From a virus (lineage: Duplodnaviria; Heunggongvirae; Uroviricota; Caudoviricetes): a DNA stretch of 64,000 nt. The position numbers were made by a program, and so were the translations under genes. The DNA lies in IMG/VR virus record IMGVR_UViG_3300021255_002251. One strand, 5' to 3'. Under the pieces are notes generated by a model that searched no databases, was not told where the DNA came from, and saw nothing but the letters and a program-made list of their open reading frames with translations. Below are positions 1-64,000 of the stretch, one piece after another (positions within the stretch are counted from its first letter, which is position 1; each line of letters starts with the position of its first letter).

Positions 1-834
1 AACTTCCGAAATCCGAACAGTCAGTTTGCCTTCATAGTTAAGCGGCCTTAGATTGTCGGTAAAGATAGCGGCGGAATACATACCCGTCATGTCAGCGGGA
101 TCCCACACGTTTCTTAACTGGACCAAGTCGTTATGCCCTTCTATCGTTGCGGCCTTTACAAGCCTAGTCACCTTCTCGAAAGGAAACGAGACACCATCCA
201 GCAACGGGATATGCACAGCATTGGGTTTCCTATATGCTGGCCTTCTCGTGAATGCAGACCATAGCAGCGGGTCTACCGATGAATGAGTTCCACCCTTTCG
301 TCCTACCCATCCGTCTATCGTAACTCCGGGAATAGGAATCACGTTCCCCTCCCTGCACTTTATCCAGCGCTTCCCGTCCTCCTGTCTTACGACGCTCCCT
401 CTATGGTAGGCATAAGTGTCGTTTACAGTATTGACGCCCTTCTCGTTGAAGCGCCAGCGATGCCCCATCGCCTTCGCCCTATAGTTCTCTATACCGACAT
501 ATGCCATCATCTTTATGTCGTCGAGAGTCGCATACCTACCTAATCTGCGCCAAATAACATCTAGTTTCGTCTGGTCCGCTTCCTCGATAGGATACTCATA
601 TCCCATCTGAAATCCGTTCTTGCAGGCATACACTCCATTACCGGACAGCCGCCCAAGTTGCGAAAGCCTAGTAAGCCCCTGCATCCAAGCTGCATTGTGA
701 ACATTGTCTTCTCCATAAGCAATCCTTTCGCTCGTGAGGCCCGATGCACTAGGGAACTGCATCGGCAGCGAGTCGAACACTTTCGGAGCGGAAAGGATTA
801 TGTCCGCAATCTTATCTGCCTGTTCTAGGGTCAT
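1..834 (-). CDS. Tail fibre-related protein, partial (runs off the left edge)
   Basis: Not in the ORF track. My translation from ATG at 834 (TAATG overlap with the upstream stop) gives MTLEQADKIADIILSAPKVFDSLPMQFPS..., open to base 1. Segments resemble the upstream fibre protein (AYHRGSVV..KRWI..N..PIP vs GYPKGAIL..REYI..NN..PLP). Confidence 0.6.
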   Translation of the reverse strand, partial: MTLEQADKIADIILSAPKVFDSLPMQFPSASGLTSERIAYGEDNVHNAAWMQGLTRLSQLGRLSGNGVYACKNGFQMGYEYPIEEADQTKLDVIWRRLGRYATLDDIKMMAYVGIENYRAKAMGHRWRFNEKGVNTVNDTYAYHRGSVVRQEDGKRWIKCREGNVIPIPGVTIDGWVGRKGGTHSSVDPLLWSAFTRRPAYRKPNAVHIPLLDGVSFPFEKVTRLVKAATIEGHNDLVQLRNVWDPADMTGMYSAAIFTDNLRPLNYEGKLTVRISEV

Positions 835-1643
835 TACTGAAGTTCCATTGCCTGAAGTTTGCTAATTGACACGTCGCAATATACCTGAGTGTCAGGCACT
901 GTAAAATACATACTGGAAAATACAAAGCGCAACAATGCTCCTGCGGACAGAGGAATGATGCAACTTGCCTTTTCTCCTAACAGACCGTCGAGAGGTTCGG
1001 CCACAACATACCAACCGTTAGCGAGACCTTCTCCTGTCATTTGAAGTGAAAGGCGCAAGTCCGCTAGGTCAAGAATGGACTTGAATTGAGTTCCGTTCGC
1101 TTGCCGAAACACCCTCTCTATGCAGTACCATCCCGTCTCTTCAATGGTCTTATCAACATGTGTGCTACCATTGTACCCAATTGGTCCGAGCGTGACACCT
1201 CCCACATGTGTACGATTCGCAAAGCTCGGATAGAAGGATACGGAATCCGTTGGTATCGTGGGCGCCCACCACTCGTTTCCTACATAGGTTCCATCCTCAT
1301 CTTCCGTCGGGAGGGGGTGTGTGTTGTTGTCTACCAGACTGATGTATTCACGGACACGATTGTTTTCCTGCGTCATCAGGATTGCGCCCTTGGGGTAGCC
1401 GCCAAACGACGATGGGTCTAGCCGTTCCCTGCCATACGGATAACCCACCCTATCAAGAAATGCTCCGAGCGTAGCGAGATACCCTATGCCATTCATCTGG
1501 TGCCTGGTGAACCTAGCCCCTCCGTTTTCCGCCGGAACCGTCATCTGGCGAGTTATCCCTGACTCGAAGAACGAAAAGTCCTTGGAGGAATCACTATCCG
1601 CGAACGGCGTAAGTACAAGAGGAACATTGTCAAAACTTGTCAT
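834..1643 (-). CDS. Tail fibre protein (Bcep781/PB1-type N-terminus)
   Basis: The N-terminal SGITRQMTVPAENGG..FTRHQMNGIGYLAT resembles the baseplate-anchoring fibre segment of this myovirus group, and the gene follows the DUF2612-like gene. Confidence 0.7.
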   Translation of the reverse strand: MTSFDNVPLVLTPFADSDSSKDFSFFESGITRQMTVPAENGGARFTRHQMNGIGYLATLGAFLDRVGYPYGRERLDPSSFGGYPKGAILMTQENNRVREYISLVDNNTHPLPTEDEDGTYVGNEWWAPTIPTDSVSFYPSFANRTHVGGVTLGPIGYNGSTHVDKTIEETGWYCIERVFRQANGTQFKSILDLADLRLSLQMTGEGLANGWYVVAEPLDGLLGEKASCIIPLSAGALLRFVFSSMYFTVPDTQVYCDVSISKLQAMELQ

Positions 1644-1651
1644 GTGTTCTC

Positions 1652-3328
1652 CTAGATGCTATATGGATACCAGAGGTGAATCCCCGCATTTGATTCAGGC
1701 GAAGATGCCTCTATGATTGCCTGCAACGAGACTTCATTTCCCGTGGTGAACGTTGCATTGAATGTCCGCCACTTTCCATTCACCAGAATCGACGTGCCTG
1801 TCCCGTAGGTGGTGTTAGGCTGCGGAGTGATTGCAAGACTATACGGGACTACCTGGCAGTTGTTCAATCGCGCCACCCTAGCGAACGATTTGAGATGGGC
1901 TTCCATTGACGAGGTGTCCGCTCCATAATAGTTCACGTTGGTTCCGCCAGTTAAGTCAGCTATTGGATTGTCATCTTCGCCAGACCAACTCAAGAACAAG
2001 TAAATGTTCCTCGTGTTCTTGAATATCTTGACTAGCCCATTCTCCAAGCCTAGGAACATGGTCTTGGGCGGAATCACAGAATACCATCCTTGAGAGTTGA
2101 CCGCTATCATCGAAATCGGATTGATCGCATACTTGCTATAGAGCGACCGCAGGTCCATGTAAGGCGGCGTCATCTCTCCAAAAGACTGGACGAGAGGGCC
2201 TCCGCCGTATGTCTTCTGCACATTCCCCTCTATCGCCTCAAACGACGTGTTTTCTTCTGAAGTTATGTCTTCTAGGCACACATAGTTGCAGCAGCTATAG
2301 TCGGTCAAGACATGCCCGAAGACCTGCCCTTTCTCGAAAGCCTTGTTCGGTTCATATCGTATGAAGTCCTGTCCATTGAACCCAAACACCCACCTTCCGA
2401 CAGGAATGTTGCTCTTGATTCCGAGAGGGAAGGGGCAGAAGTCAGAGAGACGCTGCTCGAACAGTAGTTTCTGGTCTCTGTGCATCTCATCATAGTATGC
2501 AGACTTGCCGTATTCCATAGACAAGTCTTCGTTGTCGGTGAGCATCACTCCGCATTTCCGCCGTCTGGTCGCTACCGCTCGTATCGTGGTTTCACCGAAT
2601 TCATATTCAACAGTTATCGAAAGTGAATTGTTCGGAGCTCCGCCTATCTTGCGGCAGATTCCCTCTGGGTCGTAGAGCTTTAGCAAGAGCGTTTCGTCAT
2701 CTGCCACTCCATTTGTCGGCTCATTTGTGGAAACAACATAGTCGGCTATCGCATCAAACGACGTGTTCTCCGCCTTGGATATGTCCCTTGTGCATTTCCA
2801 GTTGCGAAGTATTCCCTCCTCTAGCCTGTCATACGAGAATATGTCGCCCTTGGCATAGGCGATTCCGCTCTTGTACACGTCGTTAAGTTCGTCTATGTTC
2901 GTTGTCCATCCGTATTCGCTAACGTACACAGACCACTTTGACAGGTTCTCTTCTCCTCCAACCCCGAACACGATTTCGAGATACCCAAGTATGTCGTCGA
3001 ACGAACTGCTGGTCTTCATCAGATAGAAAGCGCCCTTGAGGATTCGCCTGTATACTGACGTGACAATGAGACGGTCTTTCCCGTCTTCGTCCTTCACCGT
3101 AGGTCTTGGCACTCCGAGGAAGATTCCCCATACGGAACATCCAAATGCACCGCAAGTGTCTATTGCCAGAACCTTCTCCGTCCAGAACTGCCAGAACTGC
3201 TCCACGGCGCAATGGTAGAGAACCTGCATATGCTTCATCACGGACAATAGCCGAACAGCCCGGTCATACTGCCACAGGACGGTCTTGCCAAGGTTGTTCA
3301 GCGAATTGTCTATCTCGTGAATCTTCAT
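1652..3328 (-). CDS. DUF2612-like baseplate wedge protein with inserted/extra modules
   Basis: N-terminal LWQYD..RLL...FW...VLAIDTCGAFGCSVWGIFLGVPR is DUF2612-like; it sits directly downstream of baseplate J. Confidence 0.75.
   Translation of the reverse strand: MKIHEIDNSLNNLGKTVLWQYDRAVRLLSVMKHMQVLYHCAVEQFWQFWTEKVLAIDTCGAFGCSVWGIFLGVPRPTVKDEDGKDRLIVTSVYRRILKGAFYLMKTSSSFDDILGYLEIVFGVGGEENLSKWSVYVSEYGWTTNIDELNDVYKSGIAYAKGDIFSYDRLEEGILRNWKCTRDISKAENTSFDAIADYVVSTNEPTNGVADDETLLLKLYDPEGICRKIGGAPNNSLSITVEYEFGETTIRAVATRRRKCGVMLTDNEDLSMEYGKSAYYDEMHRDQKLLFEQRLSDFCPFPLGIKSNIPVGRWVFGFNGQDFIRYEPNKAFEKGQVFGHVLTDYSCCNYVCLEDITSEENTSFEAIEGNVQKTYGGGPLVQSFGEMTPPYMDLRSLYSKYAINPISMIAVNSQGWYSVIPPKTMFLGLENGLVKIFKNTRNIYLFLSWSGEDDNPIADLTGGTNVNYYGADTSSMEAHLKSFARVARLNNCQVVPYSLAITPQPNTTYGTGTSILVNGKWRTFNATFTTGNEVSLQAIIEASSPESNAGIHLWYPYSI
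2225..2885 (-). repeat. Two diverged ~45-aa modules inside the DUF2612-like gene (about 2740-2885 and 2225-2362)
   Basis: YKSGIAYAKGDIFSY...WKCTRDISKAENTSFDAI vs YEPNKAFEKGQVFGH...YVCLEDITSEENTSFEAI; DNA core cgc(a/c)tcaaacgacgtgtt is shared. Confidence 0.8.
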
Positions 3329-3345
3329 CCAACATCTACCCCCGT

Positions 3346-4602
3346 CTAGGTGATTTCGGTGATAGAAATGTTGTCGGCTATGGCATACGGAGTCTCATAG
3401 CCCATCATCTCCACGGAGTTGTCGGCGGGAATGTTGCTACCCTCCTTCTGCAGCCACACAGTCCCGATGCCGATGTTAAGGCGGTTGATGAGCTCGTTGG
3501 CTATCATCGTGCCGTACACGGTTCCGCCTACCCCTACGGAATCCACGTATTCGGAAATGACTTCCGCAATGTCGTTCGAGATGTTGTCTCCCGTGTACTT
3601 TCCGAATGAGTACGTGAGGTCTACCATGATGGCGGTTTTCTTCGCCTTGTAGAAATGGATAGTCTGCGAATAGCCGTTGTTGTATCCGTACTTCACCTCT
3701 CTGCTTATGAGAGTTGCTGCGGTAACGCCCTCATGCACCATTCCAACACCGATTGGCTTGGCCCTCGAAACTTCCTCCGCAATTTCGGCGAGAAGGTCGT
3801 TGGTTTCAATGCAGTCTATCCCGACAAATATGGAGTGCGGCGGAATCACAATGTCCTTCTTCACCATGTCGGTGCCGGTGTTGTTCTCGAGAATGCAGTT
3901 AGAGTAAACTCCGTCTAGCCTATTCAATGCGGAAACAAGGTGAGTGTTGAAACCAATTCCTACTGGGCGGGAAGTCATTATGCGGTTGCGGAAAGCCTCG
4001 TCCGTCTCTATGTCAGTACCGGTGTAAGTAGGGCTAATGTTCGTCACTCCGTTCCATCCCATCACGGAAGTCTGAATGGAGTTGACTGTACCCGCTGGTG
4101 CAACGATAGGTCCAGTCTGCGTTGCAGTTGCGGTGCCTATAGCGTAGTGCCGGCCCGTTGATTCCTCAACCTCGGCTCCAGTGTTGGTTATGGCGCTGTC
4201 GATGCTGAACATCTTTCCGTTTGAAGTGCTCATTATGAGAGAGCCAGCGGGAATAGTGGTCGTGCCCGTCACGTTGTCGGAGAAGTAGCACTTGATAGTA
4301 ATCTTGGTCTTTGTACCTGCTATCCGCTTCAAGTCGTATATCTGGGCTATCGCATCGAGATAGATTCCAGTAGCCTCGTTCACATTGAACTGGTTTGCGG
4401 TTTGGGCGGTAACGCCAAGAGTGGTCTTCACCACAACTGCGAAAGCTTCGATGAGACGTCCAACGGGAGTCTCGGCTGACAGGTCTATGTCCGTACCGAA
4501 TATCTCCTGAAACTTCTTCTGAATCCCTAGAAGAACGGACGAATCATTCGGGACGATTATGCCCGTACTCGTCTGGAAGTTGTATAGGTCGGTGTAGTCC
4601 AT
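3346..4602 (-). CDS. Baseplate J-like protein
   Basis: FGTDIDLSAETPVGRLI..., ATGIYLDAI, GPIVAPAGTVNSIQTSVMGWNGVTN, ETDEAFRNRI are typical baseplate J/gp47 motifs. Confidence 0.9.
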   Translation of the reverse strand: MDYTDLYNFQTSTGIIVPNDSSVLLGIQKKFQEIFGTDIDLSAETPVGRLIEAFAVVVKTTLGVTAQTANQFNVNEATGIYLDAIAQIYDLKRIAGTKTKITIKCYFSDNVTGTTTIPAGSLIMSTSNGKMFSIDSAITNTGAEVEESTGRHYAIGTATATQTGPIVAPAGTVNSIQTSVMGWNGVTNISPTYTGTDIETDEAFRNRIMTSRPVGIGFNTHLVSALNRLDGVYSNCILENNTGTDMVKKDIVIPPHSIFVGIDCIETNDLLAEIAEEVSRAKPIGVGMVHEGVTAATLISREVKYGYNNGYSQTIHFYKAKKTAIMVDLTYSFGKYTGDNISNDIAEVISEYVDSVGVGGTVYGTMIANELINRLNIGIGTVWLQKEGSNIPADNSVEMMGYETPYAIADNISITEIT

Positions 4603-4635
4603 GGTCGTTCAATTATTGCCCTAAAGGAAACGAAA

Positions 4636-6090
4636 TTACACCCAGTGAGCAGATACTTCATTGTAGTTCAATGAATGCCCGTTGACAGTCGTAGTTCCAG
4701 AGAAAGACGATTCTCCGCTAACCGAAAACTTCCCGGATATTTTAACCTGCTCTCCGGTTATCGCAACTTCCTTTTTGGCGTTTATTCTGATGTTGGCTTT
4801 CTCTGCCTCCAGACTGATATTAGCATTCTCTCCCTTTGATTTCACCTCGATATTAGCGTCCTTCGAAAGAGTGTCAACCTTTATGCTTGCGCCTTTCTTC
4901 TTCGCCATAATCGTGACATCTGAGGCCGTCACGAGATTTATCGCATTAGGCGCAGTAAGGTTAATCTTCTGCCCAGCAGCAAGATTGATTGTCTCTTCAG
5001 CAGATGCAGATACTGTTTTCGCAGCCACAGATGCCGTCTCCTCCGCAACTACCCTTGCTTCCTTTGCTGAAACATAGGCGTGCTCCGCACCCTTGATGTT
5101 CACGTCCTTCTGGGAGAAGATGTTCACCGCATCTGTCGTGTGGACATCCAACTGCCCATTCTCGAACGTCATGCTCACGGTCTTCTTGTTCTCTATGTCC
5201 ATGAGCCTCATCGTGAACTGATCTTCCTGCACGGAAGCGATGAAGTTTAGATTGTCCTTCGGATTGTCCTGACGTATGACGATTCCAGATTCCGTCCCTA
5301 TCGTTATGGAGGCATCTATCGGAGTGTCTTCCGTCATGTCGCTCACGGCGATTTCAACGGTGTCTCCAACTACCGAAACTTTGGAGGTGCGGCTACGCCC
5401 CTTTGCGTCATCTGGCTTTGTCTTGGTGCTGGATAGGACATAGGCTCCTCCACTTTTCTTCAGGACAATGGAAGAAGTCGTCTTCTGCTCATACCCATCT
5501 CCTTTCTGACCGCCGGCATCATCCTCATCTTCCGTGTCTATTGAAGAGCCGATATACAAGGCATCACCGATGGCCACTCCTGGGCTATCCTTGAAACGAT
5601 GTGTTTCCCATTTGCCCCAGTTGTCGGGAAGGAAGAATCCGTGCGACTGCGAGTTGATTATAGGTGTGTTTGGCTTCTGCTGGTAGGAATCCTCTATGAG
5701 AGAAATACCGCGATTTCCTTCGAGAACGGAGTTGGTAAGTCCTCCCTCTCTCTTTAGAAGCATAGTGTCTCTGTCGCTTGCAAACACCCATCCGGTATCG
5801 CCTATGTAGAGAGGGAAGTCTATGGTAAATCCGCCAGCCTGTATGTTCCTTACGGTTGTCTCGAAAGTCATCCTGCGGAGATATGTCCATTCGCCGTTGT
5901 AGAAAGCCTGCTTGACGAGCGGCATCACAATCGCCTTGTGCGTTGTCCTGTCGAAGGAATACACGCAGCAGGGGAAGCAAAACCTCATGCTCCTCATTAG
6001 CCCTTCTCCGAATGCCGTCATTGCAACCCGAAGGTCATTCGGGGCCATCGGAAAATCTGATACCGTAACTGGGGCCTCATCGTCTATCAT
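4636..6090 (-). CDS. Baseplate central spike / puncturing protein (Gp138-like N-terminus, long beta-helix)
   Basis: P..VYSFD....V.PLV...AGGFTIDFPLYIGDTG....DRD is a Gp138-like N-domain; the C-terminal half is repetitive and beta-strand rich. Confidence 0.8.
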   Translation of the reverse strand: MIDDEAPVTVSDFPMAPNDLRVAMTAFGEGLMRSMRFCFPCCVYSFDRTTHKAIVMPLVKQAFYNGEWTYLRRMTFETTVRNIQAGGFTIDFPLYIGDTGWVFASDRDTMLLKREGGLTNSVLEGNRGISLIEDSYQQKPNTPIINSQSHGFFLPDNWGKWETHRFKDSPGVAIGDALYIGSSIDTEDEDDAGGQKGDGYEQKTTSSIVLKKSGGAYVLSSTKTKPDDAKGRSRTSKVSVVGDTVEIAVSDMTEDTPIDASITIGTESGIVIRQDNPKDNLNFIASVQEDQFTMRLMDIENKKTVSMTFENGQLDVHTTDAVNIFSQKDVNIKGAEHAYVSAKEARVVAEETASVAAKTVSASAEETINLAAGQKINLTAPNAINLVTASDVTIMAKKKGASIKVDTLSKDANIEVKSKGENANISLEAEKANIRINAKKEVAITGEQVKISGKFSVSGESSFSGTTTVNGHSLNYNEVSAHWV

Positions 6091-6095
6091 GGAAC

Positions 6096-7019
6096 TTAAT
6101 CATCCTCTCTTGCGGAGCAGAAGTATCTGGTGTACCACTCCTGCCCCATAAAATGCCCCACATGCTGCTTCTTCACAATGTAGTATTTGCCGTTCGCCTG
6201 CTGGTTAAGCTCGCTTTTCAGGTCGAGGTGGCAGAGCTGATCGGAGATGCGCCCGTCCAAAAAGGTGGTGATGCATCCGCTAACCGCATCAACTCCTGTG
6301 ACGGAAAGGAGACCGCTATCCTTGTTTACCTTCACAATGTCATGCTGGACCTTTCTTTCCGCCTTGTCCAGACATTCTATGATTCTCGTCTTGTCTGACT
6401 TGTAGGAGCGGAGAATGAACTGCACCTTGTCTGATAAACTAGATGTAAGTTTAGCAATCACAGAGCTCAAGGTAGCCTTGTCTCCAAAATCAATTGACTT
6501 GGGCTCATTGTCGCTACTGATTAATTGATCCTCCGTGTTGTCTTCCCAGTCGAATTCTACCCCTTCCGTATCGGAGAACACATCACATATCGTTTGAAGA
6601 ATCTGCCTCATTGTAGAATTAGTAGCGGGAGGGACGATTGCTTCCCGACCGCCGAGAGGGTTATATTCCGACACTTTTAAGTTAAGCCACATCTGCGGTG
6701 GGGAGGTTACGCTCGCATACCATGCAAACCCATTAAATATCTCCACCATCCCGGCAGGGGAGAAGTACCCTGCATCCAGTTTGACGGGAACCAACTGGCT
6801 CAATGCATCGCCTCTCGGCATCGCTGCGAGAGATATGAACTCATGTATTGTCTTATGTCCAAGCCCGAGAATGGAGAGTGTTCCCTCTCTCGCCGTCTGC
6901 CCTCTGGCATACGTCACGTCAAACTTGATGTCCATCGCAGGCTTTCCGTCTTCAACCTCGAACGTCTGGTCTCCGATTGTTAGCCTGTATTTTCTTCCGA
7001 AATAGAGAGCATTAGCCAT
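6096..7019 (-). CDS. Baseplate hub protein
   Basis: FGRKYRLTIG...DIKFDV...GTLSILGL...VKLDAGY...IFNG pattern, position between small baseplate genes and spike. Start moved to the ATG at 7019. Confidence 0.7.
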   Translation of the reverse strand: MANALYFGRKYRLTIGDQTFEVEDGKPAMDIKFDVTYARGQTAREGTLSILGLGHKTIHEFISLAAMPRGDALSQLVPVKLDAGYFSPAGMVEIFNGFAWYASVTSPPQMWLNLKVSEYNPLGGREAIVPPATNSTMRQILQTICDVFSDTEGVEFDWEDNTEDQLISSDNEPKSIDFGDKATLSSVIAKLTSSLSDKVQFILRSYKSDKTRIIECLDKAERKVQHDIVKVNKDSGLLSVTGVDAVSGCITTFLDGRISDQLCHLDLKSELNQQANGKYYIVKKQHVGHFMGQEWYTRYFCSAREDD

Positions 7020-7031
7020 GAACCGCACCAC

Positions 7032-7379
7032 CTATAGGCTATCGTCCGTGACTGGGATTCCCGCTTCAAGGTCGGCTATCTCACTCGCCCTATACGACAT
7101 AAGCCTGAATTTCGTATTGAACTCCTCATACCACACATAGTCTTCCTCGTCGGACTTGTAAGTCTCAAACCGAATGTTGCCAATGCTATTCGTCATGTAT
7201 TCGGGTATCAGCCAGCGATTTGGCATTATCCTCTTTGCACGGATAAGGTATTCCCCCTGCCGCGACACATCCACATACATCAGCCCCCTAAATGCGAAGA
7301 AGTGGAACATGAACGTCTTGCCGCTTATCGAGAAGGAAACGGTCTGGTCTTCAACTCTCTCTATGTACCTCTGCGTCAT
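7032..7379 (-). CDS. Small baseplate protein
   Basis: 115 aa; conserved size and position after the tape measure in this phage group. Confidence 0.55.
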   Translation of the reverse strand: MTQRYIERVEDQTVSFSISGKTFMFHFFAFRGLMYVDVSRQGEYLIRAKRIMPNRWLIPEYMTNSIGNIRFETYKSDEEDYVWYEEFNTKFRLMSYRASEIADLEAGIPVTDDSL

Positions 7380-7396
7380 TCGAATTGTCCCCAGCG

Positions 7397-7819
7397 TTAG
7401 GATTGGGTCTTGTTGTGTTCCAGATACTCTATCATCGAAACCCTTATCTCCATGCCGTCGTACCTGTTGGATTCTCCAACCTCTTCGAGCGATTCTATGA
7501 TCATGTTGTCTATGCTTCCTGACTTGGACTGGAACTGACAGATTATCTCGCTCAACTGGTTGCTCTTCATCTTTGCGCGAATCTTCCCGAACACGGACTT
7601 CTGCTCAACCTTGACTATCCCCGTGAACTGCACCGTGGACGGCTGCCTCACCTTGTTGTCGAACATCTGGAGCCCCTTCTCCGAAGGGGAACCGAGCATG
7701 GTGCAGTGGTTCTTCTCCGTGTAGTTCGTAGGGAAAATCTGAAGGAGAGGAACGCCCTTGATCGAGATGTAAACTGGGTTCACGCTACCCCTGCCGCCAT
7801 CTGAATTGAAGTCTGACAT
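7397..7819 (-). CDS. Baseplate / tail-tube initiator-like protein
   Basis: TMLGSPSEKG..MFDNKVRQP..V.FTG...NMIIESLEE...I.VSMIE pattern; first gene after the tape measure. Confidence 0.65.
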   Translation of the reverse strand: MSDFNSDGGRGSVNPVYISIKGVPLLQIFPTNYTEKNHCTMLGSPSEKGLQMFDNKVRQPSTVQFTGIVKVEQKSVFGKIRAKMKSNQLSEIICQFQSKSGSIDNMIIESLEEVGESNRYDGMEIRVSMIEYLEHNKTQS

Positions 7820-7860
7820 CGTTCTCTACCTCCTTCCTGCTTTCCTATGATATGCCTATT

Positions 7861-10800
7861 CTAGTAAGACCCCATCGACTTAGTTACGGATACGATTGTC
7901 TCCGCCGTCTTGTCCCTTATTTCGGAAGCACCTTGTACTGTACCCTTCTTCATCCCCTCCGCATCCATCGCCTTTTCTCCCTGAATGTTCTGTGTTATCG
8001 TCTGCCCGCCCATGTTGATGGTAATGTTCTGCTCATGCGAACCCGCACCGGCGCTTGTCGCTTCCTTGGCGCTCGCAGCCGCATTTTCAGCCGCCGCTCC
8101 CTTCTCCGCCATCTTCTGCGAAGCCTGCTCCGTCTTCGTCTGTGCGCTTTCCATCGCCGCAGTAGCCGCATCCGCCGCAGGAGCGGCTTTATTTGTGCCT
8201 TTCCCCTTCTCTGCCTGCTGCCCCTTCTTCTGTGGGTGAAGGGTGTCGTAGAGTTCCATGTTGGAAGCCACCTGTTCGTCTACCCGCTTCTTATAGTCCG
8301 CATCCGATTCTCCATCTTTCCTCTTGACGTTGGCCTCCGCCATCTCCCGATATGCAGCCTCTGCCGCTTCCCTCGTCATCTGCGGTTTTCTCTTCTTCTT
8401 CAGGGCTTCCTCTTCCTTGTAGTGGTCTCCCTTCATGAGATGGTCTAGCGTTCCGTTCTGCTCTGCCCTTCTGAACTGCCGCACCCTCTGTTTCCCGAAG
8501 TTCTTCTCGAGTTCCTTGTCGTTGTCGGCTATCCCGCCTCTCTTGATGAGGCTTCCCATGTATCGCAGGTCGGAATACTCCGCCAACGGACGCCTGTTCT
8601 TTGTCCTCTCTTTAATCCTCACTAGCCTTGCCGATTCCTTGTCCGCAGCATCTATGTCCGCCTGCTCTTCCTTGGTTGGCTTGTAAGGAGCATTGAGCGG
8701 CGTGTATTCCTTTGCTCTCCTAGCCCTTCCTGCCTTGCGCCCAACCTGGTCGGTATAGTTTTCGTAGGCTTTCTGGTCTGCCTCGCTAAGTTTCTCGCCC
8801 TTCTGAACCCGATTGCGGAGCGATATGAACTCCTTCGCATCTCCCTCATCTCCGAGATACTTCGCCGCCTCCTCTTCCGACACGTTCTTTGCCGCTTCAG
8901 CCCTCTGTGCTTTCCGTGCGGCTATCCTATCCTCGGCTCTCTTCTTCTTCTGCTCCGTCCTATACTCGGTGCCCTTCATGTATTCATTCTGGTCTTCTTC
9001 TGACATCTCGTTGAACGTCTTGCCGTGAATGAGATTGTTCCGCAGGACATCCTTTGAAAGCCCGGTCTGGTTGGAGAAGCGCGCTATGGCCTGTGCAAGA
9101 CCTATGTTTCTGTTTTCGTTGCGGAACTTTGCGAAGTCAGCCACCTGCTCATGCGTCATCTTCTGGCTCTCAGACCTAGTCATGCCAGCATCCCTGAACA
9201 GAGCCTCCGACCTCCTAGTTATCTCCGCCTGATCGGTTATCTCTCCGCCCTGCGATCCGTACATCTCCAACTGCTGCTGGTTCAGTCCCTTAAGGAACTC
9301 CTGCCGCTGCTCCTTCTTCGCCTCCGCCCTTACCTTGTTCTGGTCCCAATCCTTGTGTTCCTTTCCTAGCCGGTTCACCCTCTGCGCCATCTTCTCCTGA
9401 GCGCCTATACCTAGTTCGTCGCCTCTGGCTACATAGGTGTTAATCATGTTCTTGCTAACGTCTTTAGCACCCGCTTCCTGCCGTCCGAACGTCTGGATAA
9501 TCTCATCGTCCGTCATTATTCCGCCGGCATTCTTGTATGTGACCGCTATGTCGTCCGTGATGTTCTTGAGGAAGTTCTTCAAGTCCATCGGCTTGCCGTA
9601 CTTCTCCGAACCTCTCCTTTGGACATTCGCAAAGCCAAGCCCTTTCAACATCTCCATCGCCTTTGAATCGTCCGTGAGGAAGTCCTTGCTCTGCAAGACA
9701 GACATGTCGGGCAAGTCCATACCATGCTGCCCGAGGAGTTGGCTCAACTGCTCATACGATGCACCTTTTCTCACCATGTCCCTTATCGGCTTGACGAGAT
9801 TGATGAGAGAACCGCCAGAACCGGAAACGAAGTTAGTGCCTTGAGTAGCACTTTGCGTCCCACCACCTCCGCTCGCTCCTCCAGCACCACCTGCTCCTTC
9901 GCCTGACACCTGCCCCGCAACCGTCGATGCGGTTCCTATCGCAGTTAAAGCTAACATTCCCTTGTTGTTGGATAGCTTTGTGGATTCCGCAAGCTCATTC
10001 TTCATTATGTTGGCGGCTTGCTTCTTGGTGAACTTAGGAGCACCTTTAGTCACGACCCCCTTCCCGAGTTCCTTGCCGCCTTTATTCACTAGCCCTTTTG
10101 CGCCAGCCTTGACCGCTGCGCTGCCGGCTTTCACTCCTCCCTTCACTAGTCCGGCCGTGCCCATGGTAGCGGCTAGAGCGAGACTTTCTCCTCCTATTGT
10201 CGAGAAAACATCTCCCGTCCTCGTCATCCAGTCTTCATAGCCTAGGTCAACACTTTCCTTGCTGAATGGGCCATCCCAGAGGCCGAGAGTAAAAGCACTC
10301 CCAATGCTATTGACGGACTTTCCAAGCCCTTTTACAGCACCCTCACCAAACCCACTAAGCGCAGCCTTGGTGATTTCCCACCATCCTCCGCTCTCGCCAG
10401 TCGGCTTAGACCTCTCCCTAGCAGCAGCCTTCTTCTTCCGGAACTCTTCTGACTTCCGCTTATTCTCTTCCTGCTGCTTCTGCTTCTCCGTCTCGTTAAG
10501 TTCCTCCGCAGCTCCTGCTCCGCCGACCATCCCCTCCAGCGACTCAACTCCACTTCCCCCTCCGTTCCATGGGCCTGGCGGCAATGGAGTGCCACCTTCT
10601 CCACCAGTCCTGCCGCCTCCGCCCGCCGCTCCTTCTGGTGCTTCTTCTCCGCTTGCGCTCTTTGCAGCAAACAAACCAGCAGCTAGCGCCGCAATAGTGA
10701 GTATCCCGCCGAGCTTCCCTTTAGGCTTGATTTTTCCGAGCGCCTTGCCAGCACCGGCCGCTCCTGCTCCACCGCCAGCCGCCGCCGCTCCGCCTCCTAT

Positions 10801-12846
10801 CCCCAGGGCTTTCCCCATCCATCCGAGACCTCCCTTTACCAGCTTGCCGGCGCCCCATAGCATTCCAACTCCGCCAGCCGCAACAGCGGTAGTCCCTAGT
10901 ATGGGATTCTTCTCTATGAATTGTAGCAGCCCAGAGAAGAGGTCTACTACCTTCTTCACAACGGAAAGAAGTCCATCTCCGAGCTTTTCAAGATTTGTCC
11001 TAGTATCGGCAGAGTATCCAGACATCCTCTCGAAAGCCGCTTCTAGGTCTACAACGAAAGACTGAGTGCCTTTCTCTTCCTTGTCCTGTTCCGCCCAGCC
11101 GCCTTGTCCTCCCGCCAAGGCCATTATGTCCGTGATAGTGAATCCCGAAAGGAAGTCTCCGCCTTGCTTTGCGCCTTTCTTCCTCATCTCCGAAAGCATC
11201 GCTTCCAATGCCCTCGTAGCCTTGTTCCCCGATAGTTCTTCCCTTGCGGCTGCTACGCCCTTCTTCCTAGCCGTCCAATCGGAGAACAGCCAGTTCTCTG
11301 GATTCATGCTACGGATTAACCCAGGGATTATTCCATCGTCTATTGCATTCTGGTTCAGGATTTCCCTGCGCCGAAGTTCTACCTTTGTGGCGGCATCTGC
11401 CCTTGCGCTATACCCCTCTTCGTCGAGAATGTCTGCCCTGTCAAGTACCGTCTGGAGATGCGGATTCTTCTTTAGCATTTCCATCCGCCGCGCACTCTTC
11501 TCATAATTCGCGACGTACTCCATCTCCTCCGGGCTTCTCCCTATCGCATGGAGGAACTGCAATTTCTCCATGTCCGAACCGAGCGACCGCAGCTTGCGGG
11601 AGAACTCCACCATCATCTCATGCGCCTGCTTCACATCGCCTGCGCCGTTGTAGACGGATATGCCCCACCGCCCCACGTTCTCCGCTAAACCGCCCTCTCC
11701 CCATCTGGCCTGCGCCAACTGGGTCTGCAGCCCTACCATCTGCCCGACAACCTGACGGTCTTCCATGCCGGCGCTTCTCCCAGCGCCTATGGCTGCCATC
11801 ATGTGTCCATAGTTGATCCCCGCTCCTCTAACCTGCCGTCCAAACCCGCCACGTTCAGCAGATATTCTCATCTGCATCCGAGCAAACTGGTTGAACTTGC
11901 TGTTGACGGCCTGGAATACAGCATTCCCTACGTCGAGCGTCCTCTTGAGCGGAATGAGGTATCTCGTCACGCTCCCTATGCTATGGGTTAGCGTGGCAAG
12001 TTTGTTGTTGAACTCTAGCCCCTTGCGGTTAGCCGCCTGCCCTACTAGGCTCTTCTTTAGTTCCGAAGTATTCTTGCTTGTGGTCTTGACGATGCCCTCC
12101 ATCACCGTCTTGTCAGCTCCAGCCGCACCTCCCGCTATCCGAGTGAGTCTCGCTTGGGTGTTGGCGAGAATCTTCTGCTTCTCTGCGGAGGTTTTCGCCG
12201 CATTGGACAGGCGGTGCATCTCACCGATGACCTGCGCTACCGCCTGCTTCAACGAAGGATCGGCTAGCGACTTCGCCGCTTGCCTTACGTCAGAAGCAAT
12301 CTTCTTTCTTGCTTCATCTATCGAGTTGTCCGCCTTAAGGCCGAAAGCGGTCTTTATCGCATCTCTAGTTCCGCCACCTACCGCTCCGAGTCCACCTCTT
12401 GCGGCGGCATTCTTCGCTTCCTTCAGGTCTCTAGTGAAATCTTTCAGGATATTGCCTTGCGCCCCTCCCATCGTGGTGGCGATTCTGCCAATCTCCTTGT
12501 GAAGGTCGGCTATCGCTTTCGAGAGGTCGGCACCGCCTATCTTGTGTCCCCCCGCCGCCTGCAACTTCTGCAGGAACGATGCAATGCTAGAATCTACCTT
12601 CTGTCCGGCCTCACCGCCAACCTTCCCCCTTATGCTCCCTATACCTGCGGTGAACTGCCCATACTTTATCTTCGCGCGCCCCTCTTCATTCTCCGCATAT
12701 ATCTGCCTCGCATAGGTTGCATTCGCGCCAACCTTCTTTGCATAACCACGAGCATTGTTCAACCCCGCAGAAATCGTGTTCCACGAGGTGAACGAATTCA
12801 ATTCACTTGCCCCTTGGTTGGGGAATCTAAACTTGTTGCGCGCCAT
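7861..12846 (-). CDS. Tape measure protein
   Basis: 1661 aa, helical and Ala/Gly/Lys rich, C-terminal NITINMGGQTITQNIQG; follows the tail assembly chaperones. Confidence 0.9.
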   Translation of the reverse strand: MARNKFRFPNQGASELNSFTSWNTISAGLNNARGYAKKVGANATYARQIYAENEEGRAKIKYGQFTAGIGSIRGKVGGEAGQKVDSSIASFLQKLQAAGGHKIGGADLSKAIADLHKEIGRIATTMGGAQGNILKDFTRDLKEAKNAAARGGLGAVGGGTRDAIKTAFGLKADNSIDEARKKIASDVRQAAKSLADPSLKQAVAQVIGEMHRLSNAAKTSAEKQKILANTQARLTRIAGGAAGADKTVMEGIVKTTSKNTSELKKSLVGQAANRKGLEFNNKLATLTHSIGSVTRYLIPLKRTLDVGNAVFQAVNSKFNQFARMQMRISAERGGFGRQVRGAGINYGHMMAAIGAGRSAGMEDRQVVGQMVGLQTQLAQARWGEGGLAENVGRWGISVYNGAGDVKQAHEMMVEFSRKLRSLGSDMEKLQFLHAIGRSPEEMEYVANYEKSARRMEMLKKNPHLQTVLDRADILDEEGYSARADAATKVELRRREILNQNAIDDGIIPGLIRSMNPENWLFSDWTARKKGVAAAREELSGNKATRALEAMLSEMRKKGAKQGGDFLSGFTITDIMALAGGQGGWAEQDKEEKGTQSFVVDLEAAFERMSGYSADTRTNLEKLGDGLLSVVKKVVDLFSGLLQFIEKNPILGTTAVAAGGVGMLWGAGKLVKGGLGWMGKALGIGGGAAAAGGGAGAAGAGKALGKIKPKGKLGGILTIAALAAGLFAAKSASGEEAPEGAAGGGGRTGGEGGTPLPPGPWNGGGSGVESLEGMVGGAGAAEELNETEKQKQQEENKRKSEEFRKKKAAARERSKPTGESGGWWEITKAALSGFGEGAVKGLGKSVNSIGSAFTLGLWDGPFSKESVDLGYEDWMTRTGDVFSTIGGESLALAATMGTAGLVKGGVKAGSAAVKAGAKGLVNKGGKELGKGVVTKGAPKFTKKQAANIMKNELAESTKLSNNKGMLALTAIGTASTVAGQVSGEGAGGAGGASGGGGTQSATQGTNFVSGSGGSLINLVKPIRDMVRKGASYEQLSQLLGQHGMDLPDMSVLQSKDFLTDDSKAMEMLKGLGFANVQRRGSEKYGKPMDLKNFLKNITDDIAVTYKNAGGIMTDDEIIQTFGRQEAGAKDVSKNMINTYVARGDELGIGAQEKMAQRVNRLGKEHKDWDQNKVRAEAKKEQRQEFLKGLNQQQLEMYGSQGGEITDQAEITRRSEALFRDAGMTRSESQKMTHEQVADFAKFRNENRNIGLAQAIARFSNQTGLSKDVLRNNLIHGKTFNEMSEEDQNEYMKGTEYRTEQKKKRAEDRIAARKAQRAEAAKNVSEEEAAKYLGDEGDAKEFISLRNRVQKGEKLSEADQKAYENYTDQVGRKAGRARRAKEYTPLNAPYKPTKEEQADIDAADKESARLVRIKERTKNRRPLAEYSDLRYMGSLIKRGGIADNDKELEKNFGKQRVRQFRRAEQNGTLDHLMKGDHYKEEEALKKKRKPQMTREAAEAAYREMAEANVKRKDGESDADYKKRVDEQVASNMELYDTLHPQKKGQQAEKGKGTNKAAPAADAATAAMESAQTKTEQASQKMAEKGAAAENAAASAKEATSAGAGSHEQNITINMGGQTITQNIQGEKAMDAEGMKKGTVQGASEIRDKTAETIVSVTKSMGSY

Positions 12847-12867
12847 TATCCATCCTTGTTCGCGGCC

Positions 12868-13053
12868 TTACAGCCGTAGGTTCTTCGCCAACTGGTTAAG
12901 CCGCTCCTTCTCCTTCCGCCTCTCATTGTCGTACCATTGGTTGTAGAGCGGAACATAGTCTATCTCCCAAAGCCTGTACAAGTCCTGCAGATGGTATATC
13001 GTCCTAAGTTCGTTCAACGTCGCCCTTCCGCTATGGACTACGCTCGCTACCAT
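12868..13053 (-). CDS. Tail assembly chaperone extension (gpT-like, reached by -1 frameshift)
   Basis: VHSGRATLNELRTIYHLQDLYRLWE is typical of the chaperone extension; its frame stays open upstream to the slippery site at 13134-13140. Confidence 0.75.
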   Translation of the reverse strand: MVASVVHSGRATLNELRTIYHLQDLYRLWEIDYVPLYNQWYDNERRKEKERLNQLAKNLRL

Positions 13054-13061
13054 CTCAGAAG

Positions 13062-13460
13062 TCAGGGTTGTTCTGATGTGTCCTGAGTCACGTCCCTTAG
13101 AACCCCCAATACTTCTTGGAGGGTTCCATCGAATAAAAAACCGAAGTTGTAACGAATCATTGCCGCCTCCAGTTTTATCAGCACCTCAATCTTGGGACAT
13201 GCGAAGTTTATCTGGTTAGGGTCTTCCAGCGGAGTCCATGCATCGTCTCCCTCACTTCCTGTAACATATGCGGCATAGGAAAGAAGACCTAGCGAAGTCT
13301 CCTCAGAGAGATAGGTCATCGCCACGTCTCCGTCTTCCTTGCTCTCCCTCATTATCGCCCCGTATATCTGCTGCGCCTGCACTGCTGGTATGCGGGATAT
13401 GACGAATTTCGCTCCGTCAATCTCTATTTCCTTCGGTTCTATGAACTTCTTCGGATCCAT
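13062..13460 (-). CDS. Tail assembly chaperone (gpG-like)
   Basis: MDPKKFIEPKEIEIDGAKFVISRIPA...LEAAMIRYNFGFL; lies between tube and tape measure. Start set at ATG 13460. Confidence 0.8.
   Translation of the reverse strand: MDPKKFIEPKEIEIDGAKFVISRIPAVQAQQIYGAIMRESKEDGDVAMTYLSEETSLGLLSYAAYVTGSEGDDAWTPLEDPNQINFACPKIEVLIKLEAAMIRYNFGFLFDGTLQEVLGVLRDVTQDTSEQP
13134..13140 (-). other. -1 ribosomal frameshift heptamer U UUU UUA
   Basis: The minus strand reads ggT TTT TTA in the chaperone frame. The -1 frame (..ATT CGA TGG AAC CCT..ACT TCT GAG ATG GTA GCG) is stop-free into 12868..13053. Confidence 0.8.
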
Positions 13461-13530
13461 TACCGATTTGCTCCTAATGTGTGAGTTCGCTAGGCAAATA
13501 ATGCCAAAGTTGAAAGGGCGCGAACCGCCG

Positions 13531-13974
13531 CTAGACGACGTTCTCAAAAGCGAAAGTATAGGTGTTCCCGCCCATCTTGCCCTGCCCGTTAGCCGTCACC
13601 GCCGCAGCCCCTGAAAGACACGTTCCGCCGGAGAACTGGAACGAACCTCCCTTCGGATTCCCGGTCGTGATGCTCGCCGTGAGACTTTTGTTAGCATCTG
13701 CCGTGCTTATGGATCCTCCGTTGATGAAGTTCCTCTTCCATATCGTGCGAAGGGCATTGTCGGAGGGTGAGTTCGGTATCACGGTCACGGAGATGATTAC
13801 GGCGGAGGGCTTGATTGTCCTTATCATCCTGCCGTTGCAAGACCATTCGATGTTTGCGGTCTCCGTGTCCTGTATGTCGACTGGATTCGCATCGTCAATG
13901 AAGTCCTTGATTCGCGCTCCGCCGATGGTAATGATGGAGCCTGCAAAAGATAGGTCGTAGATAGCCTGCAACAT
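13531..13974 (-). CDS. Tail tube protein paralog 2 (DUF3277-like)
   Basis: SFAGS..DFIDDANPV..QD..NGRMIR..KP..VTVIPNSPSD..TYTFAF; clear paralog of 14077..14517. Confidence 0.8.
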   Translation of the reverse strand: MLQAIYDLSFAGSIITIGGARIKDFIDDANPVDIQDTETANIEWSCNGRMIRTIKPSAVIISVTVIPNSPSDNALRTIWKRNFINGGSISTADANKSLTASITTGNPKGGSFQFSGGTCLSGAAAVTANGQGKMGGNTYTFAFENVV

Positions 13975-13996
13975 TGGTTGTGTCTCCTCTTAATGC

Positions 13997-14050
13997 CAAG
14001 TTCCACCCCCCTGTCCGAGGGAGTGGAACTTGCCGTTCGGCAGCGGCAAG
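13997..14050 (-). promoter_or_regulatory. Two overlapping intergenic hairpins between the tube paralogs
   Basis: caagttccac(13997-14006)/gtggaacttg(14023-14032) and cttgccg(14029-14035)/cggcaag(14044-14050); no U-tract; just upstream of an AGGAG ribosome-binding site. Confidence 0.55.
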
Positions 14051-14076
14051 CACCACCGCCGTATGTCGCTCTTCGG

Positions 14077-14517
14077 TTAGAGCGCCGTCACGAATGCGAA
14101 CGTGTAGGTACGTCCCGACATCTTGCCCTCTCCGTTCGAGGAAGGGCCGCCGGGGCCGGACACCATCGTTCCGTCCGTAAACGTGCGGGAGCCGCGTCCA
14201 GACCCGATTGTCACGGAAGCAGACAGGCTCTGCTCCCATGCCGAATTCCAGTTGCCCTGCACGCGATACTTCTTCCAGAGGTTGTAAAGCCCCGTGTCGG
14301 ACGGGCTGCCCGGAATCACCGTCACGGACATCATGATGACGTTCGGCTTCGCATTGCGGATCATCGAGCCGTTGCAGTTCACGCCGACAGACGAAACTTC
14401 AACGTCCTGGAACTCCACGGGGTTCGCATCGTCCATGAAGTCGGTGACGGTTACGCCGCCGACCGTGACGGAAGAGCCCGCGAAGGATACGTCTTTGATT
14501 CTGAAACCCCAAGCCAT
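14077..14517 (-). CDS. Tail tube protein (DUF3277-like), probably the major form
   Basis: Same motifs as its paralog, directly after the sheath, with strongly biased high-expression codon usage. Confidence 0.8.
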   Translation of the reverse strand: MAWGFRIKDVSFAGSSVTVGGVTVTDFMDDANPVEFQDVEVSSVGVNCNGSMIRNAKPNVIMMSVTVIPGSPSDTGLYNLWKKYRVQGNWNSAWEQSLSASVTIGSGRGSRTFTDGTMVSGPGGPSSNGEGKMSGRTYTFAFVTAL

Positions 14518-14540
14518 ATTTCACACTCCTGTTCTTGTTG

Positions 14541-15779
14541 TTACTTGAGAAGGATATCGTTGCCCTTGATGAAGCGAACGCTGTCCGCCGTTCCGTAGAA
14601 CACATAGTAGACGATAATCTTCTCCGAGGTCTTCCCGAGCTTGTCCGCATCCGCCAGCTCCGAGAGGTAGGCATAGATGGAGTAGCCCTTAGTGCCAACG
14701 TCAACGATGATTCCGTCCACCTCTAGCTCTTCGCCGCCTGAGAGGTTCACGATTTCGCGGACAGTCTTGCGGTCTGCCTGCGATGCCTCCTTCTGCATGA
14801 AGCTCCCATTTCGGGAAGCCACGGAGCACACGTCCGCAACCGCAATCTTGACGGAAGCGACGCCGTTCTGGTCCGCGGGAATCCTCTCGCTCGAAATGAG
14901 CAGGTTGAGGAGCGCCGTCTCGCACTCCGCCTTGAACCACATTTCGTTGCAGTAGGAAGCCGTGTCCGTGCCGTTCGTGTTGAAGCCCCTCTGGAAGAAG
15001 TCCAGCGTCTGTCCGTTCGTTTGAGACCGACCGTAGAAGTTGACTAGCCCCTGGTTGAAGGCAGAGTACACGTTCTGGTCTTGCACGGTCGGCTCTTCGT
15101 CCGGGAACTGCTTGAACATGAAGTTCACGACCTGTCCGTTAGAATAGTCCGTGCTAGCGAGGATAGCCATAGGCATGTATGCGGAAACATCCGTCGCGCC
15201 GTACACGAAACACGTGCCAGACACCCTGCTGAACTTGCCGCAATTCGTGATGGCCGCCGCATAGTCGGTAGCACCGCTCTGCGCCTTCTGGTTCACGACA
15301 AAGAGATACTTGGTGTCGAGCGAATGGTTGTAAACCGCAACCTCCAGCAACTGTGCGAGGTAGTCGTCTCCGGCCGTAGCCGTAGATCCGTCCGCCGGAG
15401 CGAGGAACGTGAACGAACCGAAAGAATTCGTCGCCTTGTCGAGTTCCTTGAAGTTCTCGATGAGGGACTTGCCCGCATCCTGCTTCTTGAACTTGAGCTT
15501 GCTCGGGAAACGCCCGGTTGGACTCGTGAAGGAATAGTAGCCCGCCGCGAACTCGTATTCCTTAGAGCCGCTTCCAAACACCTCTATAACATCGTCAATA
15601 GACAGCGCAATGTCCTTGCCGTTGTCGTAATCCTCCACAGTGCTCTGGTACGCAGAATCGGCATCCTGCGGAAGAGCCTCGGACAGAGTGAACACCATCC
15701 CGCCAAATGCCCTATTCGTTGCGCCCGCTTTAGGGAATGTGGTGGAGATGTCCACAAAGTTCTTGCTATTGATTGCCAT
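14541..15779 (-). CDS. Tail sheath protein (DUF3383-like)
   Basis: MAINSKNFVDIS...FGSGSKEYEFAAGYYS...YMPMAILASTDYS....NFMFKQF...NFYG..Q...FFQRG...NEMWFK. Confidence 0.88.
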   Translation of the reverse strand: MAINSKNFVDISTTFPKAGATNRAFGGMVFTLSEALPQDADSAYQSTVEDYDNGKDIALSIDDVIEVFGSGSKEYEFAAGYYSFTSPTGRFPSKLKFKKQDAGKSLIENFKELDKATNSFGSFTFLAPADGSTATAGDDYLAQLLEVAVYNHSLDTKYLFVVNQKAQSGATDYAAAITNCGKFSRVSGTCFVYGATDVSAYMPMAILASTDYSNGQVVNFMFKQFPDEEPTVQDQNVYSAFNQGLVNFYGRSQTNGQTLDFFQRGFNTNGTDTASYCNEMWFKAECETALLNLLISSERIPADQNGVASVKIAVADVCSVASRNGSFMQKEASQADRKTVREIVNLSGGEELEVDGIIVDVGTKGYSIYAYLSELADADKLGKTSEKIIVYYVFYGTADSVRFIKGNDILLK

Positions 15780-16560
15780 TTTGTTCTCCTGTCGTTGTTT
15801 TCATTCCCTCTTGAGGCGCACTAGCCCTAGTAGGGTTTTCCTGTAAATTGCCCTTGGGTAAAAACCCCAAGCGGCGGAAAATTCTCTTGAATAACCCATC
15901 TGGACGGCTTTCGCTCCGTCTTTCATCTGCCTTGAATCCCTCTTCCGTGCCGACAACCACCCTTTTCTCCGCCTCCCCCTCCATCGGAACAGTTCCTCCG
16001 TATACTGGTTCAGCCGTGTCTATCTCCGTCTCGAACTGCTTCACGACTTGGAGTTTTAGCGGGAACTCCGTAGTCCACTGGTTGACGTCGGACGTGTCCT
16101 TGTATGTCCTAACGTCCTTCATCTGCACGAAAAGGTTAGCCATATTGTGCTTGCGGAACTCGATGCACCCCAGACGATTGAACCATGCCACAAGCATCTC
16201 CGTAACGTCGGAAGCCACCACCGGTATGTCGTTGTCCGTAATCGGCTTGGTAGTCCTCTTGCACAGAACCCTTATCTTCCATGTCTGCTGTTCTATGAAG
16301 CAGTCGATAACGTCGTACTTGCCCGTTTCCTTGTTGTAGAGCCTATGGTCACCCTGCCATCCTATCCTGTCTACATGCTCCAAGAAGAAAAGCACGGCAT
16401 TGTCCACGTTCCTAAGAGATGGCTGGTCTGATTCCATCACAATCCAGCCGGCATCCTTCGGATTATCCGTCACGGGCAGACCGAACGATTCCATCCCCTT
16501 TATGATGTTCGCCTTGAGGATAGCGACTACTTCATATCGTAACTTGAACTTCTCGCTCAT
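15766..16560 (-). CDS. Neck / tail terminator-like protein
   Basis: Position immediately before the sheath; IGWQG..YNKETG....EQQTWKI pattern. Start set at ATG 16560. Confidence 0.65.
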   Translation of the reverse strand: MSEKFKLRYEVVAILKANIIKGMESFGLPVTDNPKDAGWIVMESDQPSLRNVDNAVLFFLEHVDRIGWQGDHRLYNKETGKYDVIDCFIEQQTWKIRVLCKRTTKPITDNDIPVVASDVTEMLVAWFNRLGCIEFRKHNMANLFVQMKDVRTYKDTSDVNQWTTEFPLKLQVVKQFETEIDTAEPVYGGTVPMEGEAEKRVVVGTEEGFKADERRSESRPDGLFKRIFRRLGFLPKGNLQENPTRASAPQEGMKTTTGEQNGNQ

Positions 16561-16573
16561 AGGTGAAAATTGC

Positions 16574-17506
16574 CTATTCGGTAAGGTAATCAATATCGAA
16601 TCCGTTCCATGTGCCTGGAACAGTGCCCCAACCCGTAGTTCCTTCTTTTACATAAACTTTACAGGTAGACGGAATGCCCAGAAATGGATTATCCCACAAC
16701 TCAGGTGCATTCCCATTAAATATCATTGTGTTTAGTTTGCTGCAATCTGCTAAAGCGAAATCTGCAATAAAGCTCAAACTCACAGGGAATGATGCAGATT
16801 CCAGATTAGTACAGTCTGCGAAAGAATAAGCACCTATATAATCTACTGATTCCGGGAGGTCTATTGATATAAGCGATTTGCAATTTGCGAACACCCCGTC
16901 CTTTATGGCTGGAACCTCGGATATGTTGCTTGAATCGAGTGAGGAAACCGGATTGGATTCTCCCTCTTCATAGATTGAACCTGACGAATAGCAAGGATTC
17001 GAATACAGAGACAAAAGTTCAACTGTACACCATGCTTTTAAATCTTCTACAATAAAGGTTTGCAAGTTCGGCAAAGGTTTTTGTGTTTCTGTACCATTTT
17101 CTTCAACTACCTCTACGAATGCATCATCTTCAATGGTAGTAACCGTTTTGGGAAGTCTTATTTGTGTAAGATTCACAAAGTCTCGAAAGGCAAATCTTTC
17201 TATTCTGTTCACCCTCTCCAGAAAGACCGACTGTAAGTTGGGTAAAAAAAGTACATCTTCACTCCCTATATATGCATACAAAAAACTTTCCTTGAACGTC
17301 GGACAAGCCCCTAAGACCCTAAGTTTTGTGATTTTATCATAGGAGTTTGGGAATGTAAACAACAGGCCAGGCGATAATGTGTTTGCTTTCTGCCCTAAAA
17401 TATTCCGTCCAACCGCAATAGAGGTAATGTCATTGTTGTCAAACACAACATCTATCCCCTCCATTGCTCCAGCAACTGTGACATCGTATGTTTCTTCTTG
17501 TGCCAT
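16574..17506 (-). CDS. BspA-type leucine-rich-repeat (LRR_5) protein
   Basis: RIERFAFRDFVNLTQIRLPKTVTTIEDDAF, AIKDGVFANCKSLISIDLPESVDYIGAYSFADCTNLESASFP; C-terminal FNGNAP...VYVKEGTTGWG..PGTWNG cap. AT-rich. Confidence 0.9.
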   Translation of the reverse strand: MAQEETYDVTVAGAMEGIDVVFDNNDITSIAVGRNILGQKANTLSPGLLFTFPNSYDKITKLRVLGACPTFKESFLYAYIGSEDVLFLPNLQSVFLERVNRIERFAFRDFVNLTQIRLPKTVTTIEDDAFVEVVEENGTETQKPLPNLQTFIVEDLKAWCTVELLSLYSNPCYSSGSIYEEGESNPVSSLDSSNISEVPAIKDGVFANCKSLISIDLPESVDYIGAYSFADCTNLESASFPVSLSFIADFALADCSKLNTMIFNGNAPELWDNPFLGIPSTCKVYVKEGTTGWGTVPGTWNGFDIDYLTE

Positions 17507-17530
17507 TGAAAGTCTCCTTGCACTTGCAGC

Positions 17531-20320
17531 CTAGGCACTCGCCTTGTCTGTCACTATCCAGTTACCAAGATACCCATACCCTCCATATCCAACCTCTACA
17601 TGCAGGCTTGGACAATCTTCGAACACATTAGCCTTTAGTGCAAGAAGTCCGTCTGGTAATATGGCCGATTGCAAGTTGATATTCTTGGCAAATGCTCTGT
17701 TCCCAATCGTCTCCATCCATAATGGCATTGCATCGCTTCCAGTTCCTCCTATCGTCACCAATCCGCAAGCATAGAAAGTATAGTCTCCTATGGATATGCA
17801 TTGATTCTCGCTTGGGTTAGCAAACCTCACCGAAGTCAATGCCGTGCATCCAGAGAATGCAGAAGCACGAATCTCTCCTACAGATGCAGGTATCGTCACG
17901 GTTGTGAGCGCCGTGCAGTTGGAGAACATCGACTTTGATATGTATGGCAATTCATTATTCAAAGTGAGAGTCCCTAATGTCCCTTCATTCTCTCCACCCA
18001 AGTTGCCGCCCAATCCTGTGCATCCGTTAAATGCATAGTCTCCTATAGTTGTCAGTTTTGGCACTGTCAATGACTTCATCGACGGAAGGTTCGAGAATGA
18101 AGCCCTTCCTATCTCGGCTAAAGTACCACCCGAAATCCCGACATCAGCCAAAGCCCCGCAGGCTGAAAATGATTCCTCTCCTATCTTCGTTATCACTGTT
18201 CCGCTTAGGTCTATAGTTGTCAAACTCGAGCATCCGACATATGCAAAAGGCTTAATCTCAGTCGCAGCAACTTCCTCATAAGTGGTCTCCTTCTTTTCCT
18301 TGCCATTTTCTATGACAGTAGTTTCGTGCGAGACCCTTGTCTTCAGATTAGAACTGTTCAAGGCGGTTATCGGGTTAGCACTATCGCCAACATATAGGCT
18401 TGCGCCATTGGACAAAGGATTGCACGACGAGAACCCGAAATCCACCGAGTTCCAGTGTGCGAGCGTGTCTATTCTAACCTCTTCCAGTTTCTCGCAATCC
18501 TCAAAAGCTCCCCTGTTCGTTCCTTCGTCGGTTCCGATGTCCGATAGTTTCTTGCCGAATTTCACTGATTCAAGGCTCTGGCAGTTCAGAAATGCTCCCT
18601 GCCTGATAGAAGAGACGGAATCTGGCAGGTCTAATGTCGTTATTGCTGCTCCCTCAAAAGCCCTTGCTCCTATCGTCGAGAGAGAAGGAACTTTCCCATC
18701 TTCCTCCTCAAAGTCTAGCGATGCTAGATTTATGCAGTTCGAGAAAGCCCGCCCACCTATCGAGCGCAAGCTATTAGGCAACACAATCCCCTTTACACCC
18801 TCTACTCCCTCAAAGAGCTTGCTTCCTACGGCAACTACCGGCAGCCTGACGGGTATTGGATTCCCCGAAGAATCCAGTTTGGGATTGCCTTCGGAATCAA
18901 GTTCATACTCTGCCATTTCCATGTATGCCGGAATCTTCACGATGCCGCCAGGCGAATATACGGCATCCCAATCGACAACCTTTAGCAGTCTTACCTCATT
19001 CTTGTCCGTCACCTCATAGGTGTATACTCCACTGGACGTCACCCACTTCGCATAGAGCGTAGCATCCCCCATGACGGTTATCCTAGTGATGCCGTCTACT
19101 GTCTTCGGATTAGAGTATTCGCCATCTGCATAATCGGCATACCATCCTCCAAAGTTGTAGAACTTCCTCTCCGGGGTGTAGTAGTCTTCCACAACTATCT
19201 CATATCCGAACGGCGCCTGTAGGACATAATCCTTGTCTCCGTCATAACACAGGTCTAGAGTTATGTTGCACATCTTGGTCTTGGCATACACGTTGATATG
19301 CCCGCCTACTGCCTCTACTATGTCTTCTTCTCCTATCGGTCTGGTCAAAGCATAGTCGTAGTACCAGCCGAGAATCGTCCCCGCTCCATATTGACTGTCT
19401 ACGGCTGCGGTTGCCTCCTGCAGCACTCCCTTATACGGAGCGCCGAACTTGACGGTCCAGCCTTTCGAATATATATCACCAACTTCGGTAGTCACTACTA
19501 CAGGCTTGCCGCTATAATCCCCAGGCAACTGGTTGATTATCTTCTCATCGTAACTGCTATCTTCATCCGTCAAAGTGAACACTATTCGTCTGTCGCTTCC
19601 GCAGAACGGCTCTTCACCTATCTTTGTCTCTAGGAAGTTTACGGTATTGGGAAAATCCACTCCCCTTAGTTTCGGCAATCCGCCGAAGCATAGCCCTTCG
19701 AGCCTTTCCACTCCATGAGAAATATCTACCAATGTCACGTTGTAGCATCCGAAGAATGCTCCATACGATACTTCCTTCAAGGTTTCCGGAATGGAGATTG
19801 TGCTCAATTTGTAGCAGTCAGAGAAAGCGAACCTGCCTATCTTCATCAAGGTGGAAGGGAGTCCCACGGACTCCAATCGCTTGCAGTACGAGAATGCCCC
19901 ATCGCCTATCTCTGTCGTGCCGTCCGCGAATTCTATGCTACCGCTTGTGCCGTTTGTCCCTAGAATCACCTTTGTTTTTGTATTGTCATAGAGCAGCCCA
20001 TTTACAGACCTAAATCGCCCTGTATCTCCATCGTAGGCGATCTCTCGTAGTGGATTGTTTCCCGCAAAAGCATATGGGCCAATCTTCTCGAGATTGGTTT
20101 TCACTACCAGTTTCCTTAATGTCTGGTTGTAGTAGAAAGCCTTGTCTCTTATTTCTCGGCATGTCTGCGGCAATGTAAGGACTTCAATCGGGATTTCCGA
20201 AGTGAATACGAATGCACCTATCGCCTGAATGTTCTCTATTTCGGGTATAGTTACCTCAGTCTCCCCTTCGGCAAGAGAGATTCCCACAAGGACATTGTTC
20301 GATACAGTATAGGTTGCCAT
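17531..20320 (-). CDS. Large BspA-type LRR protein with an InlB B-repeat/Flg_new-like domain
   Basis: Many IgxxAFxxCxxLxxvxlP repeats; TPERKFYNFGGWY....DATLYAKW is a B-repeat-like module; no N-terminal signal peptide. Confidence 0.9.
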   Translation of the reverse strand: MATYTVSNNVLVGISLAEGETEVTIPEIENIQAIGAFVFTSEIPIEVLTLPQTCREIRDKAFYYNQTLRKLVVKTNLEKIGPYAFAGNNPLREIAYDGDTGRFRSVNGLLYDNTKTKVILGTNGTSGSIEFADGTTEIGDGAFSYCKRLESVGLPSTLMKIGRFAFSDCYKLSTISIPETLKEVSYGAFFGCYNVTLVDISHGVERLEGLCFGGLPKLRGVDFPNTVNFLETKIGEEPFCGSDRRIVFTLTDEDSSYDEKIINQLPGDYSGKPVVVTTEVGDIYSKGWTVKFGAPYKGVLQEATAAVDSQYGAGTILGWYYDYALTRPIGEEDIVEAVGGHINVYAKTKMCNITLDLCYDGDKDYVLQAPFGYEIVVEDYYTPERKFYNFGGWYADYADGEYSNPKTVDGITRITVMGDATLYAKWVTSSGVYTYEVTDKNEVRLLKVVDWDAVYSPGGIVKIPAYMEMAEYELDSEGNPKLDSSGNPIPVRLPVVAVGSKLFEGVEGVKGIVLPNSLRSIGGRAFSNCINLASLDFEEEDGKVPSLSTIGARAFEGAAITTLDLPDSVSSIRQGAFLNCQSLESVKFGKKLSDIGTDEGTNRGAFEDCEKLEEVRIDTLAHWNSVDFGFSSCNPLSNGASLYVGDSANPITALNSSNLKTRVSHETTVIENGKEKKETTYEEVAATEIKPFAYVGCSSLTTIDLSGTVITKIGEESFSACGALADVGISGGTLAEIGRASFSNLPSMKSLTVPKLTTIGDYAFNGCTGLGGNLGGENEGTLGTLTLNNELPYISKSMFSNCTALTTVTIPASVGEIRASAFSGCTALTSVRFANPSENQCISIGDYTFYACGLVTIGGTGSDAMPLWMETIGNRAFAKNINLQSAILPDGLLALKANVFEDCPSLHVEVGYGGYGYLGNWIVTDKASA

Positions 20321-20326
20321 CGTTCT

Positions 20327-20947
20327 CTAATCTCGGAAGCACTCCCTTATGTCGTCTCCTTGCGCCATCACCCCTACCGCTATGTGGTTGGCGAGGAATG
20401 CCTGCAGCTCTATCCCATACGGAGTCTGATTGAGCCAGAACTCATAGGCATCCTTGCTCTGCGGCAACGTCTTAGAATACGACACCGAACCTATGCTTGC
20501 GCTCGTCACAATGCCCGTCCCCGGAAGGGTTGTCATCATACCTCCCGCCGCTCCGCCCGCTGCCAAGGCCGGCTGATCCATCGCCGCCTGGTTCTGCTTC
20601 GCCGTTATCATTATGTGCGCCGTCAGCAGCCCCCTCGCATACTCCCTGTCCTCCCCGTCCAGATAGTCGCACTGCGACCATATCGGTATGTAGAACCTAG
20701 CCCTCTTCGCGCTCGCCTCCACCAATGCCCTAGGCCATTTCGTATCGTCCGCAAACTCAGAGAACCATGCCTTGAACTTATCCACGTCTACCGGATCGTC
20801 CCTGTACCTCGACACCTTCCTAGGAGGCCTAGTCTCGAACTGTCTCCAAGGCGGCCCCCAGAAAGACTGGTCGAAATATAAGTTAGACATCTGGTCAGGC
20901 GCAAAGATAGGCCCCGCTTCGTCTGGAAATGGATAGTCTGATTCCAT
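20327..20947 (-). CDS. Head-tail adaptor (DUF4054-like)
   Basis: DKFKAWFSEFAD....LLTAHI....GIVTSASIGSVSYS....FWLNQTPYGIEL. Confidence 0.85.
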   Translation of the reverse strand: MESDYPFPDEAGPIFAPDQMSNLYFDQSFWGPPWRQFETRPPRKVSRYRDDPVDVDKFKAWFSEFADDTKWPRALVEASAKRARFYIPIWSQCDYLDGEDREYARGLLTAHIMITAKQNQAAMDQPALAAGGAAGGMMTTLPGTGIVTSASIGSVSYSKTLPQSKDAYEFWLNQTPYGIELQAFLANHIAVGVMAQGDDIRECFRD

Positions 20948-21000
20948 GGTTAATCTCGCCTACTGGTTGTTCGTCCTTCTCTTCCCAAAATGCCCAAGCA

Positions 21001-21044
21001 ACAAACAAATGGAAGGGGCTTCCCTCATCGGGAAACCCCATTCC
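21001..21044 (-). terminator. Probable intrinsic terminator
   Basis: Minus strand ggaa-t-ggggtttccc-gatga-gggaagcccc-ttcc followed by atttgtttgt. Confidence 0.5.
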
Positions 21045-21089
21045 AACAGACTCGAAATCCGAACAACCGCTTCTTGTGCTTTGATGCGG

Positions 21090-21521
21090 TTAGTACGAAT
21101 CCGACACGAACCCTACGCCGCGATGCCCACGGATACGGTCTCCCTCTCCGCAGGTGGCCTGGCACGATCCCGACCCCGGAACGCGAGGGTCTGTCCCCTG
21201 CGAATACTCGTAGTCGTTCAACTGGCGGGAGTTGTCTCCCTTCGCCATGTCCTTGGTGTTGAGTTCGCTCTCCTGCATGACCCTCATGAACCCTCTCGCA
21301 ACGTGCCGCTGGAAAGCAGCACTCTTCTTGAGAAGTTCCAAGTCTGCATCGGAAACCTCCGTCACCGCCCCTGTCGGTGTGATGAGCGTCGCGGGATTGA
21401 CTACGTTCGCCCTTCCCTTGATTACGATTTCCTTGAGTTTCCTCGGCGTGCCCGTACCTCCCGCATAAATCGGATAGGTCATGTCGGCAGATGCCGTGGA
21501 ATGAATGTAGTTTTTAGCCAT
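21090..21521 (-). CDS. Conserved virion-module protein downstream of the capsid gene
   Basis: YIHSTASADMTY...IVIKGRANV...TPTGAVTEVSDADLELLK..AFQRHVARGF; such a gene usually follows the capsid in this group. Confidence 0.65.
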   Translation of the reverse strand: MAKNYIHSTASADMTYPIYAGGTGTPRKLKEIVIKGRANVVNPATLITPTGAVTEVSDADLELLKKSAAFQRHVARGFMRVMQESELNTKDMAKGDNSRQLNDYEYSQGTDPRVPGSGSCQATCGEGDRIRGHRGVGFVSDSY

Positions 21522-21655
21522 TTTAGTGGTTCCTTCTGTTCGCAGTTAGCACTAATTTTTTGTCTGTTGGCAACCCACTCGGGTCGCTACACTATGCCAT
21601 ATCGGTCAAGGGAACCTTACTATCATACTAAAAAAATGGTGAACATGAAACCATT

Positions 21656-21691
21656 AAAAACGAAAGCCCACCTCCTTTCGGAGGTAGGCTT
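21656..21691 (-). terminator. Intrinsic terminator after the major capsid gene
   Basis: Minus strand agcctacctcc-gaaa-ggaggtgggct followed by ttcgttttt. Confidence 0.8.
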
Positions 21692-21717
21692 CCTTTGCCG
21701 TTTTGTCGGCTCTCCGA

Positions 21718-22812
21718 TTAAATACCGAAGAATCGGACAATACCGAGCGGCTGCTCCACAAACGTACCTGCCGTAGCATCCGAGTAGAGCTCGTAGAGGC
21801 CGCTTGCGCGAGGCACCGAACCCACGAGACGAACCGCCGCAGGAACGATCTGCTCCGCAACTGGGGAGCCAGCGAGCTCGTCCAGCTTGAGGTACATAAT
21901 GTTGTCGCCTGCGAGGGCATTGTCGAACTCGGGGATAACCACGAGGTCTGCCTTTGGCCAAGTGTCCGAGATGTACTTGCGGACGCTGATGCCGTAGGAG
22001 TTGACCTGGTTGAGGAACTGGTCGCAACCGAGGGCGATGCCGATTTTGAAGGCATGCTTGGACGGAATGAAGTTGCCAGCGCACTGCTTCTGGAGTTCGG
22101 CAACGGCCGTGTTGAGGTCGGTGACAATCTCATAGAAGTTCTTCTTCGACCACTCAGTCTCTCCAGCGCTGTTCTCTGGAACGGCGATGTAGGGATTGAG
22201 GTTGGGGTCGTTCAAGATACCGTAGGTCTTGTTGTACCCCAGGTTGTAGCCGAAGAAGGCAACCGCATTGGTGTTGAGCTTGAAGGCGAGGCCGAGTGCC
22301 GCGCGGTCGCTCTCGTATGCGGAGGACTTCTGACCGATGGCCGCAAGACGAGCCTCTTCCAAAGCACCCGTGAGGATACCCTGTGCGAAGCGTACGATGG
22401 TGCGGTCTTCCTGGTTGTAGTTGTACCGAGCGAGCGGTGCCTGAGCGTGGTCTCCGTAAGGACGAACCGCACCCGTGAGCTCACGCAGACGGAGGACGAC
22501 GCTTTCCTGATACCACTCTCCGTAGGTGGAGCGGCCGAGGAATTCATCGGCAGTCGTTGCCTGCGTCACAACCGTGATAATTTTGTTCATCCAGTGCTGG
22601 AGGAACTGCACGGGGACTTGGGCCGTTGGGTTGGTTACGCCTTGTGTAGGCATCGCATCCATGACGTACTTGACGCCGCTGGACTTGTCGTTGAACGATA
22701 CGCCCATCAGCGCAAGATTCTCCATCGTGCGCAGGTTCTCAGGGGCCTCGTCGAGGGCGAAGCCCTCTACCTTGACCTTGGGCATACGGAATTTGCATTC
22801 TGTGAAAGCCAT
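21718..22812 (-). CDS. Major capsid protein (DUF2184-like)
   Basis: VMDAM...PVQFLQHW...YGDHAQAP..YNY..EDRTIVRF..G....LEEAR...AFFGYN...TYGILNDPNL; high-expression codon bias. Confidence 0.9.
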   Translation of the reverse strand: MAFTECKFRMPKVKVEGFALDEAPENLRTMENLALMGVSFNDKSSGVKYVMDAMPTQGVTNPTAQVPVQFLQHWMNKIITVVTQATTADEFLGRSTYGEWYQESVVLRLRELTGAVRPYGDHAQAPLARYNYNQEDRTIVRFAQGILTGALEEARLAAIGQKSSAYESDRAALGLAFKLNTNAVAFFGYNLGYNKTYGILNDPNLNPYIAVPENSAGETEWSKKNFYEIVTDLNTAVAELQKQCAGNFIPSKHAFKIGIALGCDQFLNQVNSYGISVRKYISDTWPKADLVVIPEFDNALAGDNIMYLKLDELAGSPVAEQIVPAAVRLVGSVPRASGLYELYSDATAGTFVEQPLGIVRFFGI

Positions 22813-22840
22813 TGTTTAATTCTCCTTCCTGTTGTAAGGT

Positions 22841-23353
22841 TTAGCCGTTGGCGGTGGAATCGTCAGGGCCGTAGGCCTTCATCCCGTTCACCTCCACAAC
22901 GAGAAGGTCGGCATCCTCGGTAGCACCCTTCTGCTGCCAAATGACTGCCGCATTCATCTTTGCGAGAATGGTGGCGAGGTTCTTGTACTGAATCCACACG
23001 TGGCCGGCGGTCATGCAGGACACGACCGTGCCAGCGGGAAGCACGAGCGACGGAGCGAGCGCTGCGCCCTGGCCAACGCCAGTTCCGTAGAGCGCATACT
23101 CAGGCGCATTGACGATTACGCCCTGGCCTTCGACGAACGAGCCGATTTCGGCCGCATCAGCGAGGGTCGTGGTGTGGACGACTGGGCCATAGGCCACGTC
23201 GTAGATTTGACCGGGAGTACCGCCGATGAGCGCTGCCGCCCCCGCCGAATACTTCTTGGTCTCGTATACGGGATTTCCATCCGCATCAACGCCCGTCTGA
23301 ACCTTAACAGTTCCTTCGAACGTCCGCCTCAGGATTTCTTTCTGAAGTCCCAT
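22841..23353 (-). CDS. Head decoration / cement protein
   Basis: 170 aa between protease and capsid; MGLQK...GVIVNAPEYALYG...MTAGHVWI pattern. Confidence 0.6.
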   Translation of the reverse strand: MGLQKEILRRTFEGTVKVQTGVDADGNPVYETKKYSAGAAALIGGTPGQIYDVAYGPVVHTTTLADAAEIGSFVEGQGVIVNAPEYALYGTGVGQGAALAPSLVLPAGTVVSCMTAGHVWIQYKNLATILAKMNAAVIWQQKGATEDADLLVVEVNGMKAYGPDDSTANG

Positions 23354-23393
23354 AGTTCTTACTCCTTTGGGTTGTTTTTTCTGTTGGTTAACA

Positions 23394-25301
23394 TTAGTTG
23401 CCGAGGAACTTTAGAAGGTCCTTGGAGGAAGCCTTCGGCTGTTCAGTCTTCGGCGCCTCGTCCTGCACGATGACGGGTGCGGAAGGAATCTTGTCCTCGA
23501 ACACCTCTCCATTCGGAGCGGCATCCATGGCCACCGCTGCGGCATATCCGCGCACGGCTGTGAGTACCTTCTCATCGTCCGCCTCATCCATTACGAAGGC
23601 GAGATTGTCGATGTGCTTGGCCGCAAAGCGGGCAACGTCGATTACTCTCATAGGAGCTGAATCGAATGTTGCCTTGATGCGAGGACGGAGCTTGCTTGCG
23701 AGAGCCTGCGCCTCGGTGTATTCCGCGATGAAAGCGGCATACTCGTCCTGCGCGACCTTGGACTTGCCAGGAGGCTGGTTGTCATGCTCGGCCTTGACGT
23801 CGGCCTCGATGCGCTTCTCCGCCTTGTCCTCGGTGCCCTTGGATTCAATAGCCTCTGCGATTGCCTCGCCCGGCTTCGGCTCTTCAACCTTCTCCGCAAC
23901 GATTGCAACCTTCTCTGGCTCCTTGCCGTCCTTGGCCGCCTTGTCCTCTGTGTCCTTCTCCTTCGGCTCCTTCTTCTCCTCGGTTCCGCCCTGCAGGGCT
24001 GCAACCGGGGTAGGAATGGAAGGATCGGTCACGCCAGTTCCGCAGTCCTTCGCAGCCTTGTCTCCGCAAGCCTTGTCTTCAGTTTCCTTCTTGCACGTGC
24101 AAGGGTCGCATCCGCACTTGTCGCAGACATGGACTTCGGTCTTGGGGGCCTTGTCCTGTGCATCCTGCCCATCGGCGGGGTTCTCTCCGTTAGCCGGAGA
24201 CTTCACCTCGGTAGGAGCAGGTTCCTTCGCTTCTGGAGCAGGGGTAGGTGCAGGAGCGGAAGCGGCGGAACTCTCCGGTGCGGGGGATTCGGCTGGCTTC
24301 TCTTCTGGCTTCGGAAGTTCGGGAGGGGTAGGAGCATCGGCATCGTCCTTCGTGGCCTTGGGGGCCTTGTCGGTCGCATCCTTCTCTCCATCCTTCTTCT
24401 CGCACTTGCCGGCCTTGCAGCGCTCAAGGGCTTCCTTGCGCACTTCCGGAGGGAAGTCCGCGAAGTCTAGGCAGTCTTGAGCCAACTGCTCGTCACCACC
24501 CTTAATGGCGGAAGCAAGGGCCTTGGCTCTATCGAGCTCCTTGGTCTCTTCTTTCTTTGTGTCTTCCATTGTTGGGTATCCTTCGGGTAATGAGTCGAAC
24601 GTCACGACCGCTTGGTCATACACACAGACGCTCGACCCACAACGCCCATGTTTTACGAGGGCAAGATGATTGCCCCGCAAATTTGTCTGCTTGAACATGT
24701 AGGGGACGCCCTCATATTCGCCGTCCTCCTGCTCATAGATGCAGGTGTAGCCGAGGGAGAGTTCCCTAATCTTGCCGTCCTTGAGAATGTCCTTCATTCG
24801 GTCGGTGTAGATGCAGAAGTCCGCGATGAGGTAGCCCGGCTCGTCAAGGGACGGACGGACATTGTAGATGCATCCGTCGTTCGGATTCTTGTCGGCGGAA
24901 TTGAGCTTCTTGTCCTTTTCGTCCTTGCTGTTCTTCTTTTCGTCGCCAATCATCAGGTGACCGACACGAATCGGAAGACCGTTGAAAGAATCAATCGCCT
25001 CTGGGTCGAAGAGCGCATCTGGGCCGCGGAGGACAGGGTATAGCTTGTTAGGCTCCAGCCCGAACTGCATCTCATATTCTGGAATCGGGTCGCCGTCCGC
25101 ATCCTTCTCGATTGCTCCGCTCTTCGTGCGCTTCCAGATTATCTCCCCAAGAGCATCCCTCTTGATGATGGGCTTGCCAGTAATAGGATTCTTCTTGGGC
25201 TGGTCAATCTGCTCGCCAGTGTACGGAAAGACACCTACGCGGGAGATAGGGTTTGCCCTCTGTCTCCTGTATCCGAACTTGTCTATGTAGCTATGCGCCA
25301 T
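23394..25301 (-). CDS. Prohead protease-scaffold (DUF2213-like)
   Basis: NPISRVGVFPYTG...R.PDALFDPEAIDSFNGLPI...H...RELSLGY.C.Y.....Y...Q.NLRGNHLALVKHGRCGSSV, followed by an acidic scaffold tail. Confidence 0.92.
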   Translation of the reverse strand: MAHSYIDKFGYRRQRANPISRVGVFPYTGEQIDQPKKNPITGKPIIKRDALGEIIWKRTKSGAIEKDADGDPIPEYEMQFGLEPNKLYPVLRGPDALFDPEAIDSFNGLPIRVGHLMIGDEKKNSKDEKDKKLNSADKNPNDGCIYNVRPSLDEPGYLIADFCIYTDRMKDILKDGKIRELSLGYTCIYEQEDGEYEGVPYMFKQTNLRGNHLALVKHGRCGSSVCVYDQAVVTFDSLPEGYPTMEDTKKEETKELDRAKALASAIKGGDEQLAQDCLDFADFPPEVRKEALERCKAGKCEKKDGEKDATDKAPKATKDDADAPTPPELPKPEEKPAESPAPESSAASAPAPTPAPEAKEPAPTEVKSPANGENPADGQDAQDKAPKTEVHVCDKCGCDPCTCKKETEDKACGDKAAKDCGTGVTDPSIPTPVAALQGGTEEKKEPKEKDTEDKAAKDGKEPEKVAIVAEKVEEPKPGEAIAEAIESKGTEDKAEKRIEADVKAEHDNQPPGKSKVAQDEYAAFIAEYTEAQALASKLRPRIKATFDSAPMRVIDVARFAAKHIDNLAFVMDEADDEKVLTAVRGYAAAVAMDAAPNGEVFEDKIPSAPVIVQDEAPKTEQPKASSKDLLKFLGN

Positions 25302-25356
25302 TTCCGTTGAAGCTCCAGCATGTCATTTTTGGCTAATCAATGCCAACTGGGAAAAA

Positions 25357-25983
25357 CTATGCTTGCTCCACTTCCTCTTTTGAGGGGCCTTTCACTATGT
25401 ATTTTGTGGCTTTTTCGTCCATATCCACAAGGCATCCTTTCGCCTTTGCGAGTTCCACCATCTTCTCTATTCCGCCCTCTATGACTTCAGCAACAATCTT
25501 TGCATCTGTGTTAGGCTCATCAGCAGGTGCTTCATCCTGCGTGGTCTTCTCATCCTGTGCGGTAGAAGCAGCCTCGCCATTCGGAGAAGCTTCCTCCTCC
25601 ACGGCTTCAGGGTCTGCTATCGCTGGCTTTGCAAGGTTCTTGGAGACTTGGAATAGCTGCGTTAGGACGGCGGCTAACCGATTGTAGGCATCCTGCTTCG
25701 TCACCTTTATCTCATTGGGTGTAATGTCGTCCGCTTCGTCAACGGCTTTCTCGAACGGGCAGTTGCCTGGTTTAGCCCTGCAATGCTTGCGATGCTCGAG
25801 TAATTCTTCGCCCGACAATATGTGGTCTTTGTTGGAGAACTCCGCTATCTGCTTGGCGGATTCCTCTTCCCCATGAGGTGCTTCCGCCTGTTGCTGGCGG
25901 GCTTCTGCTGCTGCTGCATCCGCTATAGCATCGTCCTGTGCGGACTTGCTATACATCTGGTTCTGGTAGTCGAAGAAGTTCAT
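25357..25983 (-). CDS. Acidic hypothetical protein, putative head-internal
   Basis: 208 aa; carries the His/Cys motif LLEHRKHCRAKPGNCPFE shared with the two giant proteins. Confidence 0.6.
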   Translation of the reverse strand: MNFFDYQNQMYSKSAQDDAIADAAAAEARQQQAEAPHGEEESAKQIAEFSNKDHILSGEELLEHRKHCRAKPGNCPFEKAVDEADDITPNEIKVTKQDAYNRLAAVLTQLFQVSKNLAKPAIADPEAVEEEASPNGEAASTAQDEKTTQDEAPADEPNTDAKIVAEVIEGGIEKMVELAKAKGCLVDMDEKATKYIVKGPSKEEVEQA

Positions 25984-25985
25984 TA

Positions 25986-28900
25986 CTAAGTCCTCTTTTC
26001 CATTTTCTCCAAGACATTTGCAACGGCATTGGCAACGATTGTCATGTTGTCTGGGGCTTCGTCGTGTCCAAACCTAATGCGGTTGAATTTCTTCTGGACT
26101 TCCGCCCGCTCCTTCTCGTTCTTGGAATACTTGCGAACATGCTTGTATTCCGCCTCCGCTTTCTTGCCCTCTTCCGTTAGGCCATAAGTGCCGTCTTCAT
26201 TCTTCACGAACCCCTGATAGTCCGGGTGTGTCGTGTCAACGTCAATCTGGGCTTCTGGCTCAATGTACTCCTTGCCCTTCTCATCCGTCTTGATGAAGAT
26301 TCTTCCATAGGAGCCGTTAGATGGGTGTCTGATGAACACCACACCGTTCTTGGTGCGGGCTGGCGCCTTAAACTGGTTGTCCGTCACGAATTCCCATCCA
26401 GCAGGAAGAAGGTTCTCCATCTGTTTTACCTGTTGCGGAGTTACCTTTGAAGTAGCCTTGAAGCCTGGTGCTCCATAGAACTTCTGCTCACGAACGGTAG
26501 AGCGTAGTTTCTCATCCTTCTGTGCCTGTTCCTGCTGTTCCGCTTCAGCCTTATCCTCATCTGGAGATTCTGGTGCGGCTTCTTGTGTCTTCGTGGCTTC
26601 CTCTCCTGCAGGCTTTTCCTCCTCTGGTTCGAAGATGTTAAGCATATCTTCCGCAGAGCCACCCGCCTCGAACTTCGCTTTGGCTTCGTTGAACCTCTTC
26701 TTTAGGGCTTTCCTCTCTTCACGGAGCTTCTGCTTGTCCCTTACCTTTGTGTTTGGCTTTGATAGGGCTTTCTCGATGCGCTCTCTTTCGGCATTGAAGG
26801 TCTCTTCAATGTCCTTCATGGTGGCGGCGGGAGAGTCCTCATCATCGTCACCATTTTCCTCTGGAGTGGGGGATTCTCCCTCTTCACTTTCCCCTTCTGG
26901 AGAGCCACCATCCATTGATTCGTCTTCTGGAGGAGGGAACTTCATATCGACAAGCGCCATCTTCGTGTTGAAGTCAGAATCCGCCTTTTCAAGTGCTTTT
27001 TGAAGCTTCTTCTGGGCATCCGCCGTATCCTCTCCCTGGTTGTAGGTATCCCATGCTTTCGCTTTGGCTGCATCTCTTACCTTGGAGAGGGTCGCTATTG
27101 CATCATCCCTAGAACCGTCCTTGCGCCAATCCGTATTCTCCTCTTTCGGGGTTTCTTGTGTAGGAGATTCGCTGCTTCCCAAAGGGGCTTTTGCTTCCTT
27201 CACTTCTTCGAACTTGACTTTTATTTTGTTGTCTTTTAGTGAAGGGTCGCTACCCTTTTCGGGAATTTGCATAGACAGGAGATGATTTACAATCTTGTCC
27301 CCATTCGTATTCGCCATTTCCTCATTGACAAATGCAACCCGATTTAAGACGCTAGACCTACCCGCCTGATCGAACCCTGATTTTGTCAATGTCTCGGTCA
27401 TGAATGCGACTTTCCCATTTCCAAGATTTACCCTAACTACAAAACTATCTGGAATAATGCCATCAGAATTACGTACTTTTTCCGCACCAGCTTCAACAAT
27501 GGCATTAAGATCCTCTATGTCAATTCCTTCTGGTCGGCCTTGCCATTCATATCCCTTATCAGCAGCATATGTTGCTATAGGAATCTCAACTTCTCCATCT
27601 GGCAGTTCTTTCTGTGTTGGGAAAGCTGCATTAGCTGATTTCACTTGTAAATTAGCTGTAGGAATGCTAGATGATTCATTCCCTTTTTCCCCACCCGAAT
27701 TTTTTTTAGGCGGTGAGGCTTTCCAATGCTTCTCGCCGTTCACATTTTCTTCCGTAATCTCCCAATCCGACGGGAAAGCATTCTTGAAAGCATCCATGAA
27801 TCCTTCCTCGGCCACCATCGAGACAGAGTTGCCCTTCTTCACGGCAGCGGCAATTGCATCCAGATGTTCCTGCGGAAGTTGCGGCCCTTCTCCACCACCC
27901 GAATCTCCTCCTCCGTCGGTTGGCGTCGGAGCACCCTTCATGTTGTCCCGATAGTATGCTGGTATTGCCGCTACTTCCTTGTCGGAGATGAAGCATCCGC
28001 GCCCTCTCGTCTGCTTGCCCTCCTTGTCGGTCATTATGAAGTCTCCGCTTCCCGCAAGACTCTTTGCCGCAGCAGATGCCTTTGCATCGTCTGGGGCCGC
28101 CTTGAAAGCGATAGAAGCCGGAGCATTAGCCTTTATGTCTCCCGGAATGGAGGCAACATCAGCCCGCTGCGTGGCGAGTAGACAGTTGATGCCGACAGAA
28201 CGGCCAAGAGCCATAATCTGGCTCAAGTCCTGCTTCACCCTGTCTGAAACTTCGGGATTCTTCATTATGGAAGCAACCTCGTCGAATGTCATAAGGACAT
28301 GAGGCATCTTCTCCTCTGGGTGTAGCTTGTTGTATTCCGTAATGTTCCTGTCAGAGTTGCCTTGGAACTCGTTCTTCGTCGGATCGAAGTCCTTCACCGC
28401 ACCGCCTATCTTGGCGATGCGATCATCCATGAGCGCCTTAAGCGAACTCACTACGTTCGCTATGTCCTGCGGCTTCTGTGCTCTTGGATATAGAAGATGA
28501 GGAGAACCGTCCTGCGAACGGAATTCGTTCTTCGGGTCTAGGAGAACTAGCCGTGCCTCATCTGGCGTCTTTGCCATCTCTAGGGAGTTTATCGCCGCCA
28601 TTAGGAACACGGACTTGCCGGAACCAGATTCGCCCGTCACGATTGTATGAGGCTGCTTGGCTAGGTCTAGGTTGACGTTCTTTCCAGATGAATCCTTGCC
28701 CAATGTCACAGGAAGTCCCGCCTTGTCCGCAAAGTCCTTCCATTCGTCGCTCGCTATGCAGGAGGAGAAACTTACGTCCCTCATCTTAAGGTTAGTAACC
28801 TGCACGGCTACCACATGAGGCTTTCCGTCAGCATATTCTATCTTGGATACGGGCGTCCCCAATGCGCCCTTAAGCGATTCCTTGACCTTCTTGCTGTTGG

Positions 28901-30926
28901 CTGCCGTAATGTCGAAAGCGGGATCTACCTTGAACTCTATCGTTGTCGCAGACGGCCCTACGCTTATGGATTCTATGTCTCCTACGGGTAGCCCTTGAGC
29001 TCCTAGGCTCTCCTGCAGGACGGAGGCAACCTGGTCCCCGAAAGCCTTGTCCGCATCAAAGTCCTTTGGCGGGTCAAGTATGGAAATCGGTGGCTTCCCT
29101 CCCTTGTAGTCGTTCGGAAGCGGCTTGAATGGTTCACCGAGTTTTGGCTTGTCCATCTCTCCGAGTTCCTTGGAATACTTCTCCTTCCAAGCCTGGAACT
29201 GCTTGACCGCCGCCATGTTGTCCTTCGGAGACTTTGCCTGCGAAATCATGTCCTGTATGACGGCAAGCTCCATCTTCGCATCGTCGGGCAGCCCTTCCTT
29301 CGCTGCATAGTTGGCTATGGTGTTCTTGATAAGAGCGCCCGATATGCCGTCTCTCACCATTTCACCATTCTCAGAGCGCTTCATCTGGTCCCAAGCACCA
29401 GAGATTCTATCCCATCCGGTAATGATTCCCTCTCCGCGAAGACCCGCCATGAAGGAAGAAAGCATCGTGCGGAGGAGCCCCTTGCCAGAGACATCGGTAT
29501 AGACGGTGCCGCCTACCTGATACTTGTTCTTCCCTACTTGGAACTCCGAGTCGTTAGGGGTAGGTGTCCCCTGATGTGCAGGCGCTCCGCCCTTGTTCTT
29601 GTTGGGTGGAGTTGTAGGGGGTGTTTCCGAAGGTGGAGTAGTAGGTGGAGTCTCAGATGGAGGTTCGCTACCATCGCCTCCTTCACCTCCGCCGCCGCCC
29701 TCTCCAGAACCATCGGCTGGTGGCGAAGGAGGTGTAGGAGATTCACTTCCCAATGGTGTTTCTTTGACTTCTTCACTAGCAGAACTTTCAGAAGAAACGT
29801 CACTCATTCCTTCGTCGCCAAAGAACATCCTCTGCAATGCTTGGTACTGGTTCGCCAAGTCCTTGAACTCTGGGCTATCGTCCTTTAATCCGCCAACAAG
29901 CCACTCTATGTCAACCATCTTCTGGAAGATTTCTTTCTTCTCTGGATTGGCCGCAAGAACCATCGCCTCATCAGGCTTTATATTTCTCGAACTCTTTCCA
30001 TCGCTTGTTGTTATTGTCTCGACTTGTGCTGCCGATTCACCAATTTGTCCGCTCTCACCACCAATCTCTTTTTGGGACGGTTCAAAATGAACAGTCCCAT
30101 CCCCATGGTCTACTTCAACATAATCTGGGTGCTGTTCCTTGAATAGATTTGCTCCTGCCCCATCCTTCTTGAAATCAACAGACCTGCCCTTCTCTTTAAG
30201 TCTAGCTTCTGCCGCTTCATGGATTCCATCTCCGAAAGCTTCAAACCCTTTTTTAATGGCTGCGGCTGTTTCTTCCTGTGGAGACGATGTTATCGTCCCG
30301 TCCTCTACCTTGTCCTTCAGTTCCTGTAGAGACTCTTCGGCTAGTGTGTTCCCAGACGCCGCCTGCTCCGTAAGATTCTCCAATATCCCCTCTTGAACCG
30401 TTGTCTGTGCTGGCAGTTCTCCAGCCTCCGTCTGGACCATCTTTGTCTCAGGAAGCATCTCTGACGGAATTTGCTCCATCATCTGCGGATTCTGTGCTAT
30501 CTGCTGCGCCTGCTGCTCTAGCATCTCTGGGCTTTGCGGTTGCGGCTCCATTCCCTCTTGCGGCTGTGCTCCACCTTGCCCGAACTTGGCCGCCTCTGCG
30601 GTGTGCATCCCGATAGCCTGCTGCATTGCTGTTGTAGGATCTAATCCCCGAGACTGCTCGAGTTCCTTCGCCATCTTTTTGATGTACGGGCACCTCTCTG
30701 GGTGTCCGTTCTTCGTGGCTTCGCATCCTTCTTGGATATGCTGTGAAAGAGACTTGTCGCCCCCAGAAGTAGGATTTGCACCAGGGGCCGCAGCCGCATT
30801 CTTCTTCAATCCGCTAGGTGCATTTGGCTTCTGCGGAAGGGTGTTCTTCGGCATATTGTTTCCCGGCATGGCATCCATCACGAATGCCTCGTCAAAAGCC
30901 TGCGCAAATGCTTCTTTAACTGTCAT
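25986..30926 (-). CDS. Giant putative virion-internal protein containing an FtsK/SpoIIIE DNA-translocase motor (about 27950-29040)
   Basis: Alpha-domain-like SISVGPSATTIEFK..AVQVTN; Walker A PHTIVTGESGSGKS; LVLLDPK; Walker B HVLMTFDE; LGRSVGINCLLATQR; IKAN..SIAF. No TM segment or gamma domain seen. Confidence 0.85.
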   Translation of the reverse strand: MTVKEAFAQAFDEAFVMDAMPGNNMPKNTLPQKPNAPSGLKKNAAAAPGANPTSGGDKSLSQHIQEGCEATKNGHPERCPYIKKMAKELEQSRGLDPTTAMQQAIGMHTAEAAKFGQGGAQPQEGMEPQPQSPEMLEQQAQQIAQNPQMMEQIPSEMLPETKMVQTEAGELPAQTTVQEGILENLTEQAASGNTLAEESLQELKDKVEDGTITSSPQEETAAAIKKGFEAFGDGIHEAAEARLKEKGRSVDFKKDGAGANLFKEQHPDYVEVDHGDGTVHFEPSQKEIGGESGQIGESAAQVETITTSDGKSSRNIKPDEAMVLAANPEKKEIFQKMVDIEWLVGGLKDDSPEFKDLANQYQALQRMFFGDEGMSDVSSESSASEEVKETPLGSESPTPPSPPADGSGEGGGGGEGGDGSEPPSETPPTTPPSETPPTTPPNKNKGGAPAHQGTPTPNDSEFQVGKNKYQVGGTVYTDVSGKGLLRTMLSSFMAGLRGEGIITGWDRISGAWDQMKRSENGEMVRDGISGALIKNTIANYAAKEGLPDDAKMELAVIQDMISQAKSPKDNMAAVKQFQAWKEKYSKELGEMDKPKLGEPFKPLPNDYKGGKPPISILDPPKDFDADKAFGDQVASVLQESLGAQGLPVGDIESISVGPSATTIEFKVDPAFDITAANSKKVKESLKGALGTPVSKIEYADGKPHVVAVQVTNLKMRDVSFSSCIASDEWKDFADKAGLPVTLGKDSSGKNVNLDLAKQPHTIVTGESGSGKSVFLMAAINSLEMAKTPDEARLVLLDPKNEFRSQDGSPHLLYPRAQKPQDIANVVSSLKALMDDRIAKIGGAVKDFDPTKNEFQGNSDRNITEYNKLHPEEKMPHVLMTFDEVASIMKNPEVSDRVKQDLSQIMALGRSVGINCLLATQRADVASIPGDIKANAPASIAFKAAPDDAKASAAAKSLAGSGDFIMTDKEGKQTRGRGCFISDKEVAAIPAYYRDNMKGAPTPTDGGGDSGGGEGPQLPQEHLDAIAAAVKKGNSVSMVAEEGFMDAFKNAFPSDWEITEENVNGEKHWKASPPKKNSGGEKGNESSSIPTANLQVKSANAAFPTQKELPDGEVEIPIATYAADKGYEWQGRPEGIDIEDLNAIVEAGAEKVRNSDGIIPDSFVVRVNLGNGKVAFMTETLTKSGFDQAGRSSVLNRVAFVNEEMANTNGDKIVNHLLSMQIPEKGSDPSLKDNKIKVKFEEVKEAKAPLGSSESPTQETPKEENTDWRKDGSRDDAIATLSKVRDAAKAKAWDTYNQGEDTADAQKKLQKALEKADSDFNTKMALVDMKFPPPEDESMDGGSPEGESEEGESPTPEENGDDDEDSPAATMKDIEETFNAERERIEKALSKPNTKVRDKQKLREERKALKKRFNEAKAKFEAGGSAEDMLNIFEPEEEKPAGEEATKTQEAAPESPDEDKAEAEQQEQAQKDEKLRSTVREQKFYGAPGFKATSKVTPQQVKQMENLLPAGWEFVTDNQFKAPARTKNGVVFIRHPSNGSYGRIFIKTDEKGKEYIEPEAQIDVDTTHPDYQGFVKNEDGTYGLTEEGKKAEAEYKHVRKYSKNEKERAEVQKKFNRIRFGHDEAPDNMTIVANAVANVLEKMEKRT
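29605..29666 (-). repeat. Pro/Thr linker repeat (PSETPPTT x2)
   Basis: SEPPSETPPTTPPSETPPTTPP in the 1646-aa protein, synonymously diverged at DNA level. Confidence 0.7.
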
Positions 30927-30962
30927 CTCTAAATCCTCTCAAAATGCCAAAAATGCAAATGG

Positions 30963-33900
30963 TCATGTACTCTTCGCCCCTAAGATTTGAGCAACCGCTC
31001 GTTCCATCTCTTCACGACTTCCAAGAGACTTAAGTTTTGAGAGAAGTTCGTCTGGATTGACATCTGGATGGAGGCGCTTCATCATATCAATGAAACTGGA
31101 AGCACCTGAGACATCGCCTCTGATGTCGTCACCAGAATCAAAGCGGCGGGAGAGCGGAATCACATTGCCGTTGTCGTCGTATGTCACGGGGTCGGCGGAC
31201 TTGACCTGCCTTGCTGACATCACCGCATATTCTATAACTTTTCCCATCTCATCTTCTGGGTGCTCACCAAAATATCCATCGTATTTCAGCAGCGACATTC
31301 CCTTAGGAGTGATTTTCAAAACTCCGTCATCCCCGAATTCAAATTCATTTTCCCCCGTTTTTATTGCATCCTCATATTGTTTTGTGAATTCATCGATCCG
31401 ATCAGAGCTCCTGCCATGCAGAGCCTTTCTACCTCCGTCATTCATGTCTAACGGATTCATTAGATTTACAAAACACGAAATTTTGTTCTTTCCGTATTGA
31501 GGTTGCTCTCTATCAGCAAAAAACAATCCAGGCAATCCATCCCATTCAATAGGCCCTTCCCAAGGAACAGCGGGAACTGTCCAAGAGGAATCTGTATTAT
31601 GGAAAACGATTTTTGGCAATCCATCATCTGCAACCACCTTTGTATTGGGGAATGCCCTCCCCGCAACCTCACGAACCATCTTCGCAGCGGTCTCCATGTC
31701 CCCCTTCTTCACCGCCTCCATGTATGCCGCATCCTCTGCGGCGGACACAATCGGCTTCTTGACTATGCTCTTCCTCTCTCCCCCATCTTCTCTTTTCTCA
31801 CCTTTGCTGATACTGCCCAATGTTTTCCCGCTCGTCATCTGTTTCACCATGAAGTCAGAAAACTCATCGGTTGACATCTGGTCTATGCCAGATGTATCCA
31901 CATTGTTAAGCCCAGCCGCAGACACTAGCCCTCTCCATGCCTCTTTAACTACTCCCCAGAACCGCTGATACCACCTTCGCCCTCCCCGCGACTTGTTAAT
32001 CTCTTCTATCGCTTTTGAAGTCTTATGCCCTATGATATGAGCCCACACCTCTTCTCTCTGTACTTCCTTGTCTTCCCCTTCGTAGTTAGCCTTTACTTCG
32101 TCCCATACTGGTTTCGCCGTAGGTGAATCGACAACTTCGTTCATCTTCTTGAGAAGGGAATCGTTGCCATTTCTTGCCATCTGCTCAGCATACTGCCATG
32201 TCGCATGTCCGCAAAGTTCATGCCCTATCGTGTCTGCATCCGCCCCTTCATATAACACAACCTCATTAGTATTCCGATTATAAGTCCCTACAACTTCGCC
32301 ATTATTATCACGAAAACTTATGACTTCTCCCGATTCTCCTTTTTTTTCGTCTCCCCCCTTTACACCCGAAGGCATATCTGGTATAATTTCTCCCAGTTGT
32401 TCGGCGGAGAAATCTTCCTCCATAAGAACACCATGGGTCTTGAGGATTGAGTCTCTTGGCAATTGCAGCCTCTGAGCAGATTTCTTCAAGCCCTTTTTGC
32501 TTACATATCTCAAATATCCTTCGTCTATCCACTGCTGCAAATTATCAGGCTTCTGCCCGTAAGCCGAGGCAATTGTGTTTTCCCTAGCAGTACCTGATGC
32601 CTCTCTATCTAGTTTCAATGGGACAACAGATTTTGCATTCCCATGCTTATCTAAAAGATTCGTCAGAATTACTATCGCATTGGGGTCTGACTTTGAATCA
32701 AAAACGGCAACAGGATTATCTAGATCAAGTAGAAGGTTACGAAGTTCCGAAATCGGTATCTCATGGTACTCATAAAGGCTATTCCTTATATTCCCTATCA
32801 TCTTATGTATGGTGCCGCCCATAATCGTGATGGGTCGGTCTGGGACTCCTAATCTCCTTAGCACTGCAGGAGTGTGTTCTAACAGTGTATGGTGCCTTGT
32901 AGCATCTGCCCCCGCTGTTTTGTGTTCAAAGGCATCTAGGATTCGATTCCAATTGTCCTGCTCACTTTGTCTAATGCTCTTGCGGGTATTTGAAGAATCC
33001 ATTTCATGTGGTTTGTCAGAAAACCTAATGGAGACTCCTTTAATGAAGGATTTTAGTTTATTGGCGATTTTAGCTAAGTTCTTTCGGCTTGAATTCTCTT
33101 TAGACAATTCGTCAGCCTTATCTGTTTCGGTCTCTGTCTTCAACTTATTGCGGAACTTGCAGGTATCTCCTTCATGGTAGCCGCCGGGGTGGTGTCGCCT
33201 ATCGTGTTCCTGCAATGTCTGGTCTTTCAGGGTGTCGGCATCCTCCACCAATGCTTCATACAATTCATCCTGTGCAGTCTTGTCCTTCTCTATCTTACCG
33301 CTCTCCATTATGCGGGCAAACTCCGCAGCCATCTCTTCTGGTGAATCTAGCCTCGTTAGATAGGCCAAAATAGCCATTGGATCTATGTCTGAATGGTGCT
33401 TATTCATCAGTTCCTGATAGTCGAACATCTTCTGCCCATCCACATACTTCTTGTCTATCCGTATGTTGTCATTTCGAAAGGAGACATAATCCCACCCAAC
33501 TTCATTACCATCCTTAATTGGCTTCTTATAACTATCAACTGGATATTTGATGCCATCTATGCCAGAATTCGCTAAGGCTATAGATGCATCTTTAGGGGTT
33601 CCAAAATGCGAAACCATAAACCGATACAATTCTTCACCCGTTCTTTCTCCAATCTGCTGTTGCCATGCGTCAATTAATTTCTGCCTTTTCTCCTCATTAT
33701 ATTTTCCTGAACCCTTCAACTTCTCCAAAAATGGATTCACTATTGCTTCTATTGCTCTTTTCTTGTTGTCCTCACTTATAGGATCGTACCAACTTAACAA
33801 GTGGCTTTCGTCTCCTTCTGGTCTGTTTGTAAAAAATGTCTGTTCATAAATCCATTCGTGGGGCATGTCATATTCATGCCCATGGTCCTTAAGTTCTTGT

Positions 33901-35372
33901 AGTATCTTCTTATTTTTATCAACCCGGATCCCGTCATCTATATCCATCTGTATCATTTTCATTGCTTTAGAAAGACTCCCCCAATGTTCTAAAGCCTTTG
34001 ATGCATCTATCTCTACTGTATCTTTTGGTTGCCTACCTTGTTTAGTTATAACGGCAGAGAAGGTCAGATATGCTTCATCGATCTTTCGCTCTAATGTTTT
34101 TTGTCTTGCTAATTTAGCATATCCTTCTGCAACCTCTTTTTTATTACTCCCATAAAGTCCCCATCCATAAACCTGATTCCCTTCCCCAGTTCCTATTGCC
34201 AATAAACTCGGCTTGTCATAGTTCGCCGCACTCCCCGTGAATATGTGCGAAATCCCCATTGGCTTTGGAGGCTGCACTTTCGCTTCTTCTTTTCCATTTT
34301 CTTGCTTCCCAGACACATCACCGCGAATGTCGTCACCATCGTCAAAACGGCGGGACAGAGGAACGACCTTACCGTCATCATCATACGTCACAGGGTCAGC
34401 AGACTTTATTTTACTCGGGTCCCAGAGTGCAATAGACTTACCCCCTTCATCTCTTACCATGAAACTATCATGTCCATTATCTATAGCTATTGCTTTACTA
34501 TATTGATCAGGGCCTAAATCATGCCCTTTATAATACCCTCCCCAAGCGCTCCAGTCTGGTACAGATTGGAATCTCCTTTGTGAGATTGTTGGAAGAGGCT
34601 GCTTTTTATATGTTCCATCGTTCTCATTCCACCCAGCACCATATGCTATAGACAATGCTTCATGATATGCATCTTGTTCTTCTTTCGGAAGCATCACCTC
34701 TTGTTGTCTAAGTTCTTCCATTTCGCTTTCAGTTTGAACGAAGTCTGGTAGATTATCATAAAATTCTCTTGCCTCCTTATCTGGAGAAACATTATGAATG
34801 CTTCTGCAATTCAAAAATACAGGAATTATATGAAACTTATTGACTTTGCTATCTTCAGGCCGAGGCTGCTCTCCATACCTTTCGTTTGCACCTGCTATAG
34901 CTCCATCTCTCGCACCTTCTTCTGTAGGAGCAAAAAATATACTACCTCTACTAGGGACAATGAATTTTTTTATGTCACTGCTAGTACCATGATAAAAAAT
35001 CTTTGGATTACCTTTTTCGTCTACAACTATGGTTTCAGGAAATGCCCTAGCCGCCACTTCCATAACCATTTTGGCGGCGGTCTCCATGTCCCCCTTCTCT
35101 ACTGCTTCAATGTAGGCGGCATCCTCTTCTGGGGTGACTATGGGTTTCTTCAATGGTTTTTCGGTAGCTATACTTTCTTTCGGGGCGGAATTAGGATTTT
35201 CAATATCCGCCTTGTCAGATTCAGTCTCTTTAGAAAGTCTCTCCCTAAACTTGCATGTGTCCGTTTCAGGATTGAATCCATGTGGGTGCTTTTCCTTGTC
35301 GTGTTCAGCCAAAGACTTTTCTTTAGGCATAGCATCAGAAACATATGTCTCGCCTAACAAGGCAGACACCAA
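30963..35372 (-). CDS. Polyvalent protein: ART-PolyVal-like x2, further ART-like module, MuF-C/PBECR-like domain, zincin-like HExxGH
   Basis: VDEKGNPKIFYHGT and VADDGLPKIVFHNT followed by (I/V)KSADPVTYDD.G.V.PLSRRFD; IGTGEGNQVYGWGLY; TPAVLRRLG..DNPVAVFDS..NTIASAYG..WIDEGYLRY; DTIGHELCGH. No ATG or clear RBS at the track start, so the true start is probably via frameshift from 35399..36079. Confidence 0.85.
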   Translation of the reverse strand: MVSALLGETYVSDAMPKEKSLAEHDKEKHPHGFNPETDTCKFRERLSKETESDKADIENPNSAPKESIATEKPLKKPIVTPEEDAAYIEAVEKGDMETAAKMVMEVAARAFPETIVVDEKGNPKIFYHGTSSDIKKFIVPSRGSIFFAPTEEGARDGAIAGANERYGEQPRPEDSKVNKFHIIPVFLNCRSIHNVSPDKEAREFYDNLPDFVQTESEMEELRQQEVMLPKEEQDAYHEALSIAYGAGWNENDGTYKKQPLPTISQRRFQSVPDWSAWGGYYKGHDLGPDQYSKAIAIDNGHDSFMVRDEGGKSIALWDPSKIKSADPVTYDDDGKVVPLSRRFDDGDDIRGDVSGKQENGKEEAKVQPPKPMGISHIFTGSAANYDKPSLLAIGTGEGNQVYGWGLYGSNKKEVAEGYAKLARQKTLERKIDEAYLTFSAVITKQGRQPKDTVEIDASKALEHWGSLSKAMKMIQMDIDDGIRVDKNKKILQELKDHGHEYDMPHEWIYEQTFFTNRPEGDESHLLSWYDPISEDNKKRAIEAIVNPFLEKLKGSGKYNEEKRQKLIDAWQQQIGERTGEELYRFMVSHFGTPKDASIALANSGIDGIKYPVDSYKKPIKDGNEVGWDYVSFRNDNIRIDKKYVDGQKMFDYQELMNKHHSDIDPMAILAYLTRLDSPEEMAAEFARIMESGKIEKDKTAQDELYEALVEDADTLKDQTLQEHDRRHHPGGYHEGDTCKFRNKLKTETETDKADELSKENSSRKNLAKIANKLKSFIKGVSIRFSDKPHEMDSSNTRKSIRQSEQDNWNRILDAFEHKTAGADATRHHTLLEHTPAVLRRLGVPDRPITIMGGTIHKMIGNIRNSLYEYHEIPISELRNLLLDLDNPVAVFDSKSDPNAIVILTNLLDKHGNAKSVVPLKLDREASGTARENTIASAYGQKPDNLQQWIDEGYLRYVSKKGLKKSAQRLQLPRDSILKTHGVLMEEDFSAEQLGEIIPDMPSGVKGGDEKKGESGEVISFRDNNGEVVGTYNRNTNEVVLYEGADADTIGHELCGHATWQYAEQMARNGNDSLLKKMNEVVDSPTAKPVWDEVKANYEGEDKEVQREEVWAHIIGHKTSKAIEEINKSRGGRRWYQRFWGVVKEAWRGLVSAAGLNNVDTSGIDQMSTDEFSDFMVKQMTSGKTLGSISKGEKREDGGERKSIVKKPIVSAAEDAAYMEAVKKGDMETAAKMVREVAGRAFPNTKVVADDGLPKIVFHNTDSSWTVPAVPWEGPIEWDGLPGLFFADREQPQYGKNKISCFVNLMNPLDMNDGGRKALHGRSSDRIDEFTKQYEDAIKTGENEFEFGDDGVLKITPKGMSLLKYDGYFGEHPEDEMGKVIEYAVMSARQVKSADPVTYDDNGNVIPLSRRFDSGDDIRGDVSGASSFIDMMKRLHPDVNPDELLSKLKSLGSREEMERAVAQILGAKST
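31095..35150 (-). repeat. Duplicated cassette flanks in the polyvalent gene (cassette 1 about 34305-35150; cassette 2 about 31095-31765)
   Basis: KKPIV...EDAAY.EAV.KGDMETAAKMV.EVA.RAFP and KSADPVTYDD.G.V.PLSRRFD.GDDIRGDVSG each occur twice around divergent cores. Confidence 0.9.
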
Positions 35373-35398
35373 TTCGTCGCTAACTCTCTTTTCAGAAG

Positions 35399-36079
35399 CT
35401 ACTTTTTTTTTTCGTCTACAGCAGAACCATTCATCTGCTTGTCTTCGTTCTGAAGATAATTTAGCGCTACAGAAAGGGCGGTATCATACTTCTCATCGGT
35501 CTTTTGTTCATCTTCTCCGCCGTCCTTATCTTCTTGATTCGATTCTGTGGCCGATTCCTTCCATTCTGGCGGCTTCTCTTCTGCTGGGGGTGCATCTGTG
35601 CCCCCTTCGTTTTGCGGCTGCTCCTGTGCCTCTTCAATGGATTCCGTATTAGTCTGCTCTTCTCCGTCCTTAGTCTCTTCCGTCTGTTCTGACGATACTT
35701 CTGAGGTTCCAGTCTGTTCGCCGCCATCTCCATCTGCTCCCCCAGTCCCATCTTTCTCAAACCTCAATGTACCAGTTGGCTGCTGTCCGCCATTTATCTT
35801 ATCAAGAAGCTCCTGATAGTGCTTGATTGCATTCTCCTTATCGCTATTGTCAATAAGATACTGCAAATCTTCCGCCGTCATTGACTTCTCATATTCGTCC
35901 CTCAAATCACGATACTCCTGAAAGTCTTCTGGCTTGAACTGGTCATGAAACTTTGAGAAGTAAAATGAAATAGCAAGCCGCTCCATTGCTCCACCTGGGG
36001 CATTCATGAAAATGTCCTTCCAAGTCGGGTTCTGCATGAACTCCATTACGGCTTCGGTGACTTTATTAGGGTCAATCAT
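35399..36079 (-). CDS. Hypothetical protein, probable N-terminal part of the polyvalent protein
   Basis: Conserved-looking N-terminus (NPTWKDIFMNAPGG..RLAISFYFS) plus an acidic tail; ends GAA AAA AAA AAG TAG. Confidence 0.7.
   Translation of the reverse strand: MIDPNKVTEAVMEFMQNPTWKDIFMNAPGGAMERLAISFYFSKFHDQFKPEDFQEYRDLRDEYEKSMTAEDLQYLIDNSDKENAIKHYQELLDKINGGQQPTGTLRFEKDGTGGADGDGGEQTGTSEVSSEQTEETKDGEEQTNTESIEEAQEQPQNEGGTDAPPAEEKPPEWKESATESNQEDKDGGEDEQKTDEKYDTALSVALNYLQNEDKQMNGSAVDEKKK
35402..35412 (-). other. A10 run / A AAA AAG slippery site
   Basis: The -1 frame from the run (AAA AAA AAA GTA GCT TCT GAA AAG AGA GTT AGC GAC GAA TTG GTG) is open and is the frame of 30963..35372. Confidence 0.7.
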
Positions 36080-36161
36080 GTGCAATTTCCTTCCGAAAAG
36101 ACTAGACTCTTTCCTAGGAATTGCCTAGATGGTAAAACCTCCTCTCTAGTAGTAAAGACAC

Positions 36162-36194
36162 AAAAAACCGCTCCCCGATTGGCAGGGGAGCGGT
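36162..36194 (-). terminator. Intrinsic terminator after dnaN
   Basis: Minus strand accgctcccc-tgccaatc-ggggagcggt followed by ttttt. Confidence 0.9.
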
Positions 36195-36227
36195 AGGATT
36201 GGCAAAGAAAGAATTGTTCTTTGGAAG

Positions 36228-37337
36228 TTAGACCCTAAGAGGCATCACCACATAGGTGTAGTCGTCGGAATCGCTCTTGCGAATCACGGCAGGCGCACCC
36301 GCTGCGGTAATCTTCATCACAATCTCATCCTCATCCATCGCCATGAGCGCATCGCGGACATACTGCGGATTGAAGCGCATGTCGATGGTGTCTCCGTCGT
36401 ACTTCACGGGAATCTCATCGTGCGAAGAGCCGAACTCGGTATCGCCCGAATTGAGCACGAGGTTGTTATCCCCGAACGTGAGCACGACGCATGGAGAATC
36501 CGTTGCGGAGGTGAACACGGAAATGCGGTCGAGCGCACCGAGGAATTCCACTCGGTTCATGGTCACGCTACTGCCGTCAGCCTTGGGAACAACCTGCATG
36601 TAGTTCGGATAGACCTCATCGAGGAGCTTCGTGATTACGATGAGCCGAGGCGTCTTGACGAGCAACTGTCCCTTCGCCGTGACGAGTTCCGCATTGCCCT
36701 CCTTCGGGAGCTTCTTTGAAAGCATATCAACCGCCTTGCGGGGAATGATATACTGTCCGGTGAAGCCCTTCGTGTTCTCGATGCTACAGTCTAGCATTGC
36801 GAGACGCCGCCCGTCCGTGCCAACAGCCTTGACGATTCCCTCACCCTCCTTGAAGTCGAGAAGGACGCCTGACAGCGTACGGCGGGTATCGTCCTGACTC
36901 ACGGCGAAAGCCGTCTTACGGAGCATTTCGCGGATTGCATTGCTCTCGATTGTGCAGGTTGCTCCATCGGGTGCCGGAATGGACGGAAACTCCTTGGCCG
37001 CAAGCCCCTTGAACTTGAACACGGAAGCCCCTGCGGTGATTGTGGAGCAGTCCTGACCGTCAACGGAGATTTCAATAGTCCCGTCTACGACCTTTCCAAC
37101 CGCTGCGGCAAACGGCTTGACGGGGATTGTGGTAGCGCCAGGCTCCAGAATCTCGCACTCAGCATTTGCAACTAGGGTCACGTCCAAGTCGGAGCAGGTA
37201 AACTTCACCTCTCCGTCCTTTGCTTCCACCTTCACGTTCTGCAGAACTTGCAGAGCGCCCTTTGAGCCGACCACGGCCTGTACGTTGTTCAATGCCTCCG
37301 ATAGGGAGGCCTTGCTTATTTTTATGTGCATATTCAC
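36228..37337 (-). CDS. dnaN: DNA polymerase III beta sliding clamp
   Basis: 369 aa; SDLD, FAVSQDDTRRTLSGV, AVGTDGRRLA, YPNY..VVP, FNPQYV.DAL, YVVMPLRV. Confidence 0.96.
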   Translation of the reverse strand: MNMHIKISKASLSEALNNVQAVVGSKGALQVLQNVKVEAKDGEVKFTCSDLDVTLVANAECEILEPGATTIPVKPFAAAVGKVVDGTIEISVDGQDCSTITAGASVFKFKGLAAKEFPSIPAPDGATCTIESNAIREMLRKTAFAVSQDDTRRTLSGVLLDFKEGEGIVKAVGTDGRRLAMLDCSIENTKGFTGQYIIPRKAVDMLSKKLPKEGNAELVTAKGQLLVKTPRLIVITKLLDEVYPNYMQVVPKADGSSVTMNRVEFLGALDRISVFTSATDSPCVVLTFGDNNLVLNSGDTEFGSSHDEIPVKYDGDTIDMRFNPQYVRDALMAMDEDEIVMKITAAGAPAVIRKSDSDDYTYVVMPLRV

Positions 37338-37386
37338 TCTTGTTTACCTTTCTTTGTTTTCCAAAGATGACTCTAAATCCAACTAG

Positions 37387-37416
37387 ATTATACCACACCT
37401 CCTGTTAGGCTTTCAA
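37387..37416 (-). promoter_or_regulatory. Sigma70-type promoter for dnaN
   Basis: TTGAAA-N18-TATAAT with TGTGG extended -10. Confidence 0.8.
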
Positions 37417-37433
37417 TGGGGTGTGGAAGAAAA

Positions 37434-37985
37434 TTATCGCTTGTACCTTACGTCCCCTTTGAGCCATTTCTTGAAGCGGGCAAAAAATCCTTCCTTGCCC
37501 TGTTCCGTTTGTTGCTTCCTAAATCCTATAGGCTCATCATTGTCTCCATCCGATTCCTCGGAAAACAGATTCCTAGAAGGATTATGGCTTGGGCTAGGAT
37601 TTGCCTTTAGAGAATTCCGCAAGGCATCCCTTGTCTCTAGCATCTCATTAGTCGAATTCTCTAGCGCATCTCTCCGTTGCCTATCCTCTTCCTTCGCAAA
37701 AAGATTCTTGTTGCACGGCATTCCCATGTAATGCTCTAAGAATTCCTCATCTGTCAGAATCGTGATTTCTATCCCCTCATCTACCGCATACTCATACCCT
37801 CTATGAATGAAAGTCCTAATCTTGCCTCCTGGGGTGTTGCAGTAGTTTATGGAATCCAGAATGTCCTTTATCAAGGCACATCCGATGCTGTTGTTATCCA
37901 CCGCTACCTTGCAATACTTGAAACCCATGTCCATTGCGTTTGTGAGTTTCGCCTTTACTCCCTTGACTGTCTTTATCATCTTCAT
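37434..37985 (-). CDS. Hypothetical protein
   Basis: 183-aa ORF with RBS, in the minus-strand gene run. Confidence 0.6.
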   Translation of the reverse strand: MKMIKTVKGVKAKLTNAMDMGFKYCKVAVDNNSIGCALIKDILDSINYCNTPGGKIRTFIHRGYEYAVDEGIEITILTDEEFLEHYMGMPCNKNLFAKEEDRQRRDALENSTNEMLETRDALRNSLKANPSPSHNPSRNLFSEESDGDNDEPIGFRKQQTEQGKEGFFARFKKWLKGDVRYKR

Positions 37986-38005
37986 TGTCCTTGCTTCGTT
38001 CTTCT

Positions 38006-39160
38006 TTAAGCCAATTCAGGGATCTCTATCCTAAACCGAGGAATCTCTTGCGGAGCTCTAGGCGGTTTTCTTCCTGCGGCAATATGCGCATTAATCTCAT
38101 TCCTCATCGTCTGCGCAACTTCGCATTTTGGATTCATTGAAAGAGCCTTATCTAACAAAGAGAGAGCTTCGCCCCATTCTCCAACATAGAACTTTGCCTC
38201 CGCAAGGCATACAATCGGGTGCTCCGTCCAGGCATCCAATGAGAAGAAAGGATAATCCAGTTCTGGCTTATCTATTGCTAGACATCTGTTCAGCACATCT
38301 ATAGCCGTCCTATACTCCTTCTTTTTAATGAGAAGCATTCCAAGAATGAAAGGTGCATCCCTATCCTTTGGGTTCTCATTCATCGCTTTCCAAAGCCACA
38401 ATTCCTTTGCATTTTCAAAACCTAGATTCCCATAGCAGTCAGACATGAACTTCATGCTTGCGGCACGTTCTGACTTCCAAGTTGCATCAATGCTTTCAAG
38501 ATGATTTTTGAACCATTCAATAGCATCTTCATACTTCTTGTTCTGGAGGTATTCCCTCCCTAGCAGGTGCTTGTTTCTCGCTTCGCAGTTCGGGTCTCTG
38601 CACTCCGCCTCTAGCATTGGAAGATACTTGCCATGCTCATGCCTCATGGGGCGGCTCTGCATCTCAAACTTCGGATAGTAGATGAAGTTCTTTTCCGTCG
38701 TGTGCTCTATGTACTCATGTATTCGGCACTTCCAATACCATCCGTCAGGAGTGTGTATGCTATGCCGCAGGAACTTCTGCAAAGGAACTTCATCCCCATA
38801 CCATACGGAATAAGTGAAGAGTATCGCATTCGGCTTGCGCTCGCTTTTCTTCCCTAGTTCCCAAGCCCTTTCAACCTTCTTCTTCCATCCCTTTTCAATC
38901 ACATCGTCCATGTCGCAGCCAAAGAGAAGATCGGCTTTATGGCAACACATCTTCATCGCTTCGTTTCGGGCAACGTCGAACCTGAAATCCTTGTATGTCT
39001 TCTCTACTACTTTCGCTCCGAGCCGCCGAAGTGTTTCAGCCGTCTTGTCGGTGCTGTTGTTCACTAGGACGCAGATTTCATCCGCCTCCTTGAAGCAGTT
39101 GTACCACCTTTCGGCTACCTGCTCTTCGTTCTTGGCTATCGTGTAGACAGAAACGAACAT
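38006..39160 (-). CDS. GT2 glycosyltransferase with C-terminal TPR repeats
   Basis: Start MFVSVYTIAKNEE (TAATG-coupled at 39160); FRFDVARNEA; DxD in GCDMDD; RIHEYI; TPR-like LLGREY..YEDAIEWF, APFILGMLL. Confidence 0.88.
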   Translation of the reverse strand: MFVSVYTIAKNEEQVAERWYNCFKEADEICVLVNNSTDKTAETLRRLGAKVVEKTYKDFRFDVARNEAMKMCCHKADLLFGCDMDDVIEKGWKKKVERAWELGKKSERKPNAILFTYSVWYGDEVPLQKFLRHSIHTPDGWYWKCRIHEYIEHTTEKNFIYYPKFEMQSRPMRHEHGKYLPMLEAECRDPNCEARNKHLLGREYLQNKKYEDAIEWFKNHLESIDATWKSERAASMKFMSDCYGNLGFENAKELWLWKAMNENPKDRDAPFILGMLLIKKKEYRTAIDVLNRCLAIDKPELDYPFFSLDAWTEHPIVCLAEAKFYVGEWGEALSLLDKALSMNPKCEVAQTMRNEINAHIAAGRKPPRAPQEIPRFRIEIPELA

Positions 39161-39585
39161 TAGCCAAGCACCTTGTCGCAGATGGTGTCCTTGCAGAACG
39201 CACAGACCTTTTCGGTATGCTTGGAATATCCGAAGTTTGCCAAGTCTATAGCATAGAAGATATCTCCGTATGCGAGAACGTTTCCGCAGACTCCGCACTT
39301 CTCGCTTCCCGTATCGTCTGTACAGGCGCTTCTCTTCGTGAATGTGAGAGATGTCTTGCCGACATTCTTTCTAGTAGTTTTGGAAAGGTGTTCGCCTATC
39401 TCGGCAATAGCCATGCCCAATGGTGAGACATCTCCAATTGCTCTCTTCTTCATCTGGGGCTGCTCTTCTTTAGCCTGTGGCTTTGCCTCTTCCCTTGGCT
39501 TGATGCAGACGGCTAGTCCGCCATTCCGTCTCGCTTCTTCTATTCCCCGCTCAACGCTTCCGGTTTTCAATGGTTCTTGTGGCAT
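39160..39585 (-). CDS. Hypothetical protein with CxxC...CxxC
   Basis: KCGVCG...VCAFCKD; first gene after a promoter. Confidence 0.6.
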   Translation of the reverse strand: MPQEPLKTGSVERGIEEARRNGGLAVCIKPREEAKPQAKEEQPQMKKRAIGDVSPLGMAIAEIGEHLSKTTRKNVGKTSLTFTKRSACTDDTGSEKCGVCGNVLAYGDIFYAIDLANFGYSKHTEKVCAFCKDTICDKVLG

Positions 39586-39612
39586 CGCTCTGGTTCTCCT
39601 TGGACAGGCGAT

Positions 39613-39642
39613 ATTTTACCACACAATTATGGCGGCTTGCAA
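39613..39642 (-). promoter_or_regulatory. Sigma70-type promoter
   Basis: CCCCTC TTGCAA-N18-TAAAAT with TGTGG extended -10. Confidence 0.75.
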
Positions 39643-39658
39643 GAGGGGGAGAAGAAAA

Positions 39659-40645
39659 TTACGGATTTTCACTCATAACAGACTTCGCAAACCTCATAAA
39701 CGTCGGCATGAAGCACATCTTGATAAATGCGGCATAAGGATAATCCAATTCCGAAACGCATGAGTTCATGCACTGGAATATGGCATTCGCTCCCATATCC
39801 GTCATTCGTCTTACCATGCCTCTAGCGCATCGCATTATGTATTGAGCCTCAATGCTTCCGTTCTCCGTGCAGTTTTCTGCATACGGAGCAAACTGGCAGA
39901 GCGAAATGATAACGGAAAACATGCTCGCAAAGTGCTTCCGTTCGTTACCCTTTGTCATGGTAATCGTATTGACATGAGCACGTCTCTTAAGAAGCACCTT
40001 GTCTATGCACATGGCCTTGTCTGCGAGATAAAGCCAAGCAACCGAATAATAGTTGTCCCCATGATAGAATGCATTGCACTTCGGAATTGGCTTGTCAAGC
40101 AGAGTTCTTTTGAAGAGCCTTGTCTGGAAAGCGACAAAGAAAGATTTAGCCTTGATAAGGTCGTAAAACAACTGCTTCCCAGTCTCCACCATGTTGCAGC
40201 AACCACTGTCAATCTGGAAATGGGCAGCAAGCCTATCTTTGGTGTTTTTCTCGCTTTCCGTATGCTTCTCATTGTTGAAGACTTCGGGCGTGAAGATGAT
40301 AGTGTCCAAATCATACTTTGTGCAGAGCGAATAGCATACCTCATAGCAATCTGGCGTCACTATGTCATCGGAATCCATGAAATGAACATACTCACCCTTT
40401 GCTTCCGATAGCCCTGTCCATCTCGCCTCATAAGGCCCTTTATGCTGGCAGCGGACCATCTTCACGTTCGGATAGGATTTCCAAGTTTCTTCCAGAAGGT
40501 CTTTCGTTGAATCAGAAGACCCGTCATCCACCAGAATAACCTCAATGTCATTCAATGTCGAAGCAAGAACAGAGCGAATACATTCACCGACATACTGCTT
40601 CCGATTGTAGCAAGGTATGACAACAGAAATCTTTGGAGTGTTCAT
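39659..40645 (-). CDS. GT2 glycosyltransferase
   Basis: PKISVVIPCYN..YVGECIRSVL...IEVILVDDGSSD...AR..GL..AKGEYVHFMDSDD. Confidence 0.93.
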   Translation of the reverse strand: MNTPKISVVIPCYNRKQYVGECIRSVLASTLNDIEVILVDDGSSDSTKDLLEETWKSYPNVKMVRCQHKGPYEARWTGLSEAKGEYVHFMDSDDIVTPDCYEVCYSLCTKYDLDTIIFTPEVFNNEKHTESEKNTKDRLAAHFQIDSGCCNMVETGKQLFYDLIKAKSFFVAFQTRLFKRTLLDKPIPKCNAFYHGDNYYSVAWLYLADKAMCIDKVLLKRRAHVNTITMTKGNERKHFASMFSVIISLCQFAPYAENCTENGSIEAQYIMRCARGMVRRMTDMGANAIFQCMNSCVSELDYPYAAFIKMCFMPTFMRFAKSVMSENP

Positions 40646-40681
40646 CTTTTGCCTTTTATTTGCCCCTTTTCTGAAAAGCCA

Positions 40682-41038
40682 CTACTTTTTTGCCTTCTTG
40701 AAAGCGTCGATGGCATCAGACACCTTCTTTATGATTCCGTCGAGTTCCGTCTCGTTCACCTCGAAGTCCTCCAATGCCTCGGTAAGTTCCTCAATCGCCG
40801 CGAGAATCGCATTGAGTTTTTCCTTGCGGTCTTCGGACAGGTCTTCGGAGTGGTTCTCGATGATAGCACGGAGGAAAGCATAGGTAGCCTGTGCATCCCG
40901 GAGATACTTCGCACCAACCTCCTTGTTCGGAATCTTTCCGAGAACCTGCACGTTGAACAGATTGAGGACATACTTTATCAGTCCAGATAGCCCTCCAGTG
41001 AGAAGAGAAAGAGCCGCCTTGATTTTGCTGATGTTCAT
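40682..41038 (-). CDS. Hypothetical helical protein (possible lysis-related)
   Basis: 118 aa, hydrophobic N-terminus, basic C-terminus. Confidence 0.5.
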   Translation of the reverse strand: MNISKIKAALSLLTGGLSGLIKYVLNLFNVQVLGKIPNKEVGAKYLRDAQATYAFLRAIIENHSEDLSEDRKEKLNAILAAIEELTEALEDFEVNETELDGIIKKVSDAIDAFKKAKK

Positions 41039-41066
41039 GGGTTGTCTCCTTTGCCGTATTGTCTGG

Positions 41067-41474
41067 TTATGGGGATATGCCGCCTGCAGCCGCAGCCTTT
41101 GCAGACCCTAGAAGTAGTTTCACGATGTATCCGCTTCCTCCAGCCGCCGCTATGTACCCTAGAAGGTTCCATAGCATCTTTGCGCCCTTTGCCTTGTGCT
41201 TCCATCCTTCCATCTCAACCTTCATGCCCTGCACGGTAGAAGTAAGGTCTGAGAGTCCAGTCTTGAGTTCGCCAAACATGGTTGCGGGGATAAGCCCTGA
41301 TTTGATCTCATTAACGGTGTGTTCAACCCTTTTCAGCCTGTCCGCCGTATGGGAAGTGCAGAGCCGATACTCCTGCTCTATCGTCTTGCGGACGGCTGCA
41401 ATCTGCGCGGGGTCTCCGCTAGCTTCAGCGAGGTTTAGTTTTTCCTCTAATTCTACTCTTCGTTCTTCTGTCAT
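41067..41474 (-). CDS. Coiled-coil protein with C-terminal membrane segment (holin/antiholin-like candidate)
   Basis: RLKRVEHTVNEIK coil, then LWNLLGYIAAAGGSGYIVKLLLG. Confidence 0.45.
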   Translation of the reverse strand: MTEERRVELEEKLNLAEASGDPAQIAAVRKTIEQEYRLCTSHTADRLKRVEHTVNEIKSGLIPATMFGELKTGLSDLTSTVQGMKVEMEGWKHKAKGAKMLWNLLGYIAAAGGSGYIVKLLLGSAKAAAAGGISP

Positions 41475-41568
41475 AAAGCAACTCCTTGTCTGATTCTACC
41501 ATGAATCCTAGATGACGATTTTACACATCACTACTACACACATAGATTATCTACTAATTGCCTACTAA

Positions 41569-41730
41569 TTAATCTTTGCCCATTAGCTCGTCCATGGCCT
41601 TTATTACATCAGCGGTATGTGCTGCTTCTATCCTATCCGCTAGCGAATTCAGGTAGCCTTTCATATCGTTAGTAGAGACTCCAATGCGCAGTTCTATCAA
41701 TATATCGTCAATACTTTCTTCACGATTCAT
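41569..41730 (-). CDS. Small hypothetical protein (53 aa)
   Basis: My translation: MNREESIDDILIELRIGV...ELMGKD, with an upstream GGAG RBS. Confidence 0.5.
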   Translation of the reverse strand: MNREESIDDILIELRIGVSTNDMKGYLNSLADRIEAAHTADVIKAMDELMGKD

Positions 41731-41741
41731 TGAAATCTCTC

Positions 41742-42206
41742 CTAGAAGAAACCTAGTGCTCTTTCGGCATCATCAGTAGTTACTTTATAATCAACGATAA
41801 GAGTCTCAGTCTCATCATCATACTTAACTTCGACATTCCCATCTGCATCTCCTATGACAACTTCAATAGAATGTCCTCCACAAGAAGGCTTGTCATAAGG
41901 GAATACCACATTAAAAACGAATCTCCAAACAGTTGCTTGTCTCCCCATTGAATCATACAACTTTAACAATGCAAAACCCTTGCCTGGGAAAAATTGCAAT
42001 GTCTCTTCACTCGTATAAGCTAGATTAAGGATTTTAGATTTCACTTCTTCTTCAGAAAAATTCTTTACAACGCTTCCAAAAAAAAGAGAAGCAGTAAAAC
42101 CAGAAAGATCCGCAGTGGTATTTATCTGTATAGAGATAGGGTCGTTGCCAGAGAACGTTGTATCGTTCCCACGAATTATTTTTAGCTCTTTCAGCCGTCT
42201 CTTCAT
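41742..42206 (-). CDS. Hypothetical protein (BppU-N-like beta-sandwich candidate)
   Basis: LKIIRGND...; start at ATG 42206 with CAGGAG RBS; AT-rich. Confidence 0.5.
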   Translation of the reverse strand: MKRRLKELKIIRGNDTTFSGNDPISIQINTTADLSGFTASLFFGSVVKNFSEEEVKSKILNLAYTSEETLQFFPGKGFALLKLYDSMGRQATVWRFVFNVVFPYDKPSCGGHSIEVVIGDADGNVEVKYDDETETLIVDYKVTTDDAERALGFF

Positions 42207-42241
42207 ATATTTCTCCTGCCAAATGCCAAATGGACACTCCA

Positions 42242-42294
42242 TAAAAAAGGAGAGAAGAAAGGCTGTCGCTAGGCCGACCACCTCTCTTCTCTCC
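42242..42294 (-). terminator. Intrinsic terminator after the replication unit
   Basis: Minus strand ggagagaagagagg...cctttcttctctcc followed by tttttt. Confidence 0.8.
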
Positions 42295-42318
42295 GACTCG
42301 GGCTTTTCGCCCAAGGGT

Positions 42319-42597
42319 TTACTTCGTCTTCTTGGCAGGCTTCTTCGCCGTCGGGCGCTTCGCAGCCTTGACGAAAATCTTGCCTCCCTTCGGAAGGGTC
42401 ATCCTATCGACGACAACCTTCGTCATAGACTTGGCGAGTCCATTCTTCGCGGACTTCTTCACCGCTGGGACTGCCGTAGGCTTTGCAGGCTTCACCACAA
42501 TCTTCTTCGTGGCGACCTTTGGCTTCTTTGCGGTCTTGACGGGCTTCTTTACCGCCGCAACCTTTGTCTTCTTGACTGCTGGCTTCTTCGTTGCCAT
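42319..42597 (-). CDS. Histone H1-like Lys/Ala/Pro-rich DNA-binding protein
   Basis: MATKKPAVKKTKVAAVKKPVKTAKKPKVATKK...KKPAKKTK; nearly no acidic residues. Confidence 0.75.
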   Translation of the reverse strand: MATKKPAVKKTKVAAVKKPVKTAKKPKVATKKIVVKPAKPTAVPAVKKSAKNGLAKSMTKVVVDRMTLPKGGKIFVKAAKRPTAKKPAKKTK

Positions 42598-42632
42598 TGT
42601 CTTACTCCTTGTTTTCCCTTGTGAGTTAAGAA

Positions 42633-43004
42633 TTAGAACGGAAGGTTGTCGTCTTCAACAACCATGTCATCTTCGGTCGGTTCCGCTGGGGCTGGAATGT
42701 TTGGCTTCCCCTGCTGGAGAATGTCAATCTTCCATGCCTGGTTCTCGCAGAAGCACCTAGTCGGCGAGTTGTCGTCCTTGGACCAGAGACGTCCAGAGAG
42801 CGAGAAGTGAACCTTCACCTCCGCTCCTTCCGTGAGGGAATCCGCGAGAGAGCACTTGTCTTTCGTCAGGGTGAACGGAACGATGTTCGGGTATTGGCTA
42901 TCGCTCTTCTCCTTGACTCGGAACTCCCTCTTCTGGAATCCCTTGCTCCCGAACGTCTGTGTTGGGAACACCTCTGTGACGGTTCCTGTGAACTCGTATT
43001 TCAT
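42633..43004 (-). CDS. DUF3127-family single-stranded DNA-binding protein
   Basis: FTGTV..VFPTQTFGSKGFQKREF....QYPN.V.F....DKC...V.V.F.LSGR.W....F....AWKID; acidic tail ending DDNLPF. Confidence 0.85.
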   Translation of the reverse strand: MKYEFTGTVTEVFPTQTFGSKGFQKREFRVKEKSDSQYPNIVPFTLTKDKCSLADSLTEGAEVKVHFSLSGRLWSKDDNSPTRCFCENQAWKIDILQQGKPNIPAPAEPTEDDMVVEDDNLPF

Positions 43005-43027
43005 CTTTGTTTTTCCTTTCTTCTTGA

Positions 43028-44920
43028 TTAGATAATCATGTCGTCGAAACTATCCACATAAGCCCTATCCTCTTCTGACAAATCAGCAGAAGGCGTTGTC
43101 GGGGGTATGCTCATCTGCTTGTTCAGGTTCTCTACGGTCGCATGAGCCGCCTGCGACTGCATCTCCTCCTTCGCCGTCGCCTGCGCAACCATGCGCACCA
43201 TTGAAGGTGGTGCCGCCTCTGCCGTTATGGGTCTAGCCGCTATCTCCTTTGCCTCCGAAATCCTGCCGCTATGCTCCTTCAAGAGTGCATTGTATCGTTC
43301 AATGTCCCACTTGCTCAACTGGTCTCTTATGTGTGACGGTATCTCCAATCCGAGTTTTCCGCACACCTCCGCGCACTTCTGCGGCCAGAACATCGGATAG
43401 ACCACCGCTCCATTCTGTTCAGCCGTCTTGAATGGCTCTTCCAGAAATCTCCAATCTGCCATTATCCTATGGTACTTCTCAGCCTTGGATTCCTCATCAT
43501 TGCCTATGTACCATCGGAATGCCTGCTGGAACACCACGAACGGAAGTTCACCAGTAGGACCGTTCTGGTTCTTAGCGAGATTCCAAGACACTGCGGCTAC
43601 CGCCTTCGCCCTCTCGTCGTTCAGCCTAGGGTCGTTAGTCTGTTCGAGATAGTACAATGGAGGGTCGCTCTTCCATGCCGCTATTACTTCCGCAACCTTA
43701 TGGAGAAGTACAACTGTCGTAGCATCCTGCTCCAATGCACCAGAACCACGTAGATCGGACAGTTCAGGAGGGCGCTTGCCGTTTGGATCTTTCACATTGT
43801 CGCGGGACAACTGCGACAGCACAATCACGGGCATGAGACATTCGTTCGCCAACTGCTTAAGAATACCAGAGGCATAGGTGGCAATCTCATATTCGGAAGT
43901 CTTGTCCTTTACCTGAAATCTCTGAATGAAGTCTACCACCAGAATGTCTAGTTTCCCCGCCCTATGCCGCACCTCCGCCCAAGCCTTTAGCTTGTCAACG
44001 TTCGGTTCCACCGTCCATGTGATAAGTCCCGCATTCCCCTGTTCGCTTATCTTCTTAGATGCTTCCCTCACCCGATACTGCTCTTCGGGATTAGTCCATC
44101 CCTTCTCGCACCTCTTCGGAGACACCCAAGAAAGGTTGGCTATCGGCCGCTTGATTAGTTCCGTCACGGACATGTCGAGACAGTCAAATGCAACCTTATA
44201 TCCTAGGTCGTTCCAGAACGTGCAGCACTGCAGGACAAACGATGTCTTCCCCACAGACGGTCTAGCGGCAACTATGTGAAGCCCAGGCGCAAGACCTCCA
44301 GTCATGTGAGACATGCAATCCCATGGGTAAGGGATTCCGGGAATGTAATTGTAGTTGTGCTTTACGGCGAACTCCTCATAGGACTTGTCGTATGAGGCCT
44401 GCATGTTGTCAACAAGACTCGCTATGTCAATCCCGGATTCTGGGCTTTCGTCCTTCTGAATCTGCTGAATCTGCTTGGACAGTTCTATCATCCTCGCCGT
44501 GTTGGAAGCGAACTTTCCTTCGGCTTGAATGTTGTTCATCGCCTCATTGAGCCTGCGGCCGATTGCCGCCTCCTGCAGGATAGGAGCATAGGCTTCAATC
44601 GTCGTAGTCTCATCCTTGTCGGCGGAATCACGGAACCTCTTCGCATCGTCGATGAAGGACGGAGAAATCTTCTGCCCGAAGTATGGAGACTTCTTCCTAG
44701 TGGAAATCCTAACAGCCTCTTCTATGATGATCAGCGGCTTTATCTTGTCTACGGGAGTCTTCTTCCGAATGCTATCTATCGCCGCCCATATCAGTTTGCA
44801 CGACTGGTCTGAAAACCAGTCAAGGTTGGCTTTCACCTTAAGCGCATCTGGAATCCGTTTCGGCGGATTGTCAAATATGCATCCTAGGAATGCAAACTCT
44901 ATCTCTTTCGGCTGCCGCAT
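43028..44920 (-). CDS. dnaB: Replicative DNA helicase (DnaB family)
   Basis: GL....IVAARPSVGKTSF, LDMS, ILVVDFIQ, LKQLANECLMPVIVLSQLSR, PELSDLRGSGALEQDA, AKNQNGPTG. Confidence 0.93.
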   Translation of the reverse strand: MRQPKEIEFAFLGCIFDNPPKRIPDALKVKANLDWFSDQSCKLIWAAIDSIRKKTPVDKIKPLIIIEEAVRISTRKKSPYFGQKISPSFIDDAKRFRDSADKDETTTIEAYAPILQEAAIGRRLNEAMNNIQAEGKFASNTARMIELSKQIQQIQKDESPESGIDIASLVDNMQASYDKSYEEFAVKHNYNYIPGIPYPWDCMSHMTGGLAPGLHIVAARPSVGKTSFVLQCCTFWNDLGYKVAFDCLDMSVTELIKRPIANLSWVSPKRCEKGWTNPEEQYRVREASKKISEQGNAGLITWTVEPNVDKLKAWAEVRHRAGKLDILVVDFIQRFQVKDKTSEYEIATYASGILKQLANECLMPVIVLSQLSRDNVKDPNGKRPPELSDLRGSGALEQDATTVVLLHKVAEVIAAWKSDPPLYYLEQTNDPRLNDERAKAVAAVSWNLAKNQNGPTGELPFVVFQQAFRWYIGNDEESKAEKYHRIMADWRFLEEPFKTAEQNGAVVYPMFWPQKCAEVCGKLGLEIPSHIRDQLSKWDIERYNALLKEHSGRISEAKEIAARPITAEAAPPSMVRMVAQATAKEEMQSQAAHATVENLNKQMSIPPTTPSADLSEEDRAYVDSFDDMII

Positions 44921-44922
44921 CC

Positions 44923-45888
44923 CTACAGTTCTCCCCTAAGAATCTTCTCCATCGCCTCTCTCTCAGCCTTGCGGCTGCTGATTCGCTGCATATCGGCTAC
45001 TTCCTCATTCGTCATCTGCGATGCGACAACAGTCTTGGTCTCAAATTCCGATTCTATGTCCTTGCGCTTCTCTTCAGCCTCTGCTCTCTTGATCTCATGT
45101 ATCTTCTTGTCGAAATCGAGGGCTATGAAATGTATTGCAGATGAAATATTAGATAATGCATGTTTGTCTCTCGTGGAAACCCAGTTGCCTTCACGAGCTA
45201 ATCTATTGTAAGCATATTGGCAGAATTGTTCTGAGCAAACTAGTTTCTTGTTCTGGAACACCCAATTCCTTTCCAAATATTCTTTCAATGCCGCTGCATT
45301 AGGAATCCTCTTGTGCCAATCTGCTATTTTCTTTTTGTCTAATTCTGTTAGTTTAGGCTCTATCTTTCGGTATTGTTCGGAGAAATAACCAGACTCTTCC
45401 GCAGTCATGTCCAACGGAGTCATTGTAATCCGCTTCTCTTGCTGCTCTTCCTTCTGTATAGGTTCAGGCTTGTCGTCTATCGGTGCTTCTGATGTCTGTT
45501 CTACATTCTCCACATCATAGTCATCCGATGAAGTTGACGAACTCTCAAACTTGCCATGTCTGACAGCCGCTCCTATCCTGCCGGCCATAACCTTCTTGTG
45601 GTTCTTACCGCTACAATCCGATTCCCACATCCTGCTATTGATGTAGTCCGCAAGCATATTGTAGGTGTCTCGCCTCACTCTATCGCACGGGGACAATCGG
45701 CTACCATCGAAAGGCTTCTGAGGAGGCTCATACGGCAGTTCGTAAGGATTCTCCGGGAAAGCGATTGCGGCAAGGGTTTCCCACGCGGCAAGCCGCTCTT
45801 CTGGAGTTTCCCTCTCCATAATCCACCGAACATGCCCCTCCAAGAGGACTATGCTCTTTACATGTCTATCTTTTCCGCTCATCCGCAA
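44923..45888 (-). CDS. Putative replication initiator / helicase loader-associated protein
   Basis: Position directly before dnaB; KKVMAGRIGAAVRH motif and a disordered linker typical of phage replisome organisers. Confidence 0.5.
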   Translation of the reverse strand: MRMSGKDRHVKSIVLLEGHVRWIMERETPEERLAAWETLAAIAFPENPYELPYEPPQKPFDGSRLSPCDRVRRDTYNMLADYINSRMWESDCSGKNHKKVMAGRIGAAVRHGKFESSSTSSDDYDVENVEQTSEAPIDDKPEPIQKEEQQEKRITMTPLDMTAEESGYFSEQYRKIEPKLTELDKKKIADWHKRIPNAAALKEYLERNWVFQNKKLVCSEQFCQYAYNRLAREGNWVSTRDKHALSNISSAIHFIALDFDKKIHEIKRAEAEEKRKDIESEFETKTVVASQMTNEEVADMQRISSRKAEREAMEKILRGEL

Positions 45889-45912
45889 CCGCCTAGTTGT
45901 CGCAGGGAAGAA

Positions 45913-45942
45913 ATTATATCATAGTGATTGCTTGGGTGTAAA
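45913..45942 (-). promoter_or_regulatory. Sigma70-type promoter of the replication unit
   Basis: CCCCC TTTACA-N18-TATAAT with TGn. Confidence 0.75.
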
Positions 45943-45957
45943 GGGGGCAACCAAAAC

Positions 45958-46674
45958 TTAATTCATTTTCATGTCGTATAGGCAGTTGTTCAGCACGGAA
46001 CCATATGAGAACTGCCTCTTTGCGCAATCCCAAGTGACAAGGCCATAGCCGTAATGTCCCCAATCAATCCCCCATGAATTGAATATCATCAGACCTTCCG
46101 TGGTGTACCCGCAACACAGGACGGCATGGCCTCCAATCAGAGTCTGGTCTCCCTGCCCGTAGATGGACGGATTGTTGACATTACACTTGTACCACTCCTT
46201 AGAAATGTTCATGCCGAGTAGGCAGCAACCGAACTTGTGTATGGCATACTTCACCTGATCGAGATTCCGAAGAACCTTGATTGAGCAAGTGCCACTGTCG
46301 AAGATTCCCTTGTCAAGAAGTGCCTGCATGACAGCCGTGAGAGAAGTACCGTCAACATCCGGGCTTCCGTCGATTGTCTTCGCATACTTGTAAAGCATTA
46401 TCGGGTCGATCTCTGGGGGAACATCCTTCTTCCTCCATAGGACGTTCTCTGCGAACTGGCTTGCTGCATACCCAGCACAGGCCGGAACAGAACCTTGGTC
46501 TTCTACATGAGTGCAGTAGTTAGGCAACAGCACCTCATCAGGTGCAACGAACTTTTCCGCCGAGAACTTAAGAATCGGAAGTAAATCAATCTTAGGCGGC
46601 TCCATCAAGAACCCAACGGGGTGTCTCTTCTCAAAGTCATCTGCCGCCTTGTCTCTAAACAACCAATCAAACAT
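45958..46674 (-). CDS. Papain-like (C1 family) cysteine peptidase
   Basis: VEDQGSVPACAGYA (Gln, Cys), GGHAVLCCGY (His), NSWGIDWG..GYG (Asn). Confidence 0.92.
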   Translation of the reverse strand: MFDWLFRDKAADDFEKRHPVGFLMEPPKIDLLPILKFSAEKFVAPDEVLLPNYCTHVEDQGSVPACAGYAASQFAENVLWRKKDVPPEIDPIMLYKYAKTIDGSPDVDGTSLTAVMQALLDKGIFDSGTCSIKVLRNLDQVKYAIHKFGCCLLGMNISKEWYKCNVNNPSIYGQGDQTLIGGHAVLCCGYTTEGLMIFNSWGIDWGHYGYGLVTWDCAKRQFSYGSVLNNCLYDMKMN

Positions 46675-46686
46675 AACGACATCCTA

Positions 46687-46866
46687 TTACTTCGCCCACC
46701 AAGGAATGAAATACGGGAAGTGAGGTGCATCCACGTTCTGTTTCTCGTCAGATATGTTCGTTGGAAACACTATCGGCTGCGGATTGTCTCCACAACCTCC
46801 GTTCCTAGAGCAGCACCCACTTATCAGCATCAGTGCCGCAATGCCTATAGCAAGAATCTTCTTCAT
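46687..46866 (-). CDS. Small lipoprotein
   Basis: MKKILAIGIAALMLISGC lipobox. Confidence 0.75.
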   Translation of the reverse strand: MKKILAIGIAALMLISGCCSRNGGCGDNPQPIVFPTNISDEKQNVDAPHFPYFIPWWAK

Positions 46867-47174
46867 TTCCAATCACTCTGTCCTGTTCTTGCCTCATTCT
46901 CACTTATGCAGTATTTGGCCCTTATAAAGTCGTCATAAGTCTTCTTACAGGCATCCTGCAACCGCTTCTTCGCTTTTGACGGAGCAATCTTCGCAGACGA
47001 AAGAAGCCCCATTGCGGCATTGTATAGTTCTCCGATGTTCTTGAAAGCCAAGTAACATCGCCCAAGATTGTATTCTGAATACCGAGGAATCTCATCGTCC
47101 CCAGCATCTAGTGCGAGGAAAGTCTCTATCCCTGTCTGGAAAAAAGGATAAGGTCTATTGCAAGAACTTCCCAT
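46863..47174 (-). CDS. Hypothetical protein
   Basis: 103-aa ORF coupled between pncA and the lipoprotein gene. Confidence 0.55.
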   Translation of the reverse strand: MGSSCNRPYPFFQTGIETFLALDAGDDEIPRYSEYNLGRCYLAFKNIGELYNAAMGLLSSAKIAPSKAKKRLQDACKKTYDDFIRAKYCISENEARTGQSDWK

Positions 47175-47182
47175 ACATCACC

Positions 47183-47731
47183 TCAAACTATCTCTATCTG
47201 CTGATTACGGAGAACCGTGAGTGCCGCCTTATGCGACTCCTCATTTATGTCCCCGCACAAATCCTGCAGAAGCACAATCTTCTGGTTCGGCATGTAAGCA
47301 CGGAGCATTACCGCACAAGCCGTGACACAAATGCTAGTGCAATACCCACACATATCAACCTCTTCAATAGGGCCATACTTGTGTATCATTTCTCTAATGA
47401 ACTGCCCTACAAGCGAAGTCCCGAACGTGGGCTTGTCAACTATAGCAATATCTCCTCGATTGGCCAATGTCTGCAACTCCCCTACAAGTTCCCATCCCTT
47501 CGTCTGGTGAATGCAATGAGGAACTGGAAGTTTCTTCCCCTCCAATGTGTTTAGGTAGTTTTCGTGGTGTGTGTCGCGGGTTGCAATCACAACATCCCCA
47601 TTCGCAAGAAATTCTTTCACATTGGATATGATTAACTCCGTGTTGCTCTTTTTCGGATAGCCATAGGCAAGTGCTCCGCCTTTCACGAAATCATTCTGTA
47701 CATCCACTACCACAAGAACTTTTGTTGCCAT
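47183..47731 (-). CDS. pncA: Nicotinamidase (isochorismatase family)
   Basis: LVVVDVQNDFVKGGAL, TRDTH, PHCIHQTKGWEL, DKPTFG, GYCTSICV (Asp-Lys-Cys triad plus metal His residues). Start at ATG 47731. Confidence 0.9.
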   Translation of the reverse strand: MATKVLVVVDVQNDFVKGGALAYGYPKKSNTELIISNVKEFLANGDVVIATRDTHHENYLNTLEGKKLPVPHCIHQTKGWELVGELQTLANRGDIAIVDKPTFGTSLVGQFIREMIHKYGPIEEVDMCGYCTSICVTACAVMLRAYMPNQKIVLLQDLCGDINEESHKAALTVLRNQQIEIV

Positions 47732-47759
47732 TGTTTTTCCTTTCGCAGTTGACACCTCA

Positions 47760-47789
47760 ATTATACCATATCTACATTGTGGGAATCAA
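47760..47789 (-). promoter_or_regulatory. Sigma70-type promoter of the pncA unit
   Basis: CCCTC TTGATT-N18-TATAAT with TGG. Confidence 0.78.
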
Positions 47790-48646
47790 GAGGGTGTAAC
47801 ATCTTCGTTCGTTTTTTCTGAACTCTCTATGAACGGGGCTATTAGATTGTCGAAGTCTCTCACGAGTCGATGCATTGATTCTCTATCCCACTCCAAGCCT
47901 TTAATCCGATTCGCTATCCTTTCCTTCTCATTGAATTCTTCTTTCCTTTTTCTTGCACTTTCCTTGTATGACTCAGATTTGTATCCCAACCGATATGAAT
48001 CAATCCCAAGAATCTGCAATGCATCCAATGCATCTAACAATCTGCTCTTCTGGTCTTCATATAGTTTCTTGTAGTCCGTGCCATGCATTGCCTCCCACCT
48101 TCCGTCTGCCTTGCCCCTTTCGTACTCCGCCTGCAACTGAGCCTTCTTCTCGTCTTCTCCATCGAACTGCCCGTTGTGCTTCATGCAACGCATCAGTTCA
48201 AAAGCAAAGCCCCTGCTGATTGTACGAATGTGTTCATCGTGAAGAGCTATAGGCTTGCGGAAGACTTTCAACTGATTCTTTCTGTCTTCTGTCCCGGCAA
48301 TCGCTTTGTAGATTCCCCAGTTCTTAGGCACCAAAGCACAGTATTCGGCATCGAGAACATAGTCAGGAGCGACAATTGAGTAGTAGTCAATCTCAGAGAA
48401 GAAGATGTTGTGCTTGGACGGGTCGAACAGTTCGTGCCGCAAGTCGCTCTTACTAATCTTCACCTCAAATGCATGGATCCCAAAGCCCTCTCCTGCATAG
48501 CAGTTCGCCGCCACGAGATCAAGACGGCGCTTCCCTCCGCCAGTCGTGTTGCCGACCTCCGTTGCACAGAGCCATTGTCTCCCGTCTGAAAACCGTTTGT
48601 TCAAGAGGGCATAGATGTCCTCTGCCGTGAACTTTCCGTCTTTCAT
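47786..48646 (-). CDS. MmcB-like PD-(D/E)xK nuclease family protein
   Basis: TEV...RRLDLVA....IHAFEVKISKSDL..EL..P.K...FF..IDYYSIVAP...P.NWGI. Confidence 0.75.
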   Translation of the reverse strand: MKDGKFTAEDIYALLNKRFSDGRQWLCATEVGNTTGGGKRRLDLVAANCYAGEGFGIHAFEVKISKSDLRHELFDPSKHNIFFSEIDYYSIVAPDYVLDAEYCALVPKNWGIYKAIAGTEDRKNQLKVFRKPIALHDEHIRTISRGFAFELMRCMKHNGQFDGEDEKKAQLQAEYERGKADGRWEAMHGTDYKKLYEDQKSRLLDALDALQILGIDSYRLGYKSESYKESARKRKEEFNEKERIANRIKGLEWDRESMHRLVRDFDNLIAPFIESSEKTNEDVTPS

Positions 48647-48837
48647 GATTTTTCCTCGCATTTAAGATATTTGCAATTAGGACAAAGTACCTGCGGTGCT
48701 ATCCCTTCTCCGCAGTACCATTTTTCGCTTCTCAAAGCAACTCTCATGCCTTCTTCGTCTTTTATCATTCGTGGAATAGGAGAAGCAAAAGGCTGGTGGC
48801 AAAAATCGCATTCAGCAATAAAGACTTTCCGTACCAT
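48643..48837 (-). CDS. Small Cys-rich hypothetical protein
   Basis: CDFC...LCPNC; ATGA overlap with the next gene. Confidence 0.55.
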   Translation of the reverse strand: MVRKVFIAECDFCHQPFASPIPRMIKDEEGMRVALRSEKWYCGEGIAPQVLCPNCKYLKCEEKS

Positions 48838-48841
48838 ACTG

Positions 48842-49219
48842 CTATTCCTCTACCGCACTTTCATGATAATACTCAATTACCGAAGTGGAATACCCTCGCT
48901 TTAACACGTTGTCAACATATTGATTAACCGCATCCAGAATAGTTGTGCCGACATAAACCTCTTGCTCTTTCCCTGTCTTATAATTATGTCCACACACATT
49001 CCCCTTGGTCCATTGATAGGCAAATGTAAAGGTTTTATTATGCTTCAATCTATAGTCAAGAGACTTTAGTTCTTCATCCCTCCTCACTTTTAGTTCTTCA
49101 AGAAAACGAACAAGGTCTTGAAAATCATGCTCGTTGAACTTCCAATCCCCTTGTGATACTTTCTTCACTTTTTTTATCGCGCCTTCCAATGTCATTTTAG
49201 GTCTCCTTTTATCGGCCAC
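48842..49219 (-). CDS. Hypothetical protein
   Basis: ORF in the tightly packed minus-strand run. Confidence 0.55.
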   Translation of the reverse strand: MADKRRPKMTLEGAIKKVKKVSQGDWKFNEHDFQDLVRFLEELKVRRDEELKSLDYRLKHNKTFTFAYQWTKGNVCGHNYKTGKEQEVYVGTTILDAVNQYVDNVLKRGYSTSVIEYYHESAVEE

Positions 49220-49321
49220 TCAAATCCAAAGTTGCTCCGCTTAATCTTGCAGCACGGCTGTCAGCCCTTCCAGAATACAATGCCCTCAATAGACATCTAA
49301 GAGTGATTTCTGGAACTTTCT

Positions 49322-49600
49322 TCATTGATTCTTCCCCTTCCCGCACAGTGCTCTCCAAAACGCCTTCCATGCAATCACATACCAATATGCCGCTCTCTTA
49401 AAAAACGGTCTACCCCAACCGCTGACATCGCTCAAAAGATTACTAACTACACGTGGCACATCCTTACAGATGTCTGCACCATAAGAGATTGGCAAACCAA
49501 CGATTGTGACAATCAGAATAATAGGAAAGATGCTCAATGCCCATAGGCGCGGGCTTCCCTCATGAAATCTTTCCATGAACGATTTGCGGGGTTCAGTCAT
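49322..49600 (-). CDS. Hypothetical membrane protein
   Basis: Hydrophobic WALSIFPIILIVTIVGLP; ATGA coupling. Confidence 0.5.
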   Translation of the reverse strand: MTEPRKSFMERFHEGSPRLWALSIFPIILIVTIVGLPISYGADICKDVPRVVSNLLSDVSGWGRPFFKRAAYWYVIAWKAFWRALCGKGKNQ

Positions 49601-49803
49601 TGATTAATCCTCTCCGTAGCGTCGTGAATGCATTTCTCTAATTCCTTGTCGGCCTCTAATGTAGAGAGTGTTGCCCCCTTTATCAAACCCCAAGCCATTG
49701 GGTACTTCTCTTCATCCAAGTCGCATCCTGCTTCAACCAACAACTTGTATGCCGCATGGGTCTTCGTCCCTGCTTCCATCAGATGTCGTTCCTCCCAAGT
49801 CAT
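49597..49803 (-). CDS. Hypothetical protein
   Basis: ATGA coupling on both sides. Confidence 0.55.
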   Translation of the reverse strand: MTWEERHLMEAGTKTHAAYKLLVEAGCDLDEEKYPMAWGLIKGATLSTLEADKELEKCIHDATERINQ

Positions 49804-50162
49804 TTGCTTTGCCCTCCATTAGAATAATTTTGCATCCCAGCAGGATTCAAAAGTGCGAGTTCGGTCATAATCGCAACCGAAAGGCCATTGCCGTCTAGCC
49901 GTCCAGCCGCAAACTCACCATTGAGGAATCGCAAATGGTTGATTACCGTCTTGTACACCTCTATTACCTGTTTGTCGAACTGCCTATTCCACAATGCGAT
50001 AGCCTTCTCTGGATTGTATGATCCTGGTCCACTTGCATCACACTTGCAGCAACTCACAAAATATATGATTCTCCCCTTGGGATCTGTAAGCCAGTCCGCA
50101 ATCTTCATTATAGAACTTCCGCAAAAAGGGCAAGGAATTATCTTTGTACTCGTAATAGTCAT
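49800..50162 (-). CDS. Lar-family restriction alleviation-like protein
   Basis: IPCPFCGS....FVSCCKCDASGP....KAIALWNR. Confidence 0.8.
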   Translation of the reverse strand: MTITSTKIIPCPFCGSSIMKIADWLTDPKGRIIYFVSCCKCDASGPGSYNPEKAIALWNRQFDKQVIEVYKTVINHLRFLNGEFAAGRLDGNGLSVAIMTELALLNPAGMQNYSNGGQSK

Positions 50163-50339
50163 TTAGTGAAATTCCTCTTTTGTTTTCTGTCCAGCCTCTA
50201 TCGTATCCGCAAGTTCATTGAGTTCCTTTGCAACTCTTTCGTTGTCATGGCGAAAAAGTTTCTGCTGCGCTGCATAGTTCCTCAACCTCTCTACAACATC
50301 CGCGAAGGATAGCAATGGAATAGCATTCGGAAGTCTCAT
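50163..50339 (-). CDS. Hypothetical protein
   Basis: MRLPNAIP...; ATGA overlap with the upstream gene. Confidence 0.5.
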   Translation of the reverse strand: MRLPNAIPLLSFADVVERLRNYAAQQKLFRHDNERVAKELNELADTIEAGQKTKEEFH

Positions 50340-50740
50340 TTCGCCAACTTCTCCCAAACCATAGTCCTACTTCCGTCAATCTTGCTCTTGTAGTTGTCTT
50401 CTTCTCTCTCAAGCGGAGACCATGGGTGAGTTATGGAACACTTCTTTTCGTTGTCCCTAAACCAGACTTCTTCTGGACACTTTTCTAGCTTGTCATGGTT
50501 GAATTCCATCTCTTTGAGAATTTCATCTTTCCCCAAGTTGAAAATCGCCTTGCATCGCCCATACCATTCGGACTCTACATCAAGATAGAGATACCGTAGT
50601 ATCGTGTAACCAAGTTCTATCGTTACTCCCCCATATGAGAGTGTGGCATACTGCTCCCGCTCCTTCATTTGAACAAGATCACTGCCAACTTGTTCGGCCA
50701 ATGGCATAAACGGGCGTAGCCTTAGTTTTGATGTTTTCAT
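50336..50740 (-). CDS. Hypothetical protein
   Basis: ORF coupled by ATGA overlaps. Confidence 0.55.
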   Translation of the reverse strand: MKTSKLRLRPFMPLAEQVGSDLVQMKEREQYATLSYGGVTIELGYTILRYLYLDVESEWYGRCKAIFNLGKDEILKEMEFNHDKLEKCPEEVWFRDNEKKCSITHPWSPLEREEDNYKSKIDGSRTMVWEKLAK

Positions 50741-50928
50741 CTAAACCTTCCTCCAATAAGTTCCGCCAAAGCCACGAATGCCATCAACGGCCATGCCAGC
50801 GCAGTTTTCAATGCTTCTAGTGCCGTTTCTTTTATTCCGCTCTCATCTGGGTGGAGCCACTGAACAATAGACTCCATGAACAGAGCGATTACTCCGCCGC
50901 AGTATAGCACTAATATCCTCTCAATCAT
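50737..50928 (-). CDS. Small membrane protein
   Basis: Two hydrophobic stretches; AWPL motif. Confidence 0.5.
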   Translation of the reverse strand: MIERILVLYCGGVIALFMESIVQWLHPDESGIKETALEALKTALAWPLMAFVALAELIGGRFR

Positions 50929-51100
50929 CTTTCCCCTCCAGAATCCTTGCCATGGTTACTCCTATGCACAATATGCAAAGAATCGCTAAAATGGCACAAC
51001 ACCATCCGTCACCTTTCGCCAAGTGGACTCCTATTCCAATCCCTATGAAAGCGATTCCACATGGAGGCCATATTGCATTAAACATGTCTTGCAATTTCAT
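50921..51100 (-). CDS. Small membrane protein (59 aa)
   Basis: My translation: MKLQDMFNAIWPPCGIAFIGIGIGVH...ILAILCILCIGVTMARILEGKDD; TAATG-coupled. Confidence 0.5.
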   Translation of the reverse strand: MKLQDMFNAIWPPCGIAFIGIGIGVHLAKGDGWCCAILAILCILCIGVTMARILEGKDD

Positions 51101-51270
51101 TATTTGTCTCTATAAACAATACGGTCAAACACTACAATCGTCAAACAAACAATCACCAATTCTACTATCGCAAATGGAATAAAGGCGATAGTAAGAGCCA
51201 AAAGAAAAGCACAAGCAACAATTGAAAGCATAGCCTTGACTATGTTCTTGATATAGGTCACTTTAAGCAT
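51100..51270 (-). CDS. Small membrane protein
   Basis: MLKVTYIKNIVKAMLSIVACAFLLALTIAFIPF...; start moved to ATG 51270. Confidence 0.45.
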   Translation of the reverse strand: MLKVTYIKNIVKAMLSIVACAFLLALTIAFIPFAIVELVIVCLTIVVFDRIVYRDK

Positions 51271-51943
51271 CCTCATATGAAGGGAATTGGCAAGAAATCT
51301 TGGCTTTAGCGGAAGCAACCTCGTTCTGCACAGCAACAGTAAAATCAGAATCCAACATACGGTTTGCGACATGCTCCCCAACGTAGTACACGATATGGTT
51401 TATTGCCTTGCGCAAGTGTTCGTTGTCTGACTTCACTAGTTCAATGCTCGGGATTATAGCCTTTGAACATTCCTTGTCTGCCTCTTCAAGAAGCCATTCG
51501 CCAAAAGTCAACTTGGCCGTTCCATCTTCGTTCTGCCCGTCTTTCGTCCCTGTCCAGTTCCACCATAATGAATGGAGTTTGTACTTGTCTCCGCCTAAAA
51601 GGTCGCAGTTACGGGCGGGCTTAGAGAGTGCAGAATTGACTTCATCTATAATGGTTTCAGCGTCAACACAATGTGCAACTCCTCTCTCTCCAGGAGCTCC
51701 GGCTATTGGGTAATCGTACAAGTCGTAATTTGACTTTGCTTCATCGCGGAGGTTTTCAAGTGCTTCGCGCAATGCCGCATTGTTCATGGCAGGAATGCTC
51801 TTAAGTTTCTTCAGTTCCTTTAGCCAGTCTGCCAACTGTTTGTGCTGCCGTCCGCATGGCGTGTCGTTAACCATCTCTTCCGCATGGGCAATAGCCTCGT
51901 CAAGAGTGAGAGGCTTTGTCTTGCATTTAGTTTCTTCCGCCAT
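51263..51943 (-). CDS. Hypothetical phage protein
   Basis: LTLDEAIAHAEE...C..QHKQLADWLKELK module, common in phage early regions. Confidence 0.65.
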   Translation of the reverse strand: MAEETKCKTKPLTLDEAIAHAEEMVNDTPCGRQHKQLADWLKELKKLKSIPAMNNAALREALENLRDEAKSNYDLYDYPIAGAPGERGVAHCVDAETIIDEVNSALSKPARNCDLLGGDKYKLHSLWWNWTGTKDGQNEDGTAKLTFGEWLLEEADKECSKAIIPSIELVKSDNEHLRKAINHIVYYVGEHVANRMLDSDFTVAVQNEVASAKAKISCQFPSYEDA

Positions 51944-51955
51944 TTCAAAGCTCCA

Positions 51956-52387
51956 TTATCTGTCAAATACACACTTGTCAAATTGCGGTGGATTCGTGGG
52001 ATACACTATCCCATGGCACTCACCATTCCCTCGAAGGAACTCACATCCCTTCATCTCGCTCTTGCATCTGGGGCAAGAGCGCATCGAGGAATTGAATTCA
52101 GACGAAGGTTTATTGTTGTCTTCAACCCTTCCAACATCTTCGTTGTCTGGAGCCACGGAACCTACACCATCGCTTTCAATCTTCTTTGGAGGAAGTGGTT
52201 CATTCTTGAAAACAGCCGTCAGAATAGAGGCCACATCTGCAACACTTACAATACGAGGAAGATGCTCTAATTCTTTTCCGCAATTCCTGCAGAACTTGTC
52301 ATCGTCATCGACATGCTTCTTGCAGTTCCCACAGACAAAGCAGAAATACATTCCGCTTCCGAGAACGTTTATTTCCTTGATTTCCAT
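51956..52387 (-). CDS. Zinc-ribbon protein
   Basis: CFVCGNC...DKFCRNCG and CPRC. Confidence 0.65.
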   Translation of the reverse strand: MEIKEINVLGSGMYFCFVCGNCKKHVDDDDKFCRNCGKELEHLPRIVSVADVASILTAVFKNEPLPPKKIESDGVGSVAPDNEDVGRVEDNNKPSSEFNSSMRSCPRCKSEMKGCEFLRGNGECHGIVYPTNPPQFDKCVFDR

Positions 52388-53025
52388 TAGGCATCACCCT
52401 TCCTCAAATCCTCGATGAATTCACGGCAGGATTCCTCATCCCAGTCAACGATCTTCCCATCTTCAATCGTAATAATAATATAGTCACCATACCCCCGATC
52501 GTCAATGGCAAGGAAGTCAGGAACATAATCCCTATATTTTATATCCTCATACTTGATTCCGCAGCAGTCGCACACCTTGTAGTGAACTTTTGCCTTGATT
52601 CCCTTTGGCCAGCCGATGATTTCTCCGGTTTCAATGTCAATATCAAGTTTCCAGCACCATCCGTCCTGTGTTCCTTCCTGCTTTACCAAAAAAGGCATCA
52701 TGGGATTATCGTTATCTTCACGCTCTCCATTGATGTATGCATCCTCTGGATAGCGTGGCTCCGCCTCGATATGGATAATGTCCTTCAACGGGTTGCCGTT
52801 CGCATCCTTTCCGTGCCAGTTGTCGCAGACATCCGTATCGTTCACCTCGAAGAATGCATCCTCACCATGCTTTGCGGACTTGTCCTCATTCTCTGGACAA
52901 GAGCAGAACGGCGAGTAGTTCGCTCCAAAGTCGTCTTCTTGGTAATCGAAGTGGCAGCAGTTTGCGCAGCACTTAGCTTGCCGTAGATTACACTTCTTCT
53001 TTATCGCTTCTAATTGTTCTTTCAT
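52387..53025 (-). CDS. Hypothetical protein
   Basis: Cys-rich N-terminus; WKLDIDIETGEIIGWP..VHYKVCD...YVPDFL..GYGDYI domain seen in phage proteins. Confidence 0.65.
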   Translation of the reverse strand: MKEQLEAIKKKCNLRQAKCCANCCHFDYQEDDFGANYSPFCSCPENEDKSAKHGEDAFFEVNDTDVCDNWHGKDANGNPLKDIIHIEAEPRYPEDAYINGEREDNDNPMMPFLVKQEGTQDGWCWKLDIDIETGEIIGWPKGIKAKVHYKVCDCCGIKYEDIKYRDYVPDFLAIDDRGYGDYIIITIEDGKIVDWDEESCREFIEDLRKGDA

Positions 53026-53040
53026 TGTTTTTTCCTTTCT

Positions 53041-53832
53041 TCACTTTCTAACATCAGGCAAGTTGTTGTATCGCACAAAGTTCCCAAGGTCGTCGAAGTT
53101 CGGACCGGGAATCCGAACAATATCTGTCTTGAACTTGTTCTTAAGATACAGTTCATTGATGTGAGCCTTGAACTCATCGCTACCGACATCCTCACGAATG
53201 TACCTGTCCAAGGCTTCATAGGTGAATCCCAACTTGTCCTCATCTGACAACGGCTGCAACCCATCTATCGGAGTCTTGTGTATGAGGTGAAGCGGCAAGC
53301 CCATCCAATCACCTAACTTCCTAATCTCCGTCACAGTCAGTCCTTGTATCGGGGCATATGAACCCATATTGTCACCCCCGAGGGTTGCATACCCCACTGT
53401 GTCTTCACTTAGGTTACAAGTGTTCGCAACCATCCCTCCTACAGTCTGTGCAACCGCATACAAGGTACTCATCCGCAGCCGAGCGGGAAGATTCGTCTTT
53501 GTATCGTAGGACGTTCTATCAAAAGAAAACTCCACTTGATTTACAATTGATTCAAATGCTTCCTCAATGTTAATCTCAACATATCTAATCCCTAAGAGTT
53601 CACACACACTAATAGAATCTCCAATGTCTTTCTGGGCTCCATTCGGCAAAAGAACACCATAGACTTTCTCTTTCCCAAATGCCCGTGTCGCAAGTGCCGC
53701 AACTACGGTGGAATCTTTCCCTCCGCTAATGCCTACAACCCACTTGGTTGCGCCAACAGATTTGGCCCAATCCTGCCAGTGATTTCTTATCCGCAGATAA
53801 GCGGAACGGGGATTGAAATCGTACTTATCCAT
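53041..53832 (-). CDS. nadE: NH3-dependent NAD+ synthetase
   Basis: VVGISGGKDSTVVA, NLPARLRMSTLY, NTCNLSE..VGYATLGGD, K.P.DGL...SDEDKLGFTY..LD; no glutaminase domain. Start at ATG 53832. Confidence 0.95.
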   Translation of the reverse strand: MDKYDFNPRSAYLRIRNHWQDWAKSVGATKWVVGISGGKDSTVVAALATRAFGKEKVYGVLLPNGAQKDIGDSISVCELLGIRYVEINIEEAFESIVNQVEFSFDRTSYDTKTNLPARLRMSTLYAVAQTVGGMVANTCNLSEDTVGYATLGGDNMGSYAPIQGLTVTEIRKLGDWMGLPLHLIHKTPIDGLQPLSDEDKLGFTYEALDRYIREDVGSDEFKAHINELYLKNKFKTDIVRIPGPNFDDLGNFVRYNNLPDVRK

Positions 53833-53876
53833 AACTTTTGCCTCTCTATGCTTTCGGCAATCTCGAGAATTCCTCA

Positions 53877-54059
53877 TTAATCATGCTGGATGCTTTTTCT
53901 TTCTTGCCATACAAATTTGTCACAGGTTTTTGCATATTCTGGAGTACAGATAAAGGGAAGTTCTGAAAAACCTCCTTTGGGGATAATGCCAGTTGTTTTA
54001 GGGTACAAACATATGTTCTTTCTCCAAGATTTAGTTGATGAAAATTTGCACCGTCTCAT
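53877..54059 (-). CDS. Small Cys-containing hypothetical protein
   Basis: Short ORF in the minus-strand run. Confidence 0.45.
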   Translation of the reverse strand: MRRCKFSSTKSWRKNICLYPKTTGIIPKGGFSELPFICTPEYAKTCDKFVWQERKSIQHD

Positions 54060-54070
54060 TTTGATACCTC

Positions 54071-54352
54071 TTAGTTAAACTCAAAATGTACTTTCACTTT
54101 TTCTGCGCATTCCGCTTTCTTTAAAAGAACGGAATCGCTCTTCTCTGCGAACATCTTCATCATCTGCTCAAAGCACTCCTTGCACAGATGATGATGTGTT
54201 ATACCGACATTAAAAATTACCGTTGACATTTCTTTGTGGCAAACCTCACATCGCCCTTCATCTATTGTTGGCGCAATGATTTTGATAGAAAAGTCATTTT
54301 GCTGATGACATTTCACTCCCTCGGGAAAGGGTGTTGTTGGGAAATCCTTCAT
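54071..54352 (-). CDS. Zinc-finger hypothetical protein
   Basis: CEVC...HLCKEC. Confidence 0.55.
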   Translation of the reverse strand: MKDFPTTPFPEGVKCHQQNDFSIKIIAPTIDEGRCEVCHKEMSTVIFNVGITHHHLCKECFEQMMKMFAEKSDSVLLKKAECAEKVKVHFEFN

Positions 54353-54374
54353 ACTTATAAGTCTACTCCGATTC

Positions 54375-54785
54375 TCACTTGAAAACCATCTGGCTTCCTT
54401 CTGTCGCTTTGTGTGCCGTTTCTAGGGTCTGAACGAACTCATTAGTCTTCCTTACCGAATCTGTCTCCTTCGGCTTATACTCTTTGCAGTCATTACCATC
54501 ATGGAATGGGCAAATAAAAGGACTTAATCCAGACATGATCTGCCTGCTTCCAAACTCTTTTACCATGTCATTATTACAATGACACCCCAAAAAATACTTG
54601 CACTCCCTTATGTCCTTTGACTCAGGCTTTGGCTTCTCTAATGGCTCCATACTCGAAGACACATAAAGCGAATCCCCATCCCCATCATACTGGCAGATGA
54701 CTATACCGAACTTGTCGCACTCGTCTAGTCTCTTCTTAAGTTCCTCAATTCTACAAGGAAGTGTTATCAATAGTTTATTTGCCAT
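54375..54785 (-). CDS. Hypothetical protein
   Basis: MANKLL...; Cys-rich middle. Confidence 0.5.
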   Translation of the reverse strand: MANKLLITLPCRIEELKKRLDECDKFGIVICQYDGDGDSLYVSSSMEPLEKPKPESKDIRECKYFLGCHCNNDMVKEFGSRQIMSGLSPFICPFHDGNDCKEYKPKETDSVRKTNEFVQTLETAHKATEGSQMVFK

Positions 54786-55206
54786 CTTTCTTCTCCTCAT
54801 TCTCTTCTTCAAATGGCGGCAATGTGACGGATTTCACATCGAACCTTTTCCGCTTGCCCTCCTTGTATTCCTGCATCCTGATCATCGCTTTCCGTGCAGC
54901 CAATCCGATTGGAACTACAACATTATTCCAATATAGAACGGCATCCTTGATAGTATAATGCCTCGGAATCTCTTTCATCCCGTCTTTGCAATGGAAGTGA
55001 CACTTACCGTCAATGCTCCATGCACCATGGTCATCCAAATCGCCACATTCAACATCCCAGAACTCTGGTCTATTCTCTCCGCAATAGTGGATAAGCGCAG
55101 CCTTATGTCCGCATAGAGGACACGGCTTCATTTGTCCAACCCAAAACTCATTGTACTTCCTGTTGGACTCGTCAAGCCACTTCGTGATCCGCGACAACAA
55201 TCCCAT
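54775..55206 (-). CDS. Second Lar-like zinc-ribbon protein
   Basis: MKPCPLCGHKA....WDVECG....DAVLYWN. Confidence 0.6.
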   Translation of the reverse strand: MGLLSRITKWLDESNRKYNEFWVGQMKPCPLCGHKAALIHYCGENRPEFWDVECGDLDDHGAWSIDGKCHFHCKDGMKEIPRHYTIKDAVLYWNNVVVPIGLAARKAMIRMQEYKEGKRKRFDVKSVTLPPFEEENEEKKDGK

Positions 55207-55437
55207 TATGCACCCCTCCGCTTCTTCTCGATCCGACGCTTGATTTCAGTGATCCCCATTAGTGCTTCTCCTTCGGCGGTTGAAACAGATTCAACGGACT
55301 TACTTCCCAGATTTTCTCCTTTGCATTAAACCAAAATATATCAGTCGCAGCCACTCCATTAAGGTGTTGCGAATGAACTTGATGCTTAAGCACGAAGACA
55401 TCGCATCCTTCTATTATATTGTACAGCCATCCCATCT

Positions 55438-55686
55438 CTACTTCGCCTTTCTTTCATTACATTTTGCCATAATGAAGTCAAACATTTCCTTTTCAGTAAC
55501 CTCTCCTACCATAGGATACTTGTCTGGACTATCGGTAAAAGAACTGTTGTAATAGGACACCTGTCTTTGAAAGTATATCCCATCCTTGCATAAAGCAAAT
55601 CCAAATCCATTCCGCCTATCCCTGGTTTTATGTGTCTCTATGAACCAAGTTGGATTTCCAGCATATAGATTTCTATAGATTTTCAT
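55438..55686 (-). CDS. Hypothetical protein
   Basis: ORF with AGGAG RBS directly downstream of nadD. Confidence 0.55.
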   Translation of the reverse strand: MKIYRNLYAGNPTWFIETHKTRDRRNGFGFALCKDGIYFQRQVSYYNSSFTDSPDKYPMVGEVTEKEMFDFIMAKCNERKAK

Positions 55687-55699
55687 GTGTATCTCCTTT

Positions 55700-56359
55700 T
55701 TAGCACCACCCTAGACTTGACAACGTTTCTTCCCCTGCATCTAGCTTCTTGATGTCATTTATGTAATGTGGCCAAGTGCGATTTCTCATCGCATCCCGAA
55801 TCTTGCTTGCAGAAACAGATGAAAACGCTGCCGGAATCCGAATCTCATCATATTGCATGTCGTCCCGTAATATCCGTTTGTCATTTCGCCCCTGAACAAC
55901 CACTAGATTACAGACCTTTGTAATCTCTTTGTTCATATACCACTGGTCTATATTCTCAAATGAGTCAGTCCCTATGCAGACAAAAGGTCTACTATTAAAG
56001 TCAAGACCATGTCGAACATTGAAATCTATAAGGGTGTGCATGAATCTTCTCCCACCAACCAGTGTTTCATATGCCTTGCCTGTCATAAAACGGCAACAAT
56101 CCCTATATGACAGTTCGCTTCTATCCAGAAACACCCGTCGCACATAGAAAAGAGGCAAGGTGTCGATGACTCGCTCTATTACCTCCAGTTTGATATGGTC
56201 GGGAAGAGGCTCTGTCTTCCCTTCTCTATGGTAGGTTACGATTGTAGGAATGATGTAGAGTTCATCAAGTCTCATCAAGTCTATAAATGTCTTGACAATC
56301 TCACGATGTGCTACCGTGAAAGGGGAAAAAGTCCCACCGAAGATTCCTATTCTTTTCAT
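55700..56359 (-). CDS. nadD: Nicotinate-nucleotide adenylyltransferase
   Basis: RIGIFGGTFSPFTVAH (T/HxGH variant), CIGTDSFENIDQWY, LVVVQGR, SVSASKIRD. Confidence 0.9.
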   Translation of the reverse strand: MKRIGIFGGTFSPFTVAHREIVKTFIDLMRLDELYIIPTIVTYHREGKTEPLPDHIKLEVIERVIDTLPLFYVRRVFLDRSELSYRDCCRFMTGKAYETLVGGRRFMHTLIDFNVRHGLDFNSRPFVCIGTDSFENIDQWYMNKEITKVCNLVVVQGRNDKRILRDDMQYDEIRIPAAFSSVSASKIRDAMRNRTWPHYINDIKKLDAGEETLSSLGWC

Positions 56360-56394
56360 GCCACCTCCTTATAGTGTAGTACATCCATCCTATG

Positions 56395-57627
56395 TCACAC
56401 TACCTGTTCGTGCTTAAGGCGCCAGTCTATGCATCGGCGGAGATAGTCAACGTACGACGGGTCTACAGACATCGTTTTCCCAGCAACATCAGAAATCTTG
56501 GCAACTGGAGACCCATTAGCCTCAATCACCTTCATCACGATATTGAGCGGTTCTACACCGGTATCGTTTGCAATATAGGTTCCAATGCCGAAAGCAACCC
56601 TGCTCTTCCCATTGAAGTGTTCCTTGATTTTGGTTGCCCTCTCAAAGTCTAGGCTATCAGAGAAGAGCAATGTCTTCGTCATCGGGTCAATCCCCAACTT
56701 CTTGTAGTGGGCAATAATCTTCTCACCCCAAGCGATAGGATCGGCGGAATCGTGACGGACGCCGCTAAACAAGGTGGCATACGTCTTGTCAAAGTCCCGA
56801 AGGAAGCAGTCTGTCGTGATCGTGTCAGTGAGGGCAATTCCGTTGTCCGTCTTGTACTCACGAACCCAATACTTCATCATGTAGTGATTGGAGTATGCGG
56901 GATTGTGTTCATGATGAGCTTGGCCCACAACCTGAATAAACTCATGCGCCATGGTTCCAACAGGCTTGATTCCGTACTTCTTCGCCAGATAGACGTTTGA
57001 CGTACCCACAAAGGTATTCTCAGATGAGAACCCATGCGCAAACTCACCGACAATCCAATCCTGCATCTCAGCAGAGTAGCGACGACGCATCCCGAACTCG
57101 GAGAAGAAACCAAGACGATATTTGCCGCAATTCAACTCGTCTTTCTTTTCCAAGGCACGCTTCTTGAACTCTTCGTTCAATGCACCGATACCATACCGGA
57201 AAGCAAAGTACACCTCATTCACGATAGCAAGAATCGGAATCTCATACATTGAGGTGTCTAGCCATTCGCCGCTCGCCGTTATTACCATGCCGCAATGATC
57301 TATGGGCGGGTCGGGGTATTCGTAAATCTGAATCTGCTCTTGGCGAGGATACCACCTGCGAAGGTGCGAAATGTAGTCTCCGCTTAGCCACGGAATGTTG
57401 TTCTTGAGCCAAGCAAGTTCCTCCTCCGTGAAGCGAAGTGTGCAAAAGTGCTCTACCTGCTCACGAATCTCCTGCACCATTTCTGGAGTAAATATTACTC
57501 CCTTGTTGCGGCACTTGAAAGCCCAAGTTGTCATGTCCTTGTTGAACTGGTGGTAGATACAGGCCCCCATCGAAAATTTATACAAATCAGTCTCGAGCAG
57601 GCTATTGATTATTGGTTTCAGTTTCAT
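56395..57627 (-). CDS. pncB: Nicotinate phosphoribosyltransferase
   Basis: IINSLLETDLYKFSM, SEFGMRRRYS, GTSNV..A...GIKPVGTMAHE, ALTDT, GVRHDSADP, LLFSDSLD, AFGIGT, LNIVMK, PVAKISD..GK. Confidence 0.96.
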   Translation of the reverse strand: MKLKPIINSLLETDLYKFSMGACIYHQFNKDMTTWAFKCRNKGVIFTPEMVQEIREQVEHFCTLRFTEEELAWLKNNIPWLSGDYISHLRRWYPRQEQIQIYEYPDPPIDHCGMVITASGEWLDTSMYEIPILAIVNEVYFAFRYGIGALNEEFKKRALEKKDELNCGKYRLGFFSEFGMRRRYSAEMQDWIVGEFAHGFSSENTFVGTSNVYLAKKYGIKPVGTMAHEFIQVVGQAHHEHNPAYSNHYMMKYWVREYKTDNGIALTDTITTDCFLRDFDKTYATLFSGVRHDSADPIAWGEKIIAHYKKLGIDPMTKTLLFSDSLDFERATKIKEHFNGKSRVAFGIGTYIANDTGVEPLNIVMKVIEANGSPVAKISDVAGKTMSVDPSYVDYLRRCIDWRLKHEQVV

Positions 57628-57640
57628 TTCATTTTTCCTT

Positions 57641-57940
57641 TCAAAATTCTGGAGTGAATGGGGCAGCAGATGGCATCACCTGCTTTTTGTTAACAATGTT
57701 GCTCCCGATTACAACTGAATACCCATCCTCTATCATGGCATTCAGGAATACAAACCCATCACGGTTGTCAACATCAAACACATAGGCTTTTTCAACATCG
57801 TCTGTCAACTGAACCTTGCTGATGTCCTTTGGAGTAAAATACACATTATCGGCTACTACCCATCCGTGGTTTGCGCCCTTCTGCACATATGCTCTTCCTA
57901 ACATTATTATCTCCTCCCCTTTAACTGATTTGCACTCCAT
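57641..57940 (-). CDS. Hypothetical protein
   Basis: ORF directly upstream of pncB. Confidence 0.5.
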   Translation of the reverse strand: MECKSVKGEEIIMLGRAYVQKGANHGWVVADNVYFTPKDISKVQLTDDVEKAYVFDVDNRDGFVFLNAMIEDGYSVVIGSNIVNKKQVMPSAAPFTPEF

Positions 57941-58139
57941 CTATGTTTGCATGGGAAGCATCCACAAAAATACCCTTTTTAACATAATGCAAAACTGGAG
58001 TGCAGAATTCAAGGTCTGGCATCATGAAGTCAGAATCCGCCGTCACAACAGGCAAATCGCCATATGCCGCTTTGAACGATTCCAATTCAGCAATCAGTCC
58101 TGAAATCCGCTTCATTTCTTCTCCATCTGCTTTAGCCAT
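57921..58139 (-). CDS. Hypothetical protein
   Basis: ISGLIAELE.FK..YGDLPVV pattern, a common phage small ORF. Confidence 0.55.
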   Translation of the reverse strand: MAKADGEEMKRISGLIAELESFKAAYGDLPVVTADSDFMMPDLEFCTPVLHYVKKGIFVDASHANIDGVQIS

Positions 58140-58699
58140 TCCTCAAACAATTCCGTAACCTTCTTGTGGTCTCCCGCAAGCGCATACTTCACAATTTGCA
58201 GTTTTTCTAGCACTCTATCCTTAGTATAGTTCCACCCTCCGTCCCACATCGTCGCATACGTTGCGGCAACCGCATTTCTCTGTGTCACATCCGCCAACTC
58301 CTTGCGGATCCGATAGCACTCATTCCGAAGGACCTCATTCTCCTTCTCTATCTGCGGATAGTGGAAGTCCGCCGGAACATCATCGTCTATATCAGTCTCG
58401 TAGATTTCAAATCTAGAGTCAAGCTCTTCCTGTTTATCCCCCTCCTGCTTGTACAGAAGTAGGGTGTCGGCATTCTCCCACTCCAGAATTATCGTCTTGT
58501 CCTTAGACTGGATCTCCCTACCACGGCGCTCGCAGTACACCCTTGCCATTAGATTGCTAGAGAAAATCTTCAGAGGGCTGAAATCCATTGCCGTCTCATT
58601 CCAAAATTCCTCTTTGGCTTCTCTACCACAAGTGAAAAGAACCACAAAGCACTTCCGCTTTGGCTTGTCGTTCGTTGTCTCTGTCGGTTTCTGGCACAT
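58112..58699 (-). CDS. Hypothetical protein
   Basis: Start at ATG 58699, downstream of a promoter and RBS. Confidence 0.6.
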   Translation of the reverse strand: MCQKPTETTNDKPKRKCFVVLFTCGREAKEEFWNETAMDFSPLKIFSSNLMARVYCERRGREIQSKDKTIILEWENADTLLLYKQEGDKQEELDSRFEIYETDIDDDVPADFHYPQIEKENEVLRNECYRIRKELADVTQRNAVAATYATMWDGGWNYTKDRVLEKLQIVKYALAGDHKKVTELFEEWLKQMEKK

Positions 58700-58732
58700 T
58701 GTCTTTGTTCTTCCTTGTCTTTGACGGCACAT

Positions 58733-58762
58733 ATTGTACCACACCTTGCGGACGGCTTTCAA
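58733..58762 (-). promoter_or_regulatory. Sigma70-type promoter of the unit containing pncB-nadD-nadE
   Basis: CCCTC TTGAAA-N18-TACAAT with TGTGG. Confidence 0.78.
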
Positions 58763-58768
58763 GAGGGC

Positions 58769-59326
58769 CTAGACAAAAACCTCGAGAGTTCTCTCAAAGC
58801 GTTCGTCGATTTCCTCTGCCGTAGAATCATCAGTAAGTTCTCCTTCAATCTCCTCTTGATTATCTATCGAATCGCCGCTATCGTATTCATCTTCTTCTGC
58901 TGGTTCATCCGTATGCAGCAGTTCGTCTTTCTGGATAATCCAGACGCAATCCTCGAACTGAAGACCATATTCCCATTTCGTCTTGTGAATGAAGTGTACG
59001 GCACAGTTTAGTTCCTTGCATACCGCTTCCGCCATGCCTCCGAAATACACGTCATGCACCCTATCGGTAGGGCAACGGAATCGTATGACATACACACCTC
59101 CGCTCTTCTCCTCTATGTCGTTCCTCTCTATCCAAGGGATACCATACTCATTGTCGGTGAATCGGTATCCCTCTACGGACTTCGCATAGATTAGAGCATA
59201 GAGCTTGTCCGTTTCCGTTGGAGGAGGTGGTGGAACATAGGGCGGCGGTGGAGGGGAGAAGGGCTTTGCTTCTGCCGCCCCCCTCTCTACCGCCCTACAA
59301 ATGATTCTAGGCCGATGCCTCTTCAT
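58769..59326 (-). CDS. Hypothetical protein (Pro-rich N-terminus, acidic tail)
   Basis: SPPPPPYVPPPPP; ORF fits the gene run. Confidence 0.55.
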   Translation of the reverse strand: MKRHRPRIICRAVERGAAEAKPFSPPPPPYVPPPPPTETDKLYALIYAKSVEGYRFTDNEYGIPWIERNDIEEKSGGVYVIRFRCPTDRVHDVYFGGMAEAVCKELNCAVHFIHKTKWEYGLQFEDCVWIIQKDELLHTDEPAEEDEYDSGDSIDNQEEIEGELTDDSTAEEIDERFERTLEVFV

Positions 59327-59897
59327 CCTTCTTGCCGCCCGAAATGACTTCCTCGGAGATTGGCTTTACGGACTTGTCGCCTTTCACTGCCTTGAGCAAA
59401 TCGTTGATGTCCTCATATGAGGAAACCTTAACAACAGGTTCTGGAACAACATTCGGGCGTGGTACTTTCTCTAATGCAATCTGCTTCAATTGCTCATTGT
59501 TCTGTCTAGCTATATCCATAGCGAGACCATACGACAATCCTTCGAATTCTCCGCCATCCTCTCCGTCTATCATGAGGCAGATTACAACATCTCCAAGAAT
59601 GTAATGATCTATGGAATTTCCATGGCTATAGAGTAGAGTTGCTATCTGATTAATCTTTGATGGATCTCTCCCATAATCAAAGTACCCCTCGTCATTGGCG
59701 AGGAACTCGATGCAATCTCGTCCGCCCTTCTGCAACGTCTGAACTATTACATGGTCGAGGTATCTGCATCCAATAAGTTCCTTGGCCTTATCAAATACGC
59801 TCTTCCCCTCTTCAACGATTTTCACTTCTGAAGTACCGTCCACATGGACAACCACGCAGAAGTTGCCGCAAACTCTCTTTTTGGTTTCTGGACTCAT
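59307..59897 (-). CDS. DUF3846-like protein
   Basis: AKELIGCRYLDHV....FLANDEGY....NQIAT.LY....ILGDVVI. Confidence 0.7.
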   Translation of the reverse strand: MSPETKKRVCGNFCVVVHVDGTSEVKIVEEGKSVFDKAKELIGCRYLDHVIVQTLQKGGRDCIEFLANDEGYFDYGRDPSKINQIATLLYSHGNSIDHYILGDVVICLMIDGEDGGEFEGLSYGLAMDIARQNNEQLKQIALEKVPRPNVVPEPVVKVSSYEDINDLLKAVKGDKSVKPISEEVISGGKKDEEASA

Positions 59898-59921
59898 TTT
59901 CGTTCTCCTTTTTCTTGTTAG

Positions 59922-60377
59922 TTATGCTACCTTGTAGAACTTGCCGTTGACGATTCTAGCCTTGCCAGCCCGAACCATCTCCGTCTGGTAGTTCTTGATT
60001 GCATCGTCGATTTGCCAAGCGAACGGGTCGGTAATCTTCACCCGATGGAAGCCCTCCTTCCCGCCGCAGAACTGCGGTAGTTCTGGATAGCCATCCTTGT
60101 CGCAGTCTAGCCAGCAGGCATTCGCATATGATGCACGAGCCATGATTACGATAGCCCAGAGCGAACGGAGCGGATACCCAGTATGGTTTCCTACGTCGAA
60201 TGAAAGTCCTGTCGGGACATAGTAGACATATGGAGCGGTTTCGTCCTCATGGATTCCTGCAGCCGCAAGAGCCTTAAGGTTTTCATCCTTGTGAGCCAAG
60301 AGGTACTTTGCGAACTTTTGGCTCTCCTGTGAGAGCGCATCTGTCTCGATGTTGAAACTTGTGTCTTTCATTGTCAT
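59922..60377 (-). CDS. Hypothetical protein
   Basis: First gene after a promoter; start at ATG 60377. Confidence 0.6.
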   Translation of the reverse strand: MTMKDTSFNIETDALSQESQKFAKYLLAHKDENLKALAAAGIHEDETAPYVYYVPTGLSFDVGNHTGYPLRSLWAIVIMARASYANACWLDCDKDGYPELPQFCGGKEGFHRVKITDPFAWQIDDAIKNYQTEMVRAGKARIVNGKFYKVA

Positions 60378-60404
60378 TGTCCTTGTTTGTCGTTGACGGC
60401 TCAT

Positions 60405-60433
60405 AGTATACCACAACCCCGATTGGGTTGCAA
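60405..60433 (-). promoter_or_regulatory. Sigma70-type promoter
   Basis: CCCCC TTGCAA-N17-TATACT with TGTGG. Confidence 0.78.
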
Positions 60434-60453
60434 GGGGGTGACGAAAGATTTTT

Positions 60454-60485
60454 AAAAAAAGGTTGCCGCCTAATGCAGCAACCTT
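60454..60485 (-). terminator. Intrinsic terminator
   Basis: Minus strand aaggttgctgc-attag-gcggcaacctt followed by ttttt. Confidence 0.8.
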
Positions 60486-60509
60486 CCGATCGAAATCAAC
60501 CTATCCATC

Positions 60510-60998
60510 TCAGGCTTTCTTCTTGACGGCGCTAAAAAGCCAATCAAGATATTCCTGTATGTTGTATGTCTGGCTCCAGAACTGCTTCTCGAATGCGGCT
60601 CTCGCCTCTTCCTCTGTTTCGTACTCCGCCGCATTGATTCGCTTCTTCTTCAACGAACCTCCGTTAAGGTCGTATATCCGTCTTGCGGCAGCAATCTCCT
60701 GCCCTTCGTAAAAGCCGTTTGCAACATCGCTTACGAATTTCCCTAGTTCATTTGCAATCCAAGCCTGCTCCTTCGCAGAATCTTCCGCCTTGATTCTAGC
60801 AAACTCAACTTCCGTAATCTTGGCATTAGCCGCTGCCAGACGAGCCTCTAGCGTTTCTATAACATTGTTCTTGCTTGCTAGTTCTTCTCTATTGGCTTCC
60901 AACTGCTTCAGCAGTTCTGGAAGGTTCTCACGAATCCCACAAACAATCCCAGCACTAAGCACATTGCCAAGACGTTCTATAAGAGCTTCTATTGTCAT
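60510..60998 (-). CDS. Coiled-coil hypothetical protein
   Basis: Heptad-rich LEANREEL...LEARL. Confidence 0.6.
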   Translation of the reverse strand: MTIEALIERLGNVLSAGIVCGIRENLPELLKQLEANREELASKNNVIETLEARLAAANAKITEVEFARIKAEDSAKEQAWIANELGKFVSDVANGFYEGQEIAAARRIYDLNGGSLKKKRINAAEYETEEEARAAFEKQFWSQTYNIQEYLDWLFSAVKKKA

Positions 60999-61013
60999 TT
61001 CATTTGCCTTTCT

Positions 61014-61199
61014 TCATCCAACAAACGTAGGAAATCCGATTCGAGAGTGATTGGCTTCTCTAATCGGCTTCCTACACTCATTAAGTTCATTCACTCTGCC
61101 TGCGAATCTACATTCTCCCCATCCGTTGTTAGGCGGAAGGTGTCTCTTGAATTCATTGCACATCCCACAAAGAGGACGAAATCTTAAATCCGTTTTCAT
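61014..61199 (-). CDS. Small Cys-rich protein
   Basis: CGMC...WGEC...EC. Confidence 0.5.
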   Translation of the reverse strand: MKTDLRFRPLCGMCNEFKRHLPPNNGWGECRFAGRVNELNECRKPIREANHSRIGFPTFVG

Positions 61200-61244
61200 T
61201 GCCCACTCATTTCTTTAATCCGATCAATCTTCTTCCCAAGTTCA

Positions 61245-61442
61245 TCAATTTGGATAGTCCTCTTGAAACTCTCCGCACCAGTTGTCTGACTTCACCTTCG
61301 GAAAGTAAGTGTCGTGTCCATTTGTGCATGGCGGAAATCTATGGCATTCAGCAGCATACACAGTCTTGCAGTTGTCATCCATCCAAGAGAACCAGTTTCT
61401 CCAGAAACGGCAGATTTCGCAGCATTCATTGTTTTTCGCCAT
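61245..61442 (-). CDS. Small Cys-rich protein
   Basis: CEICRFW...ECHRFPP...P.V..DNWCGEF. Confidence 0.6.
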   Translation of the reverse strand: MAKNNECCEICRFWRNWFSWMDDNCKTVYAAECHRFPPCTNGHDTYFPKVKSDNWCGEFQEDYPN

Positions 61443-61792
61443 TAGTTTGTCCTTTCAATTCGCATGATATGGAATGCATAATGCCCAACCCCTTCATAAG
61501 CGCCCTCACCCCATTCCTTGTGCATAACAGTTGACCTAATGGAATATCCGTTACACCATCCAATGAACCGAGGCACTTTAGTTCCATACCCATTTACAAA
61601 CAAGATAGGAAGCGGACTGTTAAAATCTATGTCTAAAAATTCTGTATTATGGATTTCACGATTCGCAATCTGCCAATTATCTACCCTAGAGTTCCAATAT
61701 GGCTTGAACTCTCTATATTCTTCCTTCTTCTCCCCAGACAGAATCATGTTGAACCACTTCTTCTTCATAGGAAAAACTAAAATCTTTTTCAT
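61442..61792 (-). CDS. ASCH-domain protein
   Basis: FPMKKKWFNMILSGEKKEEYREFKPYWNSR...F.NGY. Confidence 0.85.
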   Translation of the reverse strand: MKKILVFPMKKKWFNMILSGEKKEEYREFKPYWNSRVDNWQIANREIHNTEFLDIDFNSPLPILFVNGYGTKVPRFIGWCNGYSIRSTVMHKEWGEGAYEGVGHYAFHIMRIERTN

Positions 61793-62013
61793 GCTCCACC
61801 CTCCTTGTTTTTAATCTCAATATCGTGGTAGAGCCAAGTCCCCAACTCCTCATTGTCTTTCAGTTCATCCCGCGCCGCATCAACAATGACGCCATGCTTC
61901 GGAAGTATCTTTCCTACAACCGCTTTCAGGACATTTTCCTCCACGTAGGGGAAGGAATCCATTATCTCCCTACTAACCGCATCCGCTATGCTGCCGATCA
62001 TTATGACTTGCAT
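61789..62013 (-). CDS. Hypothetical protein
   Basis: ATGA-coupled ORF. Confidence 0.5.
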   Translation of the reverse strand: MQVIMIGSIADAVSREIMDSFPYVEENVLKAVVGKILPKHGVIVDAARDELKDNEELGTWLYHDIEIKNKEGGA

Positions 62014-62841
62014 CTAGCCATCTTCCTCTCTATCTTCAAGCCACCTGTTGTCTAAAACTACAAACATCACGACCACAACTATCATGAAAATCGTCCATAT
62101 TGTCCAGAACAAGCCAACCGCCATAGAGCTCGTGGACATCTTGTAGAGGTCTTCAATCGTAGCACCCTTCCATATCGTCGGACAATCATTTATCGTCCCG
62201 CTCTTGAGCATGGCATAGATGCTCCCACGAAATTCCTTCGGCATGTAACGAAATACATCCCTCGTGTGCCATCCCGTGCCTCTTACATGGCGGCTAGATG
62301 AAACCATATCGTAGGAGAATGTCTCATAAGGATAGGCATTGCCGCAGAACGAAACCTCCTTAGAGTGCTTCTTGTCGGACCTTACTACATCCCAAGTCCA
62401 ATATGTCTCTATTCTAGTCATAGTGTGAGGGCGCCCCTTGCTATCGTGGACAGTATATGTAACCGTCCTTGTGTGCATAGTATATTTTTCCTTGTCCCTC
62501 CTTATCCAAAGATGCTCTCCGTCAAGCCCTTCCCATGTCACCGTGTCAATCGCCTTGAAATCCCCTTCAACGAAAGCATTTCCCACATCGGTGTCGCAAG
62601 CCTGCTTTAGTTCGGCTCCGCAATCCCTTATCTGTATCGCCTGCCGATACACAAGATTTCGTTCGTCCACGTGCTTCTCGATTGCGTCTGCAATAAGAAA
62701 CCCTATGGAGAATAGGACGCCTACAATCAGAACGGAGAAGATTACTTCTCTAGGGGTGACCTTGACGTCAGGCTCACCCCCAAAGGAATAACCATGCCCG
62801 TGACTCCTCCACGACAGGTCCGATTGACGATAGATTCCCAT
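62014..62841 (-). CDS. Membrane protein with N- and C-terminal TM segments (LemA partner)
   Basis: TM VIFSVLIVGVLFSIGFLIA and TM VGLFWTIWTIFMIVVVVMFVV; coupled to lemA by a TGATG overlap. Confidence 0.7.
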   Translation of the reverse strand: MGIYRQSDLSWRSHGHGYSFGGEPDVKVTPREVIFSVLIVGVLFSIGFLIADAIEKHVDERNLVYRQAIQIRDCGAELKQACDTDVGNAFVEGDFKAIDTVTWEGLDGEHLWIRRDKEKYTMHTRTVTYTVHDSKGRPHTMTRIETYWTWDVVRSDKKHSKEVSFCGNAYPYETFSYDMVSSSRHVRGTGWHTRDVFRYMPKEFRGSIYAMLKSGTINDCPTIWKGATIEDLYKMSTSSMAVGLFWTIWTIFMIVVVVMFVVLDNRWLEDREEDG

Positions 62842-63383
62842 CAGAAGAGCTTCATCGGCTTCGTGTCTTTTACTGATTTGTCGGCAACGTACATTTCGTA
62901 TTGCTGCACCTCATAACCAACCCATCCGAGAAAGATTGAGGTCGGGAACTTCCTGCAGTGATAGCGGTAATCCCTTACCGATTCGTTGTAAGCCTTCTTG
63001 TGCTGCGCAAGATGGTTCTCTGTCAATGCAATCTCCGTCATCAGTTGCTGGTAGTTCTTCTGCGATTGAAGTTCAGGATACCGTTCTGCAACCGCATTGA
63101 TAGATGCCATCGTTGCCTTGAAAGCGGAAGCAGACATATTCTTGCCGCGCATCCGAATGGTATCCGTTAGAGTCTTGTACTCATGAGCATCGTACTGCTT
63201 CACGCACTCGGCGATTTCCGTGAGCTTGTTGAAGCGGTTTGACAATTGAACATCCACCCCGGATTTCGCCGTGTTGACGGTCTCCTCCAAGGATATTGCT
63301 GAGTTCTTGGAAGAGAATACCATGCAGGTGGTAATAAGCCCGATGCCGACAAGCGCGGCAAGAACGATAAGAAACATCTTCAT
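62841..63383 (-). CDS. lemA: LemA family protein
   Basis: N-terminal TM; LEE.V..A...VDVQL..R...L..IAE.VK.Y..HE; AVAERYPELQS..NY..LM.EI..TEN.LA...AYN..V..Y.....FP. Confidence 0.92.
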   Translation of the reverse strand: MKMFLIVLAALVGIGLITTCMVFSSKNSAISLEETVNTAKSGVDVQLSNRFNKLTEIAECVKQYDAHEYKTLTDTIRMRGKNMSASAFKATMASINAVAERYPELQSQKNYQQLMTEIALTENHLAQHKKAYNESVRDYRYHCRKFPTSIFLGWVGYEVQQYEMYVADKSVKDTKPMKLF

Positions 63384-63412
63384 CTTATGGGATTTCCTTT
63401 CTTCTGTTTGAT

Positions 63413-63745
63413 TTAGTCAGCGACAACCTTCTTGCGGAACATCTGCTGGCACTTCGCCTGAATATCGTCAGGTCCTATGCCCATTATGTACAATGCCTTG
63501 AGAATCTGCCCAAGCATCGCATTGGCCTTTAACTTGATGTTCGTGGAAGTCTCCAGCATCTTGCCGTACTGCTCCGCAAGCTTTGCATTCTCTTCATGAA
63601 GTATTGCCGTCTCTTCCTTAAGTGCCGCAAGTTCCTTCTCCACCTCTGGTGACCGAATGACTTTTGGCTTTGTTGTCCTCGGCTTACGTGGTGCCTTTAG
63701 TTTGGTTTCCAATGTCTTTGAACTAGTCTTCTTCTGTTTTGCCAT
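63413..63745 (-). CDS. Basic / coiled-coil hypothetical protein
   Basis: 110-aa ORF with an AAGGA RBS. Confidence 0.6.
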   Translation of the reverse strand: MAKQKKTSSKTLETKLKAPRKPRTTKPKVIRSPEVEKELAALKEETAILHEENAKLAEQYGKMLETSTNIKLKANAMLGQILKALYIMGIGPDDIQAKCQQMFRKKVVAD

Positions 63746-63760
63746 TTTGCTTTTCCTTTC

Positions 63761-64000
63761 TTATCGGGCATTCGACCACATAGATGCGTAGGGGACTCCT
63801 TTAATGCCTACACCGTTCTGCCAATGCTGAGAGAGAAAATCAACATAGGAGAACAAATCCTGCTTGCAGAGGGTGAAGAACATACTATCGCTTGCCGTTC
63901 CATCTAGGCCGAACTTGTGTATAATATCCGAAGGAACGATGTCTCTCTGCTCCTGCTTGAATACCTTGTGGTTCTCATCCGAATAAGCGATGAGGCACTT
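63761..64000 (-). CDS. Hypothetical protein, partial (5' end outside the window)
   Basis: My translation: KCLIAYSDENHK...PYASMWSNAR*, open from the right edge. Confidence 0.5.
   Translation of the reverse strand, partial: KCLIAYSDENHKVFKQEQRDIVPSDIIHKFGLDGTASDSMFFTLCKQDLFSYVDFLSQHWQNGVGIKGVPYASMWSNAR

Follow-up and report, generated by a model that had tools for sequence, protein, structure and literature searches.

What might an FtsK-type DNA translocase, embedded in a giant protein, be doing among the head genes of a tailed phage? FtsK is the fastest known double-stranded DNA translocase (PMC7321959). The gene that raises the question lies in the window (the whole stretch of 64,000 nucleotides analysed here), and its source is the 223-kb genome of an uncultivated tailed phage.

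Architecture of the giant protein

The protein, hereafter P0001, comprises the following segments from the N-terminus to the C-terminus.

25986..30926, minus strand: gene of the giant FtsK-motor protein (P0001; 1646 aa, 178 kDa, pI 4.9)
30870..30926, minus strand: N-terminal leader, residues 1-19, an amphipathic helix (MT.KEAFAQAFDEAF) ending in VMDA and followed by MP
30612..30755, minus strand: His/Cys 'knuckle' module, residues ~58-105, S-L-x-x-H ... C ... G-[LM]-x-x-x-x-A
29559..30596, minus strand: acidic Q/P/E-rich low-complexity linker, residues 111-456, net charge -38
29106..29558, minus strand: conserved domain X, residues 457-607, a small beta sheet and helices directly before the motor
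27927..29105, minus strand: FtsK alpha/beta motor, residues 608-1000, starting with a PPISIL motif
27714..27872, minus strand: small alpha/beta module after the motor, residues ~1019-1071 (predicted model, Pfam)
27210..27617, minus strand: variable longin/roadblock-like domain, residues ~1104-1239 (fold match of the model)
26490..27122, minus strand: K/E-rich helical hairpins or coiled coil, residues ~1269-1479 (predicted model)
25989..26462, minus strand: conserved C-terminal domain, residues ~1489-1646, a beta-rich core with helices

An ORF check returned the 1646-aa frame where the initial annotation had placed it, on the minus strand, and the description of the protein as acidic is correct. 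Its description as mostly disordered is overstated: about 40% of the chain (residues 21-456 and parts of 1230-1500) is of low complexity, whereas the remainder is predicted to be folded. The highest Kyte-Doolittle score of any 19-mer is 1.15, which leaves no candidate for a membrane helix and agrees with the proposed absence of a membrane anchor. The gamma domain is likewise missing, as had been claimed. Pfam searches for the gamma winged helix (PF09397) gave no match at E<=0.01 over the whole protein, nor at E<=1 over residues 1005-1090 and 1490-1646, and the small module that follows the motor is not recognisable as such a fold. All cellular FtsK matches in the homology search carry a gamma domain.

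The motor is the only recognisable domain of P0001; the hub domains of polyvalent proteins (MPTase, ART, ArdC-N, Snf2, MuF) are absent. Submitted separately, the non-motor pieces gave nothing above noise in Pfam, and the leader region, domain X, the middle region and the C-terminal domain have no paralogues elsewhere in the phage's own genome. The acidic linker differs in sequence and length among relatives. Domain X contains many invariant residues and is modelled with a pLDDT of 70-88; it has no match in Pfam or in the ESM Atlas. The longin/roadblock-like domain, a borderline VIA match (Z 8.8 to 4ZY8 and 8.3 to 8YQG), is confined to close relatives, and its region is missing from the family consensus. 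The C-terminal domain is kept in the family and in the relative L039, and is not found in L038 or L040. Its model returned no significant match in PDB or AFDB, where the lists were filled by the helical hairpins and the longin-like domain so that the domain itself was barely probed, and no usable ESM Atlas feature match was obtained.

The FtsK motor

Residue roles in the motor are taken from the P. aeruginosa FtsK motor (PMC7321959). The corresponding positions in P0001 are as follows.

28611-28634, minus strand: Walker A, GESGSGKS, residues 765-772
28278-28295, minus strand: Walker B, LMTFDE, residues 878-883
28200-28202, minus strand: arginine finger R909 (in GR909), equivalent to FtsK R620
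28164-28172, minus strand: TQR with R921, equivalent to the DNA-contact residue R632

By sequence and predicted fold, residues 608-1000 are firmly assigned as a genuine FtsK alpha/beta motor. Pfam places FtsK_SpoIIIE (PF01580) at residues 734-922 with an E-value of 3.8e-25 and 89.1 bits (cut-off 24), and a phmmer search against the PDB aligns residues 608-1000 with the P. aeruginosa FtsK alpha/beta structure 2IUU (E 1.8e-39). The AlphaFold model has a pLDDT of 81, and Foldseek superimposes it on DNA-bound FtsK (6T8B) with a TM-score of 0.83 by target and an rmsd of 3.2. The full motor that the initial annotation had recognised at about 27950-29040 falls inside the detected span, and the four signatures it named (Walker A, the TFDE of Walker B, the GR arginine finger and TQR) are all present.

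Walker A, D882/E883 and R909 are invariant in the family. In the comparison with cellular FtsK, Walker A and R909 are again invariant and D882/E883 nearly so. In loop II, R921, G929 and K932 are kept (FtsK R632, G640 and K643); in loop I, K949 replaces FtsK R661, and the position of K657 falls in an alignment gap. The relative L039 carries an aspartate at the loop II arginine (the R632 position) and has lost the LLDPK motif; given these losses, motor activity may be dispensable in some lineages.

The P0001 motor shares only about 26-30% identity with cellular FtsK and has a very long branch in the motor tree. That tree splits the head-linked motors from cellular and other phage FtsK proteins, with a support of 93/87 that has to be read with long-branch effects in mind. 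A tblastn search against phages gave matches in the motor region only, all below 32% identity.

The leader and the knuckle module

The N-terminus of P0001 ends its leader helix with a motif that, as the initial annotation noted, also occurs in the capsid protein: VMDAMP covers residues 16-21 here and 50-55 there. A variant, YVSDAMP, stands at residue 10 of the upstream MuF/ART polyvalent protein. A six-frame search of the whole 223-kb sequence finds V[MS]DAMP three times, where 0.006 occurrences are expected, and its carriers are precisely these neighbouring proteins and the capsid protein, with no copy elsewhere. In the capsid protein, the motif aligns with AMDS just before residue 66, the first ordered residue of E217 gp25; the 65 residues that precede it are invisible and, according to the authors of that structure, cleaved or disordered (PMC10329688). 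From this alignment, V[MS]DAMP in the capsid protein is likely to be a maturation cleavage site. The leader of P0001 would then be a putative capsid-targeting peptide with a protease site at its end.

Among 19 family members, M1, T2, A6 and E13 of the leader are invariant and M17 and D18 nearly so. VMDA itself is not universal, as some leaders read VVEEK, GIEEAP or VMDELP; the capsid proteins of these relatives still read YVMD[AS]MP. Thus no co-variation of leader and capsid motifs was seen among the relatives: the leaders differ from one another, and the capsid site hardly changes. All lineages examined retain both the leader helix and the knuckle.

Within the knuckle of the P0001 family, H63, C79, G94 and A100 are invariant. 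The module has no Pfam match. Comparable knuckles are present in the MuF/ART protein, in the 208-aa protein that follows P0001, and in proteins of the relatives L004, L007, L038, L039 and L040. In the MuF/ART protein the leader ends in YVSDA followed by MP and precedes the knuckle, and this leader region is kept at the protein level in a 477-aa protein of L004. The MuF/ART protein can be missing from relatives. The 208-aa protein combines an N-terminal helix, an A-Q-D-D-A motif and an H..HC......C knuckle. The leader and knuckle cassette, common to three consecutive proteins of the head operon, is a candidate encapsidation signal. A complex prediction pairing residues 1-110 with the 635-aa protease/scaffold scored 0.03 and gives no verdict.

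The head operon

The genes and expression signals around P0001 are listed in the direction of transcription.

36167..36194, minus strand: hairpin resembling an intrinsic terminator, downstream of the beta-clamp gene, with 10 base pairs (8 G-C) and a T run
36120..36125, minus strand: GGCAAT core of a putative late promoter motif, before the 228-aa gene
35399..36085, minus strand: conserved 228-aa protein, first gene of the head unit
30963..35372, minus strand: 1469-aa polyvalent protein (ART-PolyVal and MuF_C), upstream neighbour of P0001
30943-30948, minus strand: GGCAAT core before the P0001 gene
25357..25983, minus strand: 208-aa protein between P0001 and the protease
25339-25344, minus strand: GGCAAT core before the protease gene
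23394..25301, minus strand: prohead protease/scaffold, DUF2213, Pa193_gp24 family (Pfam E 7.7e-31)
22841..23353, minus strand: decoration (cement) protein, 170 aa, PHROG virion structural protein
21718..22812, minus strand: major capsid protein, HK97 fold, E217/Pa193 type, with YVMDA then MP at residues 49-55
21662..21693, minus strand: strong terminator-like hairpin right after the capsid gene, 14 pairs, 8 of them G-C
20989-20994, minus strand: GGCAAT core before the adaptor gene

P0001 indeed lies two genes upstream of the DUF2213 protease/scaffold, with the single 208-aa gene in between. The head genes were identified by these matches: the protease/scaffold is a head maturation protease in PHROGs and matches the Pa193 gp24 chain of 9B40 (E 1.3e-15), relatives of the decoration protein match Phage_cement, and the major capsid protein matches phrog_264 (E 5.8e-43) as well as the PDB entries 9B40 (E 2.2e-47) and 8FRS (E 2.6e-46). 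No family was found in Pfam for the 228-aa protein.

The two hairpins delimit the head unit upstream and downstream, and equivalents of the upstream one occur in L008, L029 and L040. Between them, P0001 is enclosed with the protease/scaffold, decoration and capsid genes, separated by intergenic gaps of 2-55 nt. The extended promoter motif T-N-GGCAWT has 21 intergenic copies where 7.9 are expected. It also precedes the tail tube gene, the gene before the portal and the gene before TerL, and it is kept at equivalent places in relatives. The adjacent clamp gene has a sigma-70-like promoter instead. Judged from these signals in the sequence alone, the head-unit genes would be co-transcribed.

The portal (phrog_146, E 1.3e-63) and TerL (phrog_3717, E 3e-38) are encoded elsewhere in the genome. 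Both were found through PHROGs, as Pfam searches of the phage's own genome for DUF4055 and Terminase_6C returned nothing.

Relatives

In each of the nine relatives examined, which reach down to 36% protease identity, the giant gene is found immediately upstream of the protease region, and the gene order (clamp, small gene, FtsK giant, protease, capsid) is maintained. In L040, the portal adjoins the clamp. Pbunaviruses, whose genomes measure 66 kb, seem to carry no FtsK gene in the slot between portal and protease. Conservation is uneven along the protein: between L039 and P0001, domain X is about 50% identical and the motor only about 25%.

A megablast search of 20 kb against GenBank phages gave no match. 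A profile search of 1.84 billion representatives recovered ten family representatives at 50% identity together with P0034, a relative of 928 aa whose sequence begins inside the motor; the matches ranking below the family are cellular FtsK proteins with gamma domains. Three further giant FtsK-domain proteins found by homology (P0050, P0052, P0063) were set aside, since their contexts are cellular or conjugative and not those of phage heads.

Probable packaging, proposed delivery and alternative functions

P0001 is probably packed in the capsid. The initial annotation had made it a head protein that is probably carried in the virion, and the circumstantial evidence agrees: an operon bounded by terminators, a shared late-type promoter motif, synteny in nine of nine relatives and a leader that ends like the capsid cleavage site. 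Moreover, the MuF_C/ART class to which its neighbour belongs is predicted to be injected (PMC5512222). In Pa193, the otherwise unaccounted products gp20, gp21, gp24, gp27 and gp31 were found in virions by LC-MS; they are encoded near capsid, neck and tail genes, and gp20 and gp21 follow the portal gp19 by number (PMC11456595).

The reading we prefer, to which we give a little less than an even chance, is that P0001 is a late head-operon protein that enters the prohead and is delivered with the genome, whereupon its FtsK domain works as an ATP-driven translocase on double-stranded DNA. P0001 would be made together with the scaffold/protease and the capsid protein. Its 19-residue amphipathic leader would steer it into the assembling prohead, where the DUF2213 protease would cut the leader at VMDA|MP, the same site as in capsid maturation; this targeting and cleavage step is suggested by the motif common with the capsid protein and by the E217 structure. 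The remaining 178-kDa protein would stay in the head with the DNA and leave through the tail at infection, as modelled on P1 DarB, the N4 virion RNA polymerase and T7 gp16.

The last step is speculative. Six copies might assemble around the DNA in the cytoplasm. Lacking a gamma domain, the ring could not sense the polarity of the sequence, and its direction would be set by the long N-terminal linker acting as a tether, comparable to the membrane tethering of cellular FtsK. The motor could then reel in the rest of the >200 kb genome or sweep bound host proteins off the DNA; we weight these two outcomes about equally. Either role, as proposed in the initial annotation, would fit the intact motor residues and the missing gamma domain and membrane anchor. 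In its boldest form, a clade of large phages would inject a capsid-carried FtsK pump, tether it at the entry site by the linker, rebuild its ring on the incoming DNA and reel in the remaining 100-280 kb of genome, a version to which we give only a small chance.

Some points stand against delivery. A hexameric ring cannot traverse the tail tube and would need unfolding and reassembly, and at least six copies must be delivered. A conserved near neighbour of P0001 is a beta-clamp gene, which makes a replication link possible.

The clamp gene also bears on the idea that P0001 is made late without being packaged and acts in the infected cytoplasm on replicated phage DNA. There it might untangle concatemers or feed them to the terminase, or segregate or compact a large genome, and its N-terminal motif would be a regulatory or assembly tag. 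FtsK-like genes of Bacillus phage Mater and mycobacteriophage Thibault do lie in non-structural regions, beside partition, Ku and RDF genes, and the late timing would also suit a role in supporting packaging. However, the clamp gene and the FtsK unit are set apart by a terminator and have promoters of different types, a motif search of P0001 found no clamp-binding-like motif, and P0001 has no gamma domain to activate XerCD-type resolution. The head-linked motors furthermore form a lineage separate from other phage FtsK proteins, and the leader matches the probable capsid cleavage site and recurs on the MuF/ART protein, so that we find an unpackaged role unlikely. The same operon and leader evidence would be expected if P0001 were packaged but had its site of action within the virion, inside the head or at the portal, and not in the host. 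It could be part of an internal core that organises DNA, or an inner motor or valve that handles DNA where the portal faces the capsid interior. Such a motor would work during packaging, when the prohead is still porous enough for ATP to diffuse in. The symmetry of a six-fold ring would be compatible with that of a twelve-fold portal, the better conservation of domain X and the C-terminal domain than of the motor in L039 hints at a structural role, and very large genomes may need help in organising DNA within the head. This nevertheless seems rather improbable to us: an internal ATP-driven motor has no known precedent in tailed phages, canonical TerL and portal are present, and the long acidic linkers and variable accessory domains are more like those of ejected or polyvalent proteins than like a fixed core. 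A purely structural role would also leave the strict conservation of the catalytic residues in the main family unexplained.

Lastly, P0001 could be thought of as an alternative or auxiliary packaging ATPase of the FtsK/HerA class that acts outside the capsid, like PRD1 P9 or poxvirus A32. Its motor belongs to the same superfamily, and there is a weak match to a PHROG labelled terminase large subunit (phrog_2666, E 2.7e-11). But with a portal and a canonical TerL encoded elsewhere in the genome the motor is not needed for packaging, and we reject this reading as extremely improbable. The capsid protein is of the HK97 type, the motor is most closely related to FtsK proper, alpha domain included, and not to the short A32/P9 type, and neither a length of 1646 aa nor an N-terminal leader suits a packaging ATPase.

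Comparison with known systems

With bacterial FtsK/SpoIIIE (2IUU, 6T8B), P0001 has in common the two-subdomain motor fold and the PPxSxL start. Walker A and B, R620 and the loop II residues R632, G640 and K643 are kept, and R661 is kept as a lysine. E. coli FtsK has a long P/Q-rich linker before its motor, as does P0001. In contrast, P0001 has neither the N-terminal membrane domain nor the gamma winged helix; for want of the latter it cannot read KOPS or activate XerD. It further differs from bacterial FtsK in its place in a phage head operon, its cleavable-looking leader and its extra domains.

The closest parallels by size and setting are DarB of P1, which joins a methylase to a Snf2-type ATPase, and Lvh of Lalka27a. 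Like P0001, they are very large, are encoded among structural genes and carry ATP-driven nucleic-acid motors that are in the virion or predicted there, and that presumably accompany the DNA into the cell. Unlike that of P0001, the motors of DarB and Lvh are SF2 enzymes. SF2 enzymes are generally monomeric in action, whereas FtsK is a ring encircling duplex DNA. Lvh of this Thermus phage is a 1715-aa SF2 helicase found in virions (bioRxiv 10.64898/2026.04.20.719267). Virion presence has been shown for Lvh and for the DarB-like Gp2 of Lalka27a, and is predicted for P0001.

The polyvalent proteins described by Iyer et al. 2017 (PMC5512222) offer a second comparison. P0001 adjoins a MuF_C/ART member of this class in the head module, is itself a giant multidomain protein with variable accessory domains, and has a leader of the same kind as this neighbour. 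It differs in having one recognisable enzymatic domain and no hub domain. The survey lists the FtsK winged-helix domain; the FtsK motor is absent from its list (PMC5512222).

A short N-terminal leader, a putative protease motif shared with the capsid protein and a location among head genes liken P0001 to the T4 internal proteins and to the propeptide-processed head and ejection proteins of giant phages of the phiKZ/SPN3US type. The T4 internal proteins carry their capsid-targeting sequence as an N-terminal leader. Their cleavage motifs and those of phiKZ and SPN3US are LxE or S/A/G-x-E, whereas the protease of this phage, which is of another family (DUF2213), would recognise hydrophobic-x-D-[AS], and targeting and cleavage are predicted here. 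Processing of SPN3US head proteins is described in PMC10052503 and PMC5694885.

For genome import, the functional analogues would be the T7 ejectosome and the N4 virion RNA polymerase. T7 gp15/gp16 and the N4 enzyme are ejected proteins that actively internalise phage DNA. They do so as a channel or ratchet and by transcription, respectively; unlike the proposed P0001 ring, neither is an ATP-driven ring translocase.

Implications

The initial annotation knew of no such motor in tailed phages. Our literature searches agree, as does the survey of polyvalent proteins with its list free of the FtsK motor (PMC5512222): a head-packaged FtsK-type motor appears not to have been described previously in tailed phages, the known analogue being the virion-borne Snf2/SF2 motors.

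How is entry into the cell completed when a phage genome is very large? Capsid pressure is thought to deliver just part of a genome. To our knowledge, the active entry mechanisms are transcription (T7, N4) and the T7 ejectosome. If the import reading is true, a virion-borne FtsK pump would be a third, directly testable solution to genome entry, that is, an enzyme-driven internalisation distinct from pressure, transcription and the T7 ejectosome. If the motor instead clears host proteins from entering DNA, the anti-restriction idea of the DarB type would be extended to a ring translocase. Either way, the leader and knuckle cassette could serve as a marker for predicting which proteins of metagenomic phages are virion cargo, and as a means of loading foreign proteins into capsids.

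The FtsK motor

The FtsK giant (minus strand, 25986-30926; 1646 aa, 178 kDa, pI 4.9) contains an intact FtsK alpha/beta motor without membrane anchor or gamma domain. Pfam (FtsK_SpoIIIE, E 3.8e-25), PHROGs ('FtsK/SpoIIIE-like protein', E 2.6e-49), a phmmer search against the PDB and an AlphaFold model agree on this assignment, as the initial annotation had proposed. In the PDB search, residues 608-1000 match P. aeruginosa FtsK alpha/beta (E 1.8e-39), and the match opens with the PPxSxL motif at the start of the alpha subdomain. The model, which covers residues 440-1090 (pLDDT 81), fits the DNA-bound FtsK motor 6T8B with a TM of 0.83. Both Walker motifs are present (A at 765-772, B at 882-883). 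When aligned with the residues whose roles in the FtsK motor have been described (R620, R632, G640, K643, K657 and R661; PMC7321959), the arginine finger R620 pairs with R909, and the loop II contacts R632, G640 and K643 pair with R921, G929 and K932. In loop I, R661 is matched by K949 while K657 has no aligned partner. These key positions (Walker A/B, R909, loop residues) are invariant or nearly so across the family. No membrane helix was found in the protein and no gamma domain was detected with Pfam, which also agrees with the initial annotation. Its description of the protein as mostly disordered was overstated: family alignments of 14 and 34 sequences and two structure models reveal several conserved or folded parts, from which the following anatomy is drawn.

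Domain anatomy of the FtsK giant
N-terminal 19 residues: leader
About residues 58-105: His/Cys module ('knuckle')
Residues 111-456: acidic Q/P/E-rich linker
Residues 457-607: domain X, strongly conserved
Residues 608-1000: FtsK motor
C-terminal to the motor: small alpha/beta module
Longin/roadblock-like domain, variable (borderline match, Z 8.8)
After the longin/roadblock-like domain: K/E-rich helical hairpins
C-terminal domain: conserved, no fold assignment from fold searches

The head-gene unit

The IMG/VR virus record containing the window comprises 223,335 bp and its long ORFs (at least 330 aa) lie nearly all on the minus strand. A tail sheath match (phrog_205) shows the tail to be contractile; capsid, adaptor and sheath are of the E217/Pa193 type.

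Minus-strand gene order
36228-37337: beta clamp
228-aa protein
30963-35372: MuF/ART polyvalent protein (MuF_C plus ART-PolyVal), 1469 aa
25986-30926: FtsK giant
208-aa protein
DUF2213 protease/scaffold
Decoration protein
Major capsid protein
Then adaptor, LRR proteins and sheath

The clamp gene is followed by a strong terminator-like hairpin at 36167-36194, the capsid gene by another at 21662-21693. Genes within this interval are spaced 2-55 nt apart, and no further strong terminator-like hairpin on the coding strand was listed there by the hairpin scan. Judged by such sequence signals, the FtsK gene belongs to a head-gene transcription unit.

Several neighbors deserve mention. The beta sliding-clamp gene sits, oddly, inside the head module, where it has an early-type promoter and a terminator of its own; all related loci across the clade keep this placement. 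The leader and knuckle of the FtsK giant recur in the MuF/ART protein (ART-PolyVal at residues 118-326, MuF_C at 864-960). A 782-aa MuF_C protein takes the place of this protein in locus L008, one of 477 aa does so in L004, and several relatives lack it; its slot is one of variable cargo. A ten-A run at the extreme end of the 228-aa gene (about 35400-35412), just before the MuF/ART start, is kept in L004 (about 6145-6160), where the two ORFs overlap, and could be a slippage site that joins the small protein to the leader-bearing one encoded downstream. In three relatives, TnpB/IS605 OrfB-type genes (Cas12f1-like_TNB) sit beside or just downstream of the capsid gene, inside the head-to-tail block (L007 15411-16883, L008 18619-20499, L028 10150-11328). 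LRR_5-type repeat proteins of 929 and 310 aa (17531-20320 and 16574-17506), which may be fibres or host-binding proteins, lie between head-tail adaptor and sheath; relatives encode versions of up to 1443 aa. Three more giant ORFs of 1661, 3669 and 3635 aa occur within or beside the tail region (window 7861-12846; genome 33304-44313 and 44848-55755). The 1661-aa ORF has no PHROG match, and a GGCAWT motif precedes the 3635-aa ORF by 13 nt.

Relatives and linkage to head genes

A homology search returned about 33 clusters, 50-99% identical in the motor region and 915-1849 aa long, and an exhaustive profile search gave 10 representatives at 50% identity plus the 928-aa protein P0034. Gene context was compared for nine related loci (L005, L007, L008, L027, L028, L029, L038, L039 and L040). 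The order clamp, small gene, FtsK giant, protease, decoration, capsid is found in all nine, sometimes with 1-3 further small genes between FtsK giant and protease. The position of the FtsK gene in the head unit is thus deeply conserved.

The architecture of the protein varies. The L038 protein (3006 aa, 799-9819) has a canonical motor and a different C-terminus; in L040 (1319 aa, 5521-9480; protease only 36% identical) the motor lies at the extreme C-terminus. In L039 (1137 aa, 5842-9255) the motor is partly degenerate: the loop II arginine is lost (TQD for TQR), as is the LLDPK motif. Domain X (about 50% identical) and the C-terminal domain are kept, which hints that regions outside the motor may be functionally important in their own right. 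Despite this variation, leader helix and knuckle are kept in all three.

In the motor-domain tree, a branch with support 93/87 sets all head-linked motors apart from cellular FtsK as well as from two FtsK-like phage proteins, those of Bacillus phage Mater and mycobacteriophage Thibault, which are encoded in non-structural regions. The tree is consistent with a single origin but does not prove it, as L038 and L039 form long branches.

Since the L040 portal lies immediately upstream of the clamp, which separates it from the FtsK unit, the FtsK gene occupies the classic portal-to-protease slot. LC-MS of Pa193 virions detected the otherwise unaccounted products gp20, gp21, gp24, gp27 and gp31, whose genes lie near those for capsid, neck and tail, and gp20 and gp21 follow portal gp19 by numbering (PMC11456595). 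In the present genome, portal and TerL are encoded far from the FtsK gene; as both are present, the motor is not needed for packaging.

A leader motif in common with the capsid protein

Across all six frames of the genome, the motif V[MS]DAMP has three occurrences where 0.006 would be expected. It lies at residue 50 in the capsid protein, 16 in the FtsK giant and 11 in the MuF/ART protein. The FtsK giant and the capsid protein have this leader motif in common. Alignments pair the capsid protein with Pa193 gp26 and E217 gp25 (E about 1e-47). The E217 capsid is ordered from residue 66, after A-M-D-S, which aligns with V-M-D-A here; its residues 1-65 are described by the E217 authors as invisible and possibly cleaved (PMC10329688). 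This alignment makes VMDA|MP a plausible maturation site, at which a putative protease cut would remove 19 residues from the FtsK giant. The MuF/ART leader region is translated; in the 477-aa L004 homologue the residues differ but the region is kept at the protein level. A similar layout is seen in the 208-aa protein (helix, A-Q-D-D-A or, in relatives, AVAMDDA, spacer, knuckle), so that an N-terminal cassette is common to the three proteins encoded in a row upstream of the protease. In some family members VMDA gives way to VVEEK, GIEEAP or VMDELP, yet YVMD[AS]MP is retained in the corresponding capsid proteins; no co-variation of the two sites was observed.

Promoter-like motifs

The clamp gene and one upstream gene, of 141 aa, are preceded by near-consensus sigma-70-type promoters with extended -10 (37387-37416 and 39586-39658; TTGAAA/TTGCAA, then TGTGGTAWAAT). 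The unit beginning with the 228-aa gene is preceded by a different motif, T-N-GGCAWT, which also stands directly before the FtsK gene, protease, adaptor, tail tube, 3635-aa giant, and the genes before portal and TerL. Copies lie in the window at 36120-36125 (before the 228-aa gene), 30943-30948, 25339-25344, 20989-20994 and about 13999, and in the genome at 177288 and 220354. Intergenic copies number 21 against 7.9 expected, and eight related loci, as well as the distant L040, keep the motif at equivalent positions. It often reads GGCAWT-N3-4-TAG and sits 13-65 nt upstream of structural and packaging units. Judged by position alone, a phage-specific late promoter is the probable reading. The motif is also loosely similar to a sigma-54 -24/-12 element, though shorter by one base.

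Shine-Dalgarno sequences are strong in most genes. Such sequences and sigma-70-type promoters of this kind are unusual for Bacteroidota, and the 'Prevotella sp.' MAG label on the related protein P0005 may thus be a binning artefact.

Biological role

We consider it reasonably likely that the FtsK giant is encapsidated and processed. It would then be ejected into the host, where the motor would assemble on DNA. Two leading options for its role, both speculative, are that it actively imports the very large genome or that it clears host proteins from the DNA as this enters. For import, the N-terminal linker could act as a tether, like the membrane linker of cellular FtsK. Clearance would have parallels in the Snf2 half of P1 DarB and in Lvh, the SF2 helicase in virions of Thermus phage Lalka27a (bioRxiv 10.64898/2026.04.20.719267).

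Full-text searches for FtsK together with virion, ejection or structural proteome found nothing relevant. A polyvalent-protein survey mentions only the FtsK winged-helix domain (PMC5512222), a jumbo-phage comparative study refers to FtsK only for packaging ATPases of membrane-containing viruses (PMC7824862), and the one FtsK-rich paper found concerns a gamma domain fused to a small terminase (PMC8190038). As a probable virion cargo, the FtsK giant would join the known class of virion-cargo giant motor proteins; its motor type implies a mechanism different from that of the other members, and this hypothesis is testable.

Follow-up and report, generated by a model that had tools for sequence, protein, structure and literature searches.

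A ten-adenine run between a leader gene and a polyvalent-protein gene in a phage head operon as a probable programmed recoding site

Genes and features at the locus

The window analysed here is a 64,000-nucleotide stretch of the 223-kb genome of an uncultivated phage (IMGVR_UViG_3300021255_002251), and all features described below lie on its minus strand. The leader gene (35399..36079) encodes 226 amino acids from ATG 36079, and its open reading frame (ORF) ends ...DEKKK TAG. The stretch GGAAGGAAA is found 8 nt 5' of this ATG. A sequence-only reading of the same DNA had given the ORF 228 amino acids, which is indeed its listed version from the upstream TTG 36085; ATG 36079 is nonetheless the likely start, and the resulting 226 amino acids equal the length that gene callers assign to the relatives. 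The gene upstream of the leader codes for the beta-clamp of DNA polymerase III and is followed by an intrinsic-terminator-like hairpin (36167..36194; 10-bp stem with 8 G-C pairs, and a T run), indicating that the leader begins a new or attenuated transcription unit. The N-terminal domain of the leader (residues 1-107; 35759..36079), predicted to be a six-helix bundle (pLDDT about 90) and invariant over about 119 clusters, is followed by a disordered, acidic, E/T/G/Q-rich linker (residues 108-196; 35492..35758), the length of which differs between relatives, and by a conserved C-terminal helix (DEKYDTALSVALNYLQNE; 35426..35491) that is restricted to long leaders. No Pfam or PHROG family matched the leader, comparison of its fold with PDB and BFVD by Foldseek gave nothing at E <= 0.001, and the ESM Atlas gave no usable match by features, the structural rows being weak (TM below 0.5). 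The leader also occurs as a stand-alone gene in relatives, there adjoining a different gene. In the related loci L002 and L003, a short leader precedes a homologue of the FtsK giant; these loci were therefore ruled out as cases of a polyvalent gene with its own ATG and ribosome-binding site (RBS). A candidate internal promoter within the leader gene (35510-35483; 9/12 match) was rejected, as shuffled sequence scored equally well.

The polyvalent coding region (30963..35402) lies in the -1 frame and contains ART-PolyVal in two stretches (best 131-339), MuF_C/PBECR (877-973), and a HELCGH zincin-like motif. Its neighbours are the genes for the FtsK giant, a DUF2213 protein, and the capsid protein. 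With several unrelated effector domains, encoded among virion and packaging genes, the product fits the class of polyvalent proteins. It comprises 1469 amino acids from TTG 35372, or 1479 amino acids counted from the junction with the leader. TTG 35372 is the first ATG, GTG or TTG codon in the -1 frame and GTG 35369 is the next; these two codons (35367..35372) are the sole candidate independent starts and are located within a conserved DELV motif. The first in-frame ATG encodes the M of a DAMP sequence. Most genes of the window carry a Shine-Dalgarno sequence of the AGGAG type 6-10 nt before ATG, whereas TTG 35372 is preceded by AAGAGAG only, 11 nt 5', with no AGGAG, and the polyvalent gene is the sole large gene of the operon that lacks the combination of ATG and AGGAG. 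The lack of an ATG or a good RBS, as pointed out in the sequence-only reading, was thus confirmed. A hairpin (35345..35369; 10-bp stem with one bulge) lies about 31 nt 3' of the run described below, with GTG 35369 at its 5' base; a stronger hairpin is present at the equivalent position of the related locus L008. The motif YVSDAMP (35328..35348) is common to the capsid protein (YVMDAMP, residues 48-54) and the FtsK giant (FVMDAMP, residues 15-21), the latter having its own ATG and a 17-aa propeptide. This motif may represent a prohead-protease site, cleavage of which would remove all that is N-terminal to it, a fused leader included.

The junction between both coding regions consists of a run of ten A residues (A10; 35403..35412; T10 on the plus strand), the proposed slippage site, which together with G 35402 forms the heptamer A_AAA_AAG (35408-35402) in phase with the leader frame. 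The successive codons are GAC (35416-35414), GAA (35413-35411), AAA (35410-35408), AAA (35407-35405), AAG (35404-35402), and TAG (35401-35399), whereby the leader stop TAG (35399..35401) abuts the run. Between 35483 and 30963, run included, the -1 frame has no stop (translation KKKVASEKRVSDELVSALLGETYVSDAMP), and its first part (35373..35483) is open without any ATG, GTG or TTG. The 3' part of this startless stretch (35402-35373) encodes VASEKRVSDE, corresponding to the EKxVxDELV motif of relatives with an uninterrupted ORF. The third frame reaches a stop three codons on (TKKKSSF*). Hence, three statements of the sequence-only reading were borne out on the minus strand, namely that the leader ends GAC GAA AAA AAA AAG TAG, that the -1 frame stays open from the run into the polyvalent ORF, and that one extra A would give a fusion of about 1700 amino acids (226 + 1479 = 1705, with the same junction). 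The run exceeds the uninterrupted stretch of about nine A or T residues expected of a transcriptional slippage site of the tssM1/mxiE type, and, as at such sites, a second frame leads on to a long ORF where the 0 frame soon stops. Among homopolymers of at least nine residues, the A10 run is the sole case in the window and one of three in the genome, in which a first-order Markov model predicts about 0.9 A/T runs of at least ten residues. The mere presence of the run is therefore not significant; what is significant is where it lies and that relatives conserve it. Furthermore, a neutral lysine run is disfavoured, since AAG outnumbers AAA about 4:1 among the lysine codons of the window genes (716 versus 185; AAA about 20%), and since seven of the eight KKK tripeptides in these genes avoid AAA AAA, the leader end being the only place where it is used.

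The run in related loci

Related DNA loci were found in IMG/VR and JGI metagenomes only, namely L001/L005, L002/3/6/7/10, L008, L009, and three short fragments; neither blastn nor tblastn gave a match in the phage GenBank collection, and none of the GTDB genome contigs had two alignments. A run of exactly A10 occurred at the junction in all four independent related long-leader loci (59-71% protein identity), the flanks of which have diverged. The frame layout differs while A10 is present in each case: the window and L009 have a -1 layout, L005 has a +1 layout, and L008 is in frame. DNA was read for four relatives, and run length and layout of the protein-only clusters were deduced from their C-terminal residues, giving the -1 layout for most. 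In 20 of 27 clusters whose leaders have the C-terminal helix, the stop codon follows a K run by 0-2 codons, the endings being DEKKK*, NEKKK*, KKKQ*, KKNK*, and KKKK*, in assemblies from ENA, Logan, NCBI, and JGI. Among proteins of 400-2000 amino acids, P0122 (with the L008 arrangement) was the only fused cluster. The run occupies two positions, each in its own sublineage. The A10 of the window and of L008 aligns to ACGAAAAC of L009, and the A10 of L009 and L005 aligns to GAAGACAAG in the window or to GAAGAAAAG in L008. These positions are not homologous, implying that the run was lost and re-formed about 40 nt away, with a break of frame each time. The frame junction noticed in the sequence-only reading is thus real and conserved. 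Of the two features for which that reading proposed to inspect homologues, fusion and the heptamer, both occur, P0122 being fused and L009 having the heptamer in phase.

This recurrence bears on two simple explanations of the junction. The first one holds that the run is an assembly or sequencing error for a true A11, or that the polyvalent gene is a recently broken pseudogene. Homopolymers are error-prone and one added A would fuse the frames; however, the same out-of-frame ending recurs in 20 or more clusters drawn from four sources of data, the genome contains just three homopolymers of at least nine residues, and the downstream ORF of 1469 codons is intact, making this explanation very improbable. 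An assembly error in particular was rejected, as the identical ending recurs across data sources. The second one is phase variation at the DNA level, A10 (OFF) alternating with A11 (ON), so that the cargo would be made by a heritable phage subpopulation. Tracts of at least nine residues are mutable, and the layouts of some relatives would fit a change in tract length, with A8 versus A10 deduced within the L005 sublineage and with L008 carrying G plus A10 where A11 would be equivalent. Yet, all four DNA loci have A10, with no spread in length, and at least 21 out-of-frame clusters stand against one fused cluster, whereas neutral tract lengths would put about a third of them in frame (binomial estimate, P about 0.002). 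In addition, a 4.4-kb ORF that is OFF almost everywhere would be expected to degenerate, yet it has remained whole in this phage and in relatives. Phase variation is therefore improbable, and the ON/OFF switch put forward in the sequence-only reading is disfavoured, given an out-of-frame arrangement in more than 20 independent populations.

Independent initiation versus recoding

The locus may alternatively consist of two ordinary genes, the polyvalent protein being initiated independently or by termination-reinitiation coupling, at TTG 35372/GTG 35369 in the window and at a post-run GTG in L009 and L005. The A run would then be a tolerated and mutable tract closing the leader gene, or an A-rich enhancer of initiation, and any fusion a by-product. 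Several relatives argue for such initiation. Indeed, the L009/L005 sublineage has a GTG directly 3' of the run, which in L009 gives a GTGA stop/start overlap as is usual in translationally coupled genes, which overlap in the -1 layout more often than in any other. Five polyvalent relatives (P0125, P0276, P0283, P0286, and P0128) have their called start at this post-run GTG position, the distant relatives P0139 and P0144 start 5-7 residues ahead of the D(E/S)L motif, and annotators split the locus of a 94%-identical NCBI relative into two separate proteins. Similarly, the layout varies (-1, +1, 0) as though it were irrelevant, the FtsK giant starts at its own ATG, and the weak purine-rich stretch 11 nt 5' of the TTG/GTG of the window could support an independent start. 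However, the window has no start near the run, which is followed by GTA; 26 nt separate TAG 35401-35399 from TTG 35372, without a stop/start overlap, and the run, at 27-37 nt 5' of TTG, does not have the spacing of an RBS. Moreover, the TTG/GTG codons are inside DELV, lack AGGAG, and coincide with the base of the hairpin, and the ten codons before TTG keep a protein motif. Finally, a run that is A10 in each of the four loci despite the AAG bias, and that was re-made elsewhere, is hard to call neutral. Two ordinary genes are thus an unlikely explanation, although the main rival to recoding.

Uninterrupted relatives point in the direction of a fusion. P0137, P0141, and P0143 each have the leader C-terminal helix (ALNYLQNE) in one ORF with the polyvalent protein; residues 91-208 of P0141 align with residues 2-122 of the -1 frame (E 5e-29). 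The EKxVxDELV motif, which is upstream of TTG 35372 in the window, is conserved in such relatives. The A10 run is read here as a probable programmed recoding site, yielding a free leader and a minor fusion of about 1705 amino acids. By default, decoding would give the free 226-aa leader ending ...DEKKK, and a minority of decoding events would shift into the -1 frame at the run, either through mRNA with one extra A or through a ribosome moving back one base on A_AAA_AAG. The fusion junction, ...DEKKK-VASEKRVSDELV..., would be identical by either route, and a peptide across it would read ...SAVDEKKKVASE.... The fusion would presumably go into the prohead, where the prohead protease would cut YVSD|AMP, so that the cargo is set free and the leader is lost. 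Because of this putative prohead entry and removal of the leader, the site would serve to hold the cargo-to-leader ratio low, as for Gag/Gag-Pol or tssM1. Two further observations run counter to this reading. The KKNK* endings in three clusters imply A8, a length at which RNA polymerase slips poorly, and the FtsK giant manages with a 17-aa propeptide, so that a leader is not obviously needed for targeting. As to the fusion beside the leader that the sequence-only reading had proposed, a minor fusion with abundant free leader is the most plausible outcome, and uninterrupted relatives span the segment before TTG; the emphasis of that reading on a ribosomal heptamer is not supported.

Concerning the route of the shift, slippage by RNA polymerase is somewhat favoured over slippage by the ribosome, since the -1, +1, and 0 layouts all keep A10, and since no stimulatory structure is present and the phage encodes tRNA-Lys(CUU). 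A purely ribosomal -1 shift of the dnaX/IS type on A_AAA_AAG, helped by the adjacent TAG, would be a sub-case of recoding; it is rather unlikely. Both the window and L009 have the heptamer in phase, relatives with a deduced A8 run keep A_AAA_AAC in phase, and AAA, being rare in the phage genes, could pause the ribosome. In E. coli, A_AAA_AAG is the heptamer that shifts most (PMC5009743). Against a ribosomal shift, L005 requires +1 or -2 and L008 requires none, while both keep A10. Further, at 5-9 nt 3' of the run no hairpin and no pseudoknot was seen, and a Shine-Dalgarno-like element 5' of the run is likewise absent. Folding of 100 nt downstream and 68 nt upstream at four loci gave no conserved RNA structure at a functional spacing, GGAGG/AGGAG is absent 5' of the run, and the one shared hairpin, at 35345..35369, is too distant from A10 to act as a -1 PRF stimulator of the canonical kind. 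In E. coli, AAG owes its strong tendency to slip to tRNA-Lys(UUU) being the sole tRNA-Lys (PMC5009743), whereas the phage's own set, taken alone, comprises two tRNA-Lys(CUU) and no tRNA-Lys(UUU), the former reading AAG cognately. The classic ribosomal heptamer of the sequence-only reading is accordingly disfavoured by the relatives that keep A10 with other layouts, the lack of stimulators, and the phage tRNA-Lys(CUU).

A more far-reaching form of the recoding explanation can be put forward tentatively, in which the run acts as a three-frame decoder. A10 of fixed length would have moved and its layouts changed (-1, +1, 0), such that each lineage sets its own leader-to-fusion ratio; the leader would be Gag-like and protease-removable and would carry the giant polyvalent enzyme into the capsid, the whole forming a phage counterpart of Gag-Pol driven by slippage of the polymerase.

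Known systems and implications

The site shares with dnaX and IS elements the same heptamer in the phase of the upstream frame and a 0-frame stop close by. Unlike the window, which has neither signal, dnaX possesses a 5' Shine-Dalgarno-like element and a 3' stem-loop, and it relies on a single tRNA-Lys(UUU), whereas the phage encodes tRNA-Lys(CUU). Lambda gpG/gpGT and retroviral or Ty Gag-Pol resemble the proposed arrangement in that recoding close to the end of an abundant assembly protein gives a rarer, C-terminally extended form of it at a fixed ratio. In the case of Gag-Pol, the extension is an enzymatic cargo that is packaged in the particle and released by a protease. These systems differ in using ribosomal shifts at defined heptamers, whereas packaging and cleavage of the leader fusion are, for the phage, only inferred.

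The closest analogue of the A10 site is tssM1. In Citrobacter rodentium, this gene has an A11 run with a stop few bases on, giving mRNAs with 10-15 A residues and 20-25% full-length protein (PMC4256274). In Yersinia pseudotuberculosis tssM3, slippage gives a shorter protein and the full-length form predominates (PMC4256274). As in these genes, a long A run precedes a premature stop in a structural gene of an injection machine, without flanking stimulators and with products of two lengths. Moreover, tssM1 and tssM3 are orthologues with opposite ratios of short to full-length protein, the short form predominating where the run is out of frame, comparable with the window versus L008, for which the full-length form would be expected to predominate. 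Differences are that the parts joined in the window are elsewhere separate genes, the leader being stand-alone as well, and that the present case concerns a phage head operon with a 1479-aa multi-enzyme extension, read here from sequence alone. In the Shigella type III secretion genes mxiE, mxiA, spa13, and spa33, slippage at A/T runs joins overlapping frames with an efficiency of 15-55% (cited in PMC4256274 and PMC5009743). These genes likewise belong to a protein-injection apparatus, but they are bacterial regulatory or structural genes without a protease-removable leader. The ART-PolyVal, MuF_C/PBECR, and zincin-like modules and the head-gene context correspond to the polyvalent proteins surveyed by Iyer et al. 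2017 (PMC5512222). Frameshifting and slippage have no occurrence in that survey (PMC5512222), and it does not describe expression via a recoding site.

The site thus adds an instance to a mechanism that is already known. Automatic gene calling breaks the locus in two, and the starts that it assigns to the cargo are arbitrary (MSALLGE..., or MPKEK... in the 94%-identical NCBI metagenome-assembled genome); the likely primary product is for that reason absent from the databases. Polyvalent proteins are large injected enzyme arrays that serve phages during the earliest minutes of infection. If the slippage site is true, a case from a phage head operon would join the few proven bacterial genes with transcriptional slippage, and at least one family of phages of about 220-275 kb would dose its cargo by decoding infidelity.

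The junction between leader and polyvalent gene

The leader gene lies on the minus strand behind the DNA polymerase III beta-clamp gene, from which it is separated by a clean intrinsic-terminator hairpin (36194-36167, minus strand). It starts at TTG 36085 or, likelier, at ATG 36079, and ends in GAC GAA AAA AAA AAG TAG (stop codon at 35401-35399), in which ten A's (35412-35403) place the heptamer A_AAA_AAG in phase with the leader ORF. The -1 frame contains no stop between 35483 and 30963 (minus strand; KKKVASEKRVSDELVSALLGETYVSDAMP...), a span that includes the run; the earliest ATG, GTG or TTG codon in this frame is TTG 35372. Reading of the sequence confirmed the A10 junction and its open -1 frame as proposed by the sequence-only reading; the fusion of about 1700 aa also stood (1705 aa), whereas the upstream ORF of 228 aa is reduced to 226 aa by the likelier ATG. 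The downstream product is polyvalent as defined in PMC5512222, because it contains two ART-PolyVal stretches, MuF_C (PBECR) and a HELCGH motif. Its gene is followed by those for an FtsK-containing giant, a DUF2213 protein and the capsid protein, and the window belongs to an IMG/VR virus record of 223 kb.

Conservation and relocation of the run

Taken alone, the A10 run is no more than chance or error, and the argument depends on how relatives compare. The 223-kb genome contains three homopolymers of at least 9 nt, with about 0.9 A/T runs of at least 10 expected under a Markov model; the only other long homopolymers are a C10 (204258-204267) and a T9 (189798-189806), both outside the window. 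Among about 119 clusters of leader homologues from public metagenomes, 27 possess a C-terminal helix (..YDTALSVALNYLQNE..), and 20 of these 27 have a K run with a stop within 0-2 codons (DEKKK, NEKKK, KKKQ, KKNK or KKKK before the stop). Five clusters (P0011, P0054, P0057, P0060 and P0073) have the helix and end in ..(P/S)KTN; they lack a terminal K run but contain an internal GEKKKD upstream. Run length could be read as DNA in four independent loci, the other clusters being known as protein, and was exactly A10 in all four (the window, L001/L005, L008 and L009), with diverged flanks (GACG-, CGAG-, ACGG- and AACG-). For lysine, AAG occurs 716 times and AAA 185 times in the genes of the phage itself, and only the junction uses AAA AAA AAG among eight KKK tripeptides. 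A longer protein containing the leader was found in one cluster (P0122, the L008 arrangement), in a search that is weak evidence of absence. Because of the K-run endings, the A10 in four of four loci, the codon bias and the single fused cluster, an assembly error is very unlikely and the run is kept as a nucleotide element. The A11 considered by the sequence-only reading is made improbable by these four loci and the 20 K-run clusters, and error or pseudogene formation is barely credible.

The layouts differ among these loci. The window and L009 have the -1 layout, in which one extra base is needed; L005 has the +1 layout, needing one base fewer or two more; and L008 is in frame, giving a 661-aa fusion, while both its alternative frames stop 0-3 codons past the run. 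Among the four loci, the run was retained throughout, the -1 layout occurs in two (the window and L009), and the one fused cluster found is P0122/L008. DNA-level phase variation, earlier put forward as an ON/OFF switch, is improbable, as the tract is A10 in all four loci, out-of-frame exceed in-frame layouts by at least 21 to 1, and the 4.4-kb ORF is intact everywhere.

Alignment placed the A10 at two non-homologous positions. In L009 and L005, it lies directly 3' of ..YLQ(N/D)E. At that position, the window and L008 have an interrupted A-rich stretch (GAAGACAAG, GAAGAAAAG), past which the leader frame continues for about 12 codons, (D/E)KQM(N/G)..., that appear to match the N-terminal residues of the polyvalent ORF of L009 type in the alignment; the A10 of the window and L008 aligns to ACGAAAAC of L009. 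Since the leader frame continues past the old site and a new A10 occurs at a second one, the frame break was apparently closed and then re-made with a new run. This second-site run is taken as the strongest sign that run and frame break together are what selection keeps.

The serious rival, independent or coupled initiation of the polyvalent protein, is unlikely. It fits the L009/L005 sublineage, in which a GTG directly follows the run (as a GTGA overlap in L009), and five related polyvalent proteins were started by gene callers at this position. In the window, however, it needs a TTG or GTG inside a conserved motif without AGGAG, whereas most window genes have an AGGAG-type Shine-Dalgarno sequence 6-10 nt 5' of ATG, and it gives no account of the kept and re-made A10.

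The more distant P0137, P0141 and P0143 encode the helix (SALEAALNYLQNE), 30-40 residues further on ..EKSVKDELVEALV.., and the polyvalent body in a single ORF. Residues 91-208 of P0141 align with residues 2-122 of the window's -1 frame (E 5e-29), including 10 codons 5' of TTG 35372. Some 15 relatives share the motif (E/T)K(S/T)(V/A)xD(E/S)L(V/Y)xAL, which SEKRVSDELV in the window matches; differences from L008 in this segment seem to include synonymous ones (GAA/GAG, GTT/GTA, TTG/CTA). The pre-TTG segment thus appears constrained at the protein level; because it has no start codon in its own frame, ribosomes would need to come from the leader frame. The leader ends of P0093 and P0077 (..TAQAERRML.. 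and ..ELANIRKFMGIK) resemble MTAAERFVKRML, the N-terminus of polyvalent proteins (P0130, P0134 and P0141 compared), so that this gene boundary may have additional variants with read-through or fusion.

Mechanism of the probable recoding

The junction is real and conserved, and probably of the recoding type. The protein would be identical whether the ribosome shifts by -1 on A_AAA_AAG or the mRNA gains one A, so that the two routes are inseparable by sequence. The favoured route is RNA-polymerase slippage at the A10, which would add an A to the mRNA and so join leader and polyvalent frames. Firstly, the +1 (L005) and in-frame (L008) relatives keep the A10, where a -1 heptamer would serve no purpose. 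Secondly, no stimulator-like element occurs 5-9 nt downstream or just upstream of the run; a hairpin common to the window and L008 begins about 31 nt 3' of it, covering GTG 35369 in the window. Thirdly, the unusually slippery behaviour of AAG in E. coli is linked to the single tRNA-Lys(UUU) of that species (PMC5009743), whereas the 38 phage tRNA genes, in two arrays outside the window (170727-172787 and 210256-213197 of the whole genome), include two for tRNA-Lys(CTT) and none for tRNA-Lys(TTT), consistent with the roughly 4:1 preference for AAG. Of the earlier proposal of frameshifting or slippage, the in-phase heptamer holds and the ribosomal emphasis is not supported.

Among documented cases, Citrobacter rodentium tssM1 is the closest, with an A11 run, a stop a few bases on and no flanking signals; its transcripts carry 10-15 A's and full-length protein amounts to 20-25% (PMC4256274). 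Slippage in Yersinia tssM3 gives rise to the shorter protein, so that the full-length form is favoured (PMC4256274). The same contrast would separate the window from L008. By analogy, the fusion would be a minority product, roughly 15-30%.

Possible origin and purpose of the proposed fusion

Leaders of 151-170 aa (92 clusters) have no C-terminal helix and are stand-alone proteins. In L002 (IMGVR_UViG_3300028888_001839, 3001-6447), a 151-aa leader is directly followed by an FtsK-giant homologue, the polyvalent gene being absent; the first 21 residues of this homologue (N-terminus MTIKEAFAQAFDEAFVMDAMP) are nearly identical to those of the window gene starting at 30926 (30747-30926). The polyvalent gene therefore looks like a cassette-like addition between leader and FtsK gene. 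The leader is confidently predicted to form a six-helix bundle (pLDDT near 90), after which come a disordered acidic stretch of about 90 residues and a helix; domain-family and structure/fold searches detected no relatives of known function.

Three window proteins share (Y/F)V(M/S)DAMP: the capsid protein (22651-22671, 48 residues in), the FtsK giant (30864-30884, 15 residues in) and the polyvalent frame (35328-35348, 22 residues after the run). In the latter two, a similar amphipathic stretch precedes it (EAFAQAFDEAF and ELVSALLGETY), making the whole a candidate capsid-targeting propeptide plus prohead-protease site. If so, everything N-terminal, fused leader included, would be removed inside the prohead. 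The leader might have a targeting role akin to that in Gag-Pol, but this is unsupported, since a propeptide of 17 aa is sufficient for the FtsK giant. On the simplest reading, the cargo would lack an initiation signal and be dosed by leader initiation times slip rate. The propeptide-like motif occurs twice in tandem in some relatives (L008 3173-3330, P0144 and P0173; ..EKSVGDELVCALIGKAYAKD..TVQDELVEALVMDAD..) and again mid-protein in the window's polyvalent protein (DELYEALVEDADT, around residue 712); this protein may accordingly be cleaved internally to give two cargo units.

A 94%-identical relative carries a Prevotella MAG label, the host assignment being uncertain. Bacteroidota genes generally lack Shine-Dalgarno sequences, and the AGGAG-rich starts fit such a host poorly. 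The slippage-site reading of this junction is directly testable, and it is the first indication found of a phage polyvalent protein expressed through a slippage site.

Follow-up and report, generated by a model that had tools for sequence, protein, structure and literature searches.

A probable NAD+ salvage route of the ordinary deamidating type carried by a jumbo phage

Bacterial NADase defences yield nicotinamide and ADP-ribose, and the rebuilding of NAD+ by phages as a counter-measure is established for three pathways, NARP1 to NARP3 (reports include PMC13464706). Four open reading frames of the IMG/VR virus record IMGVR_UViG_3300021255_002251 raise the question of whether a phage may also rebuild NAD+ through nicotinate, and for what reason. 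The record comprises 223,335 bp and encodes a baseplate, a prohead protease, a sliding clamp and DnaB. The window, i.e. the whole stretch of DNA that was analysed, is 64,000 nucleotides long. An ORF check placed all four genes on its minus strand, in an accessory region that adjoins the replication module of this ~223-kb jumbo phage. The genes quite probably represent ordinary deamidating NAD+ salvage in phage hands, likely keeping up the NAD+ pool of the infected cell; the activities, substrates, timing and role described below are those that we infer. The chemistry is not new: it is what bacteria ordinarily carry out with PncA and the Preiss-Handler enzymes.

The pathway would begin with pncA (47183..47755, minus strand), whose product is a nicotinamidase-type cysteine hydrolase predicted to hydrolyse nicotinamide to nicotinate. 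The ORF codes for 190 residues from its GTG start, but translation probably begins at the ATG at 47731, for a protein of 182 residues, as in the homologues. The protein has the isochorismatase fold (PF00857, 77 bits by HMM), and its closest PDB sequences are the PncA enzymes of B. subtilis (5zn8/6a8l) and P. horikoshii (1ilw). The catalytic triad, D18/K108/C143, aligns to that of the solved PncAs and is invariant in 20 homologues. The same is true of the metal site, D61/H63/H80, which corresponds to D52, H54 and H71 of the P. horikoshii enzyme and has the D-x-H...H form typical of nicotinamidases. The best 20 Foldseek matches of the AF2 model (pLDDT 94.2) are all nicotinamidases with a TM score of about 0.8, including those of B. 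subtilis, P. horikoshii and S. pneumoniae. The score against the NCBIfam PncA equivalog NF008623, a model built on the longer enterobacterial PncA type, is below the cut-off (29.5 versus 174 bits), and there is also a weak NCBIfam match to biuret hydrolase.

The formation of NaMN from nicotinate and host-supplied PRPP would fall to the product of pncB (56395..57627, minus strand), the sole gene of the NAPRTase family (PF04095) in the genome. This nicotinate phosphoribosyltransferase of 410 residues carries both expected domains, PF17767 and PF04095, and scores well above the cut-offs of NF003704 (472.5 versus 379 bits) and TIGR01514 (409.6 versus 269.55 bits). Its closest PDB sequence is the PncB of P. 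aeruginosa (1yir, 306 bits), with which it shares an aligned GTMAHE motif at residues 224-229. The conserved His of the GT(M/S)AH motif is the ATP-coupled phospho-histidine.

NaMN would then be adenylylated to NaAD by a divergent nucleotide adenylyltransferase of the NadD family, encoded by the nadD-like gene (55700..56359, minus strand), the only PF01467 gene in the genome. The protein has 219 residues and scores 42.7 bits against PF01467; the best NCBIfam model is TIGR00482, with 74.2 bits under a cut-off of 112.45. All 15 PDB sequence matches are NadD, and the best 50 Foldseek PDB matches of the AF2 model (pLDDT 89.8) are all bacterial NadD. The two motifs are GGTFSPFTVAH and SASKIR. In the first, T-V-A-H replaces the canonical H-x-G-H, T15 and A17 being nearly invariant and H18 invariant in the clade; the second, of the ISSTxxR type, is V182-S-A-S-K-I-R188, in which S183, A184 and R188 are invariant. 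The residues G8, T10, P13, F14 and R19 are invariant as well. This form of the enzyme is very divergent and confined to this phage clade.

The last step, from NaAD and ammonia to NAD+, is assigned to nadE (53041..53877, minus strand), which would encode a single-domain (NH3-type) NAD synthetase. Translation probably starts at the ATG at 53832 (MDKYDF...), as in the relatives. The protein scores 160 bits against PF02540 and 164 bits against TIGR00552 (cut-off 63.65), and it carries the P-loop SGGKDS at residue 51. In its 263-278 residues HMMs matched the synthetase domain alone, and a glutaminase (nitrilase) domain was not found. The four family assignments, made from signature motifs in an earlier note on this DNA, are thus supported by HMMs and catalytic residues and, for the NadD-like and PncA-like proteins, by AlphaFold models with their Foldseek matches. 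PncB and NadE exceed curated cut-offs, whereas the NadD-like and PncA-like proteins fall under those of the NCBIfam equivalogs.

The four genes are spread across 10.4 kb and interspersed with unrelated small ORFs. As the earlier note had it, pncB and nadD are adjacent, with a spacing of 35 bp, and nadE lies ~1.8-1.9 kb beyond; pncA follows 5.3 kb past nadE. A promoter motif, TTGAAAsCC-N12-TGnTATAAT, was defined in this analysis; all 19 of its matches in the genome are on the coding strand, mostly in intergenic positions, and the window contains four matches with at most three mismatches where 0.08 are expected. One promoter-like element, TTGATTCCC-N12-TGGTATAAT (47760..47789, minus strand), occupies the 54-bp gap upstream of pncA and is conserved in four relatives, while its flanks diverge. 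Another, TTGAAAGCC-N12-TGGTACAAT (58733..58762, minus strand), has one mismatch to the motif and lies 1.1 kb upstream of pncB, at the head of a packed co-directional run of orf216, orf72, orf99, pncB and nadD, whose intergenic distances range from -28 to 35 bp. Upstream of nadE no promoter of this class was found, just a hairpin. The motif class thus lends support to phage promoters at pncA and at the pncB-nadD unit, and not at nadE.

Located 15 bp downstream of nadE is ORF212 (52387..53025, minus strand), which adjoins nadE in all close relatives and consists of a Cys-rich N-terminus and an unnamed C-terminal domain of ~125 residues. In relative G001 this domain and NadE form one in-frame fusion, and in another contig, L097, it is fused to an isochorismatase beside NadE. 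Another 78 NAD modules lack the domain, which also turns up where there are no NAD genes. ORF212 may or may not have a functional link with nadE.

The set of four is conserved as a set. The genes are syntenic and in the same order in G002 (30 kb), in G001 (96 kb) and in one 274-kb contig, and each of the relatives examined has the full set. Values of dN/dS between 0.04 and 0.18 (0.04-0.08 for pncB, 0.08-0.14 for pncA and 0.14-0.18 for nadE) indicate purifying selection on these three genes. The degree of identity is uneven, as NadD is merely 34% identical between close relatives and the 274-kb contig has a PncB of 64% against a PncA of 86%. All four families also occur together elsewhere in phages, namely as compact four-gene operons in three unrelated IMG/VR jumbo-phage contigs (L017, L018 and L065) and as a comparable cluster in Phosso (PV764938), a Sinorhizobium phage in culture. 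These clusters span 4-6 kb, with sequence identity of just 31-63% or less. The order in Phosso is NadE-PncB-Nudix-adenylyltransferase-isochorismatase; the cluster thus includes a Nudix gene, while the Nudix gene of the present phage is located ~8 kb upstream. Together, family models, catalytic residues, structure models, synteny and purifying selection lend good support to the predicted sequence of reactions, from nicotinamide through nicotinate, NaMN and NaAD to NAD+.

Profile searches of the genome found no Nampt, second NMNAT, Prs or PnuC. NARP1 consists of Adps and Namat, and the genome has no match to a Prs/Adps-like gene (PF13793). NARP2 consists of Nampt/NadV and NMNAT and is exemplified by Vibrio phage KVP40 (Osterman et al. 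2024, bioRxiv 10.1101/2024.02.11.579819). No Namat/Nampt-like gene was found, the single gene of the NAPRTase family in the genome being PncB by equivalog models. NARP3 is PnuC with NadR (PMC13464706), and PnuC (PF04973) has no match in the genome. Since the defining genes of all three are absent, the phage route differs from each of them, and the distinction from NARP1 and NARP2 drawn in the earlier note stands. Like NARP2, the route is phage-encoded and would lead from nicotinamide and PRPP to NAD+, but NARP2 takes two amidated steps via NMN where four steps via nicotinate, NaMN and NaAD are predicted here. With NARP1 and NARP3 it shares the restoration of NAD+ by a phage pathway; judged from its gene content, it would use neither ADP-ribose nor nicotinamide riboside.

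The suggestion that this is a third route of NAD+ reconstitution has been overtaken by NARP3, published in 2026 (PMC13464706), and its novelty by the report of Li et al. (Microbiome 2024, PMC11662467) on pncB-nadD-nadE clusters in 'NAD-jumbo phages' such as Kuafu_71, for which a counter-defence role was proposed. The same paper mentions phage pncA in passing, without experiments, and a later echo of such Preiss-Handler sets concerns Xanthomonas phage X1 (PMC13384950). As far as genome description goes, the combination was thus already on record for phages. The present virus is itself a NAD-jumbo phage by definition, i.e. a phage of >200 kb encoding every step of one NAD+ pathway, here all Preiss-Handler steps plus PncA. 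It resembles those of Li et al. (PMC11662467) in its metagenomic origin, its complete set from nicotinate to NAD+, the equally speculative role in counter-defence or NAD supply and the presence of NAD-consuming enzymes, putative in this case. It differs in that its genes are dispersed instead of clustered and in the added nicotinamidase, by virtue of which the route would start from nicotinamide. Compared with bacterial PncA plus Preiss-Handler salvage, the four families, their logical order and the catalytic residues are the same. The differences are that the genes are phage-carried, are scattered rather than forming an operon, have phage-type promoters, at least for pncA and pncB-nadD, and include a divergent, clade-specific NadD (T-V-A-H), and that no NrtR/NiaR-regulated operon structure is evident.

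What such a route would be selected for can be answered in two ways. It is likely to keep up the NAD+ pool of the infected cell, which would offset host NADase defences that release nicotinamide; environmental niacin would be usable by the same route. That this amounts to true counter-defence, a fourth NAD+ reconstitution pathway recycling nicotinamide via nicotinate against Thoeris, DSR and SIR2-type NADases, is plausible but short of probable. No experimental demonstration of the four-gene deamidating route in that capacity was found in the literature searched, and because the PRPP comes from the host and several ATP are spent per NAD+, the route may not keep pace with a fast NADase. The other possibility, that of an auxiliary module raising NAD+ for replication and for the phage's own NAD+ consumers whether or not a NADase defence is at work, has the same chemistry and differs in the selective reason alone. 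It is plausible enough to be kept in play, if short of probable. The window encodes a 1469-residue polyvalent protein (30963-35372) that combines MuF_C with two stretches of ART-PolyVal (66 bits against a cut-off of 31.2). This protein is thus a putative NAD+-using ADP-ribosyltransferase, a candidate consumer that makes general supply a live rival. Li et al. (PMC11662467) report NAD-consuming enzymes in NAD-jumbo phages, and the route can begin at nicotinate, independently of NADase products. Against general supply, searches of the genome for an NAD-dependent ligase, for Sir2 and for macro domains found none, and the substrate of PncA is a direct NADase product, which fits recycling after NAD+ cleavage.

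A different order of the last steps, in which NadE acts as an NMN synthetase (NaMN to NMN, like NadE* of Francisella tularensis) and the NadD-like enzyme adenylylates NMN, is improbable. NadE is of the short archaeal-like type with F. tularensis 3fiu as its second PDB relative (98 bits), and the NadD-like protein is strongly divergent, with variant motifs and a clade-restricted occurrence; these points speak for that order. The closest relative of NadE, however, is P. horikoshii 2e18 (129 bits), whose PDB entry names it an NH3-dependent NAD+ synthetase, and the adenylyltransferase is NadD-type by fold, while the Francisella route uses a NadM-type NMNAT. That the genes are independently acquired morons forming no single pathway, with an isochorismatase-family protein that hydrolyses some substrate other than nicotinamide, is very unlikely: their dispersal, their mosaic identities and the sub-threshold PncA and biuret hydrolase scores are outweighed by the joint occurrence of the four in every relative and in the compact operons of other phages, by the invariant nicotinamidase-specific metal site and by the nicotinamidase structural neighbours.

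The conceptual step for jumbo phages is already in print and three other phage pathways of NAD+ rebuilding have been demonstrated, so that the value of ordinary deamidating salvage in this phage is that of a well-characterised candidate for experiment, not of a discovery. If the pathway works as proposed, it is one more example, complete with promoter map, conserved synteny and relatives, in a growing body of evidence that large phages bring their own NAD+ supply. The conflict between phages and bacterial immunity is fought in a central way over NAD+, and if the counter-defence reading is true, the recycling of nicotinamide would let large phages withstand Thoeris, DSR or SIR2-type NADases.

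The window spans bases 56161-120160 of a 223,335-bp IMG/VR virus record, and nearly all of its genes are carried by the minus strand. Since these include genes for a baseplate wedge protein, a prohead protease, a sliding clamp and a DnaB-type helicase, a record of this size is that of a jumbo tailed phage. The 10.7-kb region gave no match to GenBank phages in a megablast search.

The four ORFs described in the earlier note, all on the minus strand, are present exactly where it placed them. Their assignment to enzyme families holds at the level of curated profiles for PncB and NadE, both above the cut-offs, whereas the NadD-like and PncA-like proteins fall below the equivalog cut-offs. PncB (56395-57627) scores 472.5 against NF003704 (cut-off 379) and 409.6 against TIGR01514 (cut-off 269.55), can be aligned over its full length with P. 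aeruginosa PncB (1yir) and retains GTMAHE. No other NAPRTase-family gene is present in the genome, which therefore lacks Nampt. NadE (53041-53877, with a probable true start at 53832) scores 164 against TIGR00552 (cut-off 63.65) and has the SGGKDS loop; its profile matches include no glutaminase domain, and among solved structures it is closest to P. horikoshii NadE (2e18), with the F. tularensis enzyme (3fiu) next. The NadD-like protein (55700-56359) is divergent: it matches PF01467 with 42.7 bits, and its best model, TIGR00482, gives 74.2, under the cut-off of 112.45. Its first motif is GGTFSPFTVAH, with T-x-A-H in place of H-x-G-H, and the second, SASKIR, is retained; both are conserved in the clade. 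The best 50 PDB matches of its AlphaFold model (18 sequences; pLDDT 89.8) are all bacterial NadD. The PncA-like protein (47183-47755) belongs to the isochorismatase family and probably starts at 47731, which gives 182 aa as in homologues. Although it stays under the NCBIfam PncA equivalog cut-off, its triad D18/K108/C143 and metal site D61/H63/H80 align with those of nicotinamidases of known structure and do not vary across 20 homologues, and the best 20 PDB matches of its model (pLDDT 94.2) are all nicotinamidases. The observation of the four genes is correct and well supported.

The chemistry of these families is established, and the four activities are predicted for this phage. PncA would convert nicotinamide to nicotinate, from which PncB, with host PRPP, would form NaMN; the NadD-like enzyme would turn NaMN into NaAD, and NadE, with ammonia, would complete NAD+. 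The pathway is ordinary bacterial chemistry carried by a phage. Its purpose can be read in two ways, which are not exclusive. The four genes may undo NADase defences, of which nicotinamide is a product, or they may simply provide NAD+ for the infected cell as well as for the phage's putative ADP-ribosyltransferase. The latter is a MuF-type polyvalent protein of 1469 aa (30963-35372, minus strand), in which a MuF_C domain accompanies two ART-PolyVal (ADP-ribosyltransferase) stretches; this protein is probably packaged in the head and injected, and is possibly an NAD+ consumer brought by the phage. A Nudix protein of 221 aa is encoded on the minus strand about 8 kb upstream of pncB, 1.4-2.1 kb past the window end (G000:C1:121596-122261 in the full genome). 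Its best matches, NrtR and the ADP-ribose pyrophosphatase half of NadM-Nudix, are weak; it could supply ribose-5-phosphate towards PRPP or regulate the module. The genome was searched for a Prs/Adps-like gene, a second NMNAT, PnuC, an NAD-dependent ligase, a macro domain and Sir2, and none was found. As to the order of steps, a Francisella-type path from NaMN through NMN to NAD+ is a minor rival to the path through NaAD, compatible with the short-type NadE but opposed by the NadD-type fold of the adenylyltransferase.

All four genes occur in the same order in two IMG/VR relatives, the 30-kb contig G002 and the 96-kb contig G001, whose PncB proteins are 92% and 78% identical to that of the window, as well as in a related 274-kb contig. 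For pncA, nadE and pncB, comparison with the closest relatives gives dN/dS of 0.04-0.18. The NadD proteins of G002 and the 274-kb contig are only about 34% identical to the window's, while the flanks are about 90% identical, and the more distant G001 has NadD of the window's type (65% identity). Two NadD 'alleles', about 34% identical, are swapped among these phages (window 55700-56359 versus L002:10988-11704 and L011:1941-2645 in other loci). The exchange looks like a cassette-like replacement of one pathway gene, and the region is mosaic.

When the region was scanned for generic sigma-70 promoters, 23 sites appeared against 18.3 +/- 4.6 by chance, which is not above chance, so the case for promoters rests on a specific conserved motif. 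Alignment of the sequences upstream of pncA in four relatives shows a conserved TTGA..CC-N12-TGnTATAAT between diverged flanks. The strict motif has 7 matches in the genome and the relaxed motif 19, all on the coding strand and most of them intergenic. With up to three mismatches, the motif occurs 4 times in the window against 0.08 expected. The promoter-like class can be written TTG(A/C)AA(G/C)CC-N11-12-TG(G/T)TA(T/C)A(A/C)T. Copies lie at 37387-37416 and 39613-39642, at 47760-47789, 5 bp away from the pncA ORF as annotated, at 58733-58762, heading the tightly packed orf216-orf72-orf99-pncB-nadD, and at 60405-60433. Another, at G000:122297-122326 just past the window end, precedes the Nudix gene, which thereby stands behind the promoter class of pncA and is conserved in G001. 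The proposal that the pathway genes are under phage promoters is borne out for pncA, pncB and nadD, but not for nadE, which has no copy upstream. A strong hairpin-plus-T7 terminator is found at 60461-60492, directly before one motif copy. The sole host clue is the binning of the 274-kb contig in a 'Prevotella sp.' MAG. A sigma-70-like promoter class would not be expected in Bacteroidota, and the sigma-70-like look of the motif is at odds with this bin label.

Directly after nadE, 15 bp downstream, ORF212 (52387-53025, minus strand) carries a C-terminal unnamed domain of about 125 aa (RYxEDAxING...HYKVCD...GYGDYI), which has 532 cluster representatives in the representative library. In G001 this domain is fused to NadE (L015:724-1959) and, on an unrelated contig, to a PncA-like isochorismatase beside NadE (L097:4200-5180); it also occurs alone, in settings without NAD genes. 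It has no recurrent Pfam family or PDB relative, and gave sub-threshold leads only in the Atlas search (including a Tad8 row at 0.82). None of 78 other phage NAD modules contains it, so it is not claimed as part of the pathway. A papain-like protein (Peptidase_C1, weak; 45958-46674, minus strand), kept in relatives, is encoded between the DnaB helicase gene and pncA, and a LemA-family protein (62841-63383, minus strand) lies upstream of the pncB unit. The ORFs flanking pncA have no kinase, phosphatase or vWA matches in Pfam or NCBIfam, so a cassette of that kind is absent here.

Co-occurrence, which the earlier note had proposed to survey, was followed among the 187 IMG/VR contigs that encode a PncA of the window's type, 80 of which were examined with flanks of 10 kb on either side. 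PncA, PncB, NadD and NadE are found together in 4 of the 80 loci: L014, which is the close relative G002, and, with the genes in compact operons, three other large contigs (L017, 291 kb; L018, 265 kb; L065, 108 kb). Three further loci have PncA, PncB and NadE. The commonest setting (47/80) comprises PncA, a Prs-like (PRPP-synthetase-like) protein, a Nampt/Namat-like protein and NadE, with no NadD; it is seen in L019 (9986-13614), L016, L020, L008 (Phass-1 OQ749652, record 96860-101298) and another 43 loci in IMG/VR. This set is a NARP1-like pair flanked by the two deamidation and amidation enzymes, and it suggests a nicotinate version of NARP1. With the four window proteins as tblastn queries, no GenBank phage record had all four genes. 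In the Sinorhizobium phage Phosso, which is cultured, genes for NadE, PncB, a Nudix protein, an adenylyltransferase and an isochorismatase lie inside 6 kb. A PncB match labelled 'Acinetobacter phage MD-2021a' (L096, CAKLQH020000008.1) is a bacterial chromosome fragment, with serB, dtd, psd, phoR and phoB around pncB, and is not to be counted as a phage pncB.

Three phage pathways of NAD+ reconstitution have been demonstrated, and none of their defining genes is in the window. NARP1 consists of Adps and Namat and NARP2 of Nampt and NMNAT; PncA, PncB and NadE are unmentioned there (Osterman et al. 2024). The earlier suggestion of a novel third route does not stand, as NARP3 is PnuC with NadR (PMC13464706) and the pncB-nadD-nadE set has already been described from jumbo phages. 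In 2024 Li et al. (PMC11662467) described 174 'NAD-jumbo phages' in which a salvage or Preiss-Handler pathway is complete, the pncB-nadD-nadE cluster of Kuafu_71 being one example; they mentioned phage pncA and proposed counter-defence from sequence. The Xanthomonas phage X1 paper (2026) repeats the counter-defence idea (PMC13384950), and our literature search found no work in which the deamidating route was studied by experiment in phages. The phage studied here adds one more case, with dispersed genes, to a kind known already from sequence, and a counter-defence function of its four genes is plausible.
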